Assembly (NCBI GenBank): GCA_965216695.1
Contig: OZ244212.1
Location: 4,128,035-4,192,034, forward strand
Source of the DNA: Candidatus Azotimanducaceae bacterium
GTDB taxonomy: Bacteria > Pseudomonadota > Gammaproteobacteria > Pseudomonadales > Azotimanducaceae
Direction of reading: 5' to 3'
DNA length: 64,000 nt
Shown here: piece after piece, positions 1 through 64,000 of the stretch
How the letters are laid out: every line of letters starts with the position of its first letter
How positions within the stretch are numbered: position 1 is the stretch's first letter
Made by a program: the position numbers and the translations under genes
The notes under the pieces: generated by a model
What the model was told of the DNA's origin: nothing
The model's database searches: none
Seen by the model: only the letters and a program-made list of their open reading frames with translations

Positions 1-306
1 GACGAGGTGTTCAGACGTAGGCTCCCGAGAGTTTGGGTCGTAGGTCTCTCCCGCGGCAATGAACCAACCGTCTGTGCGCTCGAGCAGAAACTGCTGAACC
101 CCGGCGATCGTCGCGGCGTCCGTGATTGTACGCACCGGTTTGGGGCTGCGTGCGCGATAGTGGCCTTCGAAAACCGATAGTGTGTTCGCGTTTGCGGTGC
201 GTAACTGAAGGAAGCCGAGGTTTTCGCAATATGGAATCTGAGCGGTCGGATTGCACCCGGCGCACGCGACGCATACGAGGATCCCAATCGGTTTCAGAAT
301 GAGCAT
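1..306 (-). CDS. putative lipoprotein, N-terminal 102 codons only (C-terminus beyond window edge)
   Basis: The reverse-strand frame from ATG at 306 runs off the window edge, so it is absent from the ORF track. It reads MLILKPIGILVCVACAGCNPTAQIPYCENLG..., a hydrophobic signal peptide plus lipobox (AGC). Confidence 0.5.
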   Translation of the reverse strand, partial: MLILKPIGILVCVACAGCNPTAQIPYCENLGFLQLRTANANTLSVFEGHYRARSPKPVRTITDAATIAGVQQFLLERTDGWFIAAGETYDPNSREPTSEHLV

Positions 307-319
307 GTCGGTATGAGCG

Positions 320-374
320 ATGGGGTCAGATCAAAGGGACAGAGTTTTACTCTGTCCCTTTGATCTGACCCCAT
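320..374. repeat. perfect 25-bp inverted repeat with 5-nt loop (55-nt hairpin/palindrome)
   Basis: ATGGGGTCAGATCAAAGGGACAGAG (320-344), loop TTTTA, CTCTGTCCCTTTGATCTGACCCCAT (350-374). The arms are exact reverse complements. It lies between divergent gene starts at 306 and 460. Confidence 0.9.
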
Positions 375-459
375 TGCTCCCCATCCCTTCCACCGTTGCG
401 ACCCTTTGTGTTGCTGGTGCATCTATAGTGTCCAGGGACAACCATTTTGGAGTTTACGT

Positions 460-1896
460 ATGCGAATTCTACTCGCAATCGGGTTCGCGCTCGCGTGCGC
501 GAATGCCGCTGCCACCGATTCGATACCGCTCAACGCGGTGAATCGTGCGTCTGAGGTTATCGATCGGGCGATTGACGCCCACGGCGGCGCAGCGGCGTTG
601 CAGAACATCACCTCGGCGTATCAGGCGTCGAAATTCACCAACTACGCTACCAACCAGAGCCGCCGCCCGGGTCCGCCATGGGACACGTCCGTTTCGAGCA
701 ATGTCTACGCGGTCGATTTCGAGGGTAGGCGGGCGTTCACGAGTTTCAAGGGGGAGGGCAGTGGGTTCATCACGGACAACGCGACTCTGATTGGAACGGA
801 CGAGAGCTACAACGTCGATCGGCGCCGCGGGACGATCACACCGCTTACGGACCCGAGTTTCGATACCACGATCGGACCGTTCGTTCGGGTGACGCCGCCG
901 CTCCTGATCCGGTCACTCATGCTGCGTCGCCATACCAGCCATTGGTTGGGTGAAGCAGAGGTGAACGGGGCGCCTGCCGACATCGTTACACTGGTCATGG
1001 AAACGGGCCCGGCGCTTTCGCTGTACATCGATCGCAAAAGCGGGCTGCTTGTGAAAGCCGAGCGCGTATTGCCGCCCTTCGGCCAGGTGGAATACCGCTA
1101 CCTCGACTACGCCTCAAACAATGGCATTGCCGTCAATCAGGGATTTGAACTGTTCTCTAATGGCGAGCCGAACCTGGTGATCGACCTGGGCCCGCTCGTG
1201 CTGAACAAGCCCGTCGACAACTACCTGCGGGTTCCCGAGAAGCTTGAACGAACCGAAGCCGCCGCGCCGGATACGCTACAGGCCAGAGAACTCGGCAAAG
1301 GCGTACACCTGATTGGCGGGTCGGGTACCTATGCCCTGTTTGTGGAGGCGAACGATTCTGTCATCGCAATCGGCGGCACCGCAGGCATTCCCGAGCGCAT
1401 TGCGGAGCTTCGTAAGACAGGCAACAACAAACCTATCCGCTTTGGCGTGATGACGCACCACCACGGCGACCATATCCTGGGGGTTGCGCCCTATGTTGAG
1501 GAAGGGGCGACGATCATTGGGCACGCGAGTCATGCCGAAGTGTTCAGAGGCGCAGCCGAGGGCGATATACAACTGCAGACGGTGGAAGACCGGCACCGGA
1601 TCGGTCGGGGCAAGAACCGGGTCGTTCTCTACGACATCGGACCAACGCCGCATTCCGAACACATCCTGGTGGCCTACCTGCCCGGTCACAAGCTGTTGTT
1701 TCAGGCGGATCATTCGGGTGTTCCGTCTACAGGCACCGTAGGCCCGGCTCAGCCTGCTGCTATAGCGCTGAACGACGCGATTGACCGACTGGGGCTCGAT
1801 GTGGACGGCATCATCAGCGCGCACAGCGCGCGCGTGCTGTCCAAAGCCGATCTCGAAGACGCGGTGCGCTTGGCGCGTTCGGTGGCCGGAGGATAA
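460..1896 (+). CDS. secreted MBL-fold metallo-hydrolase
   Basis: An internal ATG at 460 follows a GGAG-like SD and gives the signal peptide MRILLAIGFALACANAAA. The HxHxDH metallo-beta-lactamase motif is present (VMTHHHGDH). Confidence 0.8.
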   Translation: MRILLAIGFALACANAAATDSIPLNAVNRASEVIDRAIDAHGGAAALQNITSAYQASKFTNYATNQSRRPGPPWDTSVSSNVYAVDFEGRRAFTSFKGEGSGFITDNATLIGTDESYNVDRRRGTITPLTDPSFDTTIGPFVRVTPPLLIRSLMLRRHTSHWLGEAEVNGAPADIVTLVMETGPALSLYIDRKSGLLVKAERVLPPFGQVEYRYLDYASNNGIAVNQGFELFSNGEPNLVIDLGPLVLNKPVDNYLRVPEKLERTEAAAPDTLQARELGKGVHLIGGSGTYALFVEANDSVIAIGGTAGIPERIAELRKTGNNKPIRFGVMTHHHGDHILGVAPYVEEGATIIGHASHAEVFRGAAEGDIQLQTVEDRHRIGRGKNRVVLYDIGPTPHSEHILVAYLPGHKLLFQADHSGVPSTGTVGPAQPAAIALNDAIDRLGLDVDGIISAHSARVLSKADLEDAVRLARSVAGG

Positions 1897-1909
1897 CCGG
1901 TACCGATCG

Positions 1910-1939
1910 GGCGGCACCCTGTGACTCGCAGGTGCCGCC
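1910..1939 (+). terminator. possible stem-loop terminator after the MBL-fold gene
   Basis: GGCGGCACC (1910-1918) pairs with GGTGCCGCC (1931-1939) across a 12-nt loop. Only a weak T-containing tail (CCATTCTT) follows. Confidence 0.3.
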
Positions 1940-2011
1940 GCCATTCTTGACAACCCCGAACGCGGCTGCACTACTGTGTCCGTTACAGAGGCGGTGTTTG
2001 CGGAGTATCCC

Positions 2012-3031
2012 ATGTCGATTTCGGAGGCGATGAAGGCAGCCGTGTTCCACGGGGCGAAAGACGTGCGGTTCGAACACGTGGACCGACCCAAACCAGTAGA
2101 CGGTGAAGTGCTGATCCGGGTGCGCGCGTGCGGGATCTGCGGCTCGGATCTGCATACCTATCGCGAAGGGCTTTTCACCGACCTGGGTTTGCCGACGAAT
2201 GCCGGTCGCATTCTCGGCCACGAGTTCGCAGGTGAGGTGGTGGAAATTGCGGGTCAGGTAGATGGTATCGGCGTTGGCGATCGTGTCACCGTGCCGGGGC
2301 TTGGTGCCAACGCGGAGTATGTGAAGATTCCCGCGGCGGCGGCGGGGTTTCTGCAACGGCTCGATGATTCGGTGAGTTTTGCCGAGGCCGCAACCACGGA
2401 ACCGCTCGCAACGTCGTTACACGCGGCCAACCTTGCCGATGTGGCCGACGACGAATGTGTTGTGATCATGGGTGCGGGCATCATTGGGCTTGGCATTCTG
2501 CAATGCCTGAAAGCGCGATGTGCGGCACGAACCATCGTAGTGGACCTGTCTGAAAAGCGGCTCGCCCTGGCTAAGGAACTCGGCGCGGACGAAACGGTGA
2601 ATGCGCGCGATGGGGGTGTCGAAAAGCAATTGATGTCACGCACCGGCCAGGCGGACCAGTTACTGGACGCACCGGAAGGTATTGCGGACGTCGTGTTTGA
2701 TTGCGTTGGGGCGACGCGAACGTCCAAGGGCGTAAGCGTGCTCGAACAGGCGCTTGCGATGGTGCGACCTAACGGCAAGGTGATCGTTGTTGCCGTGTTC
2801 GAGCGGCCGCTTGAGATCGATCCCAACGTCATCGTCCGCAAAGGTGTGCGTCTGCTTGGCTCGTGGGCGTGGGTCCCGCACGAATTCGTGGACGCGCTCT
2901 CATTGATCAGCTCTGGAGAAATCGACCGCAAACCTCTGATCAGTCATGAATTTTCTTTAGAGCAAGCAGCGGAAGCCTATGCCACGCAGGCGAGTGTGGA
3001 TACCGCGATCAAGGTGATGCTGGTGCCCTAG
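2012..3031 (+). CDS. zinc-dependent alcohol dehydrogenase (MDR family, sorbitol/threonine dehydrogenase-like)
   Basis: Motifs CGICGSDLH, GHEFAGEV and GAGIIGLG (Rossmann GxGxxG). ATG 2012 follows GGAG. ATG 2030 (MKAAVFHG) is an alternative start, and the track start at 1976 is a GTG. Confidence 0.85.
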   Translation: MSISEAMKAAVFHGAKDVRFEHVDRPKPVDGEVLIRVRACGICGSDLHTYREGLFTDLGLPTNAGRILGHEFAGEVVEIAGQVDGIGVGDRVTVPGLGANAEYVKIPAAAAGFLQRLDDSVSFAEAATTEPLATSLHAANLADVADDECVVIMGAGIIGLGILQCLKARCAARTIVVDLSEKRLALAKELGADETVNARDGGVEKQLMSRTGQADQLLDAPEGIADVVFDCVGATRTSKGVSVLEQALAMVRPNGKVIVVAVFERPLEIDPNVIVRKGVRLLGSWAWVPHEFVDALSLISSGEIDRKPLISHEFSLEQAAEAYATQASVDTAIKVMLVP

Positions 3032-3102
3032 CGGGGCCGAGTCGTGCTGGCGGCGGCGTTCGGGCGGTTGCTACACTCGAATGCGAAACGGGAGGTGTTC
3101 TC

Positions 3103-4794
3103 ATGCACGATCTGGTGATTCGTAACGCAACCATCGTAGATGGCACGGGCGGAGAGCAGCGCAGCGGCGACGTGGTGGTAGACGCCGGAAAGATTACCGC
3201 CGTCGGCGCACCGGGAACGGCGCCGTCCCGCGCGGGCCGGGTCGTCGAAGCGAATGGCGATCTCCTGACGCCGGGGTTCGTGGACATTCACACGCATTAC
3301 GACGGTCAGGTCTGCTGGGACAAGGAAGTAACACCAAGCAGTTGGCACGGTGTTACCACCGTGGTGATGGGCAACTGCGGCGTGGGTTTCGCGCCGGTAA
3401 AACCCGGCACGGAAGACGAGCTGGTCGCGTTGATGGAAAGCGTCGAAGACATCCCCGGTACTGCCCTGCACGAAGGGTTGCCGTGGGGATGGGAGACGTT
3501 TTCCGAATACCTCGATGCCATCGATACGGCCTACGCGGTGGATGTTGGTACACAGGTTCCCCATGTGGCGATCCGCCACTACGTGATGGGTGAGCGATGC
3601 TACGAAGACGCGACGCCGGATGACCTCGTCGCCATGCAGGCCATCACCCGCGACGCATTGCGCGCGGGGGCACTGGGTTTCACAACGTCGCGATTTTACG
3701 GGCACGTCGACCGTTCGGGGCGGCTGGTTCCCGGCACGCGGGCATCGGGCGAGGAGATGCGCGCGCTGGCAGGGGCCTTCAAGGACCTGGGCCACGGCAC
3801 GATGGAGTTCGTTTCGGACAGCTTAAACGATGCCGAGGAGTTGGCGTGGATCGAGCGAATTACGCGCGATATAGGCTGTACGGTTACGCCCCTCGCGGGA
3901 CCGGGTGCCAGAAATCTCTGGTCGCTCGCGGAGGCGCTGAATGCGGAAGGGCTGCAATTGCGCCCGCAGGTTGGCGCGCGTCCGGCCTCCATCCTGATGA
4001 CGCTAGACGGCACAATCAATCCGATGCGGCAGTTTCCGGCTTACCGCGAGATTCATGGTTTACCGCTGAGGGACCGCATTGCACAACTGCGCAACCCGAC
4101 CTTCCGGCAACGCGTGCTCACCGAAGCGCCGATCCTGCCGGCAAACGCGGATGCATCGAAGTTCATCACCGATCACGAGCAGATGTTTGTGATGGACGCG
4201 GCGCTCAGCTACGAACCGGGGCCGCACGATTCGGTTGGGGCGATTGCGCGCGCACGCGGGGTCGATCCTCGGGAAGTGATGATGGATACGCTCGCCGATG
4301 GCATCCCGTTGCTGGTGCTCTTTGGCGGCTACCCGGGAGATCTCGAAGCCCAGCGCCGCGCGATCGAGCACCCGAACAGCGTATTCGGGCTGTCGGACGG
4401 GGGCGCTCATTGCGGTGTACTCGTAGATGCCAGCGTACCGACGTACATGCTCAGTTATTTTTCGCGGGACCGAACCCGCGGTCCCCGGATGCAACTCGAG
4501 TTTGTGGTACACAAACTCACCCAGGATGCGGCGCAGGTATACGGTCTGCGCGACCGTGGGGTGATCGCACCCGGGTATCGGGCCGACTTCAATCTGATCG
4601 ACTACGACGCACTGCAGCTTCAGCCGCCCGAGATGGTGTATGACCTACCGGCTGGCGGTAAACGGTTGGTGCAAAGGGCTGCGGGTTATCGCGCGACCCT
4701 ACAATCGGGCGAAGTAACGTATCAGGACGGCGAACACACCGGCGCTCTACCAGGGCGGCTGCTCCGCGGTGCGCAATCAGCGCCGGTGGCGTAA
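3103..4794 (+). CDS. N-acyl-D-amino-acid deacylase (D-aminoacylase) family amidohydrolase
   Basis: N-terminus DLVIRNATIVDGTG...GKITAVG...TPGFVDIHTHYDGQ and C-terminal GLSDGGAHCG are typical of this family. A GGGAGG SD lies upstream. Confidence 0.8.
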   Translation: MHDLVIRNATIVDGTGGEQRSGDVVVDAGKITAVGAPGTAPSRAGRVVEANGDLLTPGFVDIHTHYDGQVCWDKEVTPSSWHGVTTVVMGNCGVGFAPVKPGTEDELVALMESVEDIPGTALHEGLPWGWETFSEYLDAIDTAYAVDVGTQVPHVAIRHYVMGERCYEDATPDDLVAMQAITRDALRAGALGFTTSRFYGHVDRSGRLVPGTRASGEEMRALAGAFKDLGHGTMEFVSDSLNDAEELAWIERITRDIGCTVTPLAGPGARNLWSLAEALNAEGLQLRPQVGARPASILMTLDGTINPMRQFPAYREIHGLPLRDRIAQLRNPTFRQRVLTEAPILPANADASKFITDHEQMFVMDAALSYEPGPHDSVGAIARARGVDPREVMMDTLADGIPLLVLFGGYPGDLEAQRRAIEHPNSVFGLSDGGAHCGVLVDASVPTYMLSYFSRDRTRGPRMQLEFVVHKLTQDAAQVYGLRDRGVIAPGYRADFNLIDYDALQLQPPEMVYDLPAGGKRLVQRAAGYRATLQSGEVTYQDGEHTGALPGRLLRGAQSAPVA

Positions 4795-4838
4795 GCGGCG
4801 TAGGTGGCGCAGGCGAAAGCCGCAGTGGAGACGACACG

Positions 4839-5978
4839 ATGACCAAGGTGCAACCGTTCGTGGTCGATATGGACTCGCACGTGATGGAGCCGCCGGATCT
4901 CTGGCTGAACTATCTGGAACCGAAATACCGCGATCGCGCGATTCGCATCGACCGCAATGACGACGGCGCGGAGACCCTGTTGGTGGATGGCAAAGTACTG
5001 CTCGAAGGCAGGCTCGCCGCGCTCGGGGGCGCCGAGCACGATGCGGTTCGGACGTTCACGGACCCGGCACTCACGTACCTGGATGGCTGTCCCAAAGCGT
5101 CCTACGACACGGACGCGCGTGTGAAGCTCCTCGACGACTGGGGCGTGGATATGGGCCTCGTCTTCCCGACGATCGGTATTCTTTGGGACAAAGAAGACGA
5201 CCCGGAACTTGCGATGGCGTATGCCCGCGCGTACAACAACTGGCAATGGGACTTTGCGAGTCCGGCGCTTGATCGCATTCTGCCTGTGGCGCATGTGCCG
5301 CTCTACGATGTGGACCTCGCGTATACAGAGCTGAAGCGCTGCCTGAACCTCGGGTTTAAAGGCATGTTTCTGGCGCCCGAACCGGTGGGCGGCAAACGCC
5401 CCTCGCACCCGGATTTCGACCCAATCTGGCAACTTCTCACAGACGCGGATCTGCCGGCGTGCGTGCATCTGATCGTCCGGTTCGATCGGGTCGTCAATCT
5501 GTCGAATACGGCTTGGTGGGACGTGCGGAAAGAGCGGCCGGATACGGTGTTCTCATTTGCGTTGGGCGGCACCATGCAGTTGATACCTGCGGTGGCGGCA
5601 CTGGTGTGTGATGGTCTTTTTGAACGCCACCCGCATCTGAAGATTGCGATTGTCGAATCGGGCGCGGGTTATGTCCGTTACCTGATGGATCGGCTCGACG
5701 AGAAGTACGCGCGTTTCAAAGCCACCAGCTGTCTGTCGCGGCCGCCGAGTGAATATATTCGCGAGAACTTCTGGTTCGTAATGGATCCAAGCGAAGAGAG
5801 CATTGACGCCCAGTGTGACCTCGTTGGCGAAGACAGGTTTCTGTGGGGCTCGGACTATCCGCACGTCGATTCCCACATCGATGCAATGCGGGAAGTGCGC
5901 ACGGCGCTCGCACCCATGTCCGAACACCGGCGCAATCTGGTGTTGGGCGGTAACGCACGGCGGTTGTTCCGTCTATAG
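4839..5978 (+). CDS. amidohydrolase-2 family protein (ACMSD-like metal-dependent hydrolase/decarboxylase)
   Basis: VVDMDSHVMEPPDLW at the N-terminus and LWGSDYPHVD near the C-terminus. Confidence 0.8.
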   Translation: MTKVQPFVVDMDSHVMEPPDLWLNYLEPKYRDRAIRIDRNDDGAETLLVDGKVLLEGRLAALGGAEHDAVRTFTDPALTYLDGCPKASYDTDARVKLLDDWGVDMGLVFPTIGILWDKEDDPELAMAYARAYNNWQWDFASPALDRILPVAHVPLYDVDLAYTELKRCLNLGFKGMFLAPEPVGGKRPSHPDFDPIWQLLTDADLPACVHLIVRFDRVVNLSNTAWWDVRKERPDTVFSFALGGTMQLIPAVAALVCDGLFERHPHLKIAIVESGAGYVRYLMDRLDEKYARFKATSCLSRPPSEYIRENFWFVMDPSEESIDAQCDLVGEDRFLWGSDYPHVDSHIDAMREVRTALAPMSEHRRNLVLGGNARRLFRL

Positions 5979-6053
5979 CGGGCCGTAACGGTGGTTGGGA
6001 GTCTGCGCCACACTCGCAATGGCGTCCCACTTCCGCCACAATCGTCAGGCAAG

Positions 6054-6113
6054 ATAATTGCGTTAGAGATGATTGCATTAGAGATAATTGCGTTAGAGAT
6101 AACTGCTCTAGTG
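6054..6113 (+). repeat. 4 x 15-bp AT-rich tandem direct repeat upstream of a secreted-protein gene
   Basis: The units are ATAATTGCGTTAGAG, ATGATTGCATTAGAG, ATAATTGCGTTAGAG and ATAACTGCTCTAGTG. Units 1 and 3 are identical. Confidence 0.85.
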
Positions 6114-6195
6114 AAAGTGGAACGCATCAGCAGTTGCGTTTCAGGGGGGGAATCGTATGGAGTGGATCAATGAGTGGAAAAACATGGAGGGTGTG

Positions 6196-7965
6196 ATGGA
6201 TATCAGAGAGATTCGCGTGATGGGTATTTCAGCGTTGTTCGCCGTCGGGGCGGCGTTTGCAGACCCCGGTAAAACGCAGCCCTACGAGGTGTGGGGTGCT
6301 GATCAGTCCAATTCGGTTGCGGGCGCGCCGGCCCGGGGTACGCAGGGCAGTCTGATCTGGGTGTGGCGCAGCGAGGATGTGCACGCGCAGGTCAGTAACG
6401 GGTTACCTGCGGAGCCGCTGGGGTGCGACGGTACCAACACACCGGGTCAGGGACCCTGCAACCTATTCGACGTGTTTCCCGGCACGCTTGCAGAGCATGA
6501 CGTAAACGGAGCTACCGGGAACGCACTGGGTGACTACGACTACGGGCGCTTGCACGGTGCGTTGGCCGACCCGCAGAACCGGTACATGAACGTCAACCTG
6601 TTCGGTCCGGGCAACGGTTTTGTCGGGATCATCGACGGTGTTACCAAAGAGGCAGTTGCATTGTTTCGTGTGACCGGCACGACATCGGGTCAACGGGTGC
6701 ATATGTCCTTCTGGAACAGCGACGGCAGCGCGCTGTTGGTTGCAAACCTGAACGGCAAGGTGCTGGAGCGCATCGATGTTACCCGCGATGATCTGGGTCG
6801 CATTACCGATGCGGTTTTCAATACGCAGGCAGGCCTAGGGGTAGGCAAAGGCCTGGCGGTTACCGCCAGCGCAAAGGTTTATCGTGGACTGAACGCGCAC
6901 GGCAATCCGATGATTGGATCCGTTGCGGGCAACTACGAAGATACCGATCTGGGTGATCTTACGCCGGCCGGCAAGTGTCGTGAAAACGGTTGTGCCAGCG
7001 GCCCGGACGGAGCGTCGGGCGGGCGTGCAAACAACGTGATTATCTGTCCGATCGTCTCCGACAACGACCACGCGTACATTACGTTCGGTGGCGGTGGGTT
7101 GCTGGTAGCGGATACGCGCACGACACCGATGCGAATCGTCGGCGAATACGGACAGCAGGTGATCAACGGCGCGGGTTGCGGCGGTGTACAGGTGGGCGAG
7201 CAGATGTGGCTGAATGCAGGTGTCTCGGCGGCCGGTGCCGGGAACGTTCAATCCACATTTACGATCTACACGTTGAACGATCTGGCGTTCGCGAGTATTC
7301 AAGGGGAGAACCATCCGATGCCCATGGAGGTGTATTCAGACGACGATCCGGATGACGGCAACGCGGCAAACACCGCAACGATCGGGAACGCCAGCGGCGT
7401 GGCGGAGCCCAATCTCACGGGACAGTTGCCGGGGGTCACTACCCGCCGGGACAGCCACGGAATGGCAAGCACCATCAGCGGCGGCCATGTCCACACAGTG
7501 GATCGCCTCCAGAATGTGGTAGAGGTGATCGACACTCATACCCTGCACCGGACGACGTACGACCTGACTTCGGCCAATGGTAAGGGCCAGGGCGCAGGCG
7601 CCTGCGATGCAGCATCCGTGACATACGAAGACGGCGCAACGGGTGATGTCAATTTGCCAGCTAATGATCCGGCGCCCGATCTGATGGAGAGTACGCCCGA
7701 TGGCAAGTACATGGCGGTCGCGCTCCGCGGGCCGATACCGGTATCGGTGACACATTCTGCACAGGGCAGTTGTCCAGGCGTTGGCATCATCCGGGTACTG
7801 GCCGGTGGCAAGCGCGGTAAATTGGCCACGGTACTGCGCACGACCAACGTCGTAGACGACACGCCTGTCAGCGCGCCGGGGGGCCATGCGTATACGGGCG
7901 CAGAACACAGCGACGTACACGGCGCGTCGGTGCGAACGCGTGTGGAGGACGTCGACGACCGCTGA
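6196..7965 (+). CDS. secreted hypothetical protein, probably beta-propeller-like
   Basis: ATG 6196 lies 5 nt after GGAGG and gives the signal peptide MDIREIRVMGISALFAVGAAFA|D. The sequence is Gly/Asn/Thr-rich and repetitive with no catalytic motif I recognise. Confidence 0.6.
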   Translation: MDIREIRVMGISALFAVGAAFADPGKTQPYEVWGADQSNSVAGAPARGTQGSLIWVWRSEDVHAQVSNGLPAEPLGCDGTNTPGQGPCNLFDVFPGTLAEHDVNGATGNALGDYDYGRLHGALADPQNRYMNVNLFGPGNGFVGIIDGVTKEAVALFRVTGTTSGQRVHMSFWNSDGSALLVANLNGKVLERIDVTRDDLGRITDAVFNTQAGLGVGKGLAVTASAKVYRGLNAHGNPMIGSVAGNYEDTDLGDLTPAGKCRENGCASGPDGASGGRANNVIICPIVSDNDHAYITFGGGGLLVADTRTTPMRIVGEYGQQVINGAGCGGVQVGEQMWLNAGVSAAGAGNVQSTFTIYTLNDLAFASIQGENHPMPMEVYSDDDPDDGNAANTATIGNASGVAEPNLTGQLPGVTTRRDSHGMASTISGGHVHTVDRLQNVVEVIDTHTLHRTTYDLTSANGKGQGAGACDAASVTYEDGATGDVNLPANDPAPDLMESTPDGKYMAVALRGPIPVSVTHSAQGSCPGVGIIRVLAGGKRGKLATVLRTTNVVDDTPVSAPGGHAYTGAEHSDVHGASVRTRVEDVDDR

Positions 7966-7988
7966 CGACAACTCAACTGGGAAGCATA

Positions 7989-8022
7989 GGCGGTGCGCGG
8001 TTACCTACCGTAAAGCACCGCC
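7989..8022. terminator. possible bidirectional hairpin between convergent genes
   Basis: GGCGGTGC (7989-7996) pairs with GCACCGCC (8015-8022) and is followed by TTTGA. It overlaps the stop of the minus-strand gene, and the 18-nt loop is long. Confidence 0.25.
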
Positions 8023-10292
8023 TTTGATCCGTCACTGTTGCCGCTGATGAGAACCGTGCCGGTCCCCGGCGCGGTGGCGACGCGTATCATCGACTCCTGT
8101 ACTGCCCATTCGCCCGCAGGTTCGCCGTCCTGGGTGTAGATCACAACGCGGCCTTTCGAGGTGCCGAACAGGATGTGTTCGCCGTCGCCGGACCAGGCTG
8201 CGCTCGGCACGAATTCCTGCGGGCTGTCCCACGCCGCTCTCTGCTGGCAGGTCTGCGTGTCGATCACCTGGGCCCGCGCGTCACGGCCGACCAGCACGAA
8301 TCGGGTACCGTCCGGATGCATCGCCATTGATGCGAACTGCCCGGACAATTCGCACACGCGTTCTGCGTTGGCGGTGTTCCAGACGGTTGCGCCGCCGTGC
8401 AGATCCACAGAAACAAGGTGCTCTCCGTCCGGTGAGGCGGCGATGTGGTACATCGTGCCTTTCGCGGCCTGCCAGGACCTGACGACCTCACCTTTCTCGA
8501 TATCCCACACAACGAGGTCGGCTCCGTTCGCTTGAACGAGCCGTGTGCCGCCCTTGAGAAAACGCACGGCGCCGGTGTTGGTGTGTCCGCCGGTGGAGAC
8601 CGGCGTCTGGAGCCTATGGACGATCTCACCGCTGTCGGCGTTCACAACCAGCACCTGACTCGCGTTCGCGCCGATCGCCAGGAGCCGTTTACCGGCTGCA
8701 AAGTCGAGCGCTGTCACCCGGGCGGAGTGTCCGGGTGGAAGATCTACAAGCGCCTGTGTTTCATACGTATTCAGATCGATCAGTGCAACCTGTTGTGCGG
8801 CCTTTAACCCGACGGCTGCGACACCGCCACCGGGCATTACGGCACCGAACACAACCGCCTCGTCGTCGAGCGCGAGGCTTGCGGTCGGCTCGGCCTGCGA
8901 AAGATCGAGCGGTGCCGGTTCGAACGTGGTTGCCGGGGTATCGGACTCCGTGGGTGAATCGGATACGTCTTCCGTCGGGGCGCTTAAGTCGAAATCGACC
9001 CGCACTTTCAGGTTTTCGGTGATGTCGACGGAGGAGGCTTGTTCAGACAACGTCGCGGCCCAGGCCGTCGCGTTCAACCGGCCGCGGCTTGCGCCATCGC
9101 GGCCATTCCGTATCTTGAGCGTGCCTTCATCCGCGAGTATGACGCGCATCGTGTCCCGATTGCCGGTCATAATGGACGCGCTCACGGTCGTGTCGTCGGC
9201 AGAGCCATGCTGACCAAAGGGTGCGACGTTCCAACTTCCGGCTTCCGGCGCAGTGTCGGCCGGAAACCAGACAACCGCGCATACGGAATGCGTTGCTTCC
9301 CGGTCCAGCCGGCCGGCAACCATGGCAACTTGGTCTTCGTTGGGTTCGGATACGACCGCTTTACCGGACAGCGTAAGCCTCCGCGCGCTGTTCTTGCGCA
9401 CTTCCAGAGAATCGGGTTTGAGATCGGGTGACTCGCAGGTACGACCGGTCGCAGCCATACCTGCGAAGAGCGCTTGGAACCGGCGCATCTCAATCGTACC
9501 CTCGGCCGGGAACGCCGGGACGGTGGCAGACGATTCTTCGATTCCGGCAACTCGAACGGTTCTCGTGAAGTTCTGAGCGATAGCGCCATCGCGCTGGTGG
9601 AATGTAATTTCTATATCGGCTTCCACCAGTAACCCAAGCGTCTTCAGTCGTTGCGTCAGAGCCTCCCTCACGTGTCCGGCAATACCTGGATGATGAAACA
9701 CCATTGGCATCGCACCCGGCACGCCCTGGGCACCGTAGGGCAGCCATGTAAAAGGGCGCGCGCGGTCGGTCCACAGATGCGCCGCCACCTCGGTGGTCTG
9801 TTCCTGGACGTTGCCGCTTGGCGTGTGCCAGGTCCAGTGCAGCGTTGCACTCAGAATATGCTCTTCGAGGGTGCGATCGGCTACCGATCGCGACTTACCA
9901 GTGGCGGCCAGATCGAACGTCAGAGATTCGATGTGCTCTTCGCCACCCGATGCGTGTGGCTGACGCAAACCTCGTCGCACGTTGCGCGGTGCAGTCTCAA
10001 TGAGCCACAGCGGAAACTGACTCACAAACCGGGGTACCTGAGCGAAGTCGATGTTCTCGGTGGGGTCGCTATACAGGGCCGGCGCGGTATCTTCGTCCCG
10101 GTAAGCTATGGCCCGCATACCGTCCTGTACGACCCGGAACTGTTCGGTACCGCTGCCGCCTTCGGTCCACTCGAACGTCATCGTGTACTCCAGCGCCGCG
10201 AGCGCTGACGCCGAGGCGGTCAACCCTGTCGTGAGCAGTGTTGTAACCAGCTGATACCGGCAGGTCGAGCTGTGGTGTCTCCGCCGAGTCAT
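8001..10292 (-). CDS. secreted protein with uncharacterised ~500-aa N-terminal region and C-terminal WD40-like beta-propeller
   Basis: ATG 10292 follows a GGGAGA SD and gives MTRRRHHSSTCRYQLVTTLLTTGLTASASALA (signal-like). The C-terminal third has WD40-type repeats (VWDIEKGEVV, SPDGEHLVSVDLHGGATVWN, HPDGTRFVLVG, WSGDGEHILFG). Confidence 0.65.
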   Translation of the reverse strand: MTRRRHHSSTCRYQLVTTLLTTGLTASASALAALEYTMTFEWTEGGSGTEQFRVVQDGMRAIAYRDEDTAPALYSDPTENIDFAQVPRFVSQFPLWLIETAPRNVRRGLRQPHASGGEEHIESLTFDLAATGKSRSVADRTLEEHILSATLHWTWHTPSGNVQEQTTEVAAHLWTDRARPFTWLPYGAQGVPGAMPMVFHHPGIAGHVREALTQRLKTLGLLVEADIEITFHQRDGAIAQNFTRTVRVAGIEESSATVPAFPAEGTIEMRRFQALFAGMAATGRTCESPDLKPDSLEVRKNSARRLTLSGKAVVSEPNEDQVAMVAGRLDREATHSVCAVVWFPADTAPEAGSWNVAPFGQHGSADDTTVSASIMTGNRDTMRVILADEGTLKIRNGRDGASRGRLNATAWAATLSEQASSVDITENLKVRVDFDLSAPTEDVSDSPTESDTPATTFEPAPLDLSQAEPTASLALDDEAVVFGAVMPGGGVAAVGLKAAQQVALIDLNTYETQALVDLPPGHSARVTALDFAAGKRLLAIGANASQVLVVNADSGEIVHRLQTPVSTGGHTNTGAVRFLKGGTRLVQANGADLVVWDIEKGEVVRSWQAAKGTMYHIAASPDGEHLVSVDLHGGATVWNTANAERVCELSGQFASMAMHPDGTRFVLVGRDARAQVIDTQTCQQRAAWDSPQEFVPSAAWSGDGEHILFGTSKGRVVIYTQDGEPAGEWAVQESMIRVATAPGTGTVLISGNSDGSKAVLYGR

Positions 10293-10407
10293 TCTTCTTG
10301 TCTCCCGTATGTCTGATCTGGGCCAACGCGAACGCGCGCACGGCCGCGTTCGGCTTACAATGGTCGCGTACGCAGCGGCTTGCGCGCGCCAACACGGACC
10401 AGCGCTA

Positions 10408-11394
10408 ATGAACAACCTTATATCGGACAAGATCGACACGCACGCCCACTACGTGCCCGGCGACTATCTGGCAGCGGGCCGCAGCGCGTTCCCTTCGGGG
10501 CCGGACGGAATGCCGGGTTTTCCCGCGTGGAGTGTCGATGGCGCACTTGAGACGATGTCGCGGCTGGGTGTGCGGACATCGGTTCTTTCGGTTTCAACTC
10601 CCGGCGTGCATTTTGGCGACGATCGAGCGGCCCGGTCGCTTGCGCGGAGTGTCAATGAAACCGGTGCCGGGCTGGTGCGCGATCATCCGGGCCGGTTCGG
10701 TCTGTTTGCGTCCCTGCCGCTTCCGGACCTCGACGGCGCGTTGGCCGAAGTTACGTTTGCATTCGACGAGCTGGACGCCGACGGTGTCGTTCTGCTCACC
10801 AACGCTCGCGGAAAGTATCTGGGCGACCCCGCGTTCGATCCGCTGTTCGAGGAGTTGAACCGGCGTGGAGCGGTGGTGTTCATACACCCTACATCGGCGT
10901 ACTGCCCTACCTGCCATGGATCCGGACTCGACTATCCACGTGCCATGCTCGAGTTTCTTTTCGACAGCACGCGAGCGGTGACCAATCTTATTCTTTCCGG
11001 CACGCTCGAACGGAATCGCGACCTCAAGGTGATCGTGCCACATGCGGGGGCCACGTTGTCGGTCGTGGCCGCGCGCATCGAGGCCGTTGCCGGCGCATTT
11101 TTTGCGGACTCAGCGTCGGCTCGCGGCGATGTCATGGAGCACTTGCGCAATCTCTACTACGACCTCGCGGGTTTTCCACTGCCTACCCAGCTGACCGCGC
11201 TGATGGACATCGCGCAGCCGAATCGAGTGCTCTACGGCAGTGACTGGCCGTTCACGCCGGAACCGATGGCGGCGAAGTTGAGCCACGATTTGGAGGCGAC
11301 AGAGCTGATTGATACCACATGGCGTACCGGTATTTTCCGCGACAATGCGCTACGACTGTTGCCCGGACTCGGTCGGCGATCAAACGCTGAATGA
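10408..11394 (+). CDS. amidohydrolase-2 family protein (decarboxylase/hydrolase)
   Basis: MNNLISDKIDTHAHYVP at the N-terminus and LYGSDWPF near the C-terminus. The start was chosen at ATG 10408; the longer ORF would overlap the divergent gene. Confidence 0.75.
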   Translation: MNNLISDKIDTHAHYVPGDYLAAGRSAFPSGPDGMPGFPAWSVDGALETMSRLGVRTSVLSVSTPGVHFGDDRAARSLARSVNETGAGLVRDHPGRFGLFASLPLPDLDGALAEVTFAFDELDADGVVLLTNARGKYLGDPAFDPLFEELNRRGAVVFIHPTSAYCPTCHGSGLDYPRAMLEFLFDSTRAVTNLILSGTLERNRDLKVIVPHAGATLSVVAARIEAVAGAFFADSASARGDVMEHLRNLYYDLAGFPLPTQLTALMDIAQPNRVLYGSDWPFTPEPMAAKLSHDLEATELIDTTWRTGIFRDNALRLLPGLGRRSNAE

Positions 11395-11397
11395 ACG

Positions 11398-12870
11398 GTG
11401 TCTGACGAAGTGGAGGAACGAAAACGCGGGGTAAGCTATCGCGACGCGGACGCAGAATATTTCGCCAATCGCGGACTGAAGCGCTACGCGGGCGTCTTTT
11501 CCCTGTGGGCGCTCGGCGTTGGGGCGGTAATCTCGGGCGACTTTTCGGGCTGGAACCTGGGTGTAGGGCAAGCCGGTTTCGGCGGCTTTTTGATCGCCGT
11601 TGCGTTGATCACCGTGATGTACGTCGGCTTGTGCTTTTCGATAGCCGAGATGTCGCCGGCGCTTCCGCACACCGGCGGTGCGTATTCGTTCGCACGCACC
11701 GCTCTGGGTCCTTGGGGCGGGTTCGTTACCGGTCTTGCGGAAAACATGGAGTATGTGATTACCACGGCGGTCGTCTGCTACTTCGCTGCGGCTTACCTGC
11801 AGAGCATCTTTGCGACGCCGGATGCGGTACAGCCGCTCTGGTGGGCGGCGTTGTATGTGGTGTTTGTGGGCCTGAATGTGCTGGGTGTGGAGGCGTCGTT
11901 TCGATTCGTCGTGATCATCACGCTCATCGCACTCGCCATACTGGTCGTGTTCTTTGTTAGCGCCATTCCCCATTTTGCATGGGGCAATCTATGGAACATT
12001 CCGCCCGATCCCGGTCATTCGACGTTCCTGCCTAAGGGGATTGCCGCGGTAGGCGCTGCATTGCCCTTTGCAATCTGGCTGTACCTGGCGATCGAGCAAC
12101 TGCCGCTCGCGGCCGAAGAATCGGTAGACGTAACGCGGGACATGCCGCGCGGCCTGCTCTGGGGTCTGGCGACATTGGTGCTGACAGGGTTGCTGGTGAC
12201 ATTTCTGAATATGGGCATCGGCGGCGGCGCCGCATACTATGGTTCGCAAACTGAAGAACCTCTGCTGGATGGCTTGAGGACCACGCTTGGCGCTACCAGC
12301 GGTACCGTGCTGGGATTGGTGGCTGTCGCTGGTCTGGTCGCGAGCTTTCACGCGATTATCTTCGCTTACGGCCGCAACATCTTCTCACTCAGCCGCGCCG
12401 GATATTTTCCGTCGTGGTTGTCGGTTACGCACGCGACGCGTAAGACGCCGCACGTCGCACTCATCGCTGGCGCCGTCCTAGGCTACGGCGTGCTGTTGCT
12501 GCTGTTTGTACTCGGTGATAGCGGTGCGTTTGGCGGCGTGATTCTGAATATGGCCGTGTTTGGCGCAGTGATCGCCTACGCGATGCAGATGTGGTCGTAC
12601 CTTGTACTGCGCCGTGAGTTCCCGGAACTGCCGCGGCCGTATCGTAGCCCGCTGGGGCGAACCGGTGCGTGGATAGCCCTCGTTATCGCGCTCTTGGCGT
12701 TCGTTATGTTGTTCGTCAATCCCGATTTCCGGCCCGGCGTCGTTGGCGTTGCATTGTGGTTTGTTGCGGGCCTCGCGTACTTCGGGTTCCACGCCCGAAA
12801 GCGCATGATTCGCTCACCGGAAGAGGCGTTTGCGATTGAACAGTCGCGGCGGTCATTGCGGCAGCCCTGA
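11398..12870 (+). CDS. APC-superfamily amino acid/ethanolamine permease
   Basis: About 12 hydrophobic segments. The N-terminal LKRYAGVFSLWALGVGAVISGDFSGWNLG resembles ethanolamine permeases. The GTG start lies 4 nt after the upstream stop. Confidence 0.8.
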   Translation: MSDEVEERKRGVSYRDADAEYFANRGLKRYAGVFSLWALGVGAVISGDFSGWNLGVGQAGFGGFLIAVALITVMYVGLCFSIAEMSPALPHTGGAYSFARTALGPWGGFVTGLAENMEYVITTAVVCYFAAAYLQSIFATPDAVQPLWWAALYVVFVGLNVLGVEASFRFVVIITLIALAILVVFFVSAIPHFAWGNLWNIPPDPGHSTFLPKGIAAVGAALPFAIWLYLAIEQLPLAAEESVDVTRDMPRGLLWGLATLVLTGLLVTFLNMGIGGGAAYYGSQTEEPLLDGLRTTLGATSGTVLGLVAVAGLVASFHAIIFAYGRNIFSLSRAGYFPSWLSVTHATRKTPHVALIAGAVLGYGVLLLLFVLGDSGAFGGVILNMAVFGAVIAYAMQMWSYLVLRREFPELPRPYRSPLGRTGAWIALVIALLAFVMLFVNPDFRPGVVGVALWFVAGLAYFGFHARKRMIRSPEEAFAIEQSRRSLRQP

Positions 12871-15135
12871 CTCGATCAGGCCGCGAACATAGCGCTCGCG
12901 AATGTTGGTTTCCGTGAATGGCGGGAGCGGAGCGAAACGCGCCGAGAGATCGGGCCACGTTGAGAGCACGGCTTGGAGGTGCGCGTCGGCGGCGTCGGTA
13001 TCACCCAGCAACGCGAGACTCGCCGCCGCAAGCAGGTGCGCGTCTTCGCGGGCAAATTTCTCTGGTGATTGGTCGAGTGCGCGCTTGGCCCACTCGATCG
13101 CATTACGATACTTCCGGTCGGCGAAATGAGCGAGCCCCATCGACACGAGCCAACGCGTGCTTCTGGAGTCATTGGCCGCCATGTCGAGCGCGCGTGCGAT
13201 CTCGGCCTTCGCGTCGTCGATGCGGCCGCGCAAAGCCAGGGCGCGTCCCGTATCCGCGATCACTCCGGGTTCCGGATCCCACTCCGGATAGCCGACGCGT
13301 TCCAGTAGTTTCTGATACTTGAAGTCTCGGCGAATCGGGTCGAACCAGAAAGGTGATTTGATATCATCCATGCCCGTCTCGCGATTTTGCCAGCCCCTCT
13401 CGAGCCATGCGACTGCAAGCGCGTCTTCACCAAGCCACGCTGCCCAAGCGGCTACCGACCGTGCGGAGAATTCAGCCTCTATGAAGTAGTCGAGTAACGC
13501 GTGCGCTGCGCCGGCGAATCCGTCCGCTGCCCATCCCGCGTTCATTGCATCCGCTATTGCGCTGCAGCTCGGTCCGCACGTCTGCAGCAAGCCGTTCTGC
13601 GTTTGGTGCCAAAGCTGATGGCGGTCCAGCGCCCAGTACGCGCGCATTTCCAGGTCTGGATCGGGGAAAAGCTCGCGAATGGCTTCGAAGTCGGTCAGAC
13701 CATCCTGGTAGTGACGAGTCACAACCAGATGATCGGCACGGTGGCGCCGCCAGTGCAGCGTAAGCGGGTCGTAGTGAATCGCCTGATCCGCCATGGACAG
13801 TGCGCGGCCGAATTCTCCGAGCACATTGCGGGTTGCGTACGCGTACAGACTGAGCGTTACCGGGTCTCGGGGATTCAGCGCGAGCGCCCGATCCAGGTGC
13901 ACCTTGCCTGCGTCGAAATCGAACCGGTGTGCGTGGACCATCGCGCGGTGCGCGGCAGGAAGATCCGCGTCGATCGCCAGGGCTTTCAACGCGGCGTCAC
14001 GCGCGCGGGTCATGTTTCGATGGGCTTCGCCGTCGCTGCGCGGCGACCACCAACCGGAATTACTGAGCGCGTGACCCAGTTCGGCCCAGGCTTCCGCAAA
14101 TCGGGGATTGCGCGCTACAACGCTTTCCAGTAGCTGAACGGCCTCGCGGCCCGCTTGTGTTCTTGGGCGATGCGGATCGATCAGGATTTGTCGCGCGCGG
14201 AGATAGTCTTCGTAACCGTCGGGGTCGACCTCACGCGCGGTGTCAAGGCGGCTGATTTCTGCGGCCGACAAGTCCATCTCGAGGTGCGTGACCAGGTGTC
14301 GTGCGATCTCTCCGTGCATGTCGGCGATCTCGGATAACCGACGGTCGACGGCCTTCTGCCAAAGGCGATTGCCGGTGCCGCCGTCGACGAGATCGAGCTC
14401 TATCAGAATGCGGTCTCCAACTCGGTTCACCGATCCCGTTAACAGGGCGTCCACGCCTAAGGACTGCGCTAATACCTGAATAGTCGAGTCCGCGTGCCGT
14501 GTCGCTTGTGTCGAACGACTTGCAACAACGCTCAGAGCGCCGATTCTGCTCAACGTGTCGTGGAGTTCCAGCGTCAGCGCTTCTGCCAGGTAGGCCTGCG
14601 TTTCGTCGTCTGACACACTGTGTAGTGGCATAACAGCGAGGGAGCGTATGTGTCCCGCCTCACTCGTCGAAAGGGTGCGTACGCCCAAAGTGCTGATCAG
14701 GATCAGGGCCAGCGCGACGAATGCCAAGGCACCCCAGCGCAGCGCGTGCGTTCGTTGCCGTCGCGTTTGGAGTGGCAGCGGCTCAACCCGCGCCACGGTG
14801 CGGTAGCCTCGCCGGGTAACCGTTTCGATGTATCTGGCGTGCTTGGGGTCGTCGCCCAGCGCTTGTCGAATGAGGGTGATGCTGCGGGCGACGGCTACAG
14901 GTTCGACGACGCGATCGTGCCACACGGCTTCCATGATTTCGCCGTGCGACACCACGTCGCCGGACCGCTGGAGCAGCACCGACAGTACTCCGGCCACTTT
15001 AGGCTCCAGGCGCTGGCTTTGTCCGTTGCGTTCGATTTCGCCGGTGTCCGCGTGTACAACGAAGTCACCGAACCGATATGTCTCGCGCTCCCTCCGGCTT
15101 TCCACGGTGCGCTGCCACTTTGTTGCCCAGCCCAT
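12853..15135 (-). CDS. CadC-like membrane transcriptional regulator: OmpR/PhoB-type winged helix - TM - TolB-N-like - TPR
   Basis: The trans_reg_C-like N-terminus is YRFGDFVV...LEPKVAGVLSVLLQRSGDVVSHGEIMEAVW...RRGYR. One TM follows (WGALAFVALALILISTLGV), then RSLAVMPLHSVSDD and TPR-like repeats. ATG 15135 is preferred over TTG 15162. Confidence 0.8.
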   Translation of the reverse strand: MGWATKWQRTVESRRERETYRFGDFVVHADTGEIERNGQSQRLEPKVAGVLSVLLQRSGDVVSHGEIMEAVWHDRVVEPVAVARSITLIRQALGDDPKHARYIETVTRRGYRTVARVEPLPLQTRRQRTHALRWGALAFVALALILISTLGVRTLSTSEAGHIRSLAVMPLHSVSDDETQAYLAEALTLELHDTLSRIGALSVVASRSTQATRHADSTIQVLAQSLGVDALLTGSVNRVGDRILIELDLVDGGTGNRLWQKAVDRRLSEIADMHGEIARHLVTHLEMDLSAAEISRLDTAREVDPDGYEDYLRARQILIDPHRPRTQAGREAVQLLESVVARNPRFAEAWAELGHALSNSGWWSPRSDGEAHRNMTRARDAALKALAIDADLPAAHRAMVHAHRFDFDAGKVHLDRALALNPRDPVTLSLYAYATRNVLGEFGRALSMADQAIHYDPLTLHWRRHRADHLVVTRHYQDGLTDFEAIRELFPDPDLEMRAYWALDRHQLWHQTQNGLLQTCGPSCSAIADAMNAGWAADGFAGAAHALLDYFIEAEFSARSVAAWAAWLGEDALAVAWLERGWQNRETGMDDIKSPFWFDPIRRDFKYQKLLERVGYPEWDPEPGVIADTGRALALRGRIDDAKAEIARALDMAANDSRSTRWLVSMGLAHFADRKYRNAIEWAKRALDQSPEKFAREDAHLLAAASLALLGDTDAADAHLQAVLSTWPDLSARFAPLPPFTETNIRERYVRGLIESGLPQ

Positions 15136-15271
15136 CCGACACCGCGGTTGGGCGCGTGTCAAGGCGCGCGAACCGTCCGTTAGTAACCTGAAAGACTATT
15201 CAAAGATTTCCGAAAGTCCAATTCCGGGCTGCCGTCTAGTCTGCAGACGAATGGAATTGCAGGAGAGATCT

Positions 15272-15520
15272 ATGCGCTTGCGCGGCCACCGGTTCGGGGC
15301 GGAGTGGCTTCTGGCTGTGCCTGCTTATGTGTTGGTGTTTGGTGTTGCGGCAGGTTGCCAAACAAATGGGTCCACGCCGGTGTCCGATGCGACGCGGCAG
15401 GAACGCCATTCCCAGTATCGCAAGTGCTTCCATCAGTTGTTTGACCCGACCAACCCGTATCACAGTTCCCTCGGGATGCAGCGGGCGTGCCGGAAGTACG
15501 CGAAGGCGCGGGTGCCCTGA
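15272..15520 (+). CDS. small putative lipoprotein (82 aa)
   Basis: An AGGAGA SD lies 5 nt before ATG 15272. The product reads MRLRGHRFGAEWLLAVPAYVLVFGVAAGCQ (lipobox AGC). The upstream part of the 230-aa track ORF is antisense shadow. Confidence 0.4.
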   Translation: MRLRGHRFGAEWLLAVPAYVLVFGVAAGCQTNGSTPVSDATRQERHSQYRKCFHQLFDPTNPYHSSLGMQRACRKYAKARVP

Positions 15521-15707
15521 ACGTGCCACGAATTCGCCCTCAATTTCCCCAGTATTGCCGGTTCGGATTCGGTCCCGTTTCACATCGGTGACTGCTTCCG
15601 TCATCATGGCGCAACCACGGATGCTCACGGGCGAGTGGATCGGTTGCGAAAATGGCCTAACCTAAGCCTTACGAGGCGCTTCTGGGAACAATATCTAAGG
15701 GGGAACG

Positions 15708-16418
15708 ATGAGGGCGACTGGGTACAAAAAAACTGTGTTGGCGGCATGCTTGCTGCTGATCGGGTCGGCGGCAAGTGCGGACCCGGTGTTGGTGCGTTTT
15801 GGTTTCAAGCCAACCGGGTCGGTCGCGGATTTTCGCGCGGTCTTCGATCGCGCCAATGCGCTGGCTGACCAGATCACTCCAAAGTCGACGGCGACGGCTG
15901 CGCTGGCCAGCGACTCTTTTCATGGAAACCGCGTTGGCGGTGTATCGGTACTCCTCGAGTACGAAGACGCTTCCGCGTGGGCCGCTGAGCGGGCGCGTCA
16001 GGATGCATCAGACGAATGGGCGCGGATGATGGGGGAAGTGGCGCAAGTTGCAACGCTCGAGTACGCGGGCATGTCGAGTATTGTGTATCGCTCTGCCAAC
16101 TGGAAACCGTTGACCGGCGGCGAAGTCGTTGCAATCTTTGGCTTCAGCGGTAGTGCACAACGGCTGGCGGAGTTCGCGGAGAAAGCAGACAAACTCGCAG
16201 ACAAGCTCAAGTTGGGGTCTGCAGTCACGGTCCTAGCGCCCATGTTCAACGGGAGTCTCGTGGGAAGCACAACCGTTCTGGTGCGCTATGACAGTCTGAA
16301 GGATTGGGCTGCGGCGGTCGAGAAAGGAGGCGAGAGCGAGGAGTGGGGCAAACTCTTTGCGGGCTTCCCGGAGGATCTCGAGCCACGATATGAGGGTCTG
16401 TCGACGATTGTGCCTTAG
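15708..16418 (+). CDS. secreted hypothetical protein with internal two-domain duplication
   Basis: Signal peptide MRATGYKKTVLAACLLLIGSAASA. The two halves align (VLLEYEDASAWAAERARQDASDEWARMMGEV vs VLVRYDSLKDWAAAVEKGGESEEWGKLFAGF). Confidence 0.6.
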   Translation: MRATGYKKTVLAACLLLIGSAASADPVLVRFGFKPTGSVADFRAVFDRANALADQITPKSTATAALASDSFHGNRVGGVSVLLEYEDASAWAAERARQDASDEWARMMGEVAQVATLEYAGMSSIVYRSANWKPLTGGEVVAIFGFSGSAQRLAEFAEKADKLADKLKLGSAVTVLAPMFNGSLVGSTTVLVRYDSLKDWAAAVEKGGESEEWGKLFAGFPEDLEPRYEGLSTIVP

Positions 16419-16500
16419 TCGTCGGGTGATCAACCCGCTTCGCCTGGCCGGCGCGCGAATGCGTCGGCCCGGCTTGGTGTTATCTTCCTTGGTCTAACGC

Positions 16501-17844
16501 CTAACGTCGTCCTTCCAGGTAGTCGTTCAGTACTTCGTGGAACCGCCGGACGCGGCTTTCCTGGCCGCTTAGATTCGCGTCCCGGTAAGCGCGTGAGTGG
16601 AATCCCTGCTGCTGTGTGACCGCGATGCTCAGGTCCTGGTCGATGAAGTCTCCCAGGTAGTGGCCATATCGGGCGCTTCCGTACTCCGTGTATTCCAATT
16701 CGGCCTCCGCGTACGGCCGCATGCCGTAAATTGTGGCCGCTTGATCCCGGCCGCGAATGGCCGGCATCAGACACCAGTAGTCAAACGTGCACCATTCGGG
16801 GTCCATGGGGTCGGGTTCCGTGCGGAACACATGAACACCATCGGGAAAACCCGTAATGGTGACGTTCGGAAACAGCGTGTGATGGAAGTAGTCGGTTAGC
16901 TCATCGTCGTAGAGCCGGTCGAAATAATCGTAGCCGCGGGCGGCTCCGAGGGTACGTTTTGCCTGTTGCAGAGCCAGCCTGCCGTCGCGTGCCCGGCCGG
17001 CGAAGTCGTCGGGATTCAGGTCCCACTCACTCAGCAAGTCGGCCCACACCGGCTCCACCTGATTGGGCTGGTCTGCACGCAGGCTCGGCTGGCCCTGCTC
17101 GATCATCCGGTTGTGTCCGGCAGGGTACATCTCAAAGATCGTGTTGCGAAAATCCTCGTCGATCATCGATCGCATCTGCGGGTGAACCGTTGGGAGGTGA
17201 TAGCTCTCATTGAAGTTATCCGGCGCAAACTTCCAGTTCGTGTTCACGCGGATCTTCAGGCGCACAACGCGGTGCATGTCGTCCATGCCGCGGTGTTCTA
17301 GCAGACTGGGAATCGGATCGAGGAAGTCGAGCAGCGGCGGCGCATTGGGGTCCATGGAGTACCAGACGAATCCGCCCCAGGTCGCGCTCGGCACCTCGAC
17401 CAGCGTCAATTTGCCGCAGGGACTACCGTCTTCGAAGTCGTCTGGATCCTGAACGTCGAGCAGGCGCCCGTCGAGGCCCCACTTCCAGCCATGGTACGCG
17501 CACGTGAAATGCGCAACGCTGCCTGCATCGCCGTGCGCCAGTCGCTGCCCGCGGTGCATGCACGTATTGTAGAAAACGCGCACATGAGAGTTGGCATCGC
17601 GAACCGCCACCACGGACTCCCGGAGAAAGTCGTGGCGGACGAAATCGCCTGGGTCTGGCATTTCGGCTTCGCGGGCAGCGATGTGCCAGACGCGCGTCCA
17701 CATGCGCTCCCATTCTTTGTGCGCAAAGTCTTTGGAGTAGTATCGCTCGCCGGTTATTGGGTCGCCGCGGAGCGGTTTCTGTCCGCCGTCGGGGGCCCTG
17801 GGATAATCGGGTTTATGCGCGCTATTGATCAGTTCCTCCGCCAC
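16501..17844 (-). CDS. Rieske [2Fe-2S] aromatic ring-hydroxylating oxygenase, alpha subunit
   Basis: Rieske motif CMHRG...x...CAYHGW. GTG start after a GGAGGA SD. Confidence 0.85.
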   Translation of the reverse strand: MAEELINSAHKPDYPRAPDGGQKPLRGDPITGERYYSKDFAHKEWERMWTRVWHIAAREAEMPDPGDFVRHDFLRESVVAVRDANSHVRVFYNTCMHRGQRLAHGDAGSVAHFTCAYHGWKWGLDGRLLDVQDPDDFEDGSPCGKLTLVEVPSATWGGFVWYSMDPNAPPLLDFLDPIPSLLEHRGMDDMHRVVRLKIRVNTNWKFAPDNFNESYHLPTVHPQMRSMIDEDFRNTIFEMYPAGHNRMIEQGQPSLRADQPNQVEPVWADLLSEWDLNPDDFAGRARDGRLALQQAKRTLGAARGYDYFDRLYDDELTDYFHHTLFPNVTITGFPDGVHVFRTEPDPMDPEWCTFDYWCLMPAIRGRDQAATIYGMRPYAEAELEYTEYGSARYGHYLGDFIDQDLSIAVTQQQGFHSRAYRDANLSGQESRVRRFHEVLNDYLEGRR

Positions 17845-17895
17845 GCGTCCTCCGCCAGCTCAAGTTTTGCTGTTGTTGGTTTACGGTGCGCGTTA

Positions 17896-18330
17896 TCACG
17901 CGGTCGGGATGACCGACACCTGTTCCACGATGATTCGGCGTTCGCTCAGCAGCCACTGGCCGTCGCGCCGTATCAACCGGTCTTCATAGCGTCCGCCGGC
18001 GAGGGAACGCGCGCCGGTATCCGGGTCGATCGAGTCGGCGTCCAGGTAGCACACAGACGTTGCGCTGTCGCCTTCAATGTTGATCATCGCGGTGGAGATC
18101 TTGTGCCGCAAGCCGGTGACGGCGGCAGTGGTCGTGCGGCGGTAGTTGGTGTACCAGGCTTCGATTGCGGCACGTCCGGCGTGCTTGTCGGTACCCTCGT
18201 ATTCGGGAATCAACACTGCGTCATCGGTAAACAAAGCGATTACGCCTGCCACGTCGCCCCCGTCGAGTTTATGGCAGTAGCCATTGAGTAGCTGCTGAAT
18301 GGCTACCACGTCATGTGCCGTCGTCTCCAT
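17896..18330 (-). CDS. SnoaL-like / NTF2-fold protein
   Basis: Small alpha+beta protein directly upstream of the Rieske gene. The ATG at 18330 has a strong GGAGGA SD; the track start at 18348 is the alternative. Confidence 0.65.
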   Translation of the reverse strand: METTAHDVVAIQQLLNGYCHKLDGGDVAGVIALFTDDAVLIPEYEGTDKHAGRAAIEAWYTNYRRTTTAAVTGLRHKISTAMINIEGDSATSVCYLDADSIDPDTGARSLAGGRYEDRLIRRDGQWLLSERRIIVEQVSVIPTA

Positions 18331-18399
18331 AGTGTCCTCCGATTTCATAATTTGTGTGAGTCGTTTGGATTATCTTCGTGATCTTCCCGCGCTCGCTGC

Positions 18400-19830
18400 T
18401 TAACCAGGTCGATCCTCCTCGTCGGCCGCGGCGAGCGCCGTTCGAACGCCTGAGTATTGTGGCTGATCGATGAGTGCCTGCGTGAGTGTCGCAAATCGCA
18501 GGTAGTCCTGCAGCGCCGCATCAGTCAGACGCACATTCCCCGCGCGTAGCCGCCGGCACAACAGCTCTTTCAGTGTGACGTAGTCGCCGCGCGTTTCCAG
18601 CAGGTCTTCGAGCAGAGCTGTCTCTCGGGTTCGGTACGCGGATCCGTATTCGCTGTCGCGTTGCAGAATATCGAGAGAATTTGCGGCGACGCGCGCGAGA
18701 AACTGGGTTCTTCCGGTGGTAGACGCCATGACATCGCCGCGTAGAAAGTCGCGGACGCTGGTCAGCAATTCATCGTTGCGAGGCATGCTCTTGTCGCGCG
18801 TGGCTGCGCCCACCTCCGGCAACGCTACCGTGCCAGGAATCAACAGGTTCGCGCAATCGATCTGGCACTCCGAACTGCGCCGGCCGATGGCGGGACGCTC
18901 GACGGTTGCGTCCGGGCCCGTACGGTAATGTTCCGCCATCGTAAGGCAGCCGATGGCCCAGCTGAAGGAGCCGTAGACGATCCAGAACGCAACGCGTTGG
19001 GCATCTACCGCTTTGCCGCTGATCGCGCTGTACCCGGCAAAAAGATCGTCGAGATTGCCGAACCCGCCCACGGTTTGTTGCGTGTTTCCAAACCGCCACG
19101 AGTTGGTGCACAGCCAGCCAAGGTCGCGCATCGGATCGCCGACGTGGGCGCCTTCCCAATCCAGTACGCCAACGATTCCGTCCTGCGGCGTTACCATCAA
19201 ATTGCCATTACGGAAATCGCCGTGGACAAGCCGCAGGTCGCTGTGTTCGGGCAGATTGTCCAGCAACCATCGGGCCGTGTAGTCGATCATTGGCTGCGGC
19301 GTATCAAACGTCTGGTAGCGATCCCACGCCAAACGAATGACGTCGCCCGTGTCGCGCTGTTCGAGTTTACTTCGCAGACCACCTTGGTCGACGTCGATCG
19401 CGTGGATGCGGGCCAGTAGCTCGCCGCATTGGTATGCGAGCTTGCCGCGGATGTCGGCAAAGGCGTCGCCGCGAGCAATGCGCGCGCCAAGCGTCTCGCC
19501 GTCAAGCCACTGCATGACGAATCCGGGCCCGAGGTCGTCTGAGGGTTGCAGTACGTAGTGGACGTCCGGCTCCGGGACCCCGGCGTTGGCCGCGGCGCGG
19601 AAGAGGGCGGCTTCTACTTCAAGTCCGGGTTGGCCGGGCGCTTGTTCACTGACGACGCCCCCGGCGGCGCGGCGCAGGCACAGTGGCATGTCGCCCGCGG
19701 CGGTTTCGATAACGAGTCGATAAGTTTCCTGATTGGCGCCGCCGGAAAGGCGTTCACAGTGCTGCAGCGAGACAAACCCACCAATCTCCCGCGACAGGAT
19801 GGTTTCCAGGGCTGGCTCGATGGTGTTCAT
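18400..19830 (-). CDS. phosphotransferase (APH/choline kinase-like) family protein with extra C-terminal domain
   Basis: Kinase catalytic loop LVHGDFRNGNLMV and VLDWEGAHVGDP. The start was set at MNTIEPALE; the upstream extension would run into the neighbouring divergent gene. Confidence 0.75.
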   Translation of the reverse strand: MNTIEPALETILSREIGGFVSLQHCERLSGGANQETYRLVIETAAGDMPLCLRRAAGGVVSEQAPGQPGLEVEAALFRAAANAGVPEPDVHYVLQPSDDLGPGFVMQWLDGETLGARIARGDAFADIRGKLAYQCGELLARIHAIDVDQGGLRSKLEQRDTGDVIRLAWDRYQTFDTPQPMIDYTARWLLDNLPEHSDLRLVHGDFRNGNLMVTPQDGIVGVLDWEGAHVGDPMRDLGWLCTNSWRFGNTQQTVGGFGNLDDLFAGYSAISGKAVDAQRVAFWIVYGSFSWAIGCLTMAEHYRTGPDATVERPAIGRRSSECQIDCANLLIPGTVALPEVGAATRDKSMPRNDELLTSVRDFLRGDVMASTTGRTQFLARVAANSLDILQRDSEYGSAYRTRETALLEDLLETRGDYVTLKELLCRRLRAGNVRLTDAALQDYLRFATLTQALIDQPQYSGVRTALAAADEEDRPG

Positions 19831-19968
19831 CGGATGCTCGCAAGGATAGTTAGTGGACGGATGCTTAGTATAGTCGTCTTGCGCCAATCTGCCGCCAGGC
19901 GCACGGCGCCTTGGTATCTGTGTTCTGTGCGCTGATTGCATACGAGATTCTCGCTACACTGCCAAGCG

Positions 19969-22209
19969 ATGACCACCGCTGAGACATCCGGTACACCAAC
20001 TCCCGCCTATGAAGGAGAGGGCGGGTTCGTATTCGTGTGCTACTCGCACGAGGATTCGGATTCCGTTTATCAGGCGATAAGCATCCTCACCGATGCCGAC
20101 GTCAACGTGTGGTACGACGAGGGCATTCGTCCAGGTGCCGAATGGACCGACGAGCTAGCGAATGCCATTACTAATTGTGATCGGTTCCTTTTTTTTGCCA
20201 CTCCGCGCTCCGTCGATTCACGTCACTGCCGTAACGAGATTCAGTTTGCGATCAACTGCGACAAGGAAATTCTCGTTGTGTATCTTGAAGCGACGCAGCT
20301 GACGCCGGGTCTGGAACTGGCGTTGGGGTGGCGACAGGCGCTGATTCGATCGCAACTCGACGAGTCCACGTACGCGCGGCGCCTGGTGGCCGCCGTATCC
20401 GCGTCCAGTGATAGCGACGACATGGCCAAGTCCGGGCCGACCGGAACGCGCGGCGTGGTGACGCGCCGATGGGGTCGCCGCGCCGTCGCATGGATTGCGG
20501 TGCTCGGGGTGGTTCTCAGTGGCGTGCTGTATTGGATACTGGGTGCGCGTACGCCGTTACGAGCGTCCGGGCAGTCGACGTCGATCGCGATGCTGCCGTT
20601 GCAGAACCTCGGCGGCTTCGCAGACGATACGTACTTTCCAGACAGTTTCTCGGAGGATCTGCTCAATCGACTAGTGTCGGTGGAAGGTCTGTCCGTGGTG
20701 TCGCGGAGGGCATCTTTCGGGTTTCGCGAGACCCCGGGCAACCGTATAGATCTTGCGGAGGTTGCCGTCACGCTCGGCGTACGCAATATCTTGTCGGGTT
20801 ACGTTAGAAAAGTTCAAGACTCGTTGCACCTGAGTCTGGAGCTGGTGGAAGTGAAAGACGATTTGCCCACTATCCGTTGGAGCAAACGATACGAAGATCG
20901 ACCGATGTCGGAAGTACTCGCAATCCAGGCTGAGGTAACCAGGTTGGTGGCTTCAGAGTTTTTCCCTGGGGGCTTGAGCGATGAAACCCGGGTTCGCGTC
21001 GCTAATCACTCCACTGACAATGTGGAAGCGTACAACAGCTATCTCGAGGCGCGTGGCATTCTGCGAAAGCCCCTGAACGCCGCGCTCATAGATCGTGCGG
21101 CCGCGCTGTTCGATGCGGCAGTTGCGCTCGATCCGGAGTTTGCCTGGGCACGCGCCGGATTGTGCTCGACATACACGCTCGAGTACCGGCGTGAGGGAAC
21201 CTTCGCCAACGCGACGAACGCATGCGAAGCCCTGACGGGGTATGCGGTGGAACTTTTCGAAGTTCGACTCGCGTTGGGTGAATACCTGGTGGAAATTGGC
21301 GAAACGGAACGCGCCGTGACGGAACTTCAGGGCGCGGTGCAACTGAATCCGAACTCGGCGGATGCGCGAATCGGACTCGCGCGATCTCTCGCCGCGCGAT
21401 TTACAGCGAACAACACCGAGCTGGACCGGGTGCGTGCCGAAGAAGCGTATCTAGAAGGGATAGCGCTCGAGCCGACCTACTGGTTTGCACATCATGCGTA
21501 TGCGAGCTATCTGATCTCGCGTGGCGAGCTCGACGAGGCCCAGAGACAACTCGAACGATCGCTTGAACTGGAACCGGACAACCCATCCACGTCGAATAAT
21601 CTTGCGAATGTTTTGTTTCGCAAGGGAGAGAACGATGCGGCCGTCTTGATCTGGAACGCGGTGCTTGAGAAGGACGCCGGCAACCGATGGGCACACAGCG
21701 GCCTTGGCATACTGCACCACTATGATCGTGAGTTCTCGAAGGCAATAGATCATTTTCGTAGCGCCATCGATGCGGCGGGTGCCGATCACCAACTGTGGGG
21801 GCGTCTCGGTGAATCCGCTCGGCTGCTTCCTGATCGGCAGGTGGAATCACAGAAAGCGTTCGGCGAAGCGATAGCGTTAGCGCGCGAGTCGTTGCAGTTT
21901 GATCCCCGGGACTGGCAGACAAAGGGCTACATAGCCCTCTACTCGGCGTATTTGGGCGATTTTGAAACGGCAGAGGCGTCTCTCAAAGAGATGTTTGCGC
22001 TGAATTCGAGTCGAGAGCCGATGACGCACTACTGGGCCGCGTTGATTGCGTACGAGCAGGGCGAGCTGGAACGGACGTTCGCGGAGCTGGAGCAGGCTCT
22101 GCGATCGGGTTTCGACCAACAGAAGAAGTTTATCGCAGACGAGCCCGCGCTCGATGCACTTCGCGCAGAAGCGCCGGAAAGGTTTGATGCGCTAATTCGA
22201 CGCTTCTGA
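19969..22209 (+). CDS. TIR domain - TM - TolB-N-like - TPR receptor-like protein
   Basis: N-terminal TIR_2-type sequence FVFVCYSHEDSDSVYQAI...VNVWYDEGIRPGAEW...FLFFATPRSVDSRHCRNEIQFA. One TM follows (AVAWIAVLGVVLSGVLYWIL), then SIAMLPLQNLGG...YFPDSFSEDLL (as in the CadC-like paralogue) and about 400 aa of TPR repeats. Confidence 0.8.
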   Translation: MTTAETSGTPTPAYEGEGGFVFVCYSHEDSDSVYQAISILTDADVNVWYDEGIRPGAEWTDELANAITNCDRFLFFATPRSVDSRHCRNEIQFAINCDKEILVVYLEATQLTPGLELALGWRQALIRSQLDESTYARRLVAAVSASSDSDDMAKSGPTGTRGVVTRRWGRRAVAWIAVLGVVLSGVLYWILGARTPLRASGQSTSIAMLPLQNLGGFADDTYFPDSFSEDLLNRLVSVEGLSVVSRRASFGFRETPGNRIDLAEVAVTLGVRNILSGYVRKVQDSLHLSLELVEVKDDLPTIRWSKRYEDRPMSEVLAIQAEVTRLVASEFFPGGLSDETRVRVANHSTDNVEAYNSYLEARGILRKPLNAALIDRAAALFDAAVALDPEFAWARAGLCSTYTLEYRREGTFANATNACEALTGYAVELFEVRLALGEYLVEIGETERAVTELQGAVQLNPNSADARIGLARSLAARFTANNTELDRVRAEEAYLEGIALEPTYWFAHHAYASYLISRGELDEAQRQLERSLELEPDNPSTSNNLANVLFRKGENDAAVLIWNAVLEKDAGNRWAHSGLGILHHYDREFSKAIDHFRSAIDAAGADHQLWGRLGESARLLPDRQVESQKAFGEAIALARESLQFDPRDWQTKGYIALYSAYLGDFETAEASLKEMFALNSSREPMTHYWAALIAYEQGELERTFAELEQALRSGFDQQKKFIADEPALDALRAEAPERFDALIRRF

Positions 22210-22304
22210 TGCTGCGTGCATTGCGGCTGGAGCCGGCCGATCCAACGACTTGATTTCGTTGAACCTCGGGCGCAGACTGATCGCGAATGCCAGAGGGGAA
22301 TGAG

Positions 22305-22472
22305 ATGACAGAACTTCTTGAATCGAGCGACGGGACAAGTCGCTTCCGTCAATTTTTGCAAATGATCGGTGACGACGACAAGCCGAAACCGGGACCGCCC
22401 GATGACGTGCCGAAACCGGGGCCTCCGGACGACGTGCCGAAACCCGGCCCGCCGCCGACTGACCCGCACTGA
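22305..22472 (+). CDS. Pro-rich tandem-repeat microprotein (55 aa), hypothetical
   Basis: A GAGGGG SD lies ~7 nt before ATG 22305. The product is MTELLESSDGTSRFRQFLQMIGDDDKPKPGPPDDVPKPGPPDDVPKPGPPPTDPH. It starts 96 nt after the TIR gene stop on the same strand. Confidence 0.35.
   Translation: MTELLESSDGTSRFRQFLQMIGDDDKPKPGPPDDVPKPGPPDDVPKPGPPPTDPH
22383..22460 (+). repeat. 2.9 x 27-nt tandem repeat encoding (P)KPGPPDDV units
   Basis: CCGAAACCGGGACCGCCCGATGACGTG (22383-22409), CCGAAACCGGGGCCTCCGGACGACGTG (22410-22436), and the partial unit CCGAAACCCGGCCCGCCGCCGACT. Confidence 0.8.
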
Positions 22473-22478
22473 TTGCGC

Positions 22479-22503
22479 CGTGGCGTTTCGCGGAGACGCC
22501 GCG
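22479..22503. terminator. possible bidirectional hairpin between convergent transcription units
   Basis: CGTGGCGT (22479-22486) pairs with ACGCCGCG (22496-22503), 8 bp including one G-U, with a 9-nt loop. It lies between the stops at 22472 and 22504. No T-tract. Confidence 0.3.
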
Positions 22504-23292
22504 TCAAACGGTAAACGGGGCCTCGGCGTCGTATTCTTCTGAGTGGGCGCCGAGCCGTGCGAGCACAGGTTTTTGTTTGTCCGGCATCAACGCGTACATA
22601 CGCTCGAAGAGTCCCGGGTAACCTCCAGCAGATGTATCATCCAGGGCGTCAAGCAGCGCGGAGGTCAGGCGTCCGTGCTGCCGGGTGCTGTTCTCGTAAG
22701 AGAGCTGATCTTCGTGACACCCGGCAAAGTGCGTAATAAACGCGCCTACGGGTTCTCTGGGTGGGAGCTCCTTGCGAATCCTCGAATACATTTCGGGGTC
22801 GAGATAACGAATGATCTCGCTCGTATCGTCGTCCATGGCTTTTGCGACATCGTCGTCGCTGCCGCGGAGCATCGAGCCTGAGTGACAACAGTCTGTAATG
22901 AAAAGGACGCGTACACCGGGCTGAAACGTTTGCCACAACGCGTACAGTTCGTCGTCAATCAACTGTCCATCGTGAAGACACATCGTTTCGTCCTTCCCGT
23001 TTTCTTCGTCCCCGTCCTTGTCCCGCGTCCGGTTACCGTGCCCAGAATAATAGAGAACGAACAGATCGCCTGATGTAAGCGTTTTTGCGGCGGAGCGGAT
23101 TTCGGAAACGACTCGGTCCTTCGTACCGTCTTTGGAGAGCAGGATGGTATTTGTTAACCCGTGCGCTGCGGTGACGTCGGCGACTGCTAACGCGTCACGC
23201 TCGGCAAATCGGAGCTTGCCGTCCCATTCGCCGCCGTAACTGTTTTTGTCGCACAGGTTCATGCCGACAAGGCATGCAAGACCTTTTTTCAT
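22504..23292 (-). CDS. peptidase C14 caspase-family protein (orthocaspase), stand-alone catalytic domain
   Basis: Catalytic His context LFVLYYSGHGNR and catalytic Cys context VLFITDCCHSGS. GAGGAG SD upstream. No signal peptide and no accessory domain. Confidence 0.85.
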   Translation of the reverse strand: MKKGLACLVGMNLCDKNSYGGEWDGKLRFAERDALAVADVTAAHGLTNTILLSKDGTKDRVVSEIRSAAKTLTSGDLFVLYYSGHGNRTRDKDGDEENGKDETMCLHDGQLIDDELYALWQTFQPGVRVLFITDCCHSGSMLRGSDDDVAKAMDDDTSEIIRYLDPEMYSRIRKELPPREPVGAFITHFAGCHEDQLSYENSTRQHGRLTSALLDALDDTSAGGYPGLFERMYALMPDKQKPVLARLGAHSEEYDAEAPFTV

Positions 23293-23334
23293 TCGCGTTC
23301 TCCTCGTAATGTATTCATGACGTGTGGTTGGATG

Positions 23335-24120
23335 TCACTGGCAGCGGCTTTTCTCCCAACGGATGTCTAACGCTACGCGTTCATTTGGCGCCTCCAGCGT
23401 CTCCGCCCGACGCAACCACAAACATACATTCTCAGCGGGCAGGTCGCAGACAAGTTGGGGAAGGCCGGCGTTGCGACGTTGGCATACGCCGGATTGAGCC
23501 AGGTTGGTGGTCAAAAAATTTCGGCCTGTCAGCACGATGGTCTGTTCGAGGTCGCTCGTAAGGAAGTGAGCGTGAAACGTCGCGAGACATCGGTCTGCCG
23601 TGCATGGCTCATCGGAACCGACGAGCGTCAATTTGAAATTTGCGTCAGGCACGGCCCAGAATTCGTCGTTCGTATTCACGAACGCCGAGCGGTGCCAGGT
23701 GGGCACGGCGCCCGCCGCATTCATTCGGACCGCAGACGGGAGAATATAAATGTCACCGTCTCGCGTTCCGGAATGTTCGTGGATGGGTGCATAGGGGTGT
23801 TCGTGAGCGGGTGCGTAAGGATGCTCGTGGGCTGGTGCGTAGGGGTGGTCGTGCACGAGCGCGTACTGGTCGTGGCGGTGTGTCTTGCTTACCGGGTCGG
23901 GGGCTGTCAGTAACGGCCACGCGACCGACAGTGGGATGTAGATCGCGGCGATCGTGCCCCCCCAGACCATGACGTTCCGGACAACCTGTTCCCAGCGTCG
24001 CGCGGACGCCTGCACCGATTCGGACCTTTGGCTCAGGATTGCTATTTCCGTGTCCGAGCGCTTTTGGTCCTGCGCAGGGGCAGGGTCATTCGGGTTGGGG
24101 TCTTTGTTGTGTTCGTTCAT
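23335..24120 (-). CDS. single-pass membrane protein with His-rich octapeptide repeats and Cys-rich C-terminal domain, hypothetical
   Basis: The start ATG 24120 overlaps the upstream stop (ATGA). A charged N-terminus is followed by one TM (VMVWGGTIAAIYIPLSVAWPLL), then HDHPYAPAHEHPYAPAHEHPYAPIHEH, then a ~150-aa domain with six Cys. Confidence 0.6.
   Translation of the reverse strand: MNEHNKDPNPNDPAPAQDQKRSDTEIAILSQRSESVQASARRWEQVVRNVMVWGGTIAAIYIPLSVAWPLLTAPDPVSKTHRHDQYALVHDHPYAPAHEHPYAPAHEHPYAPIHEHSGTRDGDIYILPSAVRMNAAGAVPTWHRSAFVNTNDEFWAVPDANFKLTLVGSDEPCTADRCLATFHAHFLTSDLEQTIVLTGRNFLTTNLAQSGVCQRRNAGLPQLVCDLPAENVCLWLRRAETLEAPNERVALDIRWEKSRCQ
23773..23844 (-). repeat. 3 x 24-nt tandem repeat encoding HEHPYAPA units
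   Basis: Plus-strand units at 23773-23796, 23797-23820 and 23821-23844 (e.g. GTGTTCGTGAGCGGGTGCGTAAGG), with a degenerate fourth unit following. Confidence 0.8.
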
Positions 24121-25226
24121 TTCGGGGTATCGCCGGTGTGCTCGAGCCATGCGATCAGCTCGGCCACGCGGCCCCTGTCCAGTTCTCGTTCGGCGCGCGC
24201 AGGCGGAAGGAGGCTCACCAGTTTTAGCAGGCGGACAATCACCGGCGCGCCTGCAAATAGACGCAGGTAACCGGCCAGGCGGCCTAAGGTAACCCCGGAG
24301 AGCATGGCCATGATCGCGAACGGTTCGTACTTGCCGATGCCACAGGCGAATGCGGCTAAGAAGCTCCTGTCTTTGGCGTCACAATCACCGTCGTTCAACA
24401 TCCAGCCGAGCAGGTACCAGCCGAGTAACGCCACCGCGAGCCCGAAAAGGACTTTCAGACCGTCGGCCTGCAGGATGCGCTGCCGGTTAGTAACAAGGTC
24501 ACGGATCCGAGTCTGTAGATACAAAGCTTTTCTCGGCGGTGACATGTCGCGTTCCTCGACAGGAATAGGCGCGATGACCTGGTCGAGTATGGATTCGTCA
24601 ACAACTTCGAAGTGGTAAGTCGTTTCCGTAATGCCGTCAAGATCGGCGAGTTGCTGCCGAATTTCTCGAAGCGTCATACCGCGTTGCAGTGCGTCGTAGA
24701 AGAAGGCGGAAAACTCGGCCGCTGCGCTGCTCTGCACAGGTAGCGTTGTGCCTACGATGCAGTCGGCCACGCCTCTCATGTTCCGAGCAAGACCCGCCGA
24801 CCAGCAGCAGTTCAGGACGACTATGCGAATGCCTTTTCCGCGTAGTGCTTCTACCAACCACTCGTTGGGTACGTACTCTCCGAAGATCTTTTCGTCTTTG
24901 AGAATGAGAGCAGCGCCCCACTCGGCCTCCTCAGCCTCAGTCGCAGCGCGTTCGCCGTGACCGCTGAAATGCAGAACAGTCACGGGCCGTTCTGCGAGGT
25001 GGCGGTGAACGTCCTCGCGGCGTACTTCCGGAACCACCTCAAGTTCGACCCGGCCTTCGCTACGTGCGTCGAATAGCGCTTCGGTGACACCGCTGAGTTC
25101 GGGCCACAGATCCAACTTCTCGTATTTCGCAAGCGCTTTTTGACGATCCGGTTCGCCCTGAGCGACAAAGGTATCTGGGTCCGGTTTAACGAACTGGGGG
25201 TTTGCGGTGAGGTAGAGAATTCTCAT
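24117..25226 (-). CDS. CHAT-like caspase-fold protease domain fused to C-terminal transmembrane segments
   Basis: MRILYLTANPQ... followed by VTVLHFSGHG (His) and IRIVVLNCCWSAG (Cys), the spacing and context typical of CHAT domains. The C-terminus has hydrophobic helices (LKVLFGLAVALLGWYLLGWML, FAIMAMLSGVTLGRLAGYL, FAGAPVIVRLLKLVSLL). The start is uncertain; ATG 25313 is the alternative. Confidence 0.7.
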   Translation of the reverse strand: MRILYLTANPQFVKPDPDTFVAQGEPDRQKALAKYEKLDLWPELSGVTEALFDARSEGRVELEVVPEVRREDVHRHLAERPVTVLHFSGHGERAATEAEEAEWGAALILKDEKIFGEYVPNEWLVEALRGKGIRIVVLNCCWSAGLARNMRGVADCIVGTTLPVQSSAAAEFSAFFYDALQRGMTLREIRQQLADLDGITETTYHFEVVDESILDQVIAPIPVEERDMSPPRKALYLQTRIRDLVTNRQRILQADGLKVLFGLAVALLGWYLLGWMLNDGDCDAKDRSFLAAFACGIGKYEPFAIMAMLSGVTLGRLAGYLRLFAGAPVIVRLLKLVSLLPPARAERELDRGRVAELIAWLEHTGDTPK

Positions 25227-25278
25227 TCGTGCGCCATGTGTTGAGTGTCGGAAAGCGGAGCCGCGATGAATCGGTTCA

Positions 25279-28200
25279 TCAGAATGCTGCCATTGCGTCG
25301 ATGAAAAACCCATCCGACCGGTACGTGCCGCGTCTCAAGTCATCGTCGAAGCCCGAGAAGTTGTAGCCCACGCCGAACCTCAAGCTGCCGATGAATCGAG
25401 AATTCAGCAAGCGCGGATCAATGTGCTTGTACAGACCCACGAGTACGCCGGTTGACGATGCGTCGGCCTTTCGATCGATCAGGGTGCGATACTCGGTGAG
25501 CAGTTCGACCGGGTTGTGTGCAAAGTCGTCTGAACCGGTGTCGCCGAAGCGGTAGCCGAATCCCGCCACGATCATTCCCAGACTCACGTCCTGCCAGCCG
25601 CCGACACCGCGCCGCAGTCGCTGTCGACCTTCTCGATAAGCGAGTTTGCCTTTTAACTGAAAACGCGGGGAGAGCTCGAATATTCCCTCGGTCGACAGCA
25701 GGTGACTGCGTTCATCACCGGGGGTGCCAATCTGCCCCGGCGTCCCTACGTCGTGCAGAAGTCCGTACCGAACGAGCGCATTGAATCTATCCGAACGAAC
25801 CGGGCGATAAGCGAAGCCCGCATTGAGTTCTATGAATCGGCCCGACGTGCGATCTGTCATTCGATCCCGAACGAGTGCGGCATTCAGTCGCGCGACGAGC
25901 CTGCGGTTGTCGTCGATCAGATACGAGAACTCACTTGCGGTGACGAACTGATGATTGTCGACCGATTGGCCTTCGTCACGACGCAGCTCTAATCGGCTGT
26001 GCAGTCGCCAGTTCTCCGCTGTGTAGGTTCCACCGATGCTGGTTGCCATGCGTTCGAACTCCCCGCGATCGCTCACCACACGGCTGCCCTGAAAGGTGGT
26101 CGCAAGCGTGAGGTTGTTCGACAGATCGTAGTCCAGACCGAATACGTGGCCGGTACTGGCTTCCCGGTTCATGCGACCGACTCTCGACTCGCCGTACAGT
26201 GCTAGCCTATTGCCGAGCGCCTGCCGCTGGCCAAACGTGAGCAGGCTGCTCTCTGTGTCGGTGCGGTCCGGGTTGACGGAGTAACTTCCGTACAGCTCTC
26301 GTCCTTCCGCCAGCTGATAGCGGCTTGCGAACTGCGTGGTTGCGCCAGAGCCGACACCACCGGATACGTTGAAGACGGTCGCGGAGCCTAGCGCGTAGTC
26401 AATCCCACCCAGCAATGCGCTGCCTCGGTCGCCTTTGCTGATTTCGACGCTCAACGCAACGCTGTCGTTCATCTGGCGGTTAACGCCCGTGCTCAGTAAT
26501 CGATTGTCGCCGTAGTCACGGTCCGAATGGACGTCGTGTTGCGCCGTTCCATACACGGTCGTCGACTCGTCGACGCGTCGCGCAACGCGCATACCGGCAA
26601 CACCTCCCTGTCCGTTTCGAGTTCCGGAGAAAAGTATCGGCGTGTCGATCGCATCCGCGGTTACGTCGTCCCATCGGATCTCTGAGTCCAGCTGCCAGCA
26701 GCGCTCGTCGACATCACAACGCCAGTGTTTAGACAACTGGAATCGCGCGTTGCGCTGTGTAAGTCCATCGGACCGTTCAAGCGACGCCATGCCGGCGAGC
26801 ACTCTCAATCCTCCACCGATGTCGCTGTCGAGGTTGAAGCCGGTATCGGTCTCGTTAGCGGGGCCGTTAAAACGGCTGGACGCGAAACCCGCGTCGCGCT
26901 TTTGCCACCATGCCTGTACGTATCCGGGGCGATCTTTGAAGTCGGCTAGGTCGATTCGGGTGTCGAGTGCGAATGCGTGCGCGTGTCCTGCATGCGTCGG
27001 CGACGCTCGGTTGTTCGGAAGGTTAAAGGAGAGTCCACCGTCGAACGAGGCGTTGCCTCGAACCGTGTTGCCGTTGCTGGCCGCGACTTCCGCCGCAACG
27101 TAGGTGCCCGACGAGTGGCGCCAGGTAACGTCCAATGCATCGAGCCGATGGTCGTCTGATCCTTGCTCGTCGGTAACGTGCGTTAGACCAACCGACACGC
27201 GGTCAGCCAGCCATGTTTTGCCACGCACGCCGTACACCAGATCCTGGGCGCTGAACTCCGCAGGAACGTGTTCGTAGTCAATATGCAAGAAGACGCGTTC
27301 GCCCTGTAACGCCTCATTCCGCACCACCGGATTGTGTCTTTCCCGAACGACCTGAGACAGCGGCCGCTTCAGTAAGAGACGGCCGTGGGCCGGATCGAAT
27401 TCGTAGTCTGCGCCCGGGGTCAGCAACTGACGTTCTTCGAGTTGAGTCGTTCCGTTCCGGCGCACTTCAACCCAGACTTTCTCGGAGCCCATCACTACGT
27501 CGGTATCCGGAAGATAGTAGAGGGATCCGCCCGTTGCCAGGAACGAAGCATTTGCGGAAACTGACTGCGCCTCGGATGCAAAGAGCTCAATCTCGTAGCG
27601 CCGGTCCCCGAAAACGGTCGCCAATGCGCTGGTCTTTGTTAGACGCAAACCGTAGAGCGATCGGTCGAAGTATCCGAGTTGAGTGTCGGTAAACGCGGTC
27701 TCGAAATTGCCCCACAGCGCTCTGTTGCGTCTGTACGCAATCTCAGCGTACATCGAACCCTGGGATTCGGCTGCCATGATTGTTGTTGAATCATCACCAT
27801 AGGTTGGATAGTAGTTGTCGGTGTCGAGACGGCGAAACAGACGTTGCCGGTCGCGCGCCGCGACGTTGTCGTTCAGATCGCGAAGCGGCGCGTGGGAGGA
27901 GTCAAACTGCACAGTCCACTCCAACGGAGCTCCATCGGTGTCGCCGCCAACGTGGCGAACGCCTTGCCAGAATCCGGCCACTCGGCCGTCTCCGAACAGC
28001 CCGCGGTCCAGATCCGCTGGACCGCCGAAGGTGTCCAACGCGCCGTTCGCCGTACTGGACCCCACGGTAAGGTCGACGATGGCAGCGAATCGTTGCCGGT
28101 TGTCGGCTGATCCTACGACAGGAACGCTTATGTCTGGAAGTATCGGACCGCTTGCGTTCAATCGCTGGGCCGCCAGAAGTTCGCCACCTACAATATCGAG

Positions 28201-31200
28201 CCTTGAAGAAACGGGTCCACAGATACCTACCGTGCGCGGCCGTTTCCAGCGCCCGTCGGGGGTCGTGCGCCATCTCGATACGCGGTAGCCGATCCGCGAG
28301 TCTGTCACAAGCGGGTGCGTCGTTAGCGTGGGATCACGTACGAATAGAAACAACGCCTCCCAGTCTGTTGAGTGGGCAGGTCCGGAGGGTAAGAACGAGC
28401 CGCGATAGAACTCGATCGTCTGTTCTGCTTCAACGGTGACGATGCGATTCGTTTCCTCCGCATCACGCCAGCAGGCTGTTGCCTCACGATCGTATGCGTC
28501 ACTCGAGGTCGCCGCTGACGGACGCATGCACATCTCGATCGCGCTGTGATGGTGATTGGTGAATCTGAAGGCGTATAGCTGATTTGCGTCGTCTGCCTGG
28601 GCGTCGAGCGCCGTACGGATATCGCAACACTCGAGCACGGCGGTTCGGTTCTCGGCCGAAAAGATTGCATCGTCCTGATAGAAACGCTGATCGCGTCGTA
28701 CTTCAACCACACCTCGTCGACCGCCGTGCTGGGGGGGTTGTTCGAACCCGGCAGCTTCGACATGCCGGGCAGCTAAAGCGGACTGCGCGAGTGACGTCTT
28801 CTCGGTAGCGTTCCAGATGCCGGCGATGTTTGCAGCTAAACGACTTTGATCGACGATCAATCGCTCGCGCACGTCGTTGTTTCCGTTGCGACGCCGACTG
28901 ACGAGGTAGGGCACGTGTGCGGGAAGTTTCAGATTGCTGGTTGCTAGAAGATTGATCGTCTGGTCGGAAGTTGGGTAGTAACGATTGTTCGCGGGCACTT
29001 CCAGTGCGCGCTCCTTGGTCCAATCGACATCTGCGAGTGTTGGCTGTGTACCGGAGAAAGGGTCCCGACAGAGTCCGCCGAAACTGGGGTACGCATAGAG
29101 GCGATAGCGCAACCGGTCCCGCGCGCGAACGTCTGCGACATTCACCTTGATAGTGGTGCCGGATGATTCCGCGCGCCGAATACCGCGCCAGGTCGAATCC
29201 GGCGCTTCCGGTTGTGACACCGCAACCAGGTGGCATTGGGCGGCGTCGGTGTAATTCGATTCCGACTTGAACTGAAATGTCCAGCCTTCGGCTCCGCGTT
29301 CTGCAGACTCCAGGGCTATGTGGAGCTTCTTCTCGCGATCAAACGACCCTACGTAATCCAGTTGTTCGAAGTCGCCACAACAATCGCTGGATACGCGTTC
29401 ACTCTGCCAATGGACTGCGAAGTTGGCTTTTGCGAGCCCGCCCGGTACCAGACGCACGAACTGTTTCGGATCCGAATGGATGACCGTCAATCGGTCGCCC
29501 GGAATGGATCCGGGGTCCAGTTTCACCAGATAGTTCCTGCCGGTACTCGGAACGTCGATGTCGGCGATGTGGTACCTGCCGTGCTGATCCGTGCGAATGA
29601 TCAATCCCTCGGGCGTCAACAGCACTGCCCCAGGAATCCCGTTTTCGTCGTCTCCAGACTGTACCCCGTCGCGATTTCGATCGTTGAACACCTTGCCGAT
29701 TACGGTGGCTTTCTGAAACAACGGATCGGCCACCACGTTCACCGTGGCTTCGTCGCTCGTGGGCTGGCTAACGGGGCTGCGGGCAACGGAGTGGTTTGTA
29801 TGGGGTCCGATCGATGCCGCAGGCGTGACTCGGCTCCGAAACTGAATCAGCACGGTTTCGCTCTGAGCGAGGTCAAAGGGGGCAAACGTCAGCTGCGGAC
29901 CGACTTCGACCGCTATCGGGATGCGTTCGTCATCGGTGGTACCCAGCCGGCCATCCGCGCCGGCGCGAACTAGTTCGGCCGCGTCGGACGCCGGACGGAA
30001 TGCCGGCGGGCCTGAATCTGTGACAGTCACCGCCCTCTGATCGCCGGGGAGCGTGTTGCGGATCGAAATTGAATAGGTGACGTGCCGCCCGACCATCGTG
30101 GTGACCGGGTTGGCTTCCACGGTCAATTGCAGGCCGGATACGGGCGCGTTCCGATAGGGGATTGGCGTTGGCACGTCCTCGTCGGGTATCCCATCCCCGT
30201 TCGGGTCGGCGTCTGCACCGTTCGTCGACACGTCCGTCTCTATGCCACCAACGGTGGCGACGGCACTGTTGAAGATCTCCCCCGTATCTGCCCGCGGCGT
30301 GAATCGCACGTTGAACTGCACGTGTGCGCGTGCTCCGGCGGGCATTGCATCGGTGCCCTGTAACAGACGCAGGTCGCTCCTCCCGTCGAAACTCGGATTG
30401 ATCGCCAGGGTTTCCGACTGAAGTGTTCCGGGTACAACCTCGAACGAATCGGCAGCCGCAAACGTGGTGACGAGGTCGTCGATCACGGATACCTGTTCTA
30501 CAGTGGATTCACCGAGGTTTTCCAGGGCGATCGTGATAGTCGTCTCGCGTTGCGAACCGGATACGACCCGTCCGAAGGACGCGGCCTTTGCCAGTCCGAG
30601 ATGCGAAGCGATTGGTTGCACGTTGAATGGAATGGGCGTTGGGTCGAACTCTTCCGGCGATCCATCGCCGTCGGGATCGGGGTTCGCTCCGTTCGTCGAA
30701 TCGTCGCTCACACCCCGCCGCGCGGATGCGAACGCCTGGTTGAGAAATGGCGAAGCGGTTGTGCCGGGTTGGAATCGTACGGTCAACGACACGGACGCGG
30801 TATCGCCAGCGGCCAGACGGTCGCTGCCGTGTAGCAGCAGTGTTTGTTGATCTCCGTCGAACGACGGGTTGATCGTTAGCTTGGAAGACGCCAGGCTCAA
30901 TACTTGAAACGATTCCGCATCGGCAAACGTCTGAGCCAGCGAGTCGACGATCTGTAGGTCGTGTGCGATAGCGTTCCCGAAGTTTTGCACGCGGAAAATC
31001 AACGGTACCGTGAATCCGCCACCTTCTGCCGATTCGACCTCACCGGCCCGCTTTGCCAACCCCAGAATGGCAAAGGGCAGATCAATCATGGTGGGAGCGC
31101 ATCCCGCTTGGGCAGTGGTCAGTTCGTCAGGACGCGAGCAATCGGAAAACGTACTACGGAAGCGTGCATTTTCCGCCGTAACCTCCGCCGAATTCCGAAA

Positions 31201-31629
31201 CGGTCCGATGTGTGAGGCTGGGTCGATGTCTGCGGTGAATGTAACGGTTCCCGTCTGGTCCCGTCGCAGCGTTTCGCCTGGTGCTAACAACCGGTGGTCG
31301 ACGCGGCCGTCAAATTCGGGGTTCGCCGTCGCGAAGCGGCCACCGACCGCCACGGAGTGAATGCGAACCAGCGTTGCTGGTGCGATTGAGTCCGCGACCG
31401 CGTCGGACACCTGGACTTCCGACGCAACCAGATCGCCAGTATTGCGTACCGAAATCTGCATCCGCACCGCGAAACTACCGTCCGCGTTCTCTGAGGTGGA
31501 TAGTACCGTTTTGCGCAGTGACAGCGCGAGATCCGGATAGGCGGGCGCCGAGGCGATCGCTAATAAGCAGATGACCGTCGCGCAGGTGACGCGTCGCACG
31601 AACGCACGGTCACAGCCGGTTTCCCCCAT
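25279..31629 (-). CDS. giant (2116 aa) surface/outer-membrane protein: signal peptide, DUF11-type Ig-like repeats, SdrD-B-like domain, C-terminal beta-barrel-like region
   Basis: AGGAG SD before ATG 31629, signal VTCATVICLLAIASAPA. There are four ~150-aa repeats, two ending in STNGANPDPDGDGSPEEFDPTPIPF / STNGADADPNGDGIPDEDVPTPIPY, then VIGKVFNDRNRDGVQSGDDENGIPG. The last ~700 aa have an alternating beta-strand pattern ending ...FFIDAMAAF (terminal Phe). Confidence 0.8.
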   Translation of the reverse strand: MGETGCDRAFVRRVTCATVICLLAIASAPAYPDLALSLRKTVLSTSENADGSFAVRMQISVRNTGDLVASEVQVSDAVADSIAPATLVRIHSVAVGGRFATANPEFDGRVDHRLLAPGETLRRDQTGTVTFTADIDPASHIGPFRNSAEVTAENARFRSTFSDCSRPDELTTAQAGCAPTMIDLPFAILGLAKRAGEVESAEGGGFTVPLIFRVQNFGNAIAHDLQIVDSLAQTFADAESFQVLSLASSKLTINPSFDGDQQTLLLHGSDRLAAGDTASVSLTVRFQPGTTASPFLNQAFASARRGVSDDSTNGANPDPDGDGSPEEFDPTPIPFNVQPIASHLGLAKAASFGRVVSGSQRETTITIALENLGESTVEQVSVIDDLVTTFAAADSFEVVPGTLQSETLAINPSFDGRSDLRLLQGTDAMPAGARAHVQFNVRFTPRADTGEIFNSAVATVGGIETDVSTNGADADPNGDGIPDEDVPTPIPYRNAPVSGLQLTVEANPVTTMVGRHVTYSISIRNTLPGDQRAVTVTDSGPPAFRPASDAAELVRAGADGRLGTTDDERIPIAVEVGPQLTFAPFDLAQSETVLIQFRSRVTPAASIGPHTNHSVARSPVSQPTSDEATVNVVADPLFQKATVIGKVFNDRNRDGVQSGDDENGIPGAVLLTPEGLIIRTDQHGRYHIADIDVPSTGRNYLVKLDPGSIPGDRLTVIHSDPKQFVRLVPGGLAKANFAVHWQSERVSSDCCGDFEQLDYVGSFDREKKLHIALESAERGAEGWTFQFKSESNYTDAAQCHLVAVSQPEAPDSTWRGIRRAESSGTTIKVNVADVRARDRLRYRLYAYPSFGGLCRDPFSGTQPTLADVDWTKERALEVPANNRYYPTSDQTINLLATSNLKLPAHVPYLVSRRRNGNNDVRERLIVDQSRLAANIAGIWNATEKTSLAQSALAARHVEAAGFEQPPQHGGRRGVVEVRRDQRFYQDDAIFSAENRTAVLECCDIRTALDAQADDANQLYAFRFTNHHHSAIEMCMRPSAATSSDAYDREATACWRDAEETNRIVTVEAEQTIEFYRGSFLPSGPAHSTDWEALFLFVRDPTLTTHPLVTDSRIGYRVSRWRTTPDGRWKRPRTVGICGPVSSRLDIVGGELLAAQRLNASGPILPDISVPVVGSADNRQRFAAIVDLTVGSSTANGALDTFGGPADLDRGLFGDGRVAGFWQGVRHVGGDTDGAPLEWTVQFDSSHAPLRDLNDNVAARDRQRLFRRLDTDNYYPTYGDDSTTIMAAESQGSMYAEIAYRRNRALWGNFETAFTDTQLGYFDRSLYGLRLTKTSALATVFGDRRYEIELFASEAQSVSANASFLATGGSLYYLPDTDVVMGSEKVWVEVRRNGTTQLEERQLLTPGADYEFDPAHGRLLLKRPLSQVVRERHNPVVRNEALQGERVFLHIDYEHVPAEFSAQDLVYGVRGKTWLADRVSVGLTHVTDEQGSDDHRLDALDVTWRHSSGTYVAAEVAASNGNTVRGNASFDGGLSFNLPNNRASPTHAGHAHAFALDTRIDLADFKDRPGYVQAWWQKRDAGFASSRFNGPANETDTGFNLDSDIGGGLRVLAGMASLERSDGLTQRNARFQLSKHWRCDVDERCWQLDSEIRWDDVTADAIDTPILFSGTRNGQGGVAGMRVARRVDESTTVYGTAQHDVHSDRDYGDNRLLSTGVNRQMNDSVALSVEISKGDRGSALLGGIDYALGSATVFNVSGGVGSGATTQFASRYQLAEGRELYGSYSVNPDRTDTESSLLTFGQRQALGNRLALYGESRVGRMNREASTGHVFGLDYDLSNNLTLATTFQGSRVVSDRGEFERMATSIGGTYTAENWRLHSRLELRRDEGQSVDNHQFVTASEFSYLIDDNRRLVARLNAALVRDRMTDRTSGRFIELNAGFAYRPVRSDRFNALVRYGLLHDVGTPGQIGTPGDERSHLLSTEGIFELSPRFQLKGKLAYREGRQRLRRGVGGWQDVSLGMIVAGFGYRFGDTGSDDFAHNPVELLTEYRTLIDRKADASSTGVLVGLYKHIDPRLLNSRFIGSLRFGVGYNFSGFDDDLRRGTYRSDGFFIDAMAAF

Positions 31630-31893
31630 CCTGTGCTCCTGATCAGGACCTATGCTGCCTTTATCCTTTGTTCTTCTATGGCTTCCTGTTTGATCCGGAT
31701 TTCGGTGATCCGAACGCAAATGGGCAGTTGCCTGACAATCTGCCTCCAAGCTTATTGCTATTGTTAGCGTATTGCCAACCGGGTCTCGGACGGCGCGTCG
31801 ACCCTGTCGTTATGAGTTTCGGAGCGGCCGCGCGGTTCAACGGACGCGAACCCCATCTCGGTACTGGGCGTCGGGATTGGCTAGCGTCGCCGG

Positions 31894-32274
31894 ATGCGCG
31901 AGATTCGAACCCAAAAGTTGCTCGTACAGCTGTGGAAAACAGGTCCGGCCCTGTTTTGGCTGTTGGCGCTGTCGGGCTGTTCGAGTATGACTCCGCAACA
32001 GTGCCTTACCGCCGACTGGTACCTTGAAGGGTATGCGGCCGGTCTCGATGGCAAATCGCCTGTGGCATTCACATCGATCAACAATGGGTGCAACCTGCAC
32101 GGAATCCACATCGACAAACACCGGTTTGTGTATGGCTGGATAGCAGCTCAGCATTCGCGCTCCCCTGGCGACACACTGATTGCCGATACAGGCCGCAACG
32201 GAGCTGCGCAGAGCACCTCCGACAGGAACGACCATTCATCGACCACGGCGGTATCAGCTCCTTCAGGGCGGTAG
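31894..32274 (+). CDS. small lipoprotein (DUF2799-like)
   Basis: Lipobox LLALSGC followed by MTPQQCLTADWYLEGYAAGLDG, as I recall for DUF2799. Confidence 0.55.
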   Translation: MREIRTQKLLVQLWKTGPALFWLLALSGCSSMTPQQCLTADWYLEGYAAGLDGKSPVAFTSINNGCNLHGIHIDKHRFVYGWIAAQHSRSPGDTLIADTGRNGAAQSTSDRNDHSSTTAVSAPSGR

Positions 32275-32361
32275 GACGCCACTCACGATCAACTCTGGCA
32301 AGTTGCGCGCACCTGGTGTGCCGTGCAATCGTTGTGGTGAGCGTAATTGGATTGGGGGAGT

Positions 32362-33147
32362 GTGTTGGAACTGAACGGCAAACGCATCATTGTGACCGGG
32401 TGTGCCCGAGGGATGGGGGCCGCCACGGTCCGCGCGTACGTTGCGGCCGGTGCGAACGTGGTCGCGATGGATCTGGACGACGACGAAGGCGAATCGGTCG
32501 TTCGGGCGGCAACGGAACGTAGCGAAGGCGGTGGTACTGCGACCTATCGGCACGTTGATGTGAGTGACGCTGCCGAAGTGCAGGAGGCTTTCAGCGCTGC
32601 GGTTACCCACCTCGGGGGACTGGACGTGCTTGCGCACCCAGCCGCGATTCACCAGGCGTCCACTCCCACGGGTGTGACGGTTGAGCAGTGGGAAGCGGTG
32701 TTTCGCGTCAACGTGACTGGCACCATGCTCACCAATCAGCGTGCTTATCGCTATATGAAAGAATGTGGTGGCGGCTCGATCATTAATTTCGGCTCGATTT
32801 CGGGTCAGCGTCCGGAGCCATCGGCAGCGGCGTACTCCGCTACCAAGGGTGCGGTGCATTCATGGACGCGTTGTGCGGCGGGGGAGTGGGGTGACGACAA
32901 CGTGCGCGTTAACGCGATCCTTCCGGCGATGGCGACCCCGATGTTCTGGAAGGCGCGTGAATCCCGGCCTGAAGCGAAACGAGAAGCGGCGTATTGGCGC
33001 AACGAACATCCGATCGCGCTGGGTCATCAGTACGGTGACCCCGACACCGACCTCGGCCCGGTTATGGTGTTTTTTGCGTCGGACGCATCGCGTTTCATTA
33101 CCGGTCAGCTGATTCCGGTGGACGGCGGACAGACCAACGTGCGGTAG
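32362..33147 (+). CDS. SDR family oxidoreductase
   Basis: VTGCARGMGAA (TGxxxGxG) and YSATKGA (YxxxK). The start is ambiguous (GTG 32362 / TTG 32365 after GGGGGAG; the track uses TTG 32347). Confidence 0.85.
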   Translation: MLELNGKRIIVTGCARGMGAATVRAYVAAGANVVAMDLDDDEGESVVRAATERSEGGGTATYRHVDVSDAAEVQEAFSAAVTHLGGLDVLAHPAAIHQASTPTGVTVEQWEAVFRVNVTGTMLTNQRAYRYMKECGGGSIINFGSISGQRPEPSAAAYSATKGAVHSWTRCAAGEWGDDNVRVNAILPAMATPMFWKARESRPEAKREAAYWRNEHPIALGHQYGDPDTDLGPVMVFFASDASRFITGQLIPVDGGQTNVR

Positions 33148-33189
33148 CCTCCGCGCGTGGCGCATTCATGATCGCGCGGTACTATAGAT

Positions 33190-33217
33190 AACGTCTGAAA
33201 AAGAGAACGTCTGAAAA
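33190..33217 (+). repeat. 12-bp direct repeat x2 (AACGTCTGAAAA) upstream of the BVMO gene
   Basis: Exact copies at 33190-33201 and 33206-33217, spaced 16 bp centre to centre, 23 nt before ATG 33240. Confidence 0.6.
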
Positions 33218-33239
33218 CTTCTGATCCGGGATATGCGCA

Positions 33240-35069
33240 ATGACGAGTAAAACCTCACGCGACGGCGGACGCGCCCGCGAAACCGATGGGTCTGAGCGTT
33301 CGGCGCCGCAGAATCCCCTGGCGTTCGACTACAGTCGCGACCGTTCCGACCGGCCGCCGCAGGAATACTATGACGCTATCAAAGAGCGTTTTGCCGAGGA
33401 ACGGGACTTGCGTCTCGGTTATCGCCCCCCGGGGACGCAGATCTATCAGGAACTCTCAGGTGATCTGGCGGGCTACGAAACGGACCCCTACTGCGCCTCG
33501 ACACCGGAACGCACGCCAGTCAACGATAGCGTGGAGGTACTGTTTATTGGCGGTGGTTTCTCTGCACTACTGACCTCTGCGCGCCTCAAACAGAAAGGTG
33601 TGGAATCGATTCGCATCGTCGAGAAGGGCGGGGACGTTGGCGGCACGTGGTACTGGAATCGCTACCCAGGCGTCGCCTGCGATGTGGTGGCCTACGACTA
33701 TCTACCCCTGCTGGATGAAACGGGCTACGTTCCATCCAGACACTACGCCGGCGGCGAGGAGATTTACAACTACTGCCGCATGATTGCCGAGCGGTTTGAT
33801 CTGTACGACCTGGCGATGTTTCAGACGACGGTTACGTCCACCGTCTGGAGCGAGGACGACGGTATGTGGCACGTGCGCACCGATCGCGGCGATTCAGTTA
33901 AAGCGCGCTTTGTCGTCTGTGCGAACGGTACGCTTGCGAAACCCAGATTGGCGGTGATTGACGGCATTACTGAATTCGAAGGGCACAGCTTCCACACGTC
34001 ACGATGGGACTATGCGTATACCGGTGCGGATCTGGAACGGCTGGCGGACAAGCGCGTTGCGATTATTGGCACAGGGGCGACGGCGGTGCAGGCGATCCCT
34101 GAACTCGGCAGGGCCGCGAAGCAACTCTACGTGTTTCAACGCACACCCAGTTCCATCGATATCCGGGATGACTGGGAAACCGACCCCGAGTGGGCTGCGT
34201 CGCTCGAACCGGGTTGGCAGGCGGCTCGGCGGTCTCGGGCGATTGCCGGTCGGCCGCTGACCGAGGCGCAGAAGAAAAAACGTGCCGCGATGTCGCGGGA
34301 GGAGAAGATCCAGCGCCAGGAGAACGCCAATATAGACGCGATGATGCGGATCCACAGGCGAATTGAAGAGACCGTGGAGGATCCGGCGACCGCGGAGTCG
34401 CTGAAGCCCTGGTACATGATGATGTGCAAACGTCCGTGCTTTCACAACGAGTACCTTCCGACGTTCAACCGGCCCAACGTTCGGCTTGTGGATACGCGTG
34501 GGCGAGGGGTCACCAGAATCGGCCCGTCCGGCCCCGTCTTCGACGGCGAGGTTTTCGACGTCGACCTCATCATCTATGCGACCGGGTTCGAGGTGCAACA
34601 GACTGGAATCTACAACCGCATCGTCGGCAGGGACGGGATAGATCTGAGCGACAAATACAGCGACGGAATTCGAACGGTGCTGGGCATTCACAGCCATGGC
34701 TTTCCCAACTTCTTCGTGATGGGCGGTTACCAGGCGTTTTTCGCATTCAACCTGACCGACGTGTTGAACTGTCAGGGAGAACACATTGCCGAGTGTATCG
34801 ACTACATGCGGCGGAACGACATTCACGAAATGGAGCCGACGCCGGAGATCGAATCCTGGTGGGTACAGAAGGTGATCGACAACCGGGGCAAGACCAGCCG
34901 CAATAGGGACTGTACGCCGGGATACTACAACTTCGAAGGCGCGGAAAACCGACGGCAGGACGGCAACTACAACGGTTCGATGCAGGAGTATCTGGATTTC
35001 ATGGCCGAGGTGCGCGGGCGTATGTCGGAGAATTTTTCGTTCAGCCGACGCGGCGCCGGGGCGGTGTGA
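33240..35069 (+). CDS. Baeyer-Villiger (flavin-containing) monooxygenase
   Basis: GGGFSAL (FAD), GGTWYWNRYPGVACD, BVMO fingerprint FEGHSFHTSRWD and GTGATAVQ (NADP). Confidence 0.9.
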   Translation: MTSKTSRDGGRARETDGSERSAPQNPLAFDYSRDRSDRPPQEYYDAIKERFAEERDLRLGYRPPGTQIYQELSGDLAGYETDPYCASTPERTPVNDSVEVLFIGGGFSALLTSARLKQKGVESIRIVEKGGDVGGTWYWNRYPGVACDVVAYDYLPLLDETGYVPSRHYAGGEEIYNYCRMIAERFDLYDLAMFQTTVTSTVWSEDDGMWHVRTDRGDSVKARFVVCANGTLAKPRLAVIDGITEFEGHSFHTSRWDYAYTGADLERLADKRVAIIGTGATAVQAIPELGRAAKQLYVFQRTPSSIDIRDDWETDPEWAASLEPGWQAARRSRAIAGRPLTEAQKKKRAAMSREEKIQRQENANIDAMMRIHRRIEETVEDPATAESLKPWYMMMCKRPCFHNEYLPTFNRPNVRLVDTRGRGVTRIGPSGPVFDGEVFDVDLIIYATGFEVQQTGIYNRIVGRDGIDLSDKYSDGIRTVLGIHSHGFPNFFVMGGYQAFFAFNLTDVLNCQGEHIAECIDYMRRNDIHEMEPTPEIESWWVQKVIDNRGKTSRNRDCTPGYYNFEGAENRRQDGNYNGSMQEYLDFMAEVRGRMSENFSFSRRGAGAV

Positions 35070-35127
35070 GCGCTAGCGCCTGCTTGCGGTTACCCGTGCC
35101 AACAAGTAACTACGAGACCGTTTACCC

Positions 35128-36099
35128 TTAGTCCAGCGTGAACCCGGAGCAATCAGCCGCAACGTTCCCCGGCGCGTGGAGCAGGCTCTTTATTTCGTTG
35201 ACTGTATCCTGCACCACCGAGCGCAAACTGGTGTTTTCGGCGTGTGCGAGTGCCCTTTCTGCGGCGGCCAACGCCTGCTGCGGGCAATGTGACCGCTTCA
35301 GAGTTTCGGCGTAGTTATTCAGCGCGCCTACGTGATCGGAGTCTTGCGCAAGCACGCGGACGTACAACGCGGCTGCGTCTTTCAGTTCGGCCCTTTCCAA
35401 CGCCAGGTTGCCTGCGGCGAACAGCAGATCGGAATCGGTGTCCCAACGTTGTAGCCCGGCATTCAATGCAGCTTGAATCGCGTGCGTGTCAAACACTTCC
35501 ATGCTGCTTGCGAGGGTCTGAAGATAGCGGCCGGGCGTGCCGTCCGCCGGAAGTTCTCCGGGACGGAGTGCCACAACCGCCCACTGGCCCGCTAGGGACC
35601 ACGAGCGGAGGAACGCGCGCGTGGACTGCCGGAGTTCGCGCCGCCGTCCAGACCGCAGAACGACATCGTTGCGTTGTGCGTCATACCCGACTACTACCGC
35701 GTAGTGCCAGCGCGGCAGCCAATCAAACAGCAGATTCTGCAACACCAGCACCGGCCGACCGGCCTCGAGCTCGCGTATAAGCCCGGCCAGCTTGCCTTCC
35801 AGTTCGTGAGGGAGGTATCCGTGGCGCCGCGCTGCGGCTTTCAACTCTACCTGAAAGCTGCCACGGCGCTTCGGCACGTAGACCTGATCTGCGAGGGCAT
35901 CCGGCGTGATTTCGGTGCCGTGGTAACTCAAAACCGTTGCAAGTGCAGCGGGCCCACATTGAAATCTGGACTGGGGAAAGAACGGTACGTCGTTCAGCAG
36001 GATGGTCTGTGCGTCGGTCGGTGCATTGCCGTGGTGCGCGCAGCCGGCGATGGCGAGAAGCAGCACAAGGTGTGCTGCCACCCGCCCGCCATCGTGCAA
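35128..36099 (-). CDS. PA2778-family (C39-like) cysteine peptidase lipoprotein with C-terminal TPR
   Basis: Lipobox LLLAIAGC and peptidase motif FFPQSRFQCGPAALATVLSYHG, with TPR-like repeats at the C-terminus. TTG start 4 nt after the upstream stop (GTG 36081 is the alternative). Confidence 0.7.
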   Translation of the reverse strand: MHDGGRVAAHLVLLLAIAGCAHHGNAPTDAQTILLNDVPFFPQSRFQCGPAALATVLSYHGTEITPDALADQVYVPKRRGSFQVELKAAARRHGYLPHELEGKLAGLIRELEAGRPVLVLQNLLFDWLPRWHYAVVVGYDAQRNDVVLRSGRRRELRQSTRAFLRSWSLAGQWAVVALRPGELPADGTPGRYLQTLASSMEVFDTHAIQAALNAGLQRWDTDSDLLFAAGNLALERAELKDAAALYVRVLAQDSDHVGALNNYAETLKRSHCPQQALAAAERALAHAENTSLRSVVQDTVNEIKSLLHAPGNVAADCSGFTLD

Positions 36100-36103
36100 G
36101 GGA

Positions 36104-36475
36104 TCAGACCTTCGAGAAAACGTTGGTAACGCCGGTGAGGTCGAGAATCAGAAGCACAACGAAGACGATGCCGATTACCGCAAGCAGTGAGCCGCCCGAC
36201 GGCAATTCTTCCATCTGTTGTGCCATCAGCGCGAGGTCCGCGTCCGGCAATCCCTGGACGCGTGCCAAAGCGTCTTCCGGTTGCACACCTAATGCAACCA
36301 GATGTTTCTGCACGTCATCTCGCATCAGGGCTCCGGATACTGCGTCGAGGTTTGCCTGACGTTCTACGCTGGCCAGGTACTGTGGCGTGTCGATGACGCC
36401 CGCCTCAGCTGGGACGGCGACCGATACACAGAGCAGTGCGGCCAGACATACGTTCACGATCAGTTGTTTCGTCAT
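36104..36475 (-). CDS. PA2779-family small secreted/membrane protein
   Basis: AAGGAG SD. Signal MTKQLIVNVCLAALLCVSVAVPAEA, C-terminal TM LLAVIGIVFVVLLILDL. Placed immediately upstream of the PA2778-like peptidase, as in the named family pair. Confidence 0.6.
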   Translation of the reverse strand: MTKQLIVNVCLAALLCVSVAVPAEAGVIDTPQYLASVERQANLDAVSGALMRDDVQKHLVALGVQPEDALARVQGLPDADLALMAQQMEELPSGGSLLAVIGIVFVVLLILDLTGVTNVFSKV

Positions 36476-36748
36476 GCGCTTTGCGCTCCTTCGTTTGGCT
36501 GCACGTTGTGGCTGCACCTGGTGGCCGCGCCCGATCGGCGGTGTATTCAATTTCCGGTGCAGTATTGTGCGTGTTCGACCGATTCTAGGAAACCAGGGTT
36601 CCAAGGAGTGTGTCGCACCGCTCAGCGTCGGGGTCATCGGGTGTTTGCATCGGGAGATGTCACCGCGGGTACGCGCGCCGGGTGATTCACGTCACAGGCA
36701 CTGTCTTTTGGGTGAGCTACGCTGTTTGGGAGCGAAAGGATTGGCTCA

Positions 36749-37300
36749 ATGCGACACTATCTTTACAGTTCCATTCTGGTGATGTTGGCCGGCTGCGCCG
36801 CGGTCCCGTCGGATCGGGACTCGCGTGATACGCCCACAGACGCGTCCGTCGGCGGCGTCGAATCAGCGGTTTCGCACGTTGAAAGCCCGGTGGCGGATCG
36901 CGAACGCCCGCCGGTTTCGGAGCACGCGCAGGATCGCCATTGTCTCGCGCTGGCGATGTACTGGGAGGCACGCGGAGAAGGACGAACCGGGATGGTGGCC
37001 GTGGGTTCCGTGGTACGCAATCGCGTGCGCGACCCGCGATTTCCGGATGCAGTGTGCGACGTGGTGTATGAGGGTGGCGAAACACCCCCATGCCAGTTTT
37101 CCTGGTGGTGCGATGGTCGCAGTGACCGACCCACAGACGCTACTCAGTGGCGAAGGTCGCTCGAACTTGCGCGCGAGATGCTGACGACGTCCGTTGATGA
37201 TCCCACGCAAGGGGCGCTGTTCTTCCATAGCACCGCCATGGCATCACCATGGCGCCGGACGCGCACGGCCAAGATCGGTAACCATATTTTCTACCGCTAG
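36749..37300 (+). CDS. cell-wall hydrolase, SleB-like (Hydrolase_2) lipoprotein
   Basis: Lipobox VMLAGC, then CLALAMYWEARGEG...VGSVVRNRV...FPDAVCDVVY...CQFSWWCDG. Confidence 0.8.
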   Translation: MRHYLYSSILVMLAGCAAVPSDRDSRDTPTDASVGGVESAVSHVESPVADRERPPVSEHAQDRHCLALAMYWEARGEGRTGMVAVGSVVRNRVRDPRFPDAVCDVVYEGGETPPCQFSWWCDGRSDRPTDATQWRRSLELAREMLTTSVDDPTQGALFFHSTAMASPWRRTRTAKIGNHIFYR

Positions 37301-37316
37301 TTGGGTCGCGGCAGGT

Positions 37317-39113
37317 TCAAATCTCCAGGTAGTCGTCCAAGCTCGTGTCGGCGCTAGCGTCGTCGGGGGTTGTTGGCTCAGGAGCGGAGGCTTCTCGCGC
37401 CGCGGCAAGACCCAGCTCCGTGGCGATGAACGTGCGCGCTGCGCGCACCTGATTTGTGCCTTCGAAGCCTTCGCCCACGCGCACTTTGTTGCCGCTGCGA
37501 TCTACCGCGTCCAATGCGTAGTAAATCGTGTGCTTGCCGCCGGACTGGCTCTTGGAGGTTTCGGATTCTTTCAGTCGCGTAACGGTGTGGGCGGCGAGAT
37601 TCGACCTGCTGACAGGAAAACCCAGGAGTTTGCGCGTGGAGGTGATTCTGTCTCCTTCGCGGGCTACTTCCAAAGAGTTGAGCAGCATGTACAACCCGCC
37701 GAGTAGGACGAGCGATCCAACGAGCGCAAACACGCCTCCCAGAAACGTCTGATCTGCGTCGGCGATCACAAAGACGCCTATGCCGGCAAAGAGTGTGCCG
37801 ATAAGACTCATGATGACGCTGGTCGACAGCCGCCGACCCATCGGAAACACAATGGTCGTGCCGTGCGGCGACTTGTTAATCCGGACCGTGTCACGAATCG
37901 CCGCGTCGTCCATGTGGGACTGTTCGAAGCGCGCTGCATCCAGGGAAAGTCTTGCTAACGTGCGTGAACGCTTGCCGGTGGGATAGACCGGAATTTCGTA
38001 GTCTCGATCCAGATCTGTCCCGGTGAGTTCGGCCTCAATGTTTAGACGCCAGAAGTAGTAGGTATCGTTCGCCTGTTCTGCATCCGACCCAGAGAGGTGA
38101 TCCGGTACATCGAATCGGAAGCTGACACGCGTGCCTCTGCTCTGAAATTCGCTGTGTGCTACCTGGGATTCCTGCCATTCAGCAGACTGACTGCGGCTCT
38201 TGTTCTTGCCGGACCCGGATTGGTAGCTGCGAATACACGTTAACGTGACCGTGAAGCGTTGGTCTGCATCGTAGGGGAGATCGATGTCGATTGTGCCGGC
38301 TACGTCGCCGCCGATTGCGCCGGGGAAAGGGTCGAGCGTGAGCGGTGCTGGACCAAAGCGACGCCACTCCCGGGTTCTGCGAACGGCCCAAACGATCAAC
38401 CCTGCGCCAATCAATGGAAACAGCAGGCCGATCAGGGCCGGCCAATTCTGTTTGTCGACGATTTCACCGTATAGAAGGAAAGGCAGGGGCGCGGAGATCA
38501 GATTCCACAGGGCTGCAAATCCCCACGCAGCGTACATGGTGCCTCGGGAGTCCGACCGTATGGGATCACCTTGCCAGTTTTCATTCGCGAGCCAAGGTGA
38601 ATCCTGATAGGTTGGATCAGTCAGGTCTTTTGGCGCAGGCGCTTTGATGGCAACGATGATCAGCGCGAGTCCAACGCCGCCGAATGTCAGCAGGAAGATG
38701 GTCTTCAAGCCAAGCAACCCCCAGCGGAGAGAGCGGTCATAGATTGCGCTATCCGGATCGTTGGGGTCTACATACACCGTTACGTTCGCACCGGCCGCCA
38801 AGGCGCGTTGTAGCGATCGACCCACATGCTGCTGGTGGTCGCCGATGTTGTCCGCGCCGCCGGCAACGCCGACACGCGTGCCCACGAATGATCTGCCGCC
38901 GATCGTGTAGCGGTACTCGGCGTACGCTTCGTACGTGGTGGAATCGCTGTCCGAATGGGTGTGGTATCCGCCTTTTACGAGTTCCGCTTGCACCGGCTCC
39001 CAGCTGTTCATGCGCCAGGCATCGTGCAGGTTGCTGCCCACGGACCACGTCATCCACACACCCACGCCAAAAAACGGCAGGGCGAACAGGAGTAGGAAAA
39101 TTCTGCCTTTCAT
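37317..39113 (-). CDS. DUF3592-domain multi-pass membrane protein
   Basis: The N-terminal TM is followed by WEPVQAELVKGGYHTHSDSDSTTYEAYAEYRYTIGGRSFVGTRV, typical of DUF3592, plus several further TM segments. Confidence 0.7.
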   Translation of the reverse strand: MKGRIFLLLFALPFFGVGVWMTWSVGSNLHDAWRMNSWEPVQAELVKGGYHTHSDSDSTTYEAYAEYRYTIGGRSFVGTRVGVAGGADNIGDHQQHVGRSLQRALAAGANVTVYVDPNDPDSAIYDRSLRWGLLGLKTIFLLTFGGVGLALIIVAIKAPAPKDLTDPTYQDSPWLANENWQGDPIRSDSRGTMYAAWGFAALWNLISAPLPFLLYGEIVDKQNWPALIGLLFPLIGAGLIVWAVRRTREWRRFGPAPLTLDPFPGAIGGDVAGTIDIDLPYDADQRFTVTLTCIRSYQSGSGKNKSRSQSAEWQESQVAHSEFQSRGTRVSFRFDVPDHLSGSDAEQANDTYYFWRLNIEAELTGTDLDRDYEIPVYPTGKRSRTLARLSLDAARFEQSHMDDAAIRDTVRINKSPHGTTIVFPMGRRLSTSVIMSLIGTLFAGIGVFVIADADQTFLGGVFALVGSLVLLGGLYMLLNSLEVAREGDRITSTRKLLGFPVSRSNLAAHTVTRLKESETSKSQSGGKHTIYYALDAVDRSGNKVRVGEGFEGTNQVRAARTFIATELGLAAAREASAPEPTTPDDASADTSLDDYLEI

Positions 39114-39322
39114 CGAGGATCCAGAGTCGCAGCGCGAGAGGACACTATAGAACCGATCGGCTTAGATCTGCTGTGAGAACGGTCGCACGCGCTCCCGCGC
39201 ACTGCGGGAGCGGTGTTCGTGTTCGACAAACGCACAATGGTGCGGGTGGGAACGGGCAGGTATGGTGTGATCAACTGCATAGAATTGGGGCGGCGAAGCG
39301 GACGGTGATTCGGGGGGTAGAC

Positions 39323-40054
39323 ATGACAAAAGCCGGTTTGGGAACGGAATTGCTTGCTGCGCGACTGTTGGGTCTGGTCGTGCTTGCCGGGTTGGTGTCC
39401 TCGGTGACGTTGCCCCTCGCGGTAGCGCAGGAACCGGAGCATAGCAGCCAGCATGCGCGGGGTGGACAGGCCAACGCGCACATGAACCGGCGCGCGTTTT
39501 CGGACCTGGTGGCCGGCTTCGAGGCGCCGGAACGCGAAGCTTGGCAGAAGCCGGCGGACGTGTTGGCGCTGATTGGCGATGTGCGCGGCAAGACGGTGCT
39601 CGACATTGGCAGTGGCACGGGATACTTCAGTTTCCGGTTGGCGGATGCGGGAGCGAAGGTGATATGCGGCGACGTCGACGAACGCTTTCTGAACTACATC
39701 CAGCAGCGCATGGGTGAACGCAATGTTGACGATACAACGATGGAAACCCGTAAACTGCCTTACGATTCTCCGGCATTGGCGCCCGGCGAGGTGGACATAG
39801 CGCTAATCGTCAACACCTACCACCACATTGAGGATCGGGTTGCGTACTTCTCTGAAGTGCGAAGAGGACTCGCGCCGGGCGGCAAGCTTGTGGTGGTGGA
39901 CTTCCACAATGGCGAGCGTCCGATAGGCCCGCCCGCCGCCATGTCCCTTGCGGCGGATCAGGTGGCGGCGGAACTGGTACGCGCGGGCTATCTGTCATTG
40001 TCGGTGAACCATTCCTTGCTGCCTTATCAGTACATCATTCAGGCGACGCCGTGA
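39323..40054 (+). CDS. class I SAM-dependent methyltransferase with N-terminal signal/anchor
   Basis: Motif I VLDIGSGTGYFS, then GGKLVVVDF. Only the 3' third of the 456-aa track ORF is credible; the rest is antisense to the DUF3592 gene. Confidence 0.8.
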   Translation: MTKAGLGTELLAARLLGLVVLAGLVSSVTLPLAVAQEPEHSSQHARGGQANAHMNRRAFSDLVAGFEAPEREAWQKPADVLALIGDVRGKTVLDIGSGTGYFSFRLADAGAKVICGDVDERFLNYIQQRMGERNVDDTTMETRKLPYDSPALAPGEVDIALIVNTYHHIEDRVAYFSEVRRGLAPGGKLVVVDFHNGERPIGPPAAMSLAADQVAAELVRAGYLSLSVNHSLLPYQYIIQATP

Positions 40055-40127
40055 GTTGGGGTAGCAGCTGCATCGCAATCGCGTCGACCTCCGCGGTGTC
40101 GAAGCACAGGATCTGACCCGGTCTATC

Positions 40128-40700
40128 GTGTTGCAGCATGCAAACGTGCTCATTGTGCCGGGTTTGTTTTCGCCCCGGTGGCACATGCTGGGTATCCGTC
40201 ATGGGCTCAGGCGTCGCGGGTATCAGGCCGAGATCTGGGATGATGCGTCGGTGTTTGGAGACATTGATTGCTCCGTCGAACGCCTTTGCCGGCGTCTGGG
40301 TTCGTACTCGTCGGACGTACGCGTCGTGACCCACAGCTTCGGGGACTGGCTGTTTCGTCAGGCGTACGAAGCATGTCACCCTGCGGTTCCCGTGATGGTG
40401 TCGCTGGTCCCTGTGATGCGGCCGGTTATTGCCGCGCGATTGGTTGCGCCGCTTGGCAGGATTTTTCCGGAGATTGCCGTGATGGCGAATGCGGAGCGTG
40501 CGGCATCGGCGATTCACTTGCCCGCGGATCTCCAGCGTCTCGTTGTCTGGGCGCGCTTCGATCCCTGGACGCGGCGTGCGGACTTGAGCGGTACGGCTGG
40601 AACGCGCTGCACCGAGGTGCTCGGTACCCACAACAGTATTTTATGGCAGCCGTCAGTCTATGATCTGATCGCGTCTCACTTCGAACAACGCGACAGTTGA
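40128..40700 (+). CDS. alpha/beta-hydrolase-fold protein (lipase/esterase-like)
   Basis: VLIVPGLFSP...VVTHSFGDW (GxSxG-like nucleophile elbow). GTG start. Confidence 0.5.
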   Translation: MLQHANVLIVPGLFSPRWHMLGIRHGLRRRGYQAEIWDDASVFGDIDCSVERLCRRLGSYSSDVRVVTHSFGDWLFRQAYEACHPAVPVMVSLVPVMRPVIAARLVAPLGRIFPEIAVMANAERAASAIHLPADLQRLVVWARFDPWTRRADLSGTAGTRCTEVLGTHNSILWQPSVYDLIASHFEQRDS

Positions 40701-40708
40701 ACGTTAAG

Positions 40709-41923
40709 TTACGGGCTGTCGGTTTCGCTTGCCTGCTGTAGTGTGTCGTCGGGTAGTTCTTTAACCTGTGGGTGTCTGCGTCTGCGGGTGCGCGCAGGGA
40801 CCATCGCGCGCATCGATTCGAGCTTGCCGAAACACAGCAGTTTGTCTTCCGGTTCCAGCACCCTCGAAGATTTGGGATTGGGTATAACCTTGTTGTCGCG
40901 GTACAACGTCAGAACGTTTACGTCCTTCTCCATCAGATCTACGTCTTTGATCGTGCGGCCAACGAAATTGGATCCGTCCGGAATATAGATCTCGCCAACG
41001 CCGTAGCCTTTGGAGACCGTGAGGCGTTGACGGATGTCGATCTCCGGAAAGTCCACCTGGGCGGCGATGTAGTCGATAATGGCGCCCGCAACGTCCAGGT
41101 GGGTCGCCTGCTCGATGCCTTCGAGGCCGGGGGACGAGTTGACCTCCATAATCTGGGGGCCTGTCGTACTTTCCAGCATGTCGACGCCGGCGACCCGCAA
41201 CCCGAGGATTTGCGCGGCCTTCACCGCGGCCTGTTCGAATTCTGCGTCCAGGTCGATGGGCTCGGCCACGCCGCCACGGTGTACGTTGCTCCTAAATTCC
41301 TGACCCTGAGCGACTCGACGCATCGCCGCAACAACGTGCTCGCCAACCACCAGGGCGCGCACGTCACGGCCGCGGCTTTCCGCAACGAACTTCTGGATCA
41401 GCACGTTCTGCCGCTGACTCTGCAGTAGCTCAATGATCGACTCGGCAGCTTTCGTGGTCTCTGCAAGCAGTACGCCGATCCCCTGCGTGCCTTCGATCAG
41501 TTTTATGATCACCGGAGCGCCGCCTACGCGCTCGATGGCTGGCAGTACGTCTTTTTTGTCGCGCACGAAGGTGGTTTCGGGAATGCCGATGCCGTGACGG
41601 CTAAGAATCTGCAGACTGCGCAGTTTGTCGCGTGAGTTGATGATGCCGTGCGCTGTGTTCGCACAGAAGACATCCATTTCCTGGAACTGCCGAACGACCG
41701 CCGTGCCGTAGTACGTGATCGATGCTCCGATGCGCGGCAGCACCGCGTCGTAATCGGACAGCTGCTTCTGCCGGAAGTACAGGTCGGGCGATCCTGCTTT
41801 CAGATCGATCGCGAATTTCAGCGTGTCCAGCACCTTCGCGTTGATGCCCCGTTCCTCGGCCGCCTCTTTGAGTCGGCGTGTGCTGTACGCTCTCAACGAT
41901 CTGGACAGTATCGCGAGTTTCAT
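40709..41923 (-). CDS. rimK: RimK-type alpha-L-glutamate ligase (ATP-grasp) fused to a C-terminal TrkA_C/RCK_C domain
   Basis: MKLAILSRSLRAYSTRRLKEAAEERG... is collinear with RimK. The extra ~90 aa read GSNFVGRTIKDVDLMEKDVNVLTLYRDNKVIPNPKSSRVLEPEDKLLCFG, a TrkA_C pattern. Confidence 0.85.
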   Translation of the reverse strand: MKLAILSRSLRAYSTRRLKEAAEERGINAKVLDTLKFAIDLKAGSPDLYFRQKQLSDYDAVLPRIGASITYYGTAVVRQFQEMDVFCANTAHGIINSRDKLRSLQILSRHGIGIPETTFVRDKKDVLPAIERVGGAPVIIKLIEGTQGIGVLLAETTKAAESIIELLQSQRQNVLIQKFVAESRGRDVRALVVGEHVVAAMRRVAQGQEFRSNVHRGGVAEPIDLDAEFEQAAVKAAQILGLRVAGVDMLESTTGPQIMEVNSSPGLEGIEQATHLDVAGAIIDYIAAQVDFPEIDIRQRLTVSKGYGVGEIYIPDGSNFVGRTIKDVDLMEKDVNVLTLYRDNKVIPNPKSSRVLEPEDKLLCFGKLESMRAMVPARTRRRRHPQVKELPDDTLQQASETDSP

Positions 41924-42044
41924 GATGCCCCCATCGGCTTGTCGTCGGACACTATACCTACGGTACCGGATCGGCGTCTTCGGCTCGATTGACGACACGC
42001 GGCACCGGATCGTAACGTGAACTCGACTTGGGGAGAAGGCTGCG

Positions 42045-42884
42045 ATGAGATACGCAATCAAGACCGCGCCGCAGAACACGTCGTGGCCGGACATGTTGAG
42101 TGTCTGGCAGGCGGCCGACGGGATGCCGGTCTTCGAATCCGCCTGGAACTTCGATCACTTCTATCCGATCAACGTGCCGGACACGACCGGGCCCTGTATG
42201 GAAGCCTGGACCACGCTTACTGCGCTTGCCCAGGCGACTGAGCGCATCCGCGTGGGTTGCATGGTTAGCGGTGTCGTCTACCGGCATCCGGCGGTACTCG
42301 CCAACATGATTGCGTCGCTCGATGTCATCTCCGGCGGCCGGCTGGAGATTGGCATTGGTGCTGGTTGGAGTGAGGAGGAATGCGACGCGTACGGCATCGA
42401 CCTGGGATCGATGACGGAGCGCTTTGACCGGTTCGACGAAGCTTGCGCGGTCATTGACTCGCTGCTCACGAACGAGGTCACCAACTTTCATGGCCACTAC
42501 TTCAGGTTGAGCGACGCGCGGTGCAACCCGCCGCCGGTGCAGTCACCGCGGCCGCGGTTGTGTATCGGCGGCAACGGCGAGAGAAGGACGTTTCCCAACG
42601 TCGTCCGGTATGCCGAACACTGGAACTATGCCGGCTTCGACGTGGAGGGGTTCACTCTGAAACGCGATGCATTGGCATTGCAATGCGAGGCGTTCGGACG
42701 CGATCCTGCGGAAATCATGACGAGCGTGCATCAGCCAGTACGCTACGATGCACTCGCGGACGTTGAGTCGTCTGTTCGCGCGTTCAAGGCAGCGGGCCTC
42801 GATCTGTTGGTATTCTATATGCCGCCCCCTCACAATCCGCAGCAGCTTGTGCCGCTGGCGGACATCGCGGAGCGGGTGGGCTGA
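42045..42884 (+). CDS. LLM-class (luciferase-like) F420/flavin-dependent oxidoreductase
   Basis: The length and the motifs RIRVGCMVSGVVYRHPAVLANMIASLDVISGGRLEIGIGAGW are typical of this family. Confidence 0.8.
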   Translation: MRYAIKTAPQNTSWPDMLSVWQAADGMPVFESAWNFDHFYPINVPDTTGPCMEAWTTLTALAQATERIRVGCMVSGVVYRHPAVLANMIASLDVISGGRLEIGIGAGWSEEECDAYGIDLGSMTERFDRFDEACAVIDSLLTNEVTNFHGHYFRLSDARCNPPPVQSPRPRLCIGGNGERRTFPNVVRYAEHWNYAGFDVEGFTLKRDALALQCEAFGRDPAEIMTSVHQPVRYDALADVESSVRAFKAAGLDLLVFYMPPPHNPQQLVPLADIAERVG

Positions 42885-42888
42885 TCGA

Positions 42889-43989
42889 TCAGACGTTCTT
42901 TTCGCGGAGTCCGGCTTCTTCCAGGCGCGGTTTGAGCAGACGTTGGTAGTTGTGCAGTCCGTCGTCGTAGTTCACCCAGGTGAGCGTGGTGCCGTCGAGT
43001 CCGGCTTCGCTTAGCGCGAGCAGTCCTTCGGCCACCTGGTCGGGCGTGCCGACGAGGGGCAGTGCGCCGTAGCCCGCGATCATGTTGGCGGCCATTGCCT
43101 CCCACTGTTCGCCCAGCACGCTTTGCGAGTTGCCGATGAGCATGTCGAGAAGATTGCGAACGCCTTCCCAATCGCCGTGTTCGTGCACGTATCGGTCGCG
43201 CTCGGCCTTTGCCTGCGCTTCTGTTTCGCAACAGACGATATAGACCTGGCCGTACACTTCGATCCGCCGATCCGCCACCCTTGCTTTGGATTTTACGAAA
43301 TGCGCGGCTTCACCCGCCGCCTAAAGGTCCGGCGCGACCACGAAACTCAGGTCGGCGTTGGTCGCTGCAAACTCGATGCCTCGCGGACTGTTCCCTGCGC
43401 TCATGATTACCGGTTGTGTCTGCAGCGGTGAGGGATCGGAGTACGCGTTCGCACAGTCGAAGTATGTGCCTTTGTAGTCGAAACTGTCGTCCGCGTTCCA
43501 AAGTGCACGGATCAGCGCGAGCCAATCTTCAGCAACGTCGTAGCGGGTATCGTGGGCCAGCTGTTGCACGCCGAACATGCCGATTTCGGTTGCGTTCCAG
43601 CCCGCGACAATGTTGAGGCAGAAGCGCCCGTTGGCAATGTGGTCAACGGTGGCAAACTCCTTGGCGACCCGTACCGGGTGCACAGTGGGGACATGGCAGG
43701 TGGCGAACAGTGCGATCCGCTCCGTGATCGCCGCGAGTCCGGCAGCCCAAGTGAACGGTTCGAAGCTGCGGTGATTGAAGTTGGTGACGCCACCCATACC
43801 GCGCCAGCGTGCTACGGGAACGAGTGCGTCGATGCCTGCATGTTCCGCCGCCAGCGCGATGCGCTTTGTCTCCGCCCAGTTCACCTCAATGGTGCCGGGT
43901 ACGCTCGTCATTGCACAGCCGCCGCTGACGTTGACGCCGAACACAGCCAGCTTCAAGCGGTGCGGACTGTTGCGCAACGGATTCAGCAT
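42889..43989 (-). pseudogene. LLM-class flavin-dependent monooxygenase interrupted by one in-frame TAG (codon at 43321-43323)
   Basis: ORFs 43321..43989 and 42889..43278 are in the same frame. Read-through gives ...SFVVAPDL*AAGEAAHFVKSKARVADRRIEVYGQVYIV..., a normal ~366-aa LLM protein. Confidence 0.6.
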
Positions 43990-43993
43990 TGAG

Positions 43994-45952
43994 TCAGCGC
44001 CGGCGTTTGAACACGAGCAGCAGGTTGCCGGGTTCATGAAAGTACAGGCCGTAGCCGGAGTTTGTAACAAAATACCCGTCGCCGATCGCGGACCCCGCGC
44101 CGCTCATGCTGCCGCCGCGGCCGGCCACGCCGTTGATTGTATCGACGGGTTGTGTTGTGTCGTACTCCCACAGGATTGAACCGTCGTTGCGTGCGTACGC
44201 TCGGACGACGCCGTCGAGGTGTCCTGCGAACACAACACCGGGCGCGGCCGTGATTGCTGCGGACACGCCGGGATCACAGAACTCGCGTCCCTTACCGCAT
44301 TGATCTTCTTGCACATGGTTCCACAAGACGCTGCCGTCGATCGCGTTGATCGCGTGTACGCCCGGTCGCGCGAGATCGGGATCCAACACGTCGCCGTTGC
44401 GCGTGTCGTTCATATCGTTGATCGGCGCGTAAACGACATGGCCTTCGGCCGCCATGCCGAAATGCACGCCCCCCTGAATACTGCCGCGACCGACGCGCTG
44501 CGCAAACAGTACGGCGCCTTCGGCGTCCGGATCCAGGCCGAAGATCGTGCCGTTCTTGTGTCCCACGACAAGCACCTGGTCGCCGTCGGGCTTGTCCACC
44601 AGGATTACGCTGGATCCATGATCGAAATCTGGACCCTGCTCGGGTGGGCAGTTGGGATTGTCGGCCATCATGCAGGCCACGTTCCATGCGTCCCCCGCGG
44701 TGCTCTGGCGCTGCCACAAACGTTCACCGGTTGCCAGATCTACCGCAATTACCGCATCGCTGTTGCCGTCCGCAGGGGTCGAGTAGTTCTCTCCGGTACC
44801 GAAGTACAGGCGGTTGCGCCGATGATCGATGGCAGGCGAATTCCATACCGGCGCACCGGAAGGAGACAGCACGCGCGTGCCTGCGGCGGTTGTACTGGTG
44901 GGGCTCGGTGCGTCGGCGATGGCGTAGTGGCGCCAGATGGTTTTGCCGGTGGCGGCGTCCAGCGCAAGCACGCTGCCGCGGAACGTGCAGCACTCGTAGT
45001 CGGGGTCTGCTGCCGCAATGACTTCCAGCGACGAAACGGGTACGAATAGCCGTTGACCATGAATGGCCGGTGTGCCGGTAAGGGTGGCGCTGTGGTGGTC
45101 GTCCGCGCGTCGGGTCCAGACGAGCTCGCCGGTGAGCGCGTCCACGGCGTACAGTTTCGCGAGTATGTCCCCGAAGTAGGCGAGCGGCCGGTCGCTCGCA
45201 CCCGGCGTTAACACGATTCCGGTGCGCACCTCGGCGGTGGCTTGGAAAGTCCAGCGGGCGCAGCCGCGGTCGAGGTCGAAGGCGTACACCAGGCCGGATT
45301 GGGAGCCGACGAAGACCGCGCCGTAGCCGATGCTGGGCTGCGATCGGGCGCGCATGGCACCGGGAAACGCAAACGCCCACGCCAGTTCCAGATCCGCGGC
45401 GGATGCGCCATCGATGCCGCCGACGTCATGCGGAACGAAACGCGACGTATCGTGTCCCCAGCCGACCGCGCCCGGCGGGGAGGTACGGTTGAATCCAGCG
45501 ATGCCATCGTCGCACATCGGCGTTTCGGCTACGGCGTCGGATCCGACACGGGTTCGTGTGATGTACTCGGCGATGTGTTCGCGCTCACGCTTGGAAAGCC
45601 CCGCAGACTGCGTTGCCATGATGCCGCCGTTCATCGACTTCAAAATGCCGGTGGGCGTCATCATTTCCAGCCAGCTGAGATGCGGTGCCTTGGGTACCTG
45701 TCCGGTATGGCACTGCGCGCAACGGGTCTGATAGAGCGCCGCGCCGGGCATCGCCTCGCGCGGACCGAAGTCGCCGCTGGTTGCCTGAAACTGATCGGTA
45801 CTGGACAGCACCTCGGCTTCTTGTGCGCCGGTGTCGGCGTTGGTTATGGCAGCGCGTTCGTCCGCCTGCTCGCCCTCCTGAGACGTGGTTGCGCATGCTG
45901 CGACGGCTCCCGCCAGAACGCTCACCAGGAATGCGGTTCGAAACGTTCGCAT
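43994..45952 (-). CDS. lipoprotein with N-terminal c-type cytochrome domain and PQQ-like (BamB-type) beta-propeller repeats
   Basis: Lipobox AVAAC and haem-binding CAQCH, then repeated propeller blades (LYAVDALTGELVW, VLALDAATGKTIW, VIAVDLATGERLW, AINAIDGSVLW). Confidence 0.75.
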   Translation of the reverse strand: MRTFRTAFLVSVLAGAVAACATTSQEGEQADERAAITNADTGAQEAEVLSSTDQFQATSGDFGPREAMPGAALYQTRCAQCHTGQVPKAPHLSWLEMMTPTGILKSMNGGIMATQSAGLSKREREHIAEYITRTRVGSDAVAETPMCDDGIAGFNRTSPPGAVGWGHDTSRFVPHDVGGIDGASAADLELAWAFAFPGAMRARSQPSIGYGAVFVGSQSGLVYAFDLDRGCARWTFQATAEVRTGIVLTPGASDRPLAYFGDILAKLYAVDALTGELVWTRRADDHHSATLTGTPAIHGQRLFVPVSSLEVIAAADPDYECCTFRGSVLALDAATGKTIWRHYAIADAPSPTSTTAAGTRVLSPSGAPVWNSPAIDHRRNRLYFGTGENYSTPADGNSDAVIAVDLATGERLWQRQSTAGDAWNVACMMADNPNCPPEQGPDFDHGSSVILVDKPDGDQVLVVGHKNGTIFGLDPDAEGAVLFAQRVGRGSIQGGVHFGMAAEGHVVYAPINDMNDTRNGDVLDPDLARPGVHAINAIDGSVLWNHVQEDQCGKGREFCDPGVSAAITAAPGVVFAGHLDGVVRAYARNDGSILWEYDTTQPVDTINGVAGRGGSMSGAGSAIGDGYFVTNSGYGLYFHEPGNLLLVFKRRR

Positions 45953-46098
45953 GGATTCCCCCTACTCCCCTCATATGTGCCCGACCATGATCTTAGATTG
46001 TCGCGTATTGTTCTACCGCGCCAAACGGTGTCACGACGGTGTGGGCTAACGCCGTGCTAGCATCGAGTCCGGTCACGGGACGGGACTCCGGGCACACG

Positions 46099-47310
46099 AT
46101 GGGGGAGCGAACAATCGGCACCTATGCCGGCGCGCAGGACGCGCTGCGCAACCCGGATCTGTGCCAGGCACTCTACGACGCCGGTGATCAGGTGATGGCG
46201 GATGCTCTGATAACGTTGCATGGGGATGCGCATCGCTCGCGCCGTACCGTGGAGATGCGCGTGTTCAACCGCGGCTTCTTCCGCCACTACGAACACAGAG
46301 TTTTCCCTGCGGTGATTGGGCCGCTGCTCGACCCCCTGGTTGACGATGGAGAGATGGACCTGGTGACGTTCGGTTATAGGGTCACCATGAATCTGACGGC
46401 GGATTTTGCGGGCATTGATCGGCACGACGACGCGCCGGCTGAAACCGACCTGCTCCTGGCCCTGGTGAAGAAGTTCAGCGAGGGGGCAACCATGGTGCAC
46501 TCGACGCGGAACACGACGCAGCTGCGTGGTGAAGTGGACGAAGCCATGCGGACGTTCGAGCGACGCTTTCTATATCCGTCGCGGCAGCGGCGCCTGGCGC
46601 TGGTCCGGGCGTATGAACGCGGCGAGCGTTCGGATGCCGATTTACCCCGCGATGTCATCACGACACTGTTGCGCGATCGTGCAGCGCACCCTCTGTCGGA
46701 GGATGTGTTCCGGCGAGAGATTGCGTTCTACCTGCAGGCCGGTGCACACAGTACGGCGAACAGTGTGGTGCATGCGTTGCACGAGATCTTCGACTGGCGC
46801 GAGCGCTGGCCCGATCGATGGGCCCGTTACGGGAGCGATCCGCTGTTCATTCAGCGATGCGTGCACGAGAGTTTGCGCCTGAATCCCGCGAGCCCGGTCG
46901 CGTGGCGCCGGGCGAATCGTCGGCTGAGCATTCTGGGTGAACAGATCGACGCGGACGATCGGGTGGTCATCGATCTGAAGGCGGCTAATCGCGATCCATC
47001 CGTTTACGGCGATGACGCGGACACGTTTAATCCGCTGCGAACGTTGGACGGCGCGGCGTGGGCGTGGGGTTTGAGTTTCGGTTACGGGGTGCATGCGTGT
47101 CTGGGACGCACGCTCGACGGCGGTGTGCAGGCGACCGAATCCAGCGACCCGGAAACGCATCAGTACGGTATTGTGGCGCTGCTGGTGAGGACACTCCTCG
47201 CGCACGGTGCGCAGCGGCATCCTTACCGTTTCCCGGTGGAGGATGCCAGCACGGTGCGCGACAACTGGTCCAGCTACCCGATCGTGTTTGCTAAGGGCGA
47301 AAGACTATGA
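46099..47310 (+). CDS. cytochrome P450
   Basis: Haem-Cys loop FGYGVHACLG, I-helix AGAHST and ExxR (ESLR). Confidence 0.9.
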   Translation: MGERTIGTYAGAQDALRNPDLCQALYDAGDQVMADALITLHGDAHRSRRTVEMRVFNRGFFRHYEHRVFPAVIGPLLDPLVDDGEMDLVTFGYRVTMNLTADFAGIDRHDDAPAETDLLLALVKKFSEGATMVHSTRNTTQLRGEVDEAMRTFERRFLYPSRQRRLALVRAYERGERSDADLPRDVITTLLRDRAAHPLSEDVFRREIAFYLQAGAHSTANSVVHALHEIFDWRERWPDRWARYGSDPLFIQRCVHESLRLNPASPVAWRRANRRLSILGEQIDADDRVVIDLKAANRDPSVYGDDADTFNPLRTLDGAAWAWGLSFGYGVHACLGRTLDGGVQATESSDPETHQYGIVALLVRTLLAHGAQRHPYRFPVEDASTVRDNWSSYPIVFAKGERL

Positions 47311-48041
47311 AACAGATCTTCATTACCGGTGCGGGTTCCGGGCTCGGCGCGTGTATCGCTCAACTGGCGGCGGCCCGCGGCTACCGGGTCGGCGTGTTCG
47401 ACCGCGATGCGGCGGCGGCGGAGGCAGTTGCGGAAGAACTCGCAAACGCCGCGGCGTTCAGCGGTGACGTGTGTGATCCCGAGTCGATCGAACAGGCACT
47501 GGACGACTTCGGGCGCCTCGACGTGCTGGTCAACAACGCCGGTGTGTTGCGCACTGGGCCTTTGATCGATCACAGCGTCGAAGACTTTCGCGCGGTGATT
47601 GATGTCAATCTGAACGGCGTATTCACCGCTGGCCAGGCCGCGGCCAGGAAAATGCGAGAGCAGGGTGGTGCGATCATCAACCTGTCGTCGATCAACGGCA
47701 TTCACCCAAGTCCCAATTGCGGTGCGTACGCCGCGGCGAAAGCCGGCGTGATCGGGCTGACGCAGCACATGTCGATCGAGTGGGGTGAGTACGGAATACG
47801 CGTCAATGCCGTCGCACCCGGATTCATCGATTCCGGAATGTCTGCGCCGTTCTACCGCAATGAACGCGTGCGCGAGCGACGTGGCAAAGCGGTGCCGTTA
47901 CGGCGCCTGGGGCGCGCGGAGGATGTTGCGGAAACCGTTTTGTTCCTTGCGTCGGACGCCGCTGCCTACATCAGTGGCGAAACCATTGCGATAGACGGCG
48001 GCGTGGTGAACAGCGTGCTGTTGCACCTGCCGCGCGAATGA
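47307..48041 (+). CDS. SDR family oxidoreductase
   Basis: TGAGSGLGA and YAAAKAG. ATGA overlap with the P450 stop. Confidence 0.9.
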   Translation: MKQIFITGAGSGLGACIAQLAAARGYRVGVFDRDAAAAEAVAEELANAAAFSGDVCDPESIEQALDDFGRLDVLVNNAGVLRTGPLIDHSVEDFRAVIDVNLNGVFTAGQAAARKMREQGGAIINLSSINGIHPSPNCGAYAAAKAGVIGLTQHMSIEWGEYGIRVNAVAPGFIDSGMSAPFYRNERVRERRGKAVPLRRLGRAEDVAETVLFLASDAAAYISGETIAIDGGVVNSVLLHLPRE

Positions 48042-48811
48042 CGATGAGCCTGGTGCCCATCGAAGACTATTCCGTATTGATTACCGGTGGTGGGTCAGGG
48101 ATCGGTGCCGGGGCCGCCGAATACCTGGCTACCCGGGGCGCACGCGTGACGATATCCGGTCGCCGAGCGGAGAAACTGCAGGAAGTTGTCGATCGCGTCG
48201 ACGGCGCGATGCACGCGGTGTGTGGCGACGTGGGCCGGCCGGACGACCGCGAGCGGATGGTTGCGGAAGCCGTTGCGTTCGGTGGACGTCTGGACGGACT
48301 GGTCAATAACGCCGGCAACATGTATCGCGGGCCTCTGGCTACGCTTGAAACTTCCGCGCTCGAAAACATCTTCCGCTCCAATGTGATCGCGCCGATGCTC
48401 CTCACCGGCTTGGCGCAGCCACACCTGGCGGCACGAGGCGGCGCGGTCGTGTTCATTGGTTCGGTTCACAATCGAAGGGCGTTTCCCGGGGTGTCGCCGT
48501 ATGCGGCGACCAAAGGTGCTATCGAAGCACTGACTCGGTCACTCGCGGCCGAGCTAGGCGCGGACGGGATTCGGGTTAACTGCGTTTGCCCTGGCGCGGT
48601 ATTCACCGAAATCAATCAACGCGCGGGATTGTTCACGGATGACGAAGCGCTGGCGCGGCTCCAAGGCATGAGCGGACTGCACGCGCTCGGCAGAATCGGC
48701 GAAACCGAAGAGATTGCCGAAGCGATCGCCTACTTCCTGCAGGCACGCTGGACGACGGGTGCAATCATGGATGTGGACGGTGGGCTTGGACTGGGGCTGA
48801 CCGAGGGTTGA
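48038..48811 (+). CDS. SDR family oxidoreductase
   Basis: TGGGSGIGAG and YAATKGA. ATGA overlap with the upstream SDR. Confidence 0.9.
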   Translation: MTMSLVPIEDYSVLITGGGSGIGAGAAEYLATRGARVTISGRRAEKLQEVVDRVDGAMHAVCGDVGRPDDRERMVAEAVAFGGRLDGLVNNAGNMYRGPLATLETSALENIFRSNVIAPMLLTGLAQPHLAARGGAVVFIGSVHNRRAFPGVSPYAATKGAIEALTRSLAAELGADGIRVNCVCPGAVFTEINQRAGLFTDDEALARLQGMSGLHALGRIGETEEIAEAIAYFLQARWTTGAIMDVDGGLGLGLTEG

Positions 48812-48833
48812 ACATGGCGCGGGAGTCTGTGGC

Positions 48834-50438
48834 TCAAGTGTCGCGAATCTTCTCGAACGTCAGACCGAAGCGATCCAAATACTGCTTTATGCGGTGTGAG
48901 TCGTTGCTGGAGGATTTGCGCAGACGCGACGCCTGAAACAGCCGTCTTCCCGCGTCCGCCATGGAGCGGCTGTTGCGGCAGACCTGGATCACACCTTCGA
49001 GCTGGATGCGATCGAACCGGTCCATCTGATTCAGTTCATCTTCGCCGACGAACGACAGCAGCGCCCGACGTTCGTTGTCGTCGCTGCCGCCGCGGGCCCA
49101 ACGGGTTTCCAGCAAGTCGATCTCTGCGTTGACGATGTTAAGCGACACGCGTCCGCCGTCCGCCAGCGTCGCCATGCGCGTGATGCTGGAGTTCAGGTCC
49201 CGGAAGTTGGCGCGCCACTGGGCTTGGGTGGTGGCGAAGCGGAGGTAGCGTTCGCGTGCTTCCCGGCTGAACCGGATCATGGTGCCCATGTTTGAGCGCG
49301 CTTTGTCGATCTCGAAATCGAGATTGGGTTCGAAGTCTTCGATGCGTTCTCTGAGCGACGGCAGGTGGTAGGTCCACAGATCCAACCGAGCGATGAGGTC
49401 TTCGCGAAAACGCCCGGTGTCCACCATCTGCCAGAGATTTTGATTGGTACCGGCAATCAATTGAAAATCGCTGCTCACTTCGGTGTCGCTCCCAACCGGG
49501 AAAAAGTGTTTGGTTTCGATAGCGTTCAGCAGCATTGCCTGCTCCTCGACGCCGAGTTCACCGATTTCATCGAGAAACAGCAGGCCGTCGTTCGCTTCCC
49601 GCAGTAATCCAGGTCTGTTGGATGTGGCGCCGGTAAACGCTCCCTTTACGTGGCCAAACAATGTCGAGCTGACGGTGTCGCCGCGCAGTGTTGCGCAATT
49701 CACAGAAACAAAGCGTCCGGCGAACTGGTCGCGCTGTTTTTTCAGTTCGAAGATCTGTCTTGCCAGCTGAGACTTTCCCGCGCCGGTTGGACCGGTCAAC
49801 AAAATGGGTTCGCTCGAGCGAATGGACACCTTTTCGATCTGTTCGATCATTGTGTTGAACGCCGCATTGCGCGTTTGTATGCCCTGTTTCAGATAGGCCG
49901 TGCCCTCCAGGTGTTCGAGATGAAATCGCGACGCTATCTGATCGTACTTTGAAAGATCCAGGTCAATTTCGTGGTAGCGACCAATGGGCGACTCACCCTC
50001 TTGCGGCCGCGCAGCGGGTGGCGAGGTCTGGATCAGAGTGCCTGGGACGTAGCGCGCTTCGGTCAACAGGAACCAGCAGATCTGAGCGACGTGCGTACCG
50101 GTGGTCATGTGCACGAGATAGCGTTCGTTGTCTATGTCGAAGTCGTAATCGTCGGTGAAGGTTCTGAGCGTGCGGTACACGTTTGCGAAGTCCCAGGGGT
50201 CGTCCTGCTGTATCAGGTGGAGCACGACTTCGGTTTCCGGTGACACGCTCGCGATGTCGCGGCTCACCTGTTTGGCCAGCGATGTGTGACGAACCTCGTG
50301 CAGGAGTTCCAGCCGGTCGACGATGAAGTCGTCGTGTTGGCACAGTGAGACGGTGGGGCGCCATGAACTCCAGCGTTTGGGACCGCGACCGCGTCGGTCC
50401 AGGTTGGTCCCCAACATCCCTAAGACGACCGTTTTCAT
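48834..50438 (-). CDS. rtcR: sigma-54-dependent transcriptional activator RtcR
   Basis: MKTVVLGMLGTNLDRRG...RWSSWRPTVSLCQHDDFIVDRLELLH...ITTGTHVAQICWFLLTEARYVPGTLIQTSPP is collinear with E. coli RtcR. The AAA+ core has GPTGAGKS and the C-terminus is HTH-like. ATG 50450 is the alternative start. Confidence 0.9.
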   Translation of the reverse strand: MKTVVLGMLGTNLDRRGRGPKRWSSWRPTVSLCQHDDFIVDRLELLHEVRHTSLAKQVSRDIASVSPETEVVLHLIQQDDPWDFANVYRTLRTFTDDYDFDIDNERYLVHMTTGTHVAQICWFLLTEARYVPGTLIQTSPPAARPQEGESPIGRYHEIDLDLSKYDQIASRFHLEHLEGTAYLKQGIQTRNAAFNTMIEQIEKVSIRSSEPILLTGPTGAGKSQLARQIFELKKQRDQFAGRFVSVNCATLRGDTVSSTLFGHVKGAFTGATSNRPGLLREANDGLLFLDEIGELGVEEQAMLLNAIETKHFFPVGSDTEVSSDFQLIAGTNQNLWQMVDTGRFREDLIARLDLWTYHLPSLRERIEDFEPNLDFEIDKARSNMGTMIRFSREARERYLRFATTQAQWRANFRDLNSSITRMATLADGGRVSLNIVNAEIDLLETRWARGGSDDNERRALLSFVGEDELNQMDRFDRIQLEGVIQVCRNSRSMADAGRRLFQASRLRKSSSNDSHRIKQYLDRFGLTFEKIRDT

Positions 50439-50560
50439 ATTTATTTTCATCGTAACCTATCTACTACGATAGTCTATGGGACTGCTACACAGAAGCCCAG
50501 GATTCCCGAATCCCGAATTAAGTTAATTAATACAGAGGGTTAGGCTGGAGTCGCCGGAGT

Positions 50561-50576
50561 TGGCACGGTAATCGCT
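50561..50576 (+). promoter_or_regulatory. sigma-54 (-24/-12) promoter of the rtcBA operon
   Basis: TGGCACGGTAATCGCT has the GG and GC elements 12 nt apart, against the consensus TGGCAC-N5-TTGC. It lies 61 nt upstream of the rtcB ATG and divergent from rtcR. Confidence 0.6.
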
Positions 50577-50636
50577 TTATACGAGGCATTGAATGATGTT
50601 CTACGACGAATACTCACGCGGATCGAGGACCCCGAT

Positions 50637-51881
50637 ATGACAGACACAGCGCAGACATCCGAGACCGCCTACGAAGTGATGCACGGCGAACGGGCAATCA
50701 TCAAATCCTGGACCCGCGGCGTGGCGTTCGAGGCGGAAGCGCGCGCACAGTTGAAGAACATCGCGAGCCTGCCGTTCATCCACAAGTGGATTGCGGCGAT
50801 GCCGGATGTCCATCTGGGCAAAGGGGCCACGATTGGCAGTGTTGTGCCGACGGTCGGCGCGGTGATTCCGGCCGCGGTCGGTGTGGATATCGGGTGCGGC
50901 ATGATGGCTGTACGCACCAGCCTTGCCGCAACGGATTTGCCCGATAGTTTGAGCGGGGTGCGCACCGCCGTGGAAGCGGCGGTCCCGCATGGACGGTCGA
51001 ACCGTAGGCGCGGCTCCCGCGACAAAGGCGCCTGGGGCGAAGCGCCAAACGACGTACTGACCGCCTGGCAGAATCTGTCGTCGACATTCGACCAGCTGTG
51101 CCGGAAGCATCCGGTGTTGAAGAACACGAACAACGTGATGCATCTGGGAACGTTGGGTACCGGCAATCACTTCATTGAGATTTGCCTGGATGAAACGGAT
51201 CAGGTGTGGGTGATGCTGCATAGCGGTTCGCGGGGCGTAGGAAATCGAATTGGTACCTACTTCATCGAACGGGCGCGCAAGGAGATGGAACGTTTCCAGA
51301 TTCACCTGCCGGACAGGGATCTGGCGTACCTGCCGGAAGGCAGCGACGGCTTCGCGGATTACGTGGAAGCCGTAGAGTGGGCTCAATCGTACGCGCGAAT
51401 CAATCGCGAAGTGATGATGGTCCGCGTGATCGACGCGATGCGTTCGGAGCTGAATGCGCGATTCGATGCACGCCTGGAGGCGGTGAACTGCCACCACAAT
51501 TACGTGAATCGGGAGACGCACTACGGGGAGGACGTGCTCGTTACGCGCAAGGGCGCGGTATCTGCACGCAAAGGCGAGATGGGCATCATTCCGGGCAGCA
51601 TGGGCGCGCGATCGTTCATCGTGCGCGGACTGGGAAACCCAGAGAGCTTCTGCAGTTGCAGTCATGGTGCGGGACGCGTGATGTCGAGAACCAAGGCGAA
51701 AAAGCTGGTGAGTCTGGACGAGCACGTAAAGGCAACAGAAGGCGTCGAGTGTCGCAAGGATGCAGGGGTGATCGATGAGACCCCGGCTGCATACAAGGAC
51801 ATCGAGGCGGTGATGGCGGCACAGAAGGATCTGGTGGAAGTGGTTTACACGCTGAAACAGGTTGTCTGTGTGAAAGGTTAA
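50637..51881 (+). CDS. rtcB: RNA ligase RtcB (3'-phosphate/5'-hydroxyl)
   Basis: KSWTRGV...MPDVHLGKGATIGSVVPT...IPAAVGVDIGCGM...GTGNHFIE...SCSHGAGR match the RtcB metal/GMP-binding motifs. Confidence 0.9.
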   Translation: MTDTAQTSETAYEVMHGERAIIKSWTRGVAFEAEARAQLKNIASLPFIHKWIAAMPDVHLGKGATIGSVVPTVGAVIPAAVGVDIGCGMMAVRTSLAATDLPDSLSGVRTAVEAAVPHGRSNRRRGSRDKGAWGEAPNDVLTAWQNLSSTFDQLCRKHPVLKNTNNVMHLGTLGTGNHFIEICLDETDQVWVMLHSGSRGVGNRIGTYFIERARKEMERFQIHLPDRDLAYLPEGSDGFADYVEAVEWAQSYARINREVMMVRVIDAMRSELNARFDARLEAVNCHHNYVNRETHYGEDVLVTRKGAVSARKGEMGIIPGSMGARSFIVRGLGNPESFCSCSHGAGRVMSRTKAKKLVSLDEHVKATEGVECRKDAGVIDETPAAYKDIEAVMAAQKDLVEVVYTLKQVVCVKG

Positions 51882-51903
51882 CGAAGACGCACGGAGCGCA
51901 GTT

Positions 51904-52995
51904 ATGGCAGACATCGAGATTAATGGTGCGATGAGCGAGGGCGGAGGACAGATCCTCCGCACCGCACTCACGTTGTCGATGGCTACCGGTAAATCGATGG
52001 TGATCGACAACGTGCGCGCTGGTCGGCGAAAACCTGGCTTGCTGCGTCAGCACCTGGCCGCGGTACGCGCGGCCCAGCGCGTTTCCAACGGACAAACGGA
52101 AGGCGCCGAACTGGGTTCGACGCGGCTTGCGTTCAGGCCCGGTCCGATTTGTGGTGGTACGTACGAATTCCGGATTGGCTCCGCTGGCAGCACGACGTTG
52201 GTTGTTCAGACTGTACTGCCGGTGCTTGCGTTGGCGGATGTTCCGAGCACGGTGGTTGTACACGGCGGCACACACAATGGTATGGCGCCGAGCGTGGACT
52301 TCTGTGAACGCACGTTGCTGCCGGTGCTTGGACAGATGGGTTTGCAGACCCGGTCCGAACTGCTGTCGTACGGCTTCGCGCCCAACGGTGGGGGATGCTG
52401 GCGCATTCGTATTCAGCCGTGGTCGCAGGTCCGCCCTCTCGCGCTGTGCGAGCGCGGCGAGCCGGTGTCGCGTCGAGCCGTTGCCGTTGTGGGCAACCTG
52501 CGATCACACATTCCGCAGCGTGAGCTCGAGCGCGTAATGAAAAGGCTTGGGTGGAGCGAGAGCGAGGTGGCAATCGAGTCCGTCGAGTCGGCGGGTCCTG
52601 GCAATATTCTGTCGTTGCGGTGCGACTATGAGGCGATCGCCGAAACGTTCGAATCGGTAGGTGCGGTGGGTGTCAGTGCCGAGCGCGTCGCCGGTCGGGC
52701 GATCCGCGACGCTCGACGCTACCTGCACGGCGGATGGGCGGTGGGCGAGCATCTGGCAGATCAGCTATTGCTGCCAATGGTGCTGGGCGCGGGTGGCGAG
52801 TTCTCGACCGGCGCCCCGAGCGAACATTGCGTGACGAACATGACGTTGATCGATCAATGGTTGCAGACATCGAATTTCGATGTCGAATCCTCCGCATCGG
52901 GCGATCGAACGACGATTCGAATCCCGAACGGCCTGGCGTTGGCGCGCCGGCTCGAAGGAGATCCGGACGGCAGCGTCTGCGATGCTCGCTCGTGA
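51904..52995 (+). CDS. rtcA: RNA 3'-terminal phosphate cyclase RtcA
   Basis: GGGQILRTALTLSMATGKSMVIDNVRAGRRKPGLLRQHLAAV is the RtcA N-terminal signature. The length is appropriate. Confidence 0.9.
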   Translation: MADIEINGAMSEGGGQILRTALTLSMATGKSMVIDNVRAGRRKPGLLRQHLAAVRAAQRVSNGQTEGAELGSTRLAFRPGPICGGTYEFRIGSAGSTTLVVQTVLPVLALADVPSTVVVHGGTHNGMAPSVDFCERTLLPVLGQMGLQTRSELLSYGFAPNGGGCWRIRIQPWSQVRPLALCERGEPVSRRAVAVVGNLRSHIPQRELERVMKRLGWSESEVAIESVESAGPGNILSLRCDYEAIAETFESVGAVGVSAERVAGRAIRDARRYLHGGWAVGEHLADQLLLPMVLGAGGEFSTGAPSEHCVTNMTLIDQWLQTSNFDVESSASGDRTTIRIPNGLALARRLEGDPDGSVCDARS

Positions 52996-53020
52996 GCAGG
53001 CGTTCGCTGCGCGGTTAGGA

Positions 53021-53060
53021 CAGTTCTTGTAAACGAACTGGTCCCGGGTTCGAAACCCGG
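53021..53060 (+). other. two adjacent hairpins downstream of rtcA; the second resembles a tRNA T-arm
   Basis: CAGTTC/GAACTG forms a stem (53021-53026 / 53035-53040) with an 8-nt loop. It is followed by CCGGG-TTCGAAA-CCCGG (53044-53060). No T-tract, and the AAGGAG SD of the next gene follows. Confidence 0.5.
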
Positions 53061-53081
53061 AAGGAGCTGGAGGCTGGCGTC

Positions 53082-53534
53082 ATGGCCGAGCAGATTGCGC
53101 AACATCGATACGTTTTCGACCTCGACGGGACGCTCGCCGATGCGGAGCACCGGCGTCCGTTGCTGCAGGGTGACAAACCCGATTGGCATAGCTTCAACAA
53201 GGCATCGCTGTTCGATCCGCCGCGAGCGTCGGTTGTGCAGGTGCTTCGAGCACTGTTCGACACGGGCTACGAGATTTGGATCGTGAGCGCGCGCTCTGAC
53301 GCGGTGGCGCTGGAAACGCGGGGATGGCTAACAAAGCACGCGGTGCCCTACCATCGTCTGCTGATGCGATCGGCAGCGGATAGCAGGCCGGACAGTGAAT
53401 TGAAACGGCAGTGGGCCCTGGCGTATGACTTTCCGGCTAGCGTCCTTGCAGTCTTCGACGATCGACGTTCGGTTGTCCGTATGTGGCGCAACCTTGGCAT
53501 ACCTTGCTTTCAGGTCGCGGACGGAGAATTCTGA
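53082..53534 (+). CDS. stand-alone HAD phosphatase of the T4 polynucleotide kinase 3'-phosphatase type
   Basis: DxDGT nucleophile motif (VFDLDGTLAD), SAR motif (IVSARS), and a C-terminus FDDRRSVVRMWRNLGIPCFQVADGEF. This closely parallels the T4 Pnk C-terminus [25 protein letters not shown] (from memory). Confidence 0.75.
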   Translation: MAEQIAQHRYVFDLDGTLADAEHRRPLLQGDKPDWHSFNKASLFDPPRASVVQVLRALFDTGYEIWIVSARSDAVALETRGWLTKHAVPYHRLLMRSAADSRPDSELKRQWALAYDFPASVLAVFDDRRSVVRMWRNLGIPCFQVADGEF

Positions 53535-53578
53535 CCGGAAGGTTGGAAGCTCGACCGTGCGAAGAGCGTACTCCGCCG

Positions 53579-54151
53579 TCAGCGCGTCTCGGGAAATGGT
53601 GGTGTAGCGCCCGGCGGTAGTTCCACCTCAAAGCCGTTCAGCGTCATCGACACCAGCGTATAGAAACCGCAGAGAGCTATCAGTTCGGCAACGCCTGATT
53701 CGCCGAACAATTCCTTGGCCCGGTTGAACGTTTGATCGGCGAGGCGTTTCTGCGTCTGCATCTCGTTCGCGAGTGCGTAGGCCGCCTCGTCCCGCGGATC
53801 GTCGAATACAGGCCGGTCGCCGCGCTTAATGCTGCCGATCACGGTGTCGGGGACCCCGGCCTCGCGCGCCATGGGCTCATGCGCCCACCACTCGAACTGA
53901 GCTTGCCAATGCGCGCCGGTTGTCAGGATCACGAGTTCAATGTATCGGCGGGCTACGCTGGTGTGGAACCGGAAGTACCCGCCGAGGTCGACGAGACGGC
54001 GCCCGAGCTCTGGACTGCGCAGCCAGATGTCGAACGGGCCGCCGATGTGTCCGTCGTGCGGCCGTACCGGTCGGTTCGCGACAATGTGGTCGAAGACCGC
54101 TTGCTGCGCCTCGGTCAGCTGATTGTACTTTTTGGTTTCTATTCGTGACAT
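53579..54151 (-). CDS. carboxymuconolactone decarboxylase (AhpD-like) family protein
   Basis: All-helical ~190 aa with ELVILTTGAHWQAQFEWWAH, typical of the CMD family. Confidence 0.65.
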   Translation of the reverse strand: MSRIETKKYNQLTEAQQAVFDHIVANRPVRPHDGHIGGPFDIWLRSPELGRRLVDLGGYFRFHTSVARRYIELVILTTGAHWQAQFEWWAHEPMAREAGVPDTVIGSIKRGDRPVFDDPRDEAAYALANEMQTQKRLADQTFNRAKELFGESGVAELIALCGFYTLVSMTLNGFEVELPPGATPPFPETR

Positions 54152-54173
54152 GACTGTTCTCGGTCGTGAGGCT

Positions 54174-54845
54174 TCAGGAGATGGTCAACGCTGCGGTTTC
54201 GTCTGAACTTTCTACGAGCACAGTACGCGCCCGGGTCTCGACGCGTGCGCGCAGTTGAGGGTTCCCCTCGCTGACCGGAATCTGCAAATCCAGAGCGTCG
54301 AAGGTGTCCGTCAGATCTGCCGCGTTTGGCGTTACAACGGATAGCTCTGTGAAATCACCGCCGTGCGGGCTGGTAGCCCTCGGGTTCGCGCAATGCATCC
54401 AGTCAATAAAAAACGGCATGCGCGCGCCGTGTTGTGATTGGCTCGGAAACAACAGTTCCCACATCAGGGTGGTCCCGTCTGTGCCCTGGCGTTCTGTACG
54501 ACGCGGCCCGGCGCTCGCTATCTCGAGACGGGAAAGCGTTTGTGCGATGGCGTGCAGGTTGCCCTCCACGGCCCAGGTCACAAGGCCGTGATCAGTCAGG
54601 TTAGCGAATCGCTCTCCTAGTGTGCCCGGGAGCGACTGCGCAGGATCCGGGGCAATGATTTCGAGATATATCGACCCCAACGACAGCAGTGCGTTGCGGG
54701 TGCCCAAGCCCACGTGTTCACCGCCATAGGCGGGCGTTGTCCCGAATGTGTCCCCGCACCACTCGACACCTTCGTCGAGCGAACGAAACGCGTACATAAG
54801 ATGGTCGATTCGCGGTGTCACAGCCGCGATGTCATCAAAAGGCAA
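54174..54845 (-). CDS. VOC/glyoxalase-like domain protein
   Basis: IDHLMYAF...YLEIIAPDP... is a glyoxalase-like pattern. Low-information call. Confidence 0.55.
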   Translation of the reverse strand: MPFDDIAAVTPRIDHLMYAFRSLDEGVEWCGDTFGTTPAYGGEHVGLGTRNALLSLGSIYLEIIAPDPAQSLPGTLGERFANLTDHGLVTWAVEGNLHAIAQTLSRLEIASAGPRRTERQGTDGTTLMWELLFPSQSQHGARMPFFIDWMHCANPRATSPHGGDFTELSVVTPNAADLTDTFDALDLQIPVSEGNPQLRARVETRARTVLVESSDETAALTIS

Positions 54846-54869
54846 ACAGCGATTCAGCGAATCGAAAAA

Positions 54870-55076
54870 TCAATCCAACGTGAACCCAATCTTCGTCGTT
54901 ACCTGCCAGTGTTGAATCTTGCCGTCCTCCAGATGGCCGCGTACGCCCATCACTTCGAACCAGCGCAGGTTGTGCAGCGTCTCCCCGCTCCGAGCGATCG
55001 CGGACTGGACGGCGTCTTCAATGGATTCCGCGGACGAGCCGGTGATCTCTATCGTTTTGTAAACATGGTCTGACAT
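54870..55076 (-). CDS. dodecin family flavin-binding protein
   Basis: The 68-aa product [42 protein letters not shown]...W matches the dodecin pattern. Confidence 0.85.
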
Positions 55077-55197
55077 GAAACCCTCGTTGTGATTGGTCGG
55101 TTAACCCATCATACAAGAGTCCATACGCACTTTGATTCCGGCTGAAAAATTTCCCGGAGAACGTATCCGGTGAACGTACATGATGATGCGTGTGCGT

Positions 55198-55308
55198 TTA
55201 ACCGACGAGTACGTTCAATATGACCAAGCCGGTCGCTATCAGGGTACCACCCAACAGTAACGCGAGCGTTCCTGCGGTAACCGCCTTCTGAGGTTGTTCG
55301 AGCCACAT
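55198..55308 (-). CDS. possible 36-aa single-TM microprotein
   Basis: A GAGGA SD lies ~9 nt before ATG 55308. The product is MWLEQPQKAVTAGTLALLLGGTLIATGLVILNVLVG. There is no other support. Confidence 0.25.
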   Translation of the reverse strand: MWLEQPQKAVTAGTLALLLGGTLIATGLVILNVLVG

Positions 55309-55453
55309 GGTATTCAATCCTCGTTTGCTGCCGATGTTGCTGATGTGTTTCGTTAGCGGCAGTTTGAGGCGTGCGGGGGGATGCACCTATAAGGACTTTC
55401 CGAGAGGCGTGACTGTGTGTGTAGAAATGACCCGTGTGGGCGTGTGGGACCCG

Positions 55454-56677
55454 TCACGACCAGGCGGGTAACGACCGCCAGTCGTCATCGGTGCCGAGCG
55501 CGGCAGCCTCGGCATCGTAGCTGTAGAGCCAGTGTTGTTGAGGAGAGAAGCCGCCATCGAGCCGCTGGTTGGTCTGACGGAAACGCTCATTTCGTTCGGC
55601 GACGGCATCCGGGTCGTCCAGGTGATACCAGCGCTCACCGTTGCGGGATTGCTGCACCATCAGGTTTGCGCGGTTCCGCCTCAACATCTGGTAGCGCTGT
55701 AGTGCGTCATCCGGCGTGTCGGCATGCAACTGGAGTGTGCGCGCCAGCACCCACGCATCTTCCAGTGATTGAACCGCGCCTTGTGCATGGTAGGGCAACA
55801 TGGCGTGGGCTGCATCGCCGAGGAGTGCGATGCGGCCGTCAACCCAGTCGGTGAGCGGATTGCGATCAAACAGAGCGGTAACGAACGTGCGTGGGGTGGC
55901 TTCGATGACGCACTTCGGGCGATCGTACCAGCCGTCGAACGCCGCAAGGACTTCCTCCTTCGTAGCCGTCTGCGACCACGACTCGCGTTTCTGGTCGTGG
56001 GCTTTTCCCAGCGCCAGCCAGTTCAACCGCGTACCTGCGCTCACGTAGTAGTACACGAACGACAATCTCGGTCCCATATCGACATGCGCTGACACGGGAA
56101 TGTTCAGCTGAGCGATTGCGTCGCGCTCGACGACTCCCCGCCACGAGACGTACCCCGACGCCCGGGGCGGTTCGGGTTGGAACATCTGTTCACGCACCAC
56201 AGAGTGGATACCATCGGCGCCGATCAGCAAATCTGCGTGCTCAATGGTGCCGTCTTCGAATCGGGCCCAGGCGCTCCCATCGGATTGCCCAACGTCCGCG
56301 ACCTTCGTCCCCATACGTAGCTTGGAACGGTTCAGCGGCGCCGTCAGAGCTGAGATCAGGTCGGCGCGGTGGGCGTGGTAGTACGCGCAACCGTACGCGT
56401 CCAGCACCTTTGGCATGAGCGGTGTTTGCAGCACCGTTTCGCCGGTATCCCACACGCTGTACCGATGCGCGTCGGGAGCGGTGCAGAACTCGGTCAATTG
56501 TTGTCCGATGCCCAGCCGGTCCAGTACCCGCACGCCGTTAGGGCTTAGTTGAATGCCTGCTCCCACGGTCTCAAACTGAGTTGCCTGCTCCAGCAGAAGG
56601 TAGTCGATCTCAAGCTGTTCGAAGGCCAGCGCGAGGGCTGTTCCGCCAATCCCTGCGCCGACGATGATTACTCTCAT
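55454..56677 (-). CDS. FAD-dependent aromatic monooxygenase (salicylate hydroxylase-like)
   Basis: MRVIIVGAGIGGTALA (GxGxxG) and LLGDAAHAMLPYHAQGA. Confidence 0.85.
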   Translation of the reverse strand: MRVIIVGAGIGGTALALAFEQLEIDYLLLEQATQFETVGAGIQLSPNGVRVLDRLGIGQQLTEFCTAPDAHRYSVWDTGETVLQTPLMPKVLDAYGCAYYHAHRADLISALTAPLNRSKLRMGTKVADVGQSDGSAWARFEDGTIEHADLLIGADGIHSVVREQMFQPEPPRASGYVSWRGVVERDAIAQLNIPVSAHVDMGPRLSFVYYYVSAGTRLNWLALGKAHDQKRESWSQTATKEEVLAAFDGWYDRPKCVIEATPRTFVTALFDRNPLTDWVDGRIALLGDAAHAMLPYHAQGAVQSLEDAWVLARTLQLHADTPDDALQRYQMLRRNRANLMVQQSRNGERWYHLDDPDAVAERNERFRQTNQRLDGGFSPQQHWLYSYDAEAAALGTDDDWRSLPAWS

Positions 56678-56829
56678 GTGATGGAGCCGTTGTGAGGCCG
56701 GGACTCGGATGCTACGACGGCGCGGGTATTCGTGCCACCAACGGTTTCGGTTTCCCTCGAACGCGAGACCGGGACGTCACTTCCCTGTGGATCGTCCCGG
56801 AAACCGTAATACGTGGCGTCAAGAAACCA

Positions 56830-57921
56830 CTACGGACAGGAGGTGGAGCCCACGATCGTGCCGGGCGAGACTAGCGTGTCCGCTTTAGCGCTTAAACACT
56901 CGATCGCCCCGACTTCGTTCGGATTGAAGTTATGCCGTACCAGCAGCGTAGAGAAGTCAAACAGTCGAATTATTGCGGACGCCATCTGAACTGGAGTGTT
57001 GCTCAGCTCGCGCAATTCGATGTATGACGATCCCTCAGCCGCGAACTCGGCCAACGTTTTGCTTCCGTTTGCGACGTGCGCGCCTCCGAACATGCCGAGG
57101 CGGCTGCGACGGGAGGCGAATACGCCATTGGTAAGGCTTGTGTTGAACAGTTCCGCGAAGGAATCGTTGACGATCTCCATGGCGAACGAGGTGTCAATGC
57201 CGAAACCGATTTCGCTGTCCACCGTGGTGAGGGACGAATGGCCTGCCACGAGGAATGAGCGGAACCCGGCGATGCTGCTGTTGGAAACGTTTGCCGAGCT
57301 TGCCGCGCGTACCCAAACCGCGGGCCCCGATGACAGACCGTTGCCGTGAATGGTACAGCCGTCGCAGTTGAATTCGGAGCCGTGGTCCACCAATACGCCT
57401 GCGGTCGCGGGCGTCTGACCGTTGGCCTCGACCCGGAGATTGCTGCCACTCACGGAGGCATCTTCCAGCGTCATCCCGCCTGCGAGGTTCTCGGAAACAA
57501 CCAGATCGCTGAGGCTGATGCGGTGATTCGAGTCAGTGACGAGAATACCGACGTCTCCGCCGGAAATGAACAAGCCCTGGATTGCCACGTTGGAAACATG
57601 GTGCAGTTCGAGCGCGGGAGCACCTTCCATGCCCTGGATACCGTGAGCGCCCAAGCCGACCGCCCGAATCAGGACGTCGCTCCGAGAAATCACCACGGCT
57701 TCGTGACACACGCCGGAGACAACGACTTCAATGTGGTTCGGGTCGGCACGGCGCAGCGCGTTGTTGATGCTGTCGCCAGAATCGCAATCGACCGCCACTA
57801 CCGGGTCGGGTCGTGGTGGCATGCCGTGCGCGGCGCCGACCGCCGCGCATACGACCCATACGATGGCCCAAACGGCGGGCCTCGACCGGCCTCTGCTTCC
57901 TGCGGAATGCTTCGTGAACAT
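56830..57921 (-). CDS. secreted right-handed beta-helix-like repeat protein, hypothetical
   Basis: Signal peptide PAVWAIVWVVCAAVGAAHG. Short repeats rich in V/I-x-G/N/S (VSNVAIQGLFISGG, ISLSDLVVSEN, VSGSNLRVEAN, CDGCTIHGN) follow. It lies 153 nt downstream of the kinase gene on the same strand. Confidence 0.55.
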   Translation of the reverse strand: MFTKHSAGSRGRSRPAVWAIVWVVCAAVGAAHGMPPRPDPVVAVDCDSGDSINNALRRADPNHIEVVVSGVCHEAVVISRSDVLIRAVGLGAHGIQGMEGAPALELHHVSNVAIQGLFISGGDVGILVTDSNHRISLSDLVVSENLAGGMTLEDASVSGSNLRVEANGQTPATAGVLVDHGSEFNCDGCTIHGNGLSSGPAVWVRAASSANVSNSSIAGFRSFLVAGHSSLTTVDSEIGFGIDTSFAMEIVNDSFAELFNTSLTNGVFASRRSRLGMFGGAHVANGSKTLAEFAAEGSSYIELRELSNTPVQMASAIIRLFDFSTLLVRHNFNPNEVGAIECLSAKADTLVSPGTIVGSTSCP

Positions 57922-58074
57922 GGTTTTCTCTCCCCGTTACTTGTGACTCGACTGATGCTCTTGCCCTCATGCGGAGGGCCCTCATTGATACATGCGCAAA
58001 CGCGGGCCGAATCCGGACACGCTCCGGCCTGCGCTGGTCGGCAGGGTTCGCAGCATAGGAAGTGTTAAGAACGA

Positions 58075-60534
58075 TTAGTCCGCGGAAGCGATCTCTCGGG
58101 CATCGCGTACGAGGCGCGTGGATCCGAATCGCCGCGCGAGAATGGGTGCTGCTTCTGTAACCAGGCGATGCCCGCGGGTAAACTGGCCATCGTCAATGAA
58201 CGCGCGGCCTAACCAGTAACGGATGTGGGCGAGCTGCCAGTGGTCCGCACCCAGGCGGGCTAATGCCGTCTTGGTTGCGTCCTCGAGCAGGCGGATTGCT
58301 TCTGTTGGTCGGCCTTCTTCAACCAAGACCGCGGCGAGCGCAAGACGCGCACTTTCCAGTGCTCCGGAACCTTCCGGAGAGAATCGGAGATGCAGGTCGA
58401 GGGCCCGTCGCGCGAGCTGATGTGCTCGCTGCAGATCACCGAGCATTCGTTCCGCCTGCGCAAGATTGGCGGCCACTACGGCCACGTTCGCGTGCTCGGC
58501 GCCGAATTCGCCTTCGAACACCGCGAGTGTCTGTTCCAAAAGTAACTTCGCTTCGACCGGCCGGTCGCGTTCCAGCAACAGTTTGGCGAGGTTGTTTCTG
58601 CTGTAACCCACGCTGGGGTGGGCTTCGCCGAGCGTTTGCACCCGACCCTCGAGAACCGCGCGAAATTCCGCTTCGGCACGGACATAGTCTCCCATGCGGC
58701 GAAGCATTACCGCAAAATTGTTGCGCGTTTGCAGAGTTTCAGGGTGGTTCACGCCATGCGTGCGGGTCGCCGTGGAAATGACCTCGTTGTGAACGCTTTC
58801 TGCGTCTTCGTACGCCCCGGCGCGGGAGAGCATCCACGCGAGGTTGTGCATGGCCGTCTGTGTGCGCGCGTCGTCGGGACCTGCGACCCGTTTGAGCAGG
58901 TCTACGGCCGATTGTGAAATTGCGATCGCTTCACTGCCACGGCCGGAGTGACCGAGAAGCGACGCGAGTCGATCCAAGCTTTCGCCGATGTCGGGATCGT
59001 CGTCCGGCAGTGCCGACTTGCGCAGCGATAGCGCCTCGCGGGCGTCGTGTTCCGCCAGGTCGAACTGGCCGAGTTCGTCGTGCACGATGGAGGAAAGGTG
59101 CAGTGTGCGGGCGATGTCGGCGATAGCGTCGTTAGTGGGCGATGTCCGTTTGATTGCCAGCGCTCTGTCTAGGAGTGCTCTCGCATCGACGAACTGTCCG
59201 AGATGGGTGCGCACCCAGGCGAGTTCCAGCAGGAGCGCACGTTGCGTATCCGGCTGTGATTTCAGTCGATCGATGCGTTCGCTGCCTCTACGCAACAGGT
59301 CGTTGATGCTGGGTTGCGCATTGGTGTGCACGAACGGATCCGCGCTTCGGAACAGGTTCTGTAGAAACGTGGCGATTTCTTGTGCTTTCGAGGTCTCCAC
59401 CCGTGCCGCGTGCAGAGCGCGCTCGATCTCCGCTGCGCTGCGTTGAGAGACGAGTGTAAGTGACGTGAGCAGGATCAGAATGCTCGTTAGAGCTGCCACT
59501 GGCCAGCGGTATCGTCGCAGGAATTTACGTAACCTGTAGAGGACGTGCGGTGGGTGGGCGGTAACCGGCAGATCGTTCAGATGCCGATTCAGATCGTCGG
59601 CGAGCGCCGTTACTGATGGGTACCGGTCATCGGGCGCAGCAGCCTGAGCACGCGCAACAATTGCAGCCAAATCGGGGTGTGCTTTAGCCGTTGCGAGCAC
59701 GTCTCCAAGCAGGACGCCGAGTGCGAAAATATCTACGGCGGTCGTAACGGGCTCGGCCCGTAGATGTTCTGGCGCTGTATACCCCGGTGTCGCATAGCGG
59801 TGTCCTTGCTCCTCTTCTGTTGCAGCCTCTTGGAGAACATGCGCGATACCGAAGTCCAGCAGCGTTACTTTTGCGGCACCACCGGCGGGTTCACTCACGA
59901 GAATATTCGTCGGTTTGATGTCGCTGTGTACAATCAGCTGTGCATGGGCATGCGCAACGCCTTCGCACACCTGTTGGAAAAGTCGTATGCGGGCTTTGGT
60001 GTCAAGCTGATGTGCGGTGCAGTACTCGACAATAGGGGTTCCCGCAACGTACTCCATTACGAGAAAAGGATGCCCGTCGTCGGTAAACCCGCCATCCAGC
60101 AGGTGCGCGATTGTGGGGTGCTGCAACCGTGCCAGTATCTGTCGTTCTGTAAGAAACCTGTTGCGGGCGGTATTGGTTTCAAAGCGACTGCGCAGGCATT
60201 TTACGGCGGCGGTCTGTTCGAAGCCTCCAGTGCGGCGGACGGCTTTGTAGACTACACCCATGCCTCCGGCGCCGATCAGTTCCACGGCATCGAAAGCACC
60301 GAACCGTTGCTGCGGCGGACTGTCCGCGATCAGCGGCGCAGCGCGCTCGGCTGCGGGTATCTCTAGAAAATCTTCAGTTGCCGCGTCGGCCTCGAGCAGC
60401 TGGGCTACGGCGTCGAACAGTGCCGGATTTCCCTTCGCTTGCGCTCGCAACCACGCAAGCCGTTTCTCAGGTGGAACTTCGAGCGCTTCGTCAAACAGCT
60501 GGAAAACATCCCTCCAGCTCGGCGTCCGGGTCAA
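58075..60534 (-). CDS. Ser/Thr protein kinase - TM - TPR protein
   Basis: Kinase motifs GAGGMGVVYKA, AAVKCL, HSDIKPTNILV and DFGIA, one TM (WPVAALTSILILLTSLTLV), then ~430 aa of TPR_12-type repeats. The start is proposed at TTG 60534, forming a TTGA overlap with the sigma-factor stop; the maximal ORF starts at GTG 60600. Confidence 0.85.
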   Translation of the reverse strand: MTRTPSWRDVFQLFDEALEVPPEKRLAWLRAQAKGNPALFDAVAQLLEADAATEDFLEIPAAERAAPLIADSPPQQRFGAFDAVELIGAGGMGVVYKAVRRTGGFEQTAAVKCLRSRFETNTARNRFLTERQILARLQHPTIAHLLDGGFTDDGHPFLVMEYVAGTPIVEYCTAHQLDTKARIRLFQQVCEGVAHAHAQLIVHSDIKPTNILVSEPAGGAAKVTLLDFGIAHVLQEAATEEEQGHRYATPGYTAPEHLRAEPVTTAVDIFALGVLLGDVLATAKAHPDLAAIVARAQAAAPDDRYPSVTALADDLNRHLNDLPVTAHPPHVLYRLRKFLRRYRWPVAALTSILILLTSLTLVSQRSAAEIERALHAARVETSKAQEIATFLQNLFRSADPFVHTNAQPSINDLLRRGSERIDRLKSQPDTQRALLLELAWVRTHLGQFVDARALLDRALAIKRTSPTNDAIADIARTLHLSSIVHDELGQFDLAEHDAREALSLRKSALPDDDPDIGESLDRLASLLGHSGRGSEAIAISQSAVDLLKRVAGPDDARTQTAMHNLAWMLSRAGAYEDAESVHNEVISTATRTHGVNHPETLQTRNNFAVMLRRMGDYVRAEAEFRAVLEGRVQTLGEAHPSVGYSRNNLAKLLLERDRPVEAKLLLEQTLAVFEGEFGAEHANVAVVAANLAQAERMLGDLQRAHQLARRALDLHLRFSPEGSGALESARLALAAVLVEEGRPTEAIRLLEDATKTALARLGADHWQLAHIRYWLGRAFIDDGQFTRGHRLVTEAAPILARRFGSTRLVRDAREIASAD

Positions 60535-61103
60535 GCCACCGGCTCCGCACCGGGCTCCTGGTTCAGTCGTTGATAAAGCCAGGCCCTGGCTTTCCGCCAC
60601 CCGCGGCGGACGGTGCGATCACTTACCCCGAGCGCGATCGATGTTTGTTCGTCGGTCAATCCTCCGAAGAATCGGCATTCTACAATCTCGCTGAGGCGCG
60701 AATCGATCTCCGATAGTTCGATCAGGGCAGCGTCGAGACTTACGATTTCCTCTGCGCATTCGTCGAGGGGCAATTCATCCATTTCGACATCCACGCGTCG
60801 AAAGCCATCACCGCGTTTGCGGGTACTTCGTCGGCGTGCCAGATCGACGACGATTTGGCGCATAGCGCGGGAAGCGGCGCCGAAGAAGTAACGTTGCCCT
60901 TCATAGGGCTTGCGGCCGCCTTGCGCAAGTTTCAGATAGGCCTCGTTGACGAGTGCGGTCGTTGATAACGTGAGATTGCCGCGTTCCGGATGCAGAGTCC
61001 GGTGGGCGATGATTCGCAGCTCGCTGTAGACGACGTCGAATAGGCGCTCCTCGGCGCCCGGTTCACCCATTCGGGCACTGTGGAGCAGATCCTGAATCGT
61101 CAC
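60531..61103 (-). CDS. ECF-type RNA polymerase sigma factor (kinase-associated ECF group)
   Basis: VTIQDLLHSARMGEPGAEERLFDVVYSELRIIAHRTL...ALVNEAYLKL (region 2) and FGGLTDEQTSIALGVSDRTVRRGWRKARAWL (region 4 HTH). GTG start. Confidence 0.85.
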   Translation of the reverse strand: MTIQDLLHSARMGEPGAEERLFDVVYSELRIIAHRTLHPERGNLTLSTTALVNEAYLKLAQGGRKPYEGQRYFFGAASRAMRQIVVDLARRRSTRKRGDGFRRVDVEMDELPLDECAEEIVSLDAALIELSEIDSRLSEIVECRFFGGLTDEQTSIALGVSDRTVRRGWRKARAWLYQRLNQEPGAEPVA

Positions 61104-61408
61104 GTGTACTTCCCAGCAATCGGACGCGCGATGCAGCAGCCTCGCTGCCGACCGATCGTGGAAGTTTAGGGGATCAGTGGGCCGCAGGGTACCCTCAGAA
61201 AATACGACGATGTCAATGAAATGTGAGTCTGTAACGTCAGTCTTGCGCGTACCCCGATGATGAATTTGCCAGGCGAGAACGCGGACTACCGCGCGATAAA
61301 AGGGTGCGCGGCAGAAAAAACGATGACAACTGACGTCGGCGATCTCGTTGCGCGTTGGGTAGCCGGTCGATGATATGCTTGAGTGCTCGACGGAAACGCG
61401 GATGATTT

Positions 61409-62689
61409 ATGCAGTTCGGCATTTTCTACGAACATCAGTTGCCGAGACCCTGGCACCCGGGCTCCGAACAGCGCCTATTTCACGAAGCGCTCGAACAGGT
61501 GGAACTCGCAGACCGGCTGGGCCTTGATTACGCCTGGGAAGTCGAACATCACTTTCTGGAGGAGTACTCACACTCAAGCGCTCCGGAGGTGTTTCTCGCG
61601 GCTTGCTCCCAGCGCACGAAGAACATTCGCCTCGGGCAGGGTATTCGCCAGGTGATTCCCGGCTACAACCATCCCGCGCGCACGGCAGAAGTCATCGCGA
61701 CGTTGGACCTCGTGTCGAATGGGCGCGTCGACTTCGGTACCGGCGAATCTTCCGCAGAATTGGAACTGGGCGGGTTCGGGGTTCCGGTCGCCGAGAAGCG
61801 GGCGATCTATCTGGAGGCGACCGAGCAGATTGCCAATATGCTGGCCATGGATCCGTATCCAGGATTCGATGGTCGGTACTTTTCCATGCCGTGTCGTAAC
61901 GTCGTGCCCAAACCGGTGCAGAAACCGCACCCGCCGTTGTGGGTAGCGTGTTCGCAGCGCGAGACCATCCGTATGGCGGCTCGTTTGGGTATCGGGGCGC
62001 TCACATTTGCGTTCGTAGATCCGCTGGAAGCTCGGGAGTGGGTCGACGAGTATTACCGCATCATCCGAAGCGACGAGTGCGTGCCGATCGGGCACGCGGT
62101 TAATGCGAACATCTGCATGGTATCCAGTTTTTCCTGTCACGAAGATCGTGAACGTGCGATCCGCAACGGCCTGGAAGGTTTCGAGTTCTTCGGCTTTGCG
62201 CTCGGCAGCCTGTATGGTTTTGGTGAACATCGGCCGGGACGGACGAACCTGTGGGAACAGTTCCGGAAAGCGCAGGCAGCGAAAAGCGAGTTAGAGAGCA
62301 CGGACTACAACAATGCGCTATCGGGTAGCGCGGGTGGTATCGGTACGCCCGAAGATCTCCGCACACATTTGCGCAAGTTCGCCGACGTGGGAGTGGACCA
62401 GGTAACGTTCATTCAGCAGGCTGGCAACAATCGACACGAAGACATCTGTCACTCACTGGAACTTTTTGCGTCCGAAGTGATGCCGGAATTCAAGGCCCCG
62501 GAGGCGAAGCGGCAGGCGCAGAAGGCAGCGGAGCTCGCGCCCTACATAGATGCCGCGATGGCGCGAAAAAAATTCATGCCGGCGCCGGCGGATGAGGACA
62601 TTCCGGTGTTTCCCGCACTCGGCCGCAAGATCAGCGAAGAGAGCTCGAACGAGGCGCGCTCCATCTATTCGGAGCCCTCTGCCGGCTGA
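61409..62689 (+). CDS. LLM-class (luciferase-like) flavin-dependent monooxygenase
   Basis: MQFGIFYEHQLPRPW...HHFLEEYSHSSAPEVFLAA...RLGQGI is typical of luciferase-like monooxygenases. Confidence 0.8.
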   Translation: MQFGIFYEHQLPRPWHPGSEQRLFHEALEQVELADRLGLDYAWEVEHHFLEEYSHSSAPEVFLAACSQRTKNIRLGQGIRQVIPGYNHPARTAEVIATLDLVSNGRVDFGTGESSAELELGGFGVPVAEKRAIYLEATEQIANMLAMDPYPGFDGRYFSMPCRNVVPKPVQKPHPPLWVACSQRETIRMAARLGIGALTFAFVDPLEAREWVDEYYRIIRSDECVPIGHAVNANICMVSSFSCHEDRERAIRNGLEGFEFFGFALGSLYGFGEHRPGRTNLWEQFRKAQAAKSELESTDYNNALSGSAGGIGTPEDLRTHLRKFADVGVDQVTFIQQAGNNRHEDICHSLELFASEVMPEFKAPEAKRQAQKAAELAPYIDAAMARKKFMPAPADEDIPVFPALGRKISEESSNEARSIYSEPSAG

Positions 62690-62826
62690 CGTTGCACCAC
62701 ACTCTGCCGGGGCGCTTTCGGTATGTCCGACCCGGCAGCGTTGGGGTGGCGAACGGTCATTGGGGTGCGTTGACTTGGCAAGCCCGACGGCCGACCATTC
62801 TAAAATCAGAGAGCAGGGGAAGGTCT

Positions 62827-63753
62827 ATGGCGTTGAGAGTCAAACACTGGATTACTCGCGGCATGACGGCCTGCTGCGTCGCCGCGATCTGGGCGCAAGC
62901 CGCAATTGCGGAGATTACCGCGCCGGAAGTGCACAAAGCCGTATCTGAGATGGCTGCGGAAATCGAGCAGGTGCGGTTCATCATCGGTCGCCCGCAGATC
63001 GAATACCGCAAATACGAAATCTACGACACACAACCACGGCATCTGTATTCGGTTGCTCGCTCTACGTTTTTGCGCGTGAATCAGCTGGCGGGTGAACTCG
63101 CGGGTGCTCAGCGGCGCGAGATCGGACCCCCACCCATGGAAGAGATTACGTTGGAAGACGCGATGGACATGGTCGGTCAGGTCCGTGCGCAATTGCAGTT
63201 GGTGAAGCGTGCGCTCGCCATCGACCTGCCTGCGCCGGAGCAGAAACTGAATCGGCGTGCGGATCTGAATGACGCGTTGCTTGTGCTTGGGGACGCGGGC
63301 CGGCAGATGAACGTGGTAATCGGTCGCAACATCGAATGGGCGGCGTTCTACGATCAGGTTGCGCTGGCAATGACCTATGTGGCGGGTGCGTTGCCGGAGG
63401 GTGAACGCTACCCGCCGTTGCCGCCGCTCGAACCCGGTAAGAGCGCACCCGACATTTTTGTGGCGATCGACCGCGTCCGTAACGTGGCTGCGAGGATAGC
63501 CAAGGAGCATGAGGTTGCGATATTGCGCAGCAGCGTGCCGAACGAACGGACCACCCTGCCTAAGCTCACGGAACTGGAAGCGTATGATCTGATGACGATT
63601 GCGTTGGCGGACCTGGCCGAATTGACGCTCGCAATGGAAGCGGCGGACGTCGATCCGCCGCCCTACGCCAGACCGCAGAATCTAGTGGGGTCGCACGTCC
63701 ATCAACTATTAAGTGGTCTACATCGTCAGCTGGAGATGGTAGCGGAACTCTAG
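62827..63753 (+). CDS. secreted all-helical hypothetical protein
   Basis: GGGGAAGG SD before ATG 62827. Signal MALRVKHWITRGMTACCVAAIWAQAAIA, followed by repeated amphipathic helical segments. Confidence 0.5.
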   Translation: MALRVKHWITRGMTACCVAAIWAQAAIAEITAPEVHKAVSEMAAEIEQVRFIIGRPQIEYRKYEIYDTQPRHLYSVARSTFLRVNQLAGELAGAQRREIGPPPMEEITLEDAMDMVGQVRAQLQLVKRALAIDLPAPEQKLNRRADLNDALLVLGDAGRQMNVVIGRNIEWAAFYDQVALAMTYVAGALPEGERYPPLPPLEPGKSAPDIFVAIDRVRNVAARIAKEHEVAILRSSVPNERTTLPKLTELEAYDLMTIALADLAELTLAMEAADVDPPPYARPQNLVGSHVHQLLSGLHRQLEMVAEL

Positions 63754-63772
63754 CAGCGGCGCCTGCGCGCGC

Positions 63773-64000
63773 TCAGCCGCGGTTTAGCGCGCGTAGATGG
63801 GATGCTTCATTCAGGCTAACCAGGTTGCGCTCCCCACTACGCGCGCACAGATAGCGATGAATGCTGGTGTACTTGGGTTCGAAGAACATGCGCGGGGTCA
63901 TCGCCAGCACATGCGCGGTCCACACGTTGATGACGCCGCCGTGGCAGAAGACCGCAACGCGCTCTCCGGCATGTTTCGCAACGACCTGTTCTAGGGTGTT
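63773..64000 (-). CDS. histidine phosphatase (phosphoglycerate mutase-like) family protein, C-terminal 75 codons only
   Basis: The reverse frame from the window edge reads ...ERVAVFCHGGVINVWTAHVLAMTPRMFFEPKYTSIHRY...LNEASHLRALNRG*. It is not in the ORF track because its start lies outside the window. Confidence 0.55.
   Translation of the reverse strand, partial: NTLEQVVAKHAGERVAVFCHGGVINVWTAHVLAMTPRMFFEPKYTSIHRYLCARSGERNLVSLNEASHLRALNRG

Follow-up and report, generated by a model that had tools for sequence, protein, structure and literature searches.

A rare, conserved gene cluster of marine Gammaproteobacteria unites a giant outer-membrane protein with a membrane-anchored TIR domain, caspase-like enzymes, and a tiny repeat peptide

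Gene content of the locus

The locus is a rare and conserved seven-gene cluster of marine Gammaproteobacteria, in which a giant outer-membrane protein is linked with a membrane-anchored TIR protein, caspase-like enzymes, and a tiny repeat peptide. Coordinates are those of the window, the whole stretch of 64,000 nucleotides that was analyzed. Six genes had been named in the original prediction, and all six exist: a public gene call made independently on this DNA (locus L010) yields identical products (2116, 369, 261, 262, 55, and 746 amino acids). That set was not complete, as a DUF2799-like lipoprotein gene is the seventh conserved member of the block. The predicted TIR, TPR, CHAT, and C14 domains are borne out by Pfam, and TIR, CHAT, and C14 also by comparison with the sequences of solved structures.

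The first gene (19969 to 22209, forward strand) encodes a 746–amino acid TIR-TM-TolB_N-like-TPR protein, delineated by Pfam, topology, and orthologs. Pfam assigns TIR_2 (8.8e-20) and many TPR families. The cytoplasmic TIR domain spans residues ~18 to 120 and is followed by one transmembrane helix (173 to 191) with a K/R-rich N-terminal side, a periplasmic TolB_N-like region, and ~350 amino acids of TPR repeats. Its candidate catalytic residue, E90 in SRHCRNEIQ, aligns with the conserved Glu of Toll-like receptor (TLR) TIR domains and is invariant in eight homologs. Note that the window also contains a paralog with TolB_N and wHTH domains (12853 to 15162).

Beside the TPR-protein gene, as in all loci, lies the gene for an acidic, Pro-rich repeat peptide of 55 amino acids (22305 to 22472, forward strand), whose ATG stands behind a GAGGGG Shine-Dalgarno–like site; an alternative ATG at 22287 would give 61 amino acids. 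A short helical N terminus precedes three PKPGPPDDV-type units, and topology prediction found neither a transmembrane segment nor a signal peptide. The same kind of gene occupies the same position in L001, L002, L004 to L007, and L014 to L016. Adjacent nine-residue PKPGxPDxx units differ by 98 synonymous versus 6 nonsynonymous codon changes in total (28 versus 0 in L001), a bias which shows that the open reading frame (ORF) is translated. By these codon counts, every unit is under strong purifying selection, and no other single signal in the locus is as strong. The original prediction had missed this selection. Each unit has exactly one K or R, always before Pro, and exchange between K and R is the sole change tolerated in the unit core. 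Unit sequences are uniform within a lineage and different between lineages. Four lineages have H or R as the final residue of the last unit; L005, L007, and L015 have only one degenerate unit; and the helical N terminus of several peptides ends, leader-like, in GG.

The peptide gene directly adjoins the convergent C14 gene at the latter's 3′ end. Within the 31-nt gap between them is a GC-rich hairpin with an 11-bp stem (22479 to 22503). It was rightly predicted to exist, but its minimum free energy (−17.5 kcal/mol) is ordinary for the GC content (z = −1.14 versus shuffles), and a terminator scan made no call there. It may be a bidirectional terminator.

The C14 gene (22504 to 23292, reverse strand) encodes a stand-alone orthocaspase of the metacaspase type, with 262 amino acids and no signal peptide. 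The protein matches Peptidase_C14 in Pfam (2.4e-16), PDB entry 3BIJ (GSU0716) over its full length (3e-41), and the metacaspases Yca1, AtMC4, and TbMCA2 (6e-12 to 1.6e-6). Its catalytic residues are H85 and C136, and the motifs SGHG and D.CHSG are invariant in 10 orthologs. It also carries an acidic DGDEE.G.DET motif and, in a linker downstream of the Cys, an invariant Lys.

A second caspase-fold enzyme, CHAT-TM (24117 to 25226, reverse strand; 369 amino acids), consists of a cytoplasmic CHAT protease domain, a two-helix membrane hairpin, and a C-terminal helix. In the topology prediction, the CHAT domain is followed by two hydrophobic segments, with K/R on the CHAT side. The protein matches Pfam CHAT (3.8e-10), and its family profile matches PDB 8TL0, a CHAT domain protein and the nearest solved relative (1.2e-19), with His and Cys aligned. 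The candidate catalytic residues are H90 and C140 (369–amino acid numbering), and HFSGHG and LNCCWS are invariant across 17 homologs. Domain and transmembrane calls of the original prediction hold, but all homologs begin at M30, so its 398–amino acid start probably lies 29 codons too early.

The coordinates confirm the predicted ATGA overlap between the CHAT-TM stop and the start of the following gene, a coupling that suggests a complex of the two products. This gene (23335 to 24120, reverse strand; 261 amino acids), delineated by alignment and AF2, encodes a single-pass protein with a cytoplasmic N-terminal helix, one transmembrane helix, a variable linker, and a conserved periplasmic β domain of ~125 amino acids. 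Here, the linker is made of His-rich HEHPYAP repeats, a 24-nt tandem repeat in the DNA. The His repeat, part of the original description, is real, but the homolog alignment shows it to be lineage-specific; the conserved part is the periplasmic domain with its six Cys (invariant residues W142, P158, C173, C178, C213, C225, C233, C260, and W255). AF2 models this C-terminal domain with pLDDT >90, and no PDB fold matches it at E ≤ 0.001.

The giant gene (25279 to 31629, reverse strand; 2116 amino acids) is first in the operon, and its product exceeds all other components by far in size; Pfam, AF2, and Foldseek identify it as an outer-membrane barrel bearing Ig-like repeats. A signal peptide, detected as a hydrophobic segment by topology prediction, is followed by DUF11/CLIPPER Ig-like repeats (Pfam DUF11, 1e-16; also SdrD_B), a poorly conserved middle, and a C-terminal β barrel of ~940 amino acids whose last residue is Phe. 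AF2 models a very large all-β barrel (pLDDT ~80), for which Foldseek returned only generic matches with low TM scores (LptD, TonB-dependent receptors, ushers, and SlpA). The barrel family has at least 757 relatives. Divergent from the giant gene is the lipoprotein gene (31894 to 32274, forward strand; lipobox LSGC, exact start uncertain), one of an ORF family that eight loci carry upstream of their giant gene in the opposite orientation. Its Pfam DUF2799 match is sub-threshold (4.1e-4 here and 4.8e-5 in L007), and DUF2799 is recorded for the orthologs of L014 and L016. The gene publicly called on the opposite strand (31837 to 32154) has no conserved counterpart.

Conservation and distribution

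The block is kept well beyond close relatives. The order giant protein, CHAT-TM, Cys-rich protein, C14, convergent Pro-rich peptide, and TolB_N-like/TPR protein is retained in all 14 other loci, as far as their contigs reach, at protein identities of only 26 to 64%, and every locus has an ortholog of the giant. Linkage of the TIR unit to the protease operon had rested on adjacency in one genome; we find the TPR membrane-protein gene next to the operon in 10 of the 10 loci that extend far enough (30 to 57% identity). TIR itself is a common component but not a constant one. Of the 10 informative loci, 8 have it (orthologs in seven loci are 43 to 57% identical); in L002 and L016, extra transmembrane helices take its place and the TPR gene points the other way.

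CHAT-TM and the Cys-rich protein occur only within this block. CHAT-TM has only 30 relatives in 5.8 billion proteins, almost all in metagenome-assembled genomes (MAGs) of Gammaproteobacteria and none on plasmids. The six-Cys protein has 25 relatives among 1.84 billion representatives and no family in Pfam, NCBIfam, or PADLOC. In every locus, the flanks are unrelated metabolic genes rather than defense islands. Such a narrow spread is more suggestive of a lineage trait than of a mobile defense system.

PADLOC, NCBIfam, and Pfam give domain-level matches only, so that, as predicted, no described system matches the locus. The same searches found no nucleotide-binding domain (SLOG, Macro, SAVED, or type IV Thoeris C-terminal) that could take a TIR signal. 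Its two enzyme pairings, however, have described precedents. SAVED-CHAT cleaves and activates a stand-alone C14 "PCaspase," alongside a small inhibitor protein (10.1101/2023.06.23.546230), and type IV Thoeris is a proven defense pair of a TIR protein and an Arg-specific caspase (10.1101/2024.10.24.620036). The His-Cys spacing of 47 in the alignment of CHAT-TM with 8TL0 is the same as between H375 and C422, the pair mutated in SAVED-CHAT (10.1101/2023.06.23.546230). Since both pairings have precedents, the locus is not without relatives, although the sensor and ligand domains that define these closest systems are absent from it.

Possible functions

Outside the cytoplasm lie the six-Cys domain, the TolB_N-like/TPR domain, and the small lipoprotein; the cytoplasm contains all three enzyme domains (TIR, CHAT, and C14) together with the repeat peptide. 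We tentatively read the locus as an envelope-spanning sensor-effector module of the conflict or regulated cell death type, with a CHAT-to-orthocaspase cascade, a TIR output, and the peptide as substrate or pseudosubstrate. Like the original prediction, we infer a suicide or signaling role. Phage adsorption, damage to the envelope, or cell contact would be registered by periplasmic domains that monitor either the giant protein or envelope state. From there, two routes would lead across the inner membrane, one through the Cys-rich single-pass protein together with the CHAT-TM hairpin and the other through the TPR-protein helix. Membrane-bound CHAT would be the initiator, cutting the orthocaspase at its invariant-Lys linker as SAVED-CHAT does PCaspase, and the activated Lys/Arg-specific orthocaspase would degrade cellular proteins. 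In most lineages, clustering of the TPR receptor could let TIR add NAD+ cleavage or a nucleotide signal; in others, the extra helices may be an alternative effector. The peptide might be a dedicated orthocaspase substrate, but a pseudosubstrate that is cleaved poorly and restrains the protease, comparable with the PCaspase inhibitor PCi, is more likely.

The predicted topology, with sensors outside and enzymes inside, supports such a module, as does the recurrence of the seven-gene block amid unrelated flanks with the catalytic residues of all three enzymes kept (TIR Glu, CHAT His/Cys, and C14 His/Cys all invariant). The precedents for both enzyme pairings, the selection on the peptide units, the invariant Lys of the C14 linker, and the ATGA coupling also favor it. 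Cleavage-gated protease-effector modules are widespread. Effectors are swapped in CBASS and Thoeris, and the exchange of TIR for transmembrane helices mirrors both. Against it stand the metabolic flanks, the lack of plasmid relatives, the lineage-like spread, the lack of a nucleotide-binding domain to receive a TIR signal, and the dispensability of TIR in some loci. Nor is any defense system known to sense through a giant outer-membrane protein.

An unlikely alternative is peptide maturation, in which the orthocaspase or CHAT cuts a multicopy propeptide into identical nonapeptides (e.g., PGxPDxxPK) that the TPR receptor reads in the periplasm with TIR output. The layout is that of an RRNPP-like receptor/propeptide pair, but in a Gram-negative transmembrane form. 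Units that stay protein-identical despite scrambled codons are expected if each yields the same product; their lineage-specific uniformity resembles pheromone specificities; and the single K/R per unit and final H or R are in register with a cut after a basic residue. The leader-like GG ends, the adjoining receptor gene, and the two proteases fit too. However, K-P bonds are generally poor protease substrates, some lineages have a single degenerate unit, and the peptide has no export signal and the block no exporter, yet the TPR domain is periplasmic. The giant, the lipoprotein, and the six-Cys protein are also left without a role.

Equally improbable is a machine for biogenesis, quality control, or release of a giant adhesin, in which the TPR protein, lipoprotein, and six-Cys protein assemble or hold the barrel and the proteases process or remove the giant. 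The giant's size and first place in the operon agree with this, as do the nonmobile flanks of a housekeeping or envelope trait and the pairing of its barrel family elsewhere with separate Ig-repeat adhesin-like proteins. Help with outer-membrane protein assembly is a common role of periplasmic TPR proteins and lipoproteins (BamD, BepA, and LptE). Neither protease has a signal peptide, however, and CHAT precedes its helices with K/R on its side; both therefore face the cytoplasm and could not reach a periplasmic or surface substrate, which disfavors the LapG/LapA-like alternative originally raised. We found no LapD-like c-di-GMP receptor, BTLCP protease, or type I secretion system (T1SS) genes, the three other barrel-family members whose surroundings were examined have no such partners, and TIR and the repeat peptide go unexplained.

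That the small ORF is a noncoding tandem repeat and the four-gene operon an independent neighbor of the TIR-TPR/peptide pair is very improbable: the two units are convergent rather than cotranscribed and the TPR gene is flipped in two loci, but this reading is contradicted by the synonymous bias of a translated ORF and by co-occurrence in 10 of 10 loci with otherwise unrelated flanks, and two of the families are confined to the block.

Results

We find that the proposed TIR and dual caspase-fold protease locus belongs to a conserved block of seven genes. The six genes originally predicted between positions 19969 and 31629 are all present, and a public gene call made independently on this DNA (ENA ERZ25071410 contig_12) yields identical products. 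Pfam searches upheld the domain assignments (TIR_2, 8.8e-20, with many TPR families; Peptidase_C14, 2.4e-16; CHAT, 3.8e-10; DUF11, 1e-16). The seventh gene encodes a small DUF2799-like lipoprotein (31894..32274, +; lipobox LSGC), is divergent from the giant outer membrane protein gene, and was found in eight loci. In the same region, the public call has a 105-aa minus-strand gene (31837..32154), an ORF without conservation that is probably a mis-called shadow ORF.

Fourteen related loci (L001 to L007 and L014 to L020) were collected by scanning species-representative genomes and metagenomes and by looking up encoding contigs. Nearly all come from gammaproteobacterial MAGs labeled Pseudomonadales or Ca. 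Azotimanducaceae. The metagenome scan for further loci yielded only four short contigs, and the cluster family is therefore rare. One locus, L003 (JBNMMV010000084.1), lies in a MAG labeled Limisphaerales (Verrucomicrobiota), which points to horizontal transfer or mis-binning; the other organism-named loci are almost all from Gammaproteobacteria, with one labeled only Pseudomonadota.

Synteny was assessed by tblastn and all-against-all ORF clustering, with gene order scored up to the end of each contig. Co-occurrence was borne out: in every locus, as far as the contig reached, the order was giant protein, CHAT protease with its transmembrane (TM) hairpin, Cys-rich protein, C14 protease, opposite-strand Pro-rich ORF, and TolB_N-like/TPR membrane protein, at protein identities of 26 to 64%. 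The flanks vary from locus to locus and are metabolic (Rieske oxygenases, FMO, SDR, CoA-transferases, and permeases). In the window, an APH-family phosphotransferase–DUF6285 fusion gene (18400..19941, −) lies directly upstream of the TIR gene; it is probably unrelated to the cluster, because this adjacency is absent in other loci.

A hydropathy scan places one TM helix in the TIR protein (residues 173 to 191, with five K/R before and two after), one in the His/Cys protein, and two hydrophobic segments C-terminal to the CHAT domain; the giant has a signal peptide, and neither C14 nor the small peptide has a hydrophobic segment. The TIR, CHAT, and C14 domains and the peptide are therefore cytoplasmic, and the TPR and Cys-rich parts are periplasmic. 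The ATGA overlap between the CHAT stop codon and the ATG of the following gene is real. The hairpin said to separate the convergent units also exists, but it is unremarkable (z = -1.14), and we dropped it as meaningful evidence.

The stand-alone orthocaspase (22504..23292, −; 262 aa) aligns over its full length with GSU0716 (PDB 3BIJ, 3e-41) and also with the metacaspases Yca1, AtMC4, and TbMCA2. Its SGHG and DxCHSG motifs and an acidic DGDEE.G.DET loop are invariant in ten orthologues; the loop, as DGDEE.G.DE, is common to C14, Yca1, AtMC4, and TbMCA2. The protein thus carries both the dyad and the acidic motif of metacaspases and orthocaspases (C14B). In metacaspases, the acidic S1/Ca-binding motif implies Lys/Arg specificity at P1, and we predict from these motifs that C14 cleaves after Lys or Arg. 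A Lys is also invariant among the ten orthologues within a variable acidic linker (residues ~145 to 160), ~15 residues past the catalytic Cys, and is a candidate zymogen-processing site. The plasmid neighborhoods of distant stand-alone C14 genes (Rhizobium and Bacillus) were heterogeneous and uninformative.

The second caspase-fold protease (24117..25226, −; 369 aa) has invariant HFSGHG and LNCCWS motifs throughout its family, which numbers 30 relatives among 5.8 billion clustered proteins. We dropped a 398-aa alternative start; the chosen start agrees with homologues. The family profile matched PDB 8TL0 (a 496-aa "CHAT domain-containing protein") at 1.2e-19. The alignment spans only chain residues 297 to 457 and pairs the catalytic His and Cys. 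The aligned His-Cys spacing is 47, as for H375/C422 of the Haliangium ochraceum SAVED-CHAT enzyme. PADLOC's sole CHAT match covers positions 396 to 445 of the SAVED_CHAT model, its CHAT part (9e-5).

Coupled to the CHAT gene is that of the single-pass His/Cys-rich membrane protein (23335..24120, −; 261 aa). A word-indexed homologue search with this six-Cys protein returned only itself; an exhaustive HMMER search recovered 25 representatives among 1.84 billion proteins. In their alignment, the cytoplasmic N-terminal helix is conserved and is followed by a single TM helix, a freely variable linker, and a conserved C-terminal domain of ~125 aa with six invariant Cys and the motif WHR..F..GDEFWALPDA. 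AlphaFold2 (AF2) models this domain as a compact beta structure (pLDDT >90). Foldseek found no PDB match for its fold at E<=0.001, and only weak lipocalin/avidin-like similarity at E~0.07, so we give the six-Cys protein no function. The His repeat proved incidental. The linker is His-rich only in the window and collagen-like (GKDG) elsewhere; with no conservation across the family alignment, the repeat was rejected as a mark of function. It is encoded by a lineage-specific 24-nt tandem repeat (23774..23853, HEHPYAP); other family members have collagen-like GKDG or unrelated sequence at the same linker position.

A small Pro-rich ORF (+, two candidate starts, 22287 and 22305, ending at 22472) occurs at the same position in every locus that reaches it, convergent with C14 and abutting its 3' end. 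A GAGGGG site lies immediately 5' of the ATG at 22305. The encoded peptide is acidic and contains one to seven copies of a nine-residue unit, PKPGPPDDV in the window, PKPGVPDVA in L001 and L002, P[KR]PGPPDLE in L004, PKPGPPGMD in L006, and PKPGPDDIV in L016; several of the peptides finish in H or R in the register of the unit's K. The hydropathy scan detected no signal sequence. Between adjacent units of the same gene, we counted 98 synonymous codon changes versus 6 non-synonymous ones (28 versus 0 in L001 alone), and five of these six fall in degenerate last units, the remaining one being K→R. The ORF is therefore translated, and selection, not recent duplication, keeps its units identical.

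The TIR-TM-TPR protein (19969..22209, +; 746 aa) includes a TIR domain in eight loci (the window, L004 to L007, L014, L015, and L019), at 51 to 55% identity, out of ten that extend to the gene. All eight carry the motif S[RK]HCR[ND]E. Its Glu falls on the conserved Glu of the TLR2 and TLR6 TIR domains, where NAD+-cleaving TIRs have their catalytic Glu. In the other two loci, L002 and L016, the gene is inverted and the TPR protein has two additional TM helices instead of a TIR. What stays constant is therefore the periplasmic module of TolB_N-like and TPR parts.

A paralogue of this module, encoded at 12853..15162 (−), is joined to a CadC-type wHTH (Trans_reg_C, 4e-14), which shows one sensor module paired with different cytoplasmic outputs within one genome. 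L015 has a second TIR-TM-TPR paralogue (10389..12161, +) at a distance of 4 kb from the TIR-TPR gene of the cluster; the architecture is a small family reaching beyond the cluster. In public calls, the orthologues in L014 (13283..15510, −) and L015 (4115..6355, −) are split and truncated, respectively. The full TIR region is present in both by tblastn, which points to frameshifts or assembly errors, not gene loss.

The giant protein gene (25279..31629, −; 2116 aa) was assigned the start that agrees with homologues; a 2156-aa version was dropped. Its C-terminal ~940 aa belong to a large, uncharacterized family of big outer membrane proteins with at least 757 relatives. The AF2 model of this region has long antiparallel strands throughout, ~36 or more as estimated only from the model's DSSP string. 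Foldseek returned generic large barrels (LptD, TBDT, FimD, SlpA, and SprA) with TM-scores of 0.13 to 0.22, and the giant could not be assigned to any of these families. None of the three other barrel relatives examined (L011, L012, and L013) has caspase/protease, TIR, or TPR neighbors. The protease association is therefore specific to one barrel sub-clade, and membership in the barrel family is not enough to predict the system.

Members of the barrel family (giant C terminus, 25279..28100) are ~1200 aa or larger and are often fused to OmpA, DUF11, or SdrD_B. Two of the three relatives examined come after a separate large protein: in Cocleimonas (L011), the gene for a large Ig-repeat, adhesin-like protein; in L012, that for a 1145-aa protein without a recorded family match. 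Such pairs of barrel and large protein may represent an undescribed surface-protein anchoring or export system. DUF11 itself has been renamed CLIPPER, an Ig-like fold carrying isopeptide bonds (PMC12617251).

Discussion

We tentatively interpret the block as an envelope-sensing conflict or cell-death module. The original prediction held in part, and we amend it to seven genes with the TIR domain optional, the His repeat incidental, and the peptide central. The evidence establishes the composition, conservation, and topology of the block, the conservation of its catalytic residues, and the selection on its peptide; we infer every functional arrow drawn between them. In the mechanism that we propose, the six-Cys domain, the TolB_N-like/TPR module, and the lipoprotein would sense the condition of the giant outer membrane protein or the envelope. 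The CHAT protease, anchored in the membrane, would be an initiator acting on the orthocaspase, and the K/R-specific orthocaspase would be the executioner. The TIR, or the extra TM helices in its place, would be a second, exchangeable effector on the TPR receptor, and the repeat peptide would serve as an orthocaspase substrate or as a K-P pseudosubstrate inhibitor. Against an envelope-sensing module stand surroundings that are neither mobile nor defense islands, a narrow taxonomic spread, and the absence of a receptor for a TIR-made nucleotide. We also know of no case in which a giant outer membrane protein is the sensor of a defense system.

The closest parallel to the protease pair is SAVED-CHAT and PCaspase of Haliangium ochraceum, a type III-B CRISPR, CBASS-derived pathway in which a stand-alone C14 protease is activated through cleavage by CHAT and inhibited by the small protein PCi [Steens et al. 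(10.1101/2023.06.23.546230)]. As there, a CHAT protease occurs together with a small stand-alone Peptidase_C14, encoded two genes downstream in the same operon and present in all loci reaching it, and the nearest PDB relative of our CHAT protein is 8TL0, with the catalytic residues aligned. Basic-residue specificity is suggested by experiment for PCaspase; for our C14 it is predicted from metacaspase motifs. The repeat peptide is a possible counterpart of PCi but is unrelated to that CI-2-like protein. The one hint that CHAT might process C14 is the invariant linker Lys. Unlike the Haliangium pathway, the block has no SAVED domain, cyclase/CD-NTase, Cas genes, sigma factor, or kinase, and neither block nor flanks contain a CD-NTase cyclase or type III CRISPR-Cas. 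The CHAT protein lacks a cOA-binding SAVED domain; a membrane hairpin occupies the place of the sensor domain, and a periplasmic six-Cys protein is coupled to the protease. Further differences are the added giant, lipoprotein, and TIR-TPR receptor.

Type IV Thoeris also combines a TIR with a caspase. In these two-gene operons, often in defense islands, a short soluble TIR makes N7-cADPR, which activates an Arg-specific caspase with a C-terminal ligand-binding domain, a promiscuous executioner [Rousset et al. (10.1101/2024.10.24.620036)]. Our block likewise has a TIR with a conserved catalytic Glu (TIR_2, 8.8e-20; ThsB_TIR, 0.004; Glu invariant) and a caspase-family protease in one conserved neighborhood. 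However, this TIR is the N terminus of a 746-aa transmembrane TPR protein, its gene is convergent to the protease operon, the domain is absent from 2 of 10 loci, and there is no defense-island context. C14 is a bare protease domain; its alignment with 3BIJ, itself only a protease, runs from end to end and leaves no C-terminal domain of the kind proposed to bind N7-cADPR. The published MacSyFinder rule for type IV Thoeris specifies an adjacent two-gene operon with at most one gene between; here, only the 55-aa peptide gene separates TIR-TPR from C14, a spacing that may fit the rule, but the two genes are convergent and not one operon. PADLOC detected no ThsA effector of Thoeris I/II (SIR2-SLOG or Macro/TM) and only ThsB-type TIR matches (3.7e-9 and weaker). 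In agreement with the claim that no described system is present, it yielded only domain matches, to ThsB-like TIR, "caspase," and SAVED_CHAT.

Like caspase-EACC1, Pepco, bacterial gasdermins, and similar protease-effector modules (Evans et al., PMC12642450; Kaur et al., PMC7159879), the block places a caspase-like protease beside small non-enzymatic candidate cleavage targets; membrane-associated death effectors are a frequent theme of such modules. They differ in that the block has no STAND/Avs or other known sensor. Scores against NCBIfam caspase_w_EACC1 (NF047832) were 36.9 bits for C14 and 13.9 bits for CHAT, at a cut-off of 140. Pfam, PADLOC, and NCBIfam searches of the six reported products gave no EACC1 or Pepco homologue, and for gasdermin, Pfam and PADLOC confirmed the absence noted originally in the same six. 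Among C14B metacaspases, C14 is ordinary in its full-length similarity and its SGHG and DxCHSG dyad motifs, unlike other members in that it has no p10-type extension or prodomain and sits in a fixed seven-gene envelope cluster. Literature searches by domain combination, CHAT with RiPP precursors, and peptide motif found no description of this cluster, and Kaur et al. 2020 make no mention of an outer membrane or TolB-linked caspase system.

The TPR protein recalls two further architectures. With CadC-like wHTH-TolB_N-TPR regulators, it shares periplasmic TolB_N-like and TPR parts behind one TM helix, but its cytoplasmic domain is a TIR and not a DNA-binding wHTH. With Toll-like receptors, it shares extracytoplasmic solenoid repeats connected by a single TM helix to a TIR in the cytoplasm, although the order is TIR-TM-repeats (type II orientation) and the repeats are TPR instead of LRR. 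This likeness is one of architecture, a topological analogue, and ancestry is no part of the comparison. The block could embody TLR-like logic built from unrelated parts, in which a solenoid-TM-TIR receptor joins a CHAT initiator, a C14 executioner, a giant sensor, and a buffering repeat peptide whose units would be Lys-Pro pseudosubstrates or a multi-copy pro-signal. We consider this speculative and unlikely; if true, it would define a previously unknown class of envelope-triggered cell-death or signaling system.

A role in peptide maturation or signaling is unlikely. The peptide gene adjoins the TPR-protein gene in all loci, which is the layout of RRNPP systems. Unlike in RRNPP, the TPR is periplasmic with TIR or TM helices as output, there is no cytoplasmic receptor with HTH or phosphatase output, and the repeat peptide has no signal sequence, whereas the RRNPP propeptide is Sec-exported.

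Adhesin biogenesis or release is doubtful to the same degree. As in LapA/LapG/LapD, a giant repeat-rich surface protein lies beside a cysteine protease and inner membrane proteins with periplasmic domains. LapG is a periplasmic BTLCP protease, LapD a c-di-GMP receptor, and LapA a T1SS substrate. Profile searches and gene calls found no BTLCP protease, LapD-type receptor (GGDEF/EAL/HAMP), or T1SS genes, and the LapG/LapA-like alternative offered earlier fails because both proteases, caspase-fold and without signal peptide, are cytoplasmic. It is very improbable that genes kept in this order across the loci have no functional link. The remaining probability falls to functions beyond those considered here.

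From bacteria to humans, immunity and regulated cell death draw on the same hardware, TIR domains and caspase-family proteases. In the papers cited here, the bacterial systems have cytoplasmic triggers, namely cyclic nucleotides, STAND NTPases, or CRISPR effectors. Unlike in those systems, the enzymes of this block are at the inner membrane, coupled to periplasmic domains and a giant outer membrane protein. The protease/TIR pairings of conflict-type enzymes are known; the parts and their envelope-spanning layout are undescribed. If the block is a death or defense module, it would provide a route from cell-surface events to a protease cascade and a TIR enzyme. Its new parts would be the six-Cys periplasmic domain, the CHAT-membrane hairpin, and a repeat peptide under unit-by-unit selection that is maybe a natural caspase substrate or inhibitor. 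If it instead serves peptide signaling or adhesin maintenance, it would reveal a non-immune role for caspase-fold proteases and TIR in free-living marine bacteria.

Whatever the role of the block, the 55-aa ORF is a small protein well supported by its 98:6 ratio and easily missed by gene finders. In L006, the N-terminal region of the giant (~2199..2300, +) has DPAPKPGP-type repeats like the core motif of the peptide, a likeness that may be a coincidence of Pro-rich linkers or a common binding motif.

Follow-up and report, generated by a model that had tools for sequence, protein, structure and literature searches.

Can a bacterial TIR domain be wired to a sensor on the far side of the inner membrane? 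In the bacterial TIR systems described in the literature surveyed, infection is detected inside the cell by soluble proteins. A gene in the window analysed here (the whole stretch of 64,000 nucleotides from a Candidatus Azotimanducaceae bacterium) raises the question of how a TIR protein with a membrane span lies in the envelope, whether its TIR domain is an enzyme and with which proteins it works. The ORF (19936-22209, plus strand) is genuine and not a chance reading frame, because full-length orthologs with 44-48% identity are present in several genomes. The ATG at 19969, which gives a protein of 746 aa, agrees with the N-termini of the aligned orthologs. The protein is divided as follows.

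19969..22209, plus strand: TIR receptor gene (TIR, TM, TolB-N-like domain, TPR), from the ORF, Pfam TIR_2 and TPR matches, orthologs and AF2 models
20020..20403, plus strand: TIR domain, aa 18-145, predicted cytoplasmic, from TIR_2, Glu alignment, family invariance and Foldseek
20404..20481, plus strand: low-confidence linker, aa 146-171, Ser/Asp-rich and then Arg-rich, ending in TRRWGRR, from pLDDT and the Arg cluster
20482..20547, plus strand: single TM helix, aa 172-193, AVAWIAVLGVVLSGVLYWILGA, from Kyte-Doolittle, the AF2 helix at 173-192 and the positive-inside bias
20566..21003, plus strand: TolB-N/LpoB-like α/β domain, aa 200-345, predicted periplasmic, from Foldseek and JGI homolog names
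21016..22206, plus strand: TPR solenoid with a TPR end-of-group C-terminal cap, aa 350-746, predicted periplasmic, from Pfam, NCBIfam and Foldseek/PDB

The receptor matches TIR_2 (PF13676) over aa 21-117 (E=8.8e-20; 71.9 bits against a cutoff of 28), and many Pfam TPR families match at about aa 410-650. The only NCBIfam model above its cutoff is the TPR end cap (NF047558 TPR_END_plus, 38.4 against 32, aa 687-743). A 19-residue Kyte-Doolittle scan finds exactly one strong hydrophobic segment, at aa 172-193, with a peak of 2.32 and a runner-up of 1.37; 553 residues (aa 194-746) come after it. No signal peptide was found, the 19-residue mean reaching at most 0.3 over the first 30 positions of the scan. 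The AF2 models (pLDDT 88.4 for the full protein and 88.0 for aa 1-350) show in order a TIR fold with pLDDT above 90, a disordered linker (aa 148-172, pLDDT below 50), a long helix (169/173-192), an α/β domain (205-331) and C-terminal helical repeats. Whole-protein PDB sequence searches and Foldseek with the full receptor returned only TPR proteins. When aa 1-350 were modelled separately, TIR and TolB-like matches surfaced, unlike in the whole-protein searches. This model finds the TIR domains of MyD88, SARM1, TLR1, AbTir, SPARTA and RPP1, with target-normalised TM-scores of ~0.6-0.8 against isolated MyD88, SARM1, AbTir, TLR and Hydra TRR-2 TIRs. It separately matches TolB (4r40, 2w8b and 7mx5; E about 2e-5, 135 aligned columns, rmsd 3.7-3.8) and likewise LpoB (4q6l) and GNA1162 (4hrv); these matches justify the TolB-N-like label on structural grounds, and JGI names homologs of the receptor 'TolB-like protein'. 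The sequence-only reading, which had described a TIR domain without a signal peptide, a single TM, ~550 aa beyond it, and a TolB-N-like module with TPRs, is thus borne out in each of these parts.

The predicted topology very probably places the TIR domain in the cytoplasm and the TolB-like domain and TPRs in the periplasm, with the TM helix at aa 172-193 very probably acting as a signal anchor whose N-terminus is inside. This topology follows from the positive-inside bias, the periplasmic type of fold, the heads of sister proteins and the absent signal peptide. Five Arg residues lie before the receptor TM and two after it. Among the 118 TM-bearing members of the family, K+R means are 3.5 in the N-flank and 1.1 in the C-flank; the N-flank exceeds the C-flank in 102 and falls below it in two (p about 2e-18). 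The middle domain shares its fold with the periplasmic proteins TolB-N and LpoB in Foldseek. Winged-helix DNA-binding and cyclase heads occur on the same TM, TolB-like and TPR module and must be cytoplasmic, which supports a cytoplasmic TIR. A topology prediction that put the TPRs in the cytoplasm had been named as grounds for abandoning the idea; prediction favors the periplasm. That the protein is instead wholly cytoplasmic, with a hydrophobic segment that does not span the membrane and no TLR-like topology, is very improbable. It would agree with the roughly 15% of the family (about 21 of 143 members) in which the linker is short and a hydrophobic segment is absent, which also speaks against the membrane-receptor reading, and with a kinase on the same module (P0033) that has no TM. 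Against it stand the hydrophobicity peak, the 20-24-residue helix in both AF2 models with its N-side Arg cluster, the family-wide charge bias and the TolB/LpoB-type fold.

The TIR head retains the motifs as they had been described from the sequence: FVCYSH at aa 22-27, the W-x-D/E loop (W48-Y-D50-E) and the SRHCRNEIQF segment (S84-RHCRN-E90-IQF). In alignment E90 (codon 20236-20238), the putative catalytic Glu, lines up with the conserved Glu of TLR and ThsB TIRs. Loss of this residue, which would have spoken against the idea, is not observed: E90 is invariant in 26 of 26 aligned sequences and in all 170 family TIR domains. D50 is likewise invariant in 170 of 170, and C87 and W48 are kept in 164 and 163, respectively. 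The head is probably an NAD+-cleaving enzyme, as judged from these residues, although conservation of E90 alone is no proof of NADase activity, because TLR TIRs retain this Glu too.

The gene had been taken as unusual and stand-alone; it is instead one of a large, expanded family and part of a conserved cassette. The architecture family comprises at least 615 representative clusters at 50% identity (E<=1e-30), almost all colinear, and 525 loci in GTDB species-representative genomes, with up to about nine per MAG. Its hosts are mostly marine Gammaproteobacteria with several paralogs per genome. Most members stand alone, and none of the 59 paralog loci examined has a conserved neighbor. The architecture is therefore widespread, as the sequence-only reading had allowed it might be, but no characterized member was found. 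A known function would annotate many genes, given hundreds of clusters with several copies per genome in abundant marine Gammaproteobacteria. The combination of TM, TolB-N-like domain and TPRs also bears cyclase, Ser/Thr-kinase and ToxR-like wHTH DNA-binding heads, in colinear sequence alignment with the TIR receptor. TIR is one output head among several on this shared receptor chassis. A wHTH paralog lies in the same window (12853-15162), 5 kb from the TIR receptor gene. Compared with the known COG5616 (TolB-N-like) and TPR receptors, which include rhizobial adenylate cyclases, ToxR-like wHTH-TPR regulators and Ser/Thr kinases, the receptor shares the TM, the TolB-N-like α/β domain, the TPR array and the end-of-group cap, and differs in its TIR head. 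A tblastn search finds the TolB-like module to be common among cyclases of rhizobial megaplasmids. S. meliloti CyaK/NsrA was dropped as a chassis precedent; the domain architecture is not stated in the literature surveyed. The NCBIfam model TIGR04510 ('putative peptide modification system cyclase') scores 52.8 on the receptor against a cutoff of 400, and a Guanylate_cyc domain is absent. No ligand for the TolB-N-like and TPR chassis was found reported in the literature.

Downstream of the receptor gene, five further genes complete a six-gene cassette that is conserved and previously undescribed.

22287..22472, plus strand: PKPGPP-repeat acidic peptide, 61-aa ORF, likely start at 22305 behind a GAGGGG Shine-Dalgarno-like site
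22504..23292, minus strand: caspase-family (Peptidase_C14) protease, 262 aa, predicted cytoplasmic, His85/Cys136 dyad (Pfam E=2.4e-16)
23335..24150, minus strand: Cys-rich one-TM protein, 271 aa, from ortholog alignment and TM prediction
24117..25226, minus strand: CHAT protease with one or two C-terminal hydrophobic segments (Pfam CHAT E=3.8e-10)
25279..31749, minus strand: giant secreted protein, 2156-aa ORF, likely start Met41 at nt 31629, from Pfam DUF11 and a signal peptide

The receptor ortholog group is linked to this convergent cassette in nine of ten readable cassettes. The window, L001/L058, L002/L005, L003/L004, L008, L086 and L088 all share one gene order and orientation, although their upstream flanks differ. 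The cassette at L007 is consistent up to its contig end, and L091 is a further complete cassette with a TIR gene, recovered by a search begun from CHAT. At L087 a 47% ortholog of the receptor occurs without the cassette, and at L090 another membrane gene occupies the TIR position of a divergent cassette. The TIR gene is convergent to the protease operon, on the opposite strand, and is not co-operonic with it. The flanks are metabolic in the window and in five other genomes, where no defense or mobile genes were found, and no CRISPR or CBASS genes were found near the cassette. A promoter and terminator scan gave fewer matches than shuffled sequence.

Both cassette proteases look active, as judged from their invariant dyads. 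The caspase consists of a bare protease domain, without a hydrophobic segment; the full length of the ortholog profile covers nearly all of PDB 3BIJ, end to end (E=9e-77), and His85 and Cys136 are invariant in five orthologs. The structure is that of GSU0716 from Geobacter sulfurreducens, a single-domain metacaspase-like protein deposited as 'Uncharacterized protein GSU0716', so this likeness gives the cassette caspase no function. The CHAT ORF reaches 25313, and the orthologs place its start at Met30 (nt 25226). Among PDB entries its profile best matches the CHAT domain of SAVED-CHAT (8tl0, residues 297-453, E=9e-17), and H119 and C169/C170 are invariant among the orthologs. The C-terminal hydrophobic segments suggest that the CHAT protease is tethered to the membrane. 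No nucleotide- or ligand-sensor domain is recognizable in either protease, and neither Pfam nor NCBIfam finds a second TIR or a death-like adaptor domain in the cassette.

The other two proteins encoded on the minus strand have predicted extracytoplasmic parts. The one-TM protein has a short cytoplasmic N-terminus, a TM around aa 60-80 and a predicted periplasmic domain that carries a WHR motif and six invariant Cys residues; profile search finds three proteins only, the metagenome scan and Pfam give no match, and it matches no family. In the giant protein a signal peptide is followed by DUF11/CLIPPER repeats, and the C-terminus is formed by an outer-membrane β-barrel module of ~940 aa whose last residue is Phe. 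Among the 452 homologs of the module, some give OMP_b-brl or OmpA matches, and some carry the name TonB-dependent receptor or outer membrane protein. The C-terminal motif GYNFSGFDDD…GWFxDxxAxF-stop is conserved. Elsewhere, homologs of the barrel module adjoin repeat-adhesin genes and not TIR or CHAT genes. A model of the LapD/LapG/LapA type, in which an inner-membrane receptor would act through a periplasmic protease to release a giant adhesin, was set aside because both proteases open with the catalytic domain, an N-terminal signal-peptide-like hydrophobic segment being absent.

How might these proteins work together? The main reading, to which we give a probability of about 0.5, is that an envelope-sensing TIR receptor feeds a membrane-proximal pathway from TIR to CHAT to caspase. 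The receptor would be a bitopic inner-membrane protein whose TolB-N-like domain and TPRs bind a protein or peptide ligand or report envelope perturbation. A change in the periplasmic module would alter its oligomeric state, and the TIR heads, once brought together, would cleave NAD+, with either a nucleotide signal or NAD+ depletion as the result. Receptor input would then pass to CHAT and to caspase proteolysis and lead to growth arrest or cell death, while the stimulus would be presented by two extracytoplasmic partners, the giant surface protein and the Cys-rich one. Within this reading, the receptor is probably coupled to the cassette proteases, and the outcome may perhaps be defense or cell death. 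If true, a TIR domain wired to a periplasmic sensor would extend TIR signaling to extracytoplasmic cues and be a prokaryotic example of the receptor logic of animal TLRs; the conserved cassette offers a concrete and testable six-gene unit that sets TIR-to-caspase and CHAT-to-caspase steps, both of recent discovery, in a new configuration. A bolder version, which we consider unlikely, is that the cassette forms an envelope-spanning innate-immune pathway in which the giant and Cys-rich proteins serve as a tripwire, the TPRs read it out, and TIR acts through CHAT and caspase to bring about cell suicide. The stimulus would be an attack from outside, for instance by phage adsorption, predation or contact, and the expanded paralogs would form a germline repertoire of extracytoplasmic TIR receptors. 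Such a system would be a bacterial counterpart of TLR-to-caspase signaling, in which danger is sensed before it enters the cytoplasm.

The closest precedents lie in two described systems, and by analogy the cassette is best read as a variant combining their TIR–caspase and CHAT–caspase themes. In type IV Thoeris, the TIR product N7-cADPR activates a caspase-like protease (Rousset et al., bioRxiv 10.1101/2024.10.24.620036), whose C-terminal domain is proposed to bind the signal (bioRxiv 10.1101/2024.10.24.620036). Both there and here, a TIR_2-type domain with the Glu adjoins a caspase-family protease with an intact His/Cys dyad. However, the TIR of type IV Thoeris is short, soluble and in the same operon, whereas here it belongs to a 746-aa membrane receptor encoded convergently; the cassette caspase has no C-terminal signal-binding domain, four extra conserved genes are present and a defense-island context is absent. 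The receptor falls below cutoff for Pfam ThsB_TIR (18.0 against 21.2) and NCBIfam Thoeris_type3_ThcB4 (23.8 against 220). The effector with a signal-binding domain in the same operon that marks Thoeris (types I-XI) was not found in the cassette. In type III-B CRISPR, SAVED-CHAT cleaves and activates PCaspase (Steens et al., bioRxiv 10.1101/2023.06.23.546230). The cassette likewise holds a CHAT protease with a His/Cys dyad and a separate caspase with a dyad, but its CHAT has no SAVED domain and appears membrane-tethered, CRISPR/CBASS genes are absent, and the signal generator, Cas10 in that system, would be the TIR receptor here. PADLOC called no system and gave weak TIR-core, caspase and CHAT matches only: its ThsB profiles match the TIR core of the receptor only (E=4e-9 to 1.5e-5), and of its SAVED-CHAT profile only the CHAT part matches (positions 396-445 of 498). 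In the comparison with the two-gene EACC1-caspase system (Kaur et al. 2020, PMC7159879), the NCBIfam model caspase_w_EACC1 reaches 36.9, well short of its cutoff of 140. That system has a small EACC1 TM protein, whereas the neighbor in the cassette is a 271-aa protein that is mostly periplasmic domain with six conserved Cys residues.

The analogy to animal TLRs that had been drawn from the sequence holds for the layout only, with the orientation inverted as had been described. Both receptors have a single-pass layout of extracytoplasmic solenoid repeats, one helix and a cytoplasmic TIR. In sequence the receptor TIR can be aligned, Glu included, to the TIRs of the TLR15/TLR2 chain (7ylf) and TLR6, and in structure it matches TLR1, TLR10 and TLR15; both families have expanded and diversified within genomes. 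Conversely, the receptor here is of type II with an N-terminal TIR, whereas TLRs are of type I with a C-terminal TIR. Its ectodomain is a TPR α-solenoid with an additional TolB-N-like domain and not an LRR array, an adaptor TIR is absent, and its TIR is probably enzymatic. The likeness, confined to layout, is a product of convergent shuffling of domains and not of orthology.

Several observations speak against the main reading. Neither protease has a recognizable nucleotide-sensor domain, the TIR gene converges on the protease operon, the linkage is not absolute (L087, L090), and the flanks are metabolic and not defense islands. The first three would agree with a stand-alone sensor-effector, in which a periplasmic stimulus switches on the TIR NADase, NAD+ is depleted or a signal passes to an unlinked effector, and adjacency to the cassette reflects shared regulation or history. 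The hundreds of family members, with no conserved neighbor at the paralog loci, point the same way. We regard this account as somewhat unlikely, as order and orientation are kept in nine of ten readable cassettes at 43-48% identity while the other flank always changes, and both TIR–caspase and CHAT–caspase couplings have experimental precedents. The metabolic setting without defense or mobile genes would agree with ordinary signal transduction, in which the TIR would make a second messenger that reports an environmental or peptide cue and regulates surface-protein display, aggregation or biofilm. A chassis held in common with cyclases, kinases and ToxR-like regulators (one wHTH paralog being only 5 kb away), the many paralogs per genome, and the presence of an adhesin-like giant and a small peptide gene in the cassette are all consistent with this. 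It is nevertheless unlikely: no bacterial TIR second-messenger pathway outside immunity was found in the literature surveyed, a pair of cytoplasmic caspase-family proteases whose dyads are intact is typically a mark of death or defense modules, and cytoplasmic proteases would be unable to reach the surface protein.

A further alternative dispenses with catalysis. As in animal TLRs, the TIR head could be a non-enzymatic scaffold; once the receptors cluster, the membrane-tethered CHAT would be drawn in and activated by proximity. Membrane anchoring of a CHAT that has no ligand sensor would suit such a mechanism, as would the conservation of the equivalent Glu in TLR TIRs and the presence of MyD88 and TLR TIRs among the best Foldseek matches. 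A second TIR or death-like adaptor for the head to engage was not found in the cassette, however, and E90 and D50 are invariant and C87 and W48 nearly so, though most family members have no cassette. This constancy in a mostly cassette-free family indicates that the domain itself is constrained, most simply by catalysis, and makes a scaffold improbable.

The remaining cassette gene encodes the PKPGPP-repeat peptide, which has no family match, TM or signal peptide. Its leader-like N-terminus closes with G or GG ahead of the acidic stretch; a role as a double-glycine/RiPP precursor is a lead only, no family having matched. The position, strand and repeat of the peptide are the same in seven cassettes. 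A C39-like peptidase gene lies 13 kb from the peptide ORF.

The TIR receptor is encoded on the forward strand in a 757-codon frame (19936-22209), in which the ATG at 19969 yields a protein of 746 aa. In the alignment, the N-termini of orthologs start at, or a few residues past, the position of this ATG, and the coordinates proposed for the gene in the sequence-only reading are therefore right. In Pfam, aa 21-117 score as TIR_2 (E=8.8e-20, 71.9 bits; cutoff, 28), and a dozen TPR families match from about aa 410 to 650. The motifs read from the sequence, FVCYSH, W-x-D/E and SRHCRNEIQF, are located at residues 22-27, W48-Y-D50-E and S84-RHCRN-E90-IQF. The N-terminus is hydrophilic, with a top 19-residue Kyte-Doolittle mean of 0.3 over the first 30 window positions, which agrees with the earlier claim that no signal peptide precedes the TIR domain. 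The sole strongly hydrophobic stretch comprises aa 172-193 (peak 2.32; runner-up 1.37) and is followed by 553 residues, matching the single TM and ~550 aa that had been proposed. The AlphaFold2 model of the whole protein (26-sequence alignment, pLDDT 88.4) contains the following elements.

Elements of the AlphaFold2 model of the TIR receptor
aa 21-144: TIR fold
aa 148-172: unstructured linker
aa 173-192: one long helix
aa 205-331: α/β domain
after the α/β domain, to the C-terminus: helical repeats

Because TPR matches dominated the whole-protein searches, aa 1-350 were modelled separately (98-sequence alignment, pLDDT 88.0). The matches that Foldseek retrieved from the PDB for this model fall into two sets. 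One set comprises the TIR domains of MyD88, SARM1, TLR1/10/15, AbTir, BtpA, RPP1 and SPARTA; the other comprises TolB from three species (4r40, 2w8b and 7mx5; E ~2e-5 to 1e-4, 135-142 aligned columns), LpoB (4q6l) and the lipoprotein GNA1162 (4hrv). The description of the ectodomain as a TolB-N-like module plus TPRs thus holds at the structure level for the former and in Pfam for the latter. The TPR region also gives a weak NCBIfam match to the PA2778 C39 peptidase family.

The receptor is predicted, with high confidence, to adopt an N-in/C-out topology, with a cytoplasmic TIR domain and periplasmic TolB-like and TPR domains. Four independent arguments lead to this prediction, which agrees with the arrangement first proposed. 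The protein lacks a signal peptide, and five Arg residues lie in the 12 residues preceding the helix, compared with two following it. The same bias extends through the family: among the 118 members with a hydrophobic linker segment, the mean number of Lys and Arg residues per 15-residue flank is 3.5 on the N-side and 1.1 on the C-side, with N>C in 102 members and N<C in two (Wilcoxon p ~2e-18). The fold relatives of the middle domain, TolB, LpoB and GNA1162, are all periplasmic proteins. Finally, sequence-level relatives of the chassis (the TM, TolB-like and TPR module) bear other N-terminal heads, including winged-helix DNA-binding, class III cyclase, BTAD and Ser/Thr kinase domains, and heads that bind DNA or use ATP must be cytoplasmic. 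The module is also found in hundreds of annotated adenylate cyclases on rhizobial megaplasmids. The linker is short and devoid of a hydrophobic segment in approximately 21 of 143 TIR family members and in at least one kinase, which indicates that the module can also work in the cytoplasm. A 769-aa ToxR-like protein (12853-15162, reverse strand), 5 kb from the TIR gene, combines a Trans_reg_C head of the winged-helix type with a single TM, a TolB-like domain (26% identity to that of the TIR receptor) and TPRs; it is a paralog on the same chassis with a DNA-binding output.

In phmmer alignments, the segment SRHCRNEIQFA pairs with NSCWCQYELYFA of the TLR15/TLR2 chain 7ylf, QSEWCHYELYFA of TLR6 and NSKALREEIDYG of a ThsB, which places E90 on the conserved Glu, as anticipated from the sequence. 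E90 is unchanged throughout the 26-sequence alignment and in 170/170 family-representative TIR domains; in the same 170 domains, D50 is retained in 170, H27 in 165, C87 in 164 and W48 in 163. This pattern reflects strong purifying selection on the site that is catalytic in NADase TIRs. Since the non-NADase TIR domains of TLRs also keep the Glu, its conservation is not proof of NADase activity.

The TIR receptor gene belongs to a large, unnamed family. A HMMER search with aa 1-350 against 1.84 billion representatives retrieved 615 clusters (50% identity) at E<=1e-30, and nearly all of the best 150 are colinear, with TIR, linker and TolB-like domain at residues ~4-320 of 600-800-aa proteins. With one genome per GTDB species, relatives were located at 525 loci, mostly in marine Gammaproteobacteria/Pseudomonadales, including Halieaceae-type MAGs, Luminiphilus, Ca. 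Azotimanducaceae and Ca. Seongchinamella. Genomes may carry several copies, with at least 11 in ETNP8_MAG_37 and at least five in SZUA-307 among the 79 loci listed of the 525. A literature search found no paper characterising any member, and a 2020 survey merely notes TIR and TPR architectures in actinobacterial proteins (PMC7075850). The architecture is thus widespread yet uncharacterised, and, given the size of the family, less exceptional than the sequence-only reading supposed. In P0028-P0031, a TIR head of the subfamily (42-49% identity) is joined through a TM to an ectodomain of FGE-sulfatase and dienelactone-hydrolase/peptidase S9, indicating that the membrane TIR head is a reusable module. 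In six further homologs of 1800-2800 aa (P0113, P0117, P0134, P0139, P0168 and P0220), TIR or TolB-like stretches recur in tandem four to seven times; they may be genuine multi-module proteins or concatenated gene calls.

The receptor gains interest from its context, a conserved cassette of proteases and an outer-membrane protein. Full-length orthologs (43-48% identity) share one neighbourhood, in which a small ORF lies downstream of the TIR gene on the same strand and four opposite-strand genes converge on it, encoding a Peptidase_C14 caspase, a 256-304-aa protein, a CHAT protease and a 2200-3100-aa DUF11/CLIPPER protein.

Genes that accompany the TIR receptor gene
22287-22472, forward: small ORF immediately following the TIR gene; encodes an acidic peptide whose PKPGPP repeats number two to five in 7/7 cassettes examined
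22504-23292, reverse: caspase; a profile of five orthologs aligns end to end with PDB 3BIJ (GSU0716), E=9e-77
23335-24150, reverse: one-TM protein; short N-terminal tail, TM, variable linker, conserved domain (WHR motif; six invariant Cys)
24117-25226, reverse: CHAT; ortholog starts correspond to Met30 of the ORF; H119 and C169/C170 invariant
25279-31749, reverse: giant; signal peptide, DUF11 repeats, C-terminal module of ~940 aa with 452 homologs

Using tblastn with the window proteins, the cassette was confirmed at other loci (L-numbers) L001/L058, L002/L005, L003/L004, L008, L086 and L088, and in part at L007, whose contig stops short. On the other flank of the TIR gene, the neighbours differ in every genome with the cassette. 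A search started from CHAT added three metagenome cassettes: L091 is complete, TIR gene included; the L089 contig is too short to read the TIR position; and L090 carries a 230-aa membrane ORF (5502-6194, reverse) in place of the TIR gene, beside a divergent giant-CHAT-oneTM-caspase cassette. A 47% TIR ortholog at L087 (4734-7010) lacks the cassette, and none of 59 paralog loci has any conserved neighbour. The TIR gene is therefore present in 9/10 cassettes with a readable TIR position and the cassette at 9/10 ortholog loci, a linkage that is strong, though not obligatory. At L088 (9353-11580), where contig coverage is 2.4×, two overlapping ORFs together make up the receptor gene, probably because of a sequencing error rather than because it is a pseudogene.

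H85 and C136 of the caspase are invariant among orthologs, and neither a hydrophobic segment nor an additional domain was found in it. The top PDB match of CHAT is the CHAT domain of the SAVED-CHAT structure 8tl0 (E=9e-17). One or two hydrophobic segments follow its protease domain; CHAT is therefore probably anchored in the inner membrane, the protease facing the cytoplasm. The one-TM protein matches no family and has only three database relatives; its TM is seen in the window protein and two orthologs, and the WHR/six-Cys pattern is as expected for a disulfide-bonded periplasmic domain. In the window protein, the periplasmic linker (aa ~100-125) carries three His-rich HEHPYAP repeats, which are absent from the orthologs and may bind metal. 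Some homologs of the giant C-terminal module match OMP_b-brl, Porin_4 or OmpA, and some are named TonB-dependent receptor or outer membrane protein by NCBI; the C-terminal end GYNFSGFDDD…GWFxDxxAxF, a typical β-barrel terminal signal, was present in 5/5 giants examined.

The receptor belongs to the TIR_2 family and to the COG5616-type chassis of TolB-like and TPR receptors, and shows every feature that was checked for either. It is not a Thoeris member, as profile scores fall under the cutoffs and no sensor-bearing effector lies in the same operon, nor a member of TIGR04510. The proposed likeness to TLRs survives in the inverted single-pass layout; LRRs are absent, and the protein does not belong to that family. 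The cassette matches neither the EACC1-caspase system nor, lacking a SAVED domain, the SAVED-CHAT system, and appears to be undescribed. The original observation is thus correct, and its interpretation holds within the reach of computational tests.

Domain anatomy, conservation of the TIR Glu and of the catalytic dyads in both proteases, family size and gene linkage are direct observations; the mechanism is inferred. In TIR enzymes, oligomerisation gathers the TIR heads and activates NAD+ cleavage. By analogy, an envelope stimulus, perhaps displayed by the giant at the cell surface or by the Cys-rich protein, would alter the TPR/TolB-like ectodomain and turn on the TIR head; the heads would meet by oligomerisation and cleave NAD+, and the membrane-tethered CHAT and then the caspase would be activated. 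The protease arm is plausible because both of its parts have precedents. In type IV Thoeris, the TIR product N7-cADPR switches on a caspase-like protease and thereby the degradation of cellular proteins (bioRxiv 10.1101/2024.10.24.620036), and in one type III-B CRISPR system, SAVED-CHAT activates a second protease, PCaspase, by cleavage (bioRxiv 10.1101/2023.06.23.546230). The cassette unites TIR, CHAT and caspase, and has a receptor that faces the periplasm in place of cytoplasmic sensors, along with two additional extracytoplasmic proteins. Its mode of action may resemble a combination of type IV Thoeris and the CHAT-to-PCaspase cascade, with a TLR-like input layout.

We assign this envelope-sensing route from TIR receptor through CHAT to caspase a probability of about 0.5. 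Its weak point is the link from the TIR head to the proteases, because neither CHAT nor the caspase has a recognisable nucleotide-binding domain. This leaves two live alternatives, in which CHAT is activated by proximity in the membrane or the TIR NADase of the receptor is self-sufficient. A non-immune signalling role is also on the table, and is consistent with the metabolic, island-free genomic setting and with a chassis common to ordinary signalling heads.

Outside the cassette, the barrel module of the giant is a separate ~1200-aa gene in L083 (Novilysobacter) and L084 (Cocleimonas) and forms the C-terminus of a DUF11 protein of 1743 aa in L085; in the cassette giant, by contrast, it is fused to the repeat part. 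At these three loci, the module gene lies directly downstream of a giant repeat-adhesin gene, a pair that is apparently unstudied, and no TIR or CHAT was found near the barrel-module genes at the loci examined. The giant of L008 (~21800-22170, reverse) carries, past the signal peptide, a long low-complexity stretch of (EP)n/(KP)n, which the window giant lacks. A start of the small ORF at 22305 is backed by a Shine-Dalgarno-like GAGGGG site, and its peptide has no TM, signal peptide or family match. The N-terminus of the peptide ends in G or GG ahead of the acidic run, reminiscent of a double-glycine leader. Approximately 13 kb from the peptide gene, a Peptidase_C39-like and TPR protein (35128-36637, reverse) adjoins a DUF6627 protein.

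What the first reader, a model, noticed from the sequence alone, without database searches (positions are those of the whole stretch)
24117..25226. CHAT-like caspase-fold protease anchored by C-terminal transmembrane helices
The N-terminal ~210 aa show the CHAT signature order (ILYLTANP..., HFSGHG, VVLNCCWS, ...FYDAL..G). The C-terminal ~120 aa contain two to three strongly hydrophobic helices. CHAT proteases are best known fused to TPR/NTPase modules or partnered with type III-E CRISPR. A membrane-embedded version placed between an outer-membrane giant and a single-pass membrane protein is unusual. It could couple envelope status to cytoplasmic proteolysis.
Basis: partly seen in the sequence, partly recalled or inferred. 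Interest (0 to 1): 0.6.

Follow-up and report, generated by a model that had tools for sequence, protein, structure and literature searches.

The report
Membrane-tethered CHAT protease in envelope cassette
The gene encodes a probably active caspase-like (CHAT) protease held at the inner membrane by a two-helix hairpin, and it always travels in a rare, undescribed gene cassette with a giant surface protein, a second caspase and usually a Toll-like TIR receptor, which suggests a cell-death or defence pathway triggered from the cell envelope.

Summary
Window 24117-25226 (-) encodes a 369-aa protein. Residues 1-215 are a CHAT domain (Pfam 39.9 bits, cut-off 24). Its His90/Cys140 align with the proven catalytic dyad of SAVED-CHAT (PDB 8TL0).

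The C-terminus is a two-helix membrane hairpin, not three helices, followed by a conserved cytoplasmic tail. Charge bias and the AlphaFold model place the protease domain and the tail in the cytoplasm.

The family is rare: about 20 clusters among 1.84 billion representative proteins, and 4 of 185,579 species genomes.

In all 9 distinct loci examined the gene sits in one cassette:
- a giant CLIPPER/DUF11 outer-membrane protein
- CHAT-TM
- an overlapping single-pass protein with an unmatched beta ectodomain
- a bare C14 orthocaspase

Where the contig allows, the cassette also has a Pro-rich microprotein and a TPR receptor. That receptor carries a cytoplasmic TIR domain in 5 of 7 loci.

My best reading (about 45%) is a membrane-proximal initiator protease. 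Envelope events would switch it on, and it would cleave the co-encoded caspase and/or the TIR tether, like the SAVED-CHAT to PCaspase cascade. None of this is shown.

Membrane-bound CHAT proteins as such are not rare. This family and its cassette appear undescribed.

The parts
24117..25226 (-). CHAT-TM gene (369 aa plus stop codon)
   Evidence: ORF. The start is confirmed by 19 homologues. Pfam CHAT scores above the gathering score. AF2 model mean pLDDT is 87.5.
24582..25226 (-). Cytoplasmic CHAT / caspase-fold domain, residues 1-215
   Evidence: Pfam CHAT covers residues 18-186. A profile search against PDB finds 8TL0 SAVED-CHAT at E 8.7e-25. Foldseek ranks 8TL0 first (E 4.8e-11), then caspases 3/4/8/9.
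24957..24959 (-). Codon of His90 (HFSGHG), predicted catalytic His
   Evidence: It aligns with chain residue 355 of 8TL0, which is H375 in the paper's numbering after a 20-residue offset that I inferred from the alignment. It is conserved in 28 of 29 family members.
24807..24809 (-). Codon of Cys140 (NCCWS), predicted catalytic Cys
   Evidence: It aligns with chain residue 402 of 8TL0, which is C422 by the same inferred offset. It is conserved in 28 of 29 members; P0127 has lost both residues.
24393..24539 (-). Long helix, residues 230-278: cytoplasmic stalk (230-256) running into TM1 (257-278; 24393-24458)
   Evidence: AF2 helix H230-278. KD 2.05. Wimley-White -12.5 kcal/mol. K+R density before TM1 is 0.16.
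24333..24392 (-). Predicted periplasmic loop, residues 279-298; hypervariable in length across the family (8-67 aa)
   Evidence: K+R density is 0.065 and D+E 0.13, against 0.15-0.16 K+R on both flanks. Some members have paired or multiple Cys in this loop.
24261..24332 (-). TM2, residues 299-322, with the conserved W-E-P...G-x-P-x-x-R motif (Arg316 kept in 26 of 29; K in two, Y in one)
   Evidence: Alignment. AF2 helix 297-338. Wimley-White is favourable in nearly all members.
24120..24260 (-). Cytoplasmic return stalk and conserved tail, residues 323-369 (PP..ERELxxGRI....WL)
   Evidence: Conserved columns. Helices 342-350 and 353-363. No Pfam family matches it in any of 29 members.
25279..31629 (-). 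Giant (2116 aa) secreted protein: signal peptide, CLIPPER/DUF11 repeats, SdrD_B-like domain, large C-terminal outer-membrane module ending in Phe. First gene of the operon.
   Evidence: The C-terminal 867 aa has at least 136 homologues, among them OMP_b-brl/OmpA-bearing proteins and proteins annotated as TonB-dependent receptors. It lies upstream of CHAT-TM in every locus.
23335..24120 (-). Single-pass membrane protein (261 aa): cytoplasmic helix, TM, His/Pro repeat linker, Cys-containing beta ectodomain. Start overlaps the CHAT stop codon.
   Evidence: ATGA overlap. Start/stop overlaps of 1-11 nt in all 8 loci where both genes were called. Alignment A3. The AF2 beta domain has pLDDT 80-90 and no PDB fold match. 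No Pfam, NCBIfam or PADLOC hit.
22504..23292 (-). Stand-alone C14 orthocaspase (262 aa), with no signal peptide and no accessory domain
   Evidence: Pfam Peptidase_C14 scores 60.6 bits. GSU0716 (PDB 3BIJ) matches at E 3e-41. Present in every locus that extends far enough.
22287..22472 (+). Pro-rich acidic microprotein with (PKPGPPDDV)n repeats
   Evidence: A counterpart with PKPG(P/V)P-type repeats occurs at the same position in L001, L004, L005, L006, L074, L077 and L079.
19969..22209 (+). TIR - one TM - TPR receptor-like protein (cytoplasmic TIR, periplasmic TPR)
   Evidence: Pfam TIR_2 at E 9e-20 plus TPRs. TM at residues 179-208. Orthologues occur in L004, L005, L077 and L079; L001 and L074 have TPR only, without TIR.
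31894..32274 (+). DUF2799-like lipoprotein, divergent from the giant gene
   Evidence: LSGC lipobox. Pfam DUF2799 scores 21.2 bits, just below the gathering score of 25. The same gene occupies the same position in L004, L005, L077 and L079.

Best explanation
The gene encodes an inner-membrane-tethered, catalytically competent CHAT (clan CD, caspase-fold) cysteine protease.

Anatomy: the protease domain (residues 1-215) and a conserved C-terminal tail face the cytoplasm. A helical hairpin (stalk-TM1, short variable periplasmic loop, TM2-stalk) holds the protein in the membrane.

Context: it is one part of a conserved envelope-spanning cassette. The sensing or structural parts lie outside the cytoplasm: the giant surface/outer-membrane protein, the ectodomain of the translationally coupled single-pass partner, the periplasmic TPR array and the DUF2799 lipoprotein. 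The enzymes lie inside: CHAT, a bare C14 orthocaspase and usually a TIR domain.

Proposed mechanism (inferred, not shown):
- A change at the envelope is relayed through the membrane partners. It could be a phage or another agent engaging or damaging the giant protein.
- That relay clusters or re-orients the hairpin-tethered CHAT domains. Caspase-fold enzymes are typically switched on by induced proximity or oligomerisation.
- The activated, membrane-proximal CHAT then makes specific cuts in co-encoded cytoplasmic targets. The most likely target is the stand-alone C14 zymogen, as SAVED-CHAT does to PCaspase. Another candidate is the juxtamembrane tether of the TIR receptor.
- This unleashes broad proteolysis and NAD+-based signalling or depletion, ending in growth arrest or cell death.
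- The Pro/Lys-rich microprotein may act as a brake or decoy.
For: Shown:
- CHAT membership and fold.
- His90/Cys140 align with the mutationally proven H375/C422 of SAVED-CHAT (bioRxiv 10.1101/2023.06.23.546230). The dyad is kept in 28 of 29 family members.
- A confident model (pLDDT 87.5) has two long antiparallel helices, 230-278 and 297-338.
- Hydrophobicity on two scales, and a positive-inside bias across 29 sequences (K+R 0.16 / 0.065 / 0.15), support the topology.
- The order giant, CHAT-TM, single-pass protein, C14 is strictly conserved in 9 distinct loci, down to about 29% identity and across phyla, with unrelated flanking genes.
- The CHAT stop and partner start overlap in 8 of 8 loci (and the gene tables).
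- C14 and CHAT have no signal peptide. TIR lies N-terminal to the TM segment.

Precedent:
- CHAT cleaves and activates a stand-alone C14 caspase, causing abortive infection.
- TIR plus a caspase-like protease form type IV Thoeris.
- Membrane-associated caspase systems have been predicted.

Lead: the short motif [AP][KR]xGP[PT] is almost confined to the microprotein repeats and the TIR juxtamembrane linker. Of 20 occurrences in 340,981 ORF residues, 18 are in cassette proteins.
Against: - There is no experimental or expression evidence. Only DNA-type or unlabelled metagenome runs hold the sequence.
- The cassette is not in a recognisable defence island. Its flanks are housekeeping or metabolic genes.
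- TIR is absent from 2 of 7 cassettes (L001, L074), so TIR signalling cannot be the core mechanism.
- No substrate is identified. The locus-specific covariation I looked for between the microprotein and the C14 linker is absent: observed score 177 against a permutation mean of 177.4.
- The shared Lys-Gly-Pro motif was defined after seeing the sequences.
- TM2 is only moderately hydrophobic and contains a conserved Arg.
- One family member (P0127) has lost the dyad.
- Relatives of the giant protein work without the cassette (L080, L081).
Confidence: 0.45

Rival explanations
1. Dedicated maturation or quality-control protease for the giant surface protein. CHAT-TM, with C14, would sit at the membrane next to the export machinery. 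It would process, license or degrade the 2100-3100-aa precursor, or clear jammed translocons. The cassette would then be a surface-protein biogenesis operon rather than a death or defence pathway.
For: - The giant gene is always the first gene of the same operon, immediately upstream.
- The flanks are not defence islands.
- The giant's C-terminal module belongs to a family used to display isopeptide-domain (CLIPPER/DUF7927) proteins.
Against: - The CHAT and C14 catalytic domains are cytoplasmic, while the giant protein has a cleavable Sec signal and acts outside.
- Close relatives of the giant protein (with an OmpA domain, or split barrel and passenger) lack any such proteases.
- A TIR domain in 5 of 7 cassettes and a second caspase have no obvious role in biogenesis.
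Confidence: 0.2
2. CHAT-2TM is itself the membrane-damaging effector. The hairpin has the N-in/C-in arrangement of class II holins (from my own knowledge, not tested). It would oligomerise into a pore once the protease domain is triggered or removes itself by autoproteolysis. This would resemble the 2-TM effectors fused to sensor domains in CBASS, Pycsar and Thoeris.
For: - Other, unrelated short CHAT proteins end in two TM helices without the conserved tail (P0197, P0224).
- Membrane-spanning effectors are common in TIR- and CBASS-type systems.
- A conserved S/T-P motif lies in the linker just before the stalk helix.
Against: - The dyad is conserved in 28 of 29 members, which argues that proteolysis of something matters.
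- TM2 carries a conserved Pro/Gly/Arg signature, and the tail is conserved, which looks more like a docking or signalling module than a bulk pore former.
- The protein has no ligand-sensing domain.
- The cassette already holds two plausible killers, C14 and TIR.
Confidence: 0.12
3. A regulatory protease in a non-lethal signalling pathway. One example is regulated proteolysis of a membrane-bound factor that controls expression or turnover of the surface protein, in the manner proposed for DdvA-type CHAT anti-sigma factors.
For: - Membrane CHAT proteins are linked to envelope signalling in DdvA.
- Earlier notes of this scan describe similar sigma / anti-sigma / CHAT cassettes (unchecked leads).
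Against: - None of the 9 cassettes has a sigma factor, anti-sigma factor or DNA-binding protein.
- The CHAT domain here is cytoplasmic, not periplasmic.
Confidence: 0.08

Closest known systems
SAVED-CHAT with PCaspase (Haliangium ochraceum type III-B CRISPR / CBASS hybrid; PDB 8TL0; bioRxiv 10.1101/2023.06.23.546230)
   Same: It is the best sequence and fold match for the CHAT domain (E 8.7e-25 and 4.8e-11). The catalytic His/Cys align. A stand-alone C14 caspase is encoded in the same cluster. The known logic is a specific CHAT protease activating a promiscuous caspase.
   Different: This protein has no SAVED domain, no cyclic-oligoadenylate source, and no CRISPR or CBASS genes nearby. It carries a C-terminal membrane hairpin and tail instead of an N-terminal sensor. 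The C14 here resembles GSU0716 and is minimal (262 aa). No sigma factor, kinase or PCi homologue was seen.
Type IV Thoeris (TIR plus caspase-like protease; bioRxiv 10.1101/2024.10.24.620036)
   Same: A TIR protein and a caspase-family protease share one cassette. In that system, TIR signalling activates an Arg-specific, promiscuous caspase that arrests the cell.
   Different: There the TIR is a short soluble protein, and the caspase has a C-terminal domain thought to bind N7-cADPR. Here the TIR is the cytoplasmic head of a TM-TPR receptor, the C14 has no extra domain, there is a second (CHAT) protease, and TIR is missing from 2 of 7 cassettes.
[quoted passage not shown]
   Same: A caspase-superfamily protease that often carries TM helices is paired with a single-TM partner thought to act as a membrane sensor. 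That system is also only predicted, not tested.
   Different: NCBIfam caspase_w_EACC1 scores 14 bits against a cut-off of 140. The single-pass partner matches no Pfam family. The gene order is reversed: the partner is 3' here and 5' there. That system is mainly actinobacterial and has variable C-terminal effector domains. It has no giant OMP, C14 or TPR partners.
DdvA (Myxococcus xanthus transmembrane anti-sigma factor with TPR-CHAT; PMC11506125)
   Same: It is a studied membrane-anchored CHAT protein, proposed to turn an envelope signal into proteolysis.
   Different: The DdvA CHAT domain is periplasmic, fused to TPR, and has an incomplete active site. Its cytoplasmic part is a zinc anti-sigma domain bound to an ECF sigma factor. 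Here the CHAT domain is cytoplasmic and there is no sigma factor.
   Same: It has the CHAT fold (Foldseek 8EEY_B, E 5e-4).
   Different: This protein has no fused TPR, and there are no Cas7-11, Csx30 or Csx31 genes nearby. It is a much weaker match than SAVED-CHAT.

Membership tests
CHAT domain (Pfam PF12770), clan CD caspase-fold peptidases | Profile score at or above Pfam's gathering score | tested here: met
   The score is 39.9 bits against 24. 28 of 29 family members match.
CHAT domain (Pfam PF12770), clan CD caspase-fold peptidases | Caspase/hemoglobinase alpha-beta fold | tested here: met
   The AF2 model has pLDDT 87.5. Foldseek finds SAVED-CHAT at E 4.8e-11, then caspases 3/4/8/9 at E 2e-4 to 1e-3.
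CHAT domain (Pfam PF12770), clan CD caspase-fold peptidases | His-Cys catalytic dyad in the canonical positions | tested here: met
   H90 (GHG) and C140 (NCC) align with residues 355 and 402 of chain 8TL0_A. These are H375 and C422 in the paper's numbering, by a 20-residue offset that I inferred. The dyad is conserved in 28 of 29 members.
CHAT domain (Pfam PF12770), clan CD caspase-fold peptidases | Demonstrated peptidase activity | not testable with these tools
   This needs biochemistry.
SAVED-CHAT (CBASS / type III CRISPR effector) | N-terminal SAVED cyclic-oligonucleotide sensor domain | tested here: not met
   The PADLOC SAVED_CHAT model matches only its CHAT part (positions 396-445 of 498). 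The protein starts directly with the CHAT domain.
Craspase / TPR-CHAT (type III-E) | Fused TPR array and neighbouring Cas7-11 / Csx30 | tested here: not met
   The protein has no TPR. No cas-like genes appear in the cassettes of 9 loci.
EACC1-associated caspase system (Kaur et al. 2020) | Caspase of the EACC1-associated type, with a 5' EACC1 single-TM partner | tested here: not met
   NCBIfam NF047832 scores 14.1 bits for CHAT-TM and 36.9 bits for C14, against a cut-off of 140. The single-pass neighbour is 3' and matches no Pfam family at E<=1.
Type IV Thoeris | Short soluble TIR plus a caspase-like effector with a C-terminal ligand-binding domain | tested here: not met
   The TIR is fused to TM-TPR. 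The C14 is 262 aa and matches 3BIJ over its whole length, with no extra domain. TIR is absent in L001 and L074.
Bitopic/hairpin inner-membrane protein (N-in, C-in) | Two membrane-spanning helices with positive-inside charge distribution | tested here: met
   KD and Wimley-White scans. K+R density is 0.16 before TM1, 0.065 in the loop and 0.15 after TM2 across 29 sequences. AF2 gives helices 230-278 and 297-338. This is prediction only; insertion was not shown.

The most novel reading that the evidence does not exclude
The cassette is a bacterial, Toll-pathway-like trans-envelope death circuit.
- A giant surface protein would serve as the tripwire.
- Its state would be read in the periplasm by the single-pass partner's ectodomain and the TPR array.
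- The hairpin-tethered CHAT would be the membrane-proximal initiator caspase.
- It would fire the soluble C14 executioner and cut the TIR head off its membrane tether at a Lys-Gly-Pro site.
- The tandem-repeat microprotein, carrying the same motif with Pro at P1', would act as an uncleavable pseudosubstrate brake.
Probability: 0.2. Interest if true: 0.85.

Novelty: new variant of a known kind. Interest (0 to 1): 0.62.

Why it matters
The caspase-family cascades and TIR signalling found so far in bacteria are triggered inside the cytoplasm, by cyclic nucleotides or by direct sensing of phage. A protease tethered to the inner face of the membrane would be different. It is wired to a giant surface protein, a periplasmic TPR receptor with a TIR head, and a second caspase. 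That arrangement would be a route by which events outside the cytoplasm start a proteolytic death or arrest programme, and it would be the closest bacterial analogue yet to receptor-proximal initiator caspases.

It also gives a defined, small, testable set: seven genes, two active-site dyads and one candidate cleavage motif. It adds two uncharacterised modules (the hairpin-tail module and the partner's beta ectodomain) to the parts list.

If the surface-protein biogenesis reading is right instead, this would be an unprecedented use of caspase-fold enzymes in envelope assembly.

Tried and rejected
- Microprotein as a locus-matched mimic of the C14 intersubunit linker: both share an acidic-x-x-(A/P)-K look. 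An exhaustive permutation test over 8 loci showed no locus-specific match (observed 177, permutation mean 177.4; 20,245 of 40,320 permutations at or above the observed value). I dropped the covariation claim and keep only the general resemblance.
- Fold of the single-pass partner's ectodomain: the model is good (pLDDT 80-90), but the best Foldseek PDB hit is E 0.07, so no assignment. An alignment-based homologue search found only 4 proteins.
- Giant protein against PDB by sequence: no hits for either half. Its outer-membrane nature rests on the signal peptide, the C-terminal Phe and annotated relatives.
- Searching metagenomes with the C-terminal hairpin module alone, to look for other N-terminal 'heads': the tool found no stretch conserved enough. 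Whether the module occurs with other domains remains open.
- Expression evidence: only DNA-type or unlabelled metagenome runs hold the sequence.
- Promoter and terminator scan of 19500-32500: fewer matches than in shuffles, so uninformative.
- L010 (Pirellulales) and L023 (Longimicrobiaceae), partial matches from the genome scan, are other CHAT proteins without the cassette.
- The longer 398-aa reading from ATG 25313 is rejected: it overlaps the giant gene, and no homologue has that extension.
Full report
**1. Observation**

The minus-strand ORF at 24117-25226 encodes 369 aa. A longer reading from ATG 25313 would overlap the end of the upstream giant gene. No homologue supports it: all 19 close relatives begin MRILYLTA..., and the giant gene's stop lies 52 nt upstream of this ATG.

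Pfam assigns residues 18-186 to CHAT at 39.9 bits, above the gathering score of 24. 28 of 29 family members hit CHAT individually.

**2. Anatomy**

A profile of the family finds one solved relative at E 8.7e-25: the SAVED-CHAT protease of Haliangium ochraceum (8TL0). In that alignment His90 and Cys140 pair with chain residues 355 and 402. With a 20-residue offset that I inferred from the alignment, these are H375 and C422. Mutating those two residues abolishes SAVED-CHAT activity (bioRxiv 10.1101/2023.06.23.546230).

An AlphaFold2 model built on 29 sequences is confident (mean pLDDT 87.5, pTM 0.67). It shows:
- a caspase-type alpha/beta domain to about residue 215
- a short conserved S/T-P linker
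- a 49-residue helix (230-278)
- a loop
- a 42-residue helix (297-338)
- two short helices (342-363)

Foldseek ranks SAVED-CHAT first (E 4.8e-11). Human caspases 3, 4, 8 and 9 and Csx29 follow.

**3. Membrane topology (predicted)**

- TM1 (257-278) is strongly hydrophobic: KD 2.05 and Wimley-White -12.5 kcal/mol.
- The second segment (299-322) is moderate. It is conserved in sequence (W-E-P-x-A-x-M...G-x-P-x-x-R) and favourable on the Wimley-White scale in nearly every member.
The model makes it the cytoplasmic continuation of helix 2.
- Across 29 sequences, K+R density is 0.16 before TM1, 0.065 in the loop (where D+E is twice K+R) and 0.15 after TM2.
- The loop varies from 8 to 67 residues and is Cys-rich in some members.

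Together these give an N-in/C-in hairpin. The protease domain and the conserved tail (PP..ERELxxGRI....WL) are in the cytoplasm. No Pfam family covers the hairpin-tail module.

**4. Family census**

- An exhaustive phmmer search of 1.84 billion representatives gives 3041 CHAT hits at E<=1e-3. About 20 of them are full-length relatives with the hairpin and tail (sequences).
- A pattern scan of one genome for each of 185,579 species finds full-length copies in four. These are a Pseudomonadota MAG, an uncultured Pseudomonadales, a Limisphaerales (Verrucomicrobiota) and a Candidatus Azotimanducaceae.
- The same scan of 241 million metagenome records adds two.
- The catalytic dyad is kept in 28 of 29 members. 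P0127 has HFNGLAD and LNDYW and is probably inactive.
- Membrane-bound CHAT proteins in general are not rare. By a crude hydropathy cut-off (KD at least 1.6 over 19 residues), 58 of 229 other hits have at least one hydrophobic window.
- About 20 of those, by eye, have a clear membrane anchor. They include N-terminal four-TM plus CHAT proteins and short CHAT plus two-TM proteins without the tail.

**5. Context: a conserved cassette**

Gene tables and tblastn on nine distinct loci show the same order on one strand: giant CLIPPER/DUF11 protein, CHAT-TM, a 256-342-aa single-pass protein, and a C14 orthocaspase of about 265 aa. The loci are the window, L001, L004, L005, L006, L008, L074, L077 and L079, plus the short L075.

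They include members only 25-35% identical, and their flanking genes are unrelated. L008 and L075 end before the C14 position.

Other conserved features:
- The CHAT stop and partner start overlap in every locus where both genes were called. In the window the overlap is ATGA.
- A Pro-rich, acidic microprotein with PKPG(P/V)P-type repeats occurs in 8 loci.
- A TPR protein occurs in 7 loci. In 5 of these it carries an N-terminal TIR and one TM. In L001 and L074 it has no TIR.
- A DUF2799-type lipoprotein is encoded divergently from the giant gene in at least 5 loci.
- None of the cassettes contains cas, CBASS, sigma or anti-sigma genes, or integrases. The flanks are ordinary metabolic genes.

**6. 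The partners**

*Giant protein.* It has a signal peptide and CLIPPER (formerly DUF11) repeats. A 2025 survey classifies that domain among intramolecular-isopeptide domains. It also has an SdrD_B-like domain and ends in ...AMAAF.

Its last 867 residues have at least 136 homologues. These include 1220-aa Luteimonas and Pseudoxanthomonas proteins annotated as TonB-dependent receptors, and many with OMP_b-brl or OmpA Pfam hits. A close relative with an OmpA domain (L080) lacks the protease genes. So does a barrel-only relative flanked by isopeptide-repeat proteins (L081). The cassette therefore attaches to one branch of a wider surface-protein family.

*Single-pass partner.* It has a long cytoplasmic helix running into its TM segment. 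A low-complexity linker follows (His/Pro repeats in the window). Its 120-aa beta ectodomain has invariant Trp and Cys residues. The ectodomain is modelled at pLDDT 80-90 but has no PDB fold match.

*C14 protein.* It matches the Geobacter protein GSU0716 (3BIJ) over its whole length at E 3e-41. It has no accessory domain and no signal peptide.

**7. Mechanism**

Shown:
- the identity, fold and dyad of the CHAT domain
- a consistent two-helix membrane prediction
- strict genetic linkage with the giant gene, the single-pass partner and C14, plus overlapping stop and start codons with the partner
- cytoplasmic placement of all three enzyme domains, against extracytoplasmic placement of the giant protein, the partner's ectodomain and the TPR array

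Inferred: signals from the envelope side reach the hairpin-tethered CHAT through its membrane partners and activate it by clustering or re-orientation. It then cuts co-encoded cytoplasmic targets.

The strongest precedent is SAVED-CHAT. That enzyme specifically cleaves and activates a stand-alone C14 PCaspase, and PCaspase then degrades many proteins and aborts infection. [quoted passage not shown]

A second candidate substrate is the TIR receptor's juxtamembrane tether. The motif [AP][KR]xGP[PT] occurs 20 times in 340,981 six-frame ORF residues of nine loci:
- 13 times in the microproteins
- 4 times in the TIR-to-TM linker (AKSGPT in the window)
- once in the CHAT-to-stalk linker of L004
- twice elsewhere

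I defined this motif after seeing the sequences, so it is a lead and not a test.

I put 0.45 on the initiator-protease reading. I put about 0.85 on the narrower statement that this is an active, hairpin-anchored cytoplasmic CHAT protease working with the giant protein, the single-pass partner and C14.

**8. Rivals**

- *Biogenesis or quality control of the giant protein (0.2).* This fits the operon order and the absence of a defence-island context. It does not fit the cytoplasmic catalytic domains, the TIR, or the cassette-free relatives of the giant protein.
- *Pore-forming CHAT-2TM effector (0.12).* This fits the class-II-holin-like topology and the wider occurrence of CHAT-2TM proteins. It does not fit the conserved dyad and tail.
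- *Non-lethal regulatory protease of the DdvA type (0.08).* There is no sigma factor or DNA-binding partner in the cassette.

**9. Comparison and membership**

The protein is a member of the CHAT family: score, fold and dyad were all tested and met.

It is not a member of four related systems:
- SAVED-CHAT, because it has no SAVED domain.
- Craspase, because it has no TPR and there are no cas genes.
- The EACC1 caspase system. NCBIfam scores 14 bits against a cut-off of 140, and the partner matches no Pfam family and lies on the other side.
- Type IV Thoeris, because the TIR and caspase architectures differ and TIR is dispensable.

DdvA is a membrane CHAT protein with the opposite topology. 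Full-text searches found no description of this cassette or of a CHAT-hairpin family. Absence from that library is not proof.

**10. Verdict**

The finding is a new variant of a known kind. It is a rare, cross-phylum, seven-gene envelope-spanning cassette built around two caspase-family proteases, one of them membrane-tethered. An earlier follow-up of this scan on the neighbouring TIR gene reached a compatible view. I re-derived the cassette conservation independently.

Limits:
- Everything functional is inference.
- All carriers found by name are MAGs, apparently uncultured.
- There is no expression evidence.
- Two ideas failed their tests: microprotein covariation and a fold match for the partner's ectodomain.

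Noticed in passing
window 22287-22472 (+); L001 12823-13020, L004 12948-13094, L005 12966-13115, L006 9525-9752, L074 2054-2218, L077 12736-12954, L079 16437-16691: A Pro-rich acidic microprotein (39-84 aa) with tandem PKPG(P/V)P-type repeats is conserved by position in 8 cassettes, next to the TPR gene. Its repeat motif [AP][KR]xGP[PT] recurs in the TIR-to-TM linker of 4 of 5 TIR receptors and almost nowhere else in 341 k ORF residues. The motif was defined post hoc.
   Followed up: partly
protein P0127 (metagenomic family member): One full-length CHAT-TM relative has lost both catalytic residues (HFNGLAD, LNDYW) but keeps the hairpin, the Arg and the tail. It is a likely pseudoprotease, which hints that the scaffold has a role beyond catalysis.
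   Followed up: no
L081 (Luteimonas sp. S4-F44, CP093340.1) 1-12144; L080 7001-15001: The giant protein's C-terminal 867-aa outer-membrane module also exists as a separate 1224-aa protein. That protein sits between a DUF7927 isopeptide-repeat protein of more than 2790 aa and a 480-aa CLIPPER protein. The module also occurs fused to OmpA domains. This looks like a wider, uncharacterised family of display or anchoring barrels for isopeptide-domain surface proteins.
   Followed up: partly
window 31894-32274 (+): A DUF2799-like lipoprotein (LSGC lipobox; Pfam 21.2 bits, just under the cut-off) is encoded divergently from the giant gene. The same arrangement occurs in L004, L005, L077 and L079, so it is probably a seventh cassette member.
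   Followed up: partly
proteins P0179, P0189, P0203, P0248 (N-terminal 4 TM plus CHAT); P0197, P0224 (CHAT plus 2 TM, 270-290 aa): Several other, unrelated membrane-bound CHAT architectures appear among the nearest CHAT hits. A census of membrane-tethered CHAT proteases might be worthwhile in its own right.
   Followed up: no
window 23335-24120 (-), residues about 90-125: The single-pass partner's linker is a His/Pro repeat (HEHPYAPA)n in the window. In every orthologue a different low-complexity sequence of different length replaces it, while the Trp/Cys beta ectodomain stays conserved and has no PDB fold match.
   Followed up: partly
window 22504-23292 (-), residues about 137-150: Immediately after the C14 catalytic Cys, 7 of 8 orthologues keep an acidic run followed by (A/P/V)-K-(A/G/S)-M. 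L074 differs. This is a candidate (auto)processing site at the position of the caspase intersubunit linker.
   Followed up: partly
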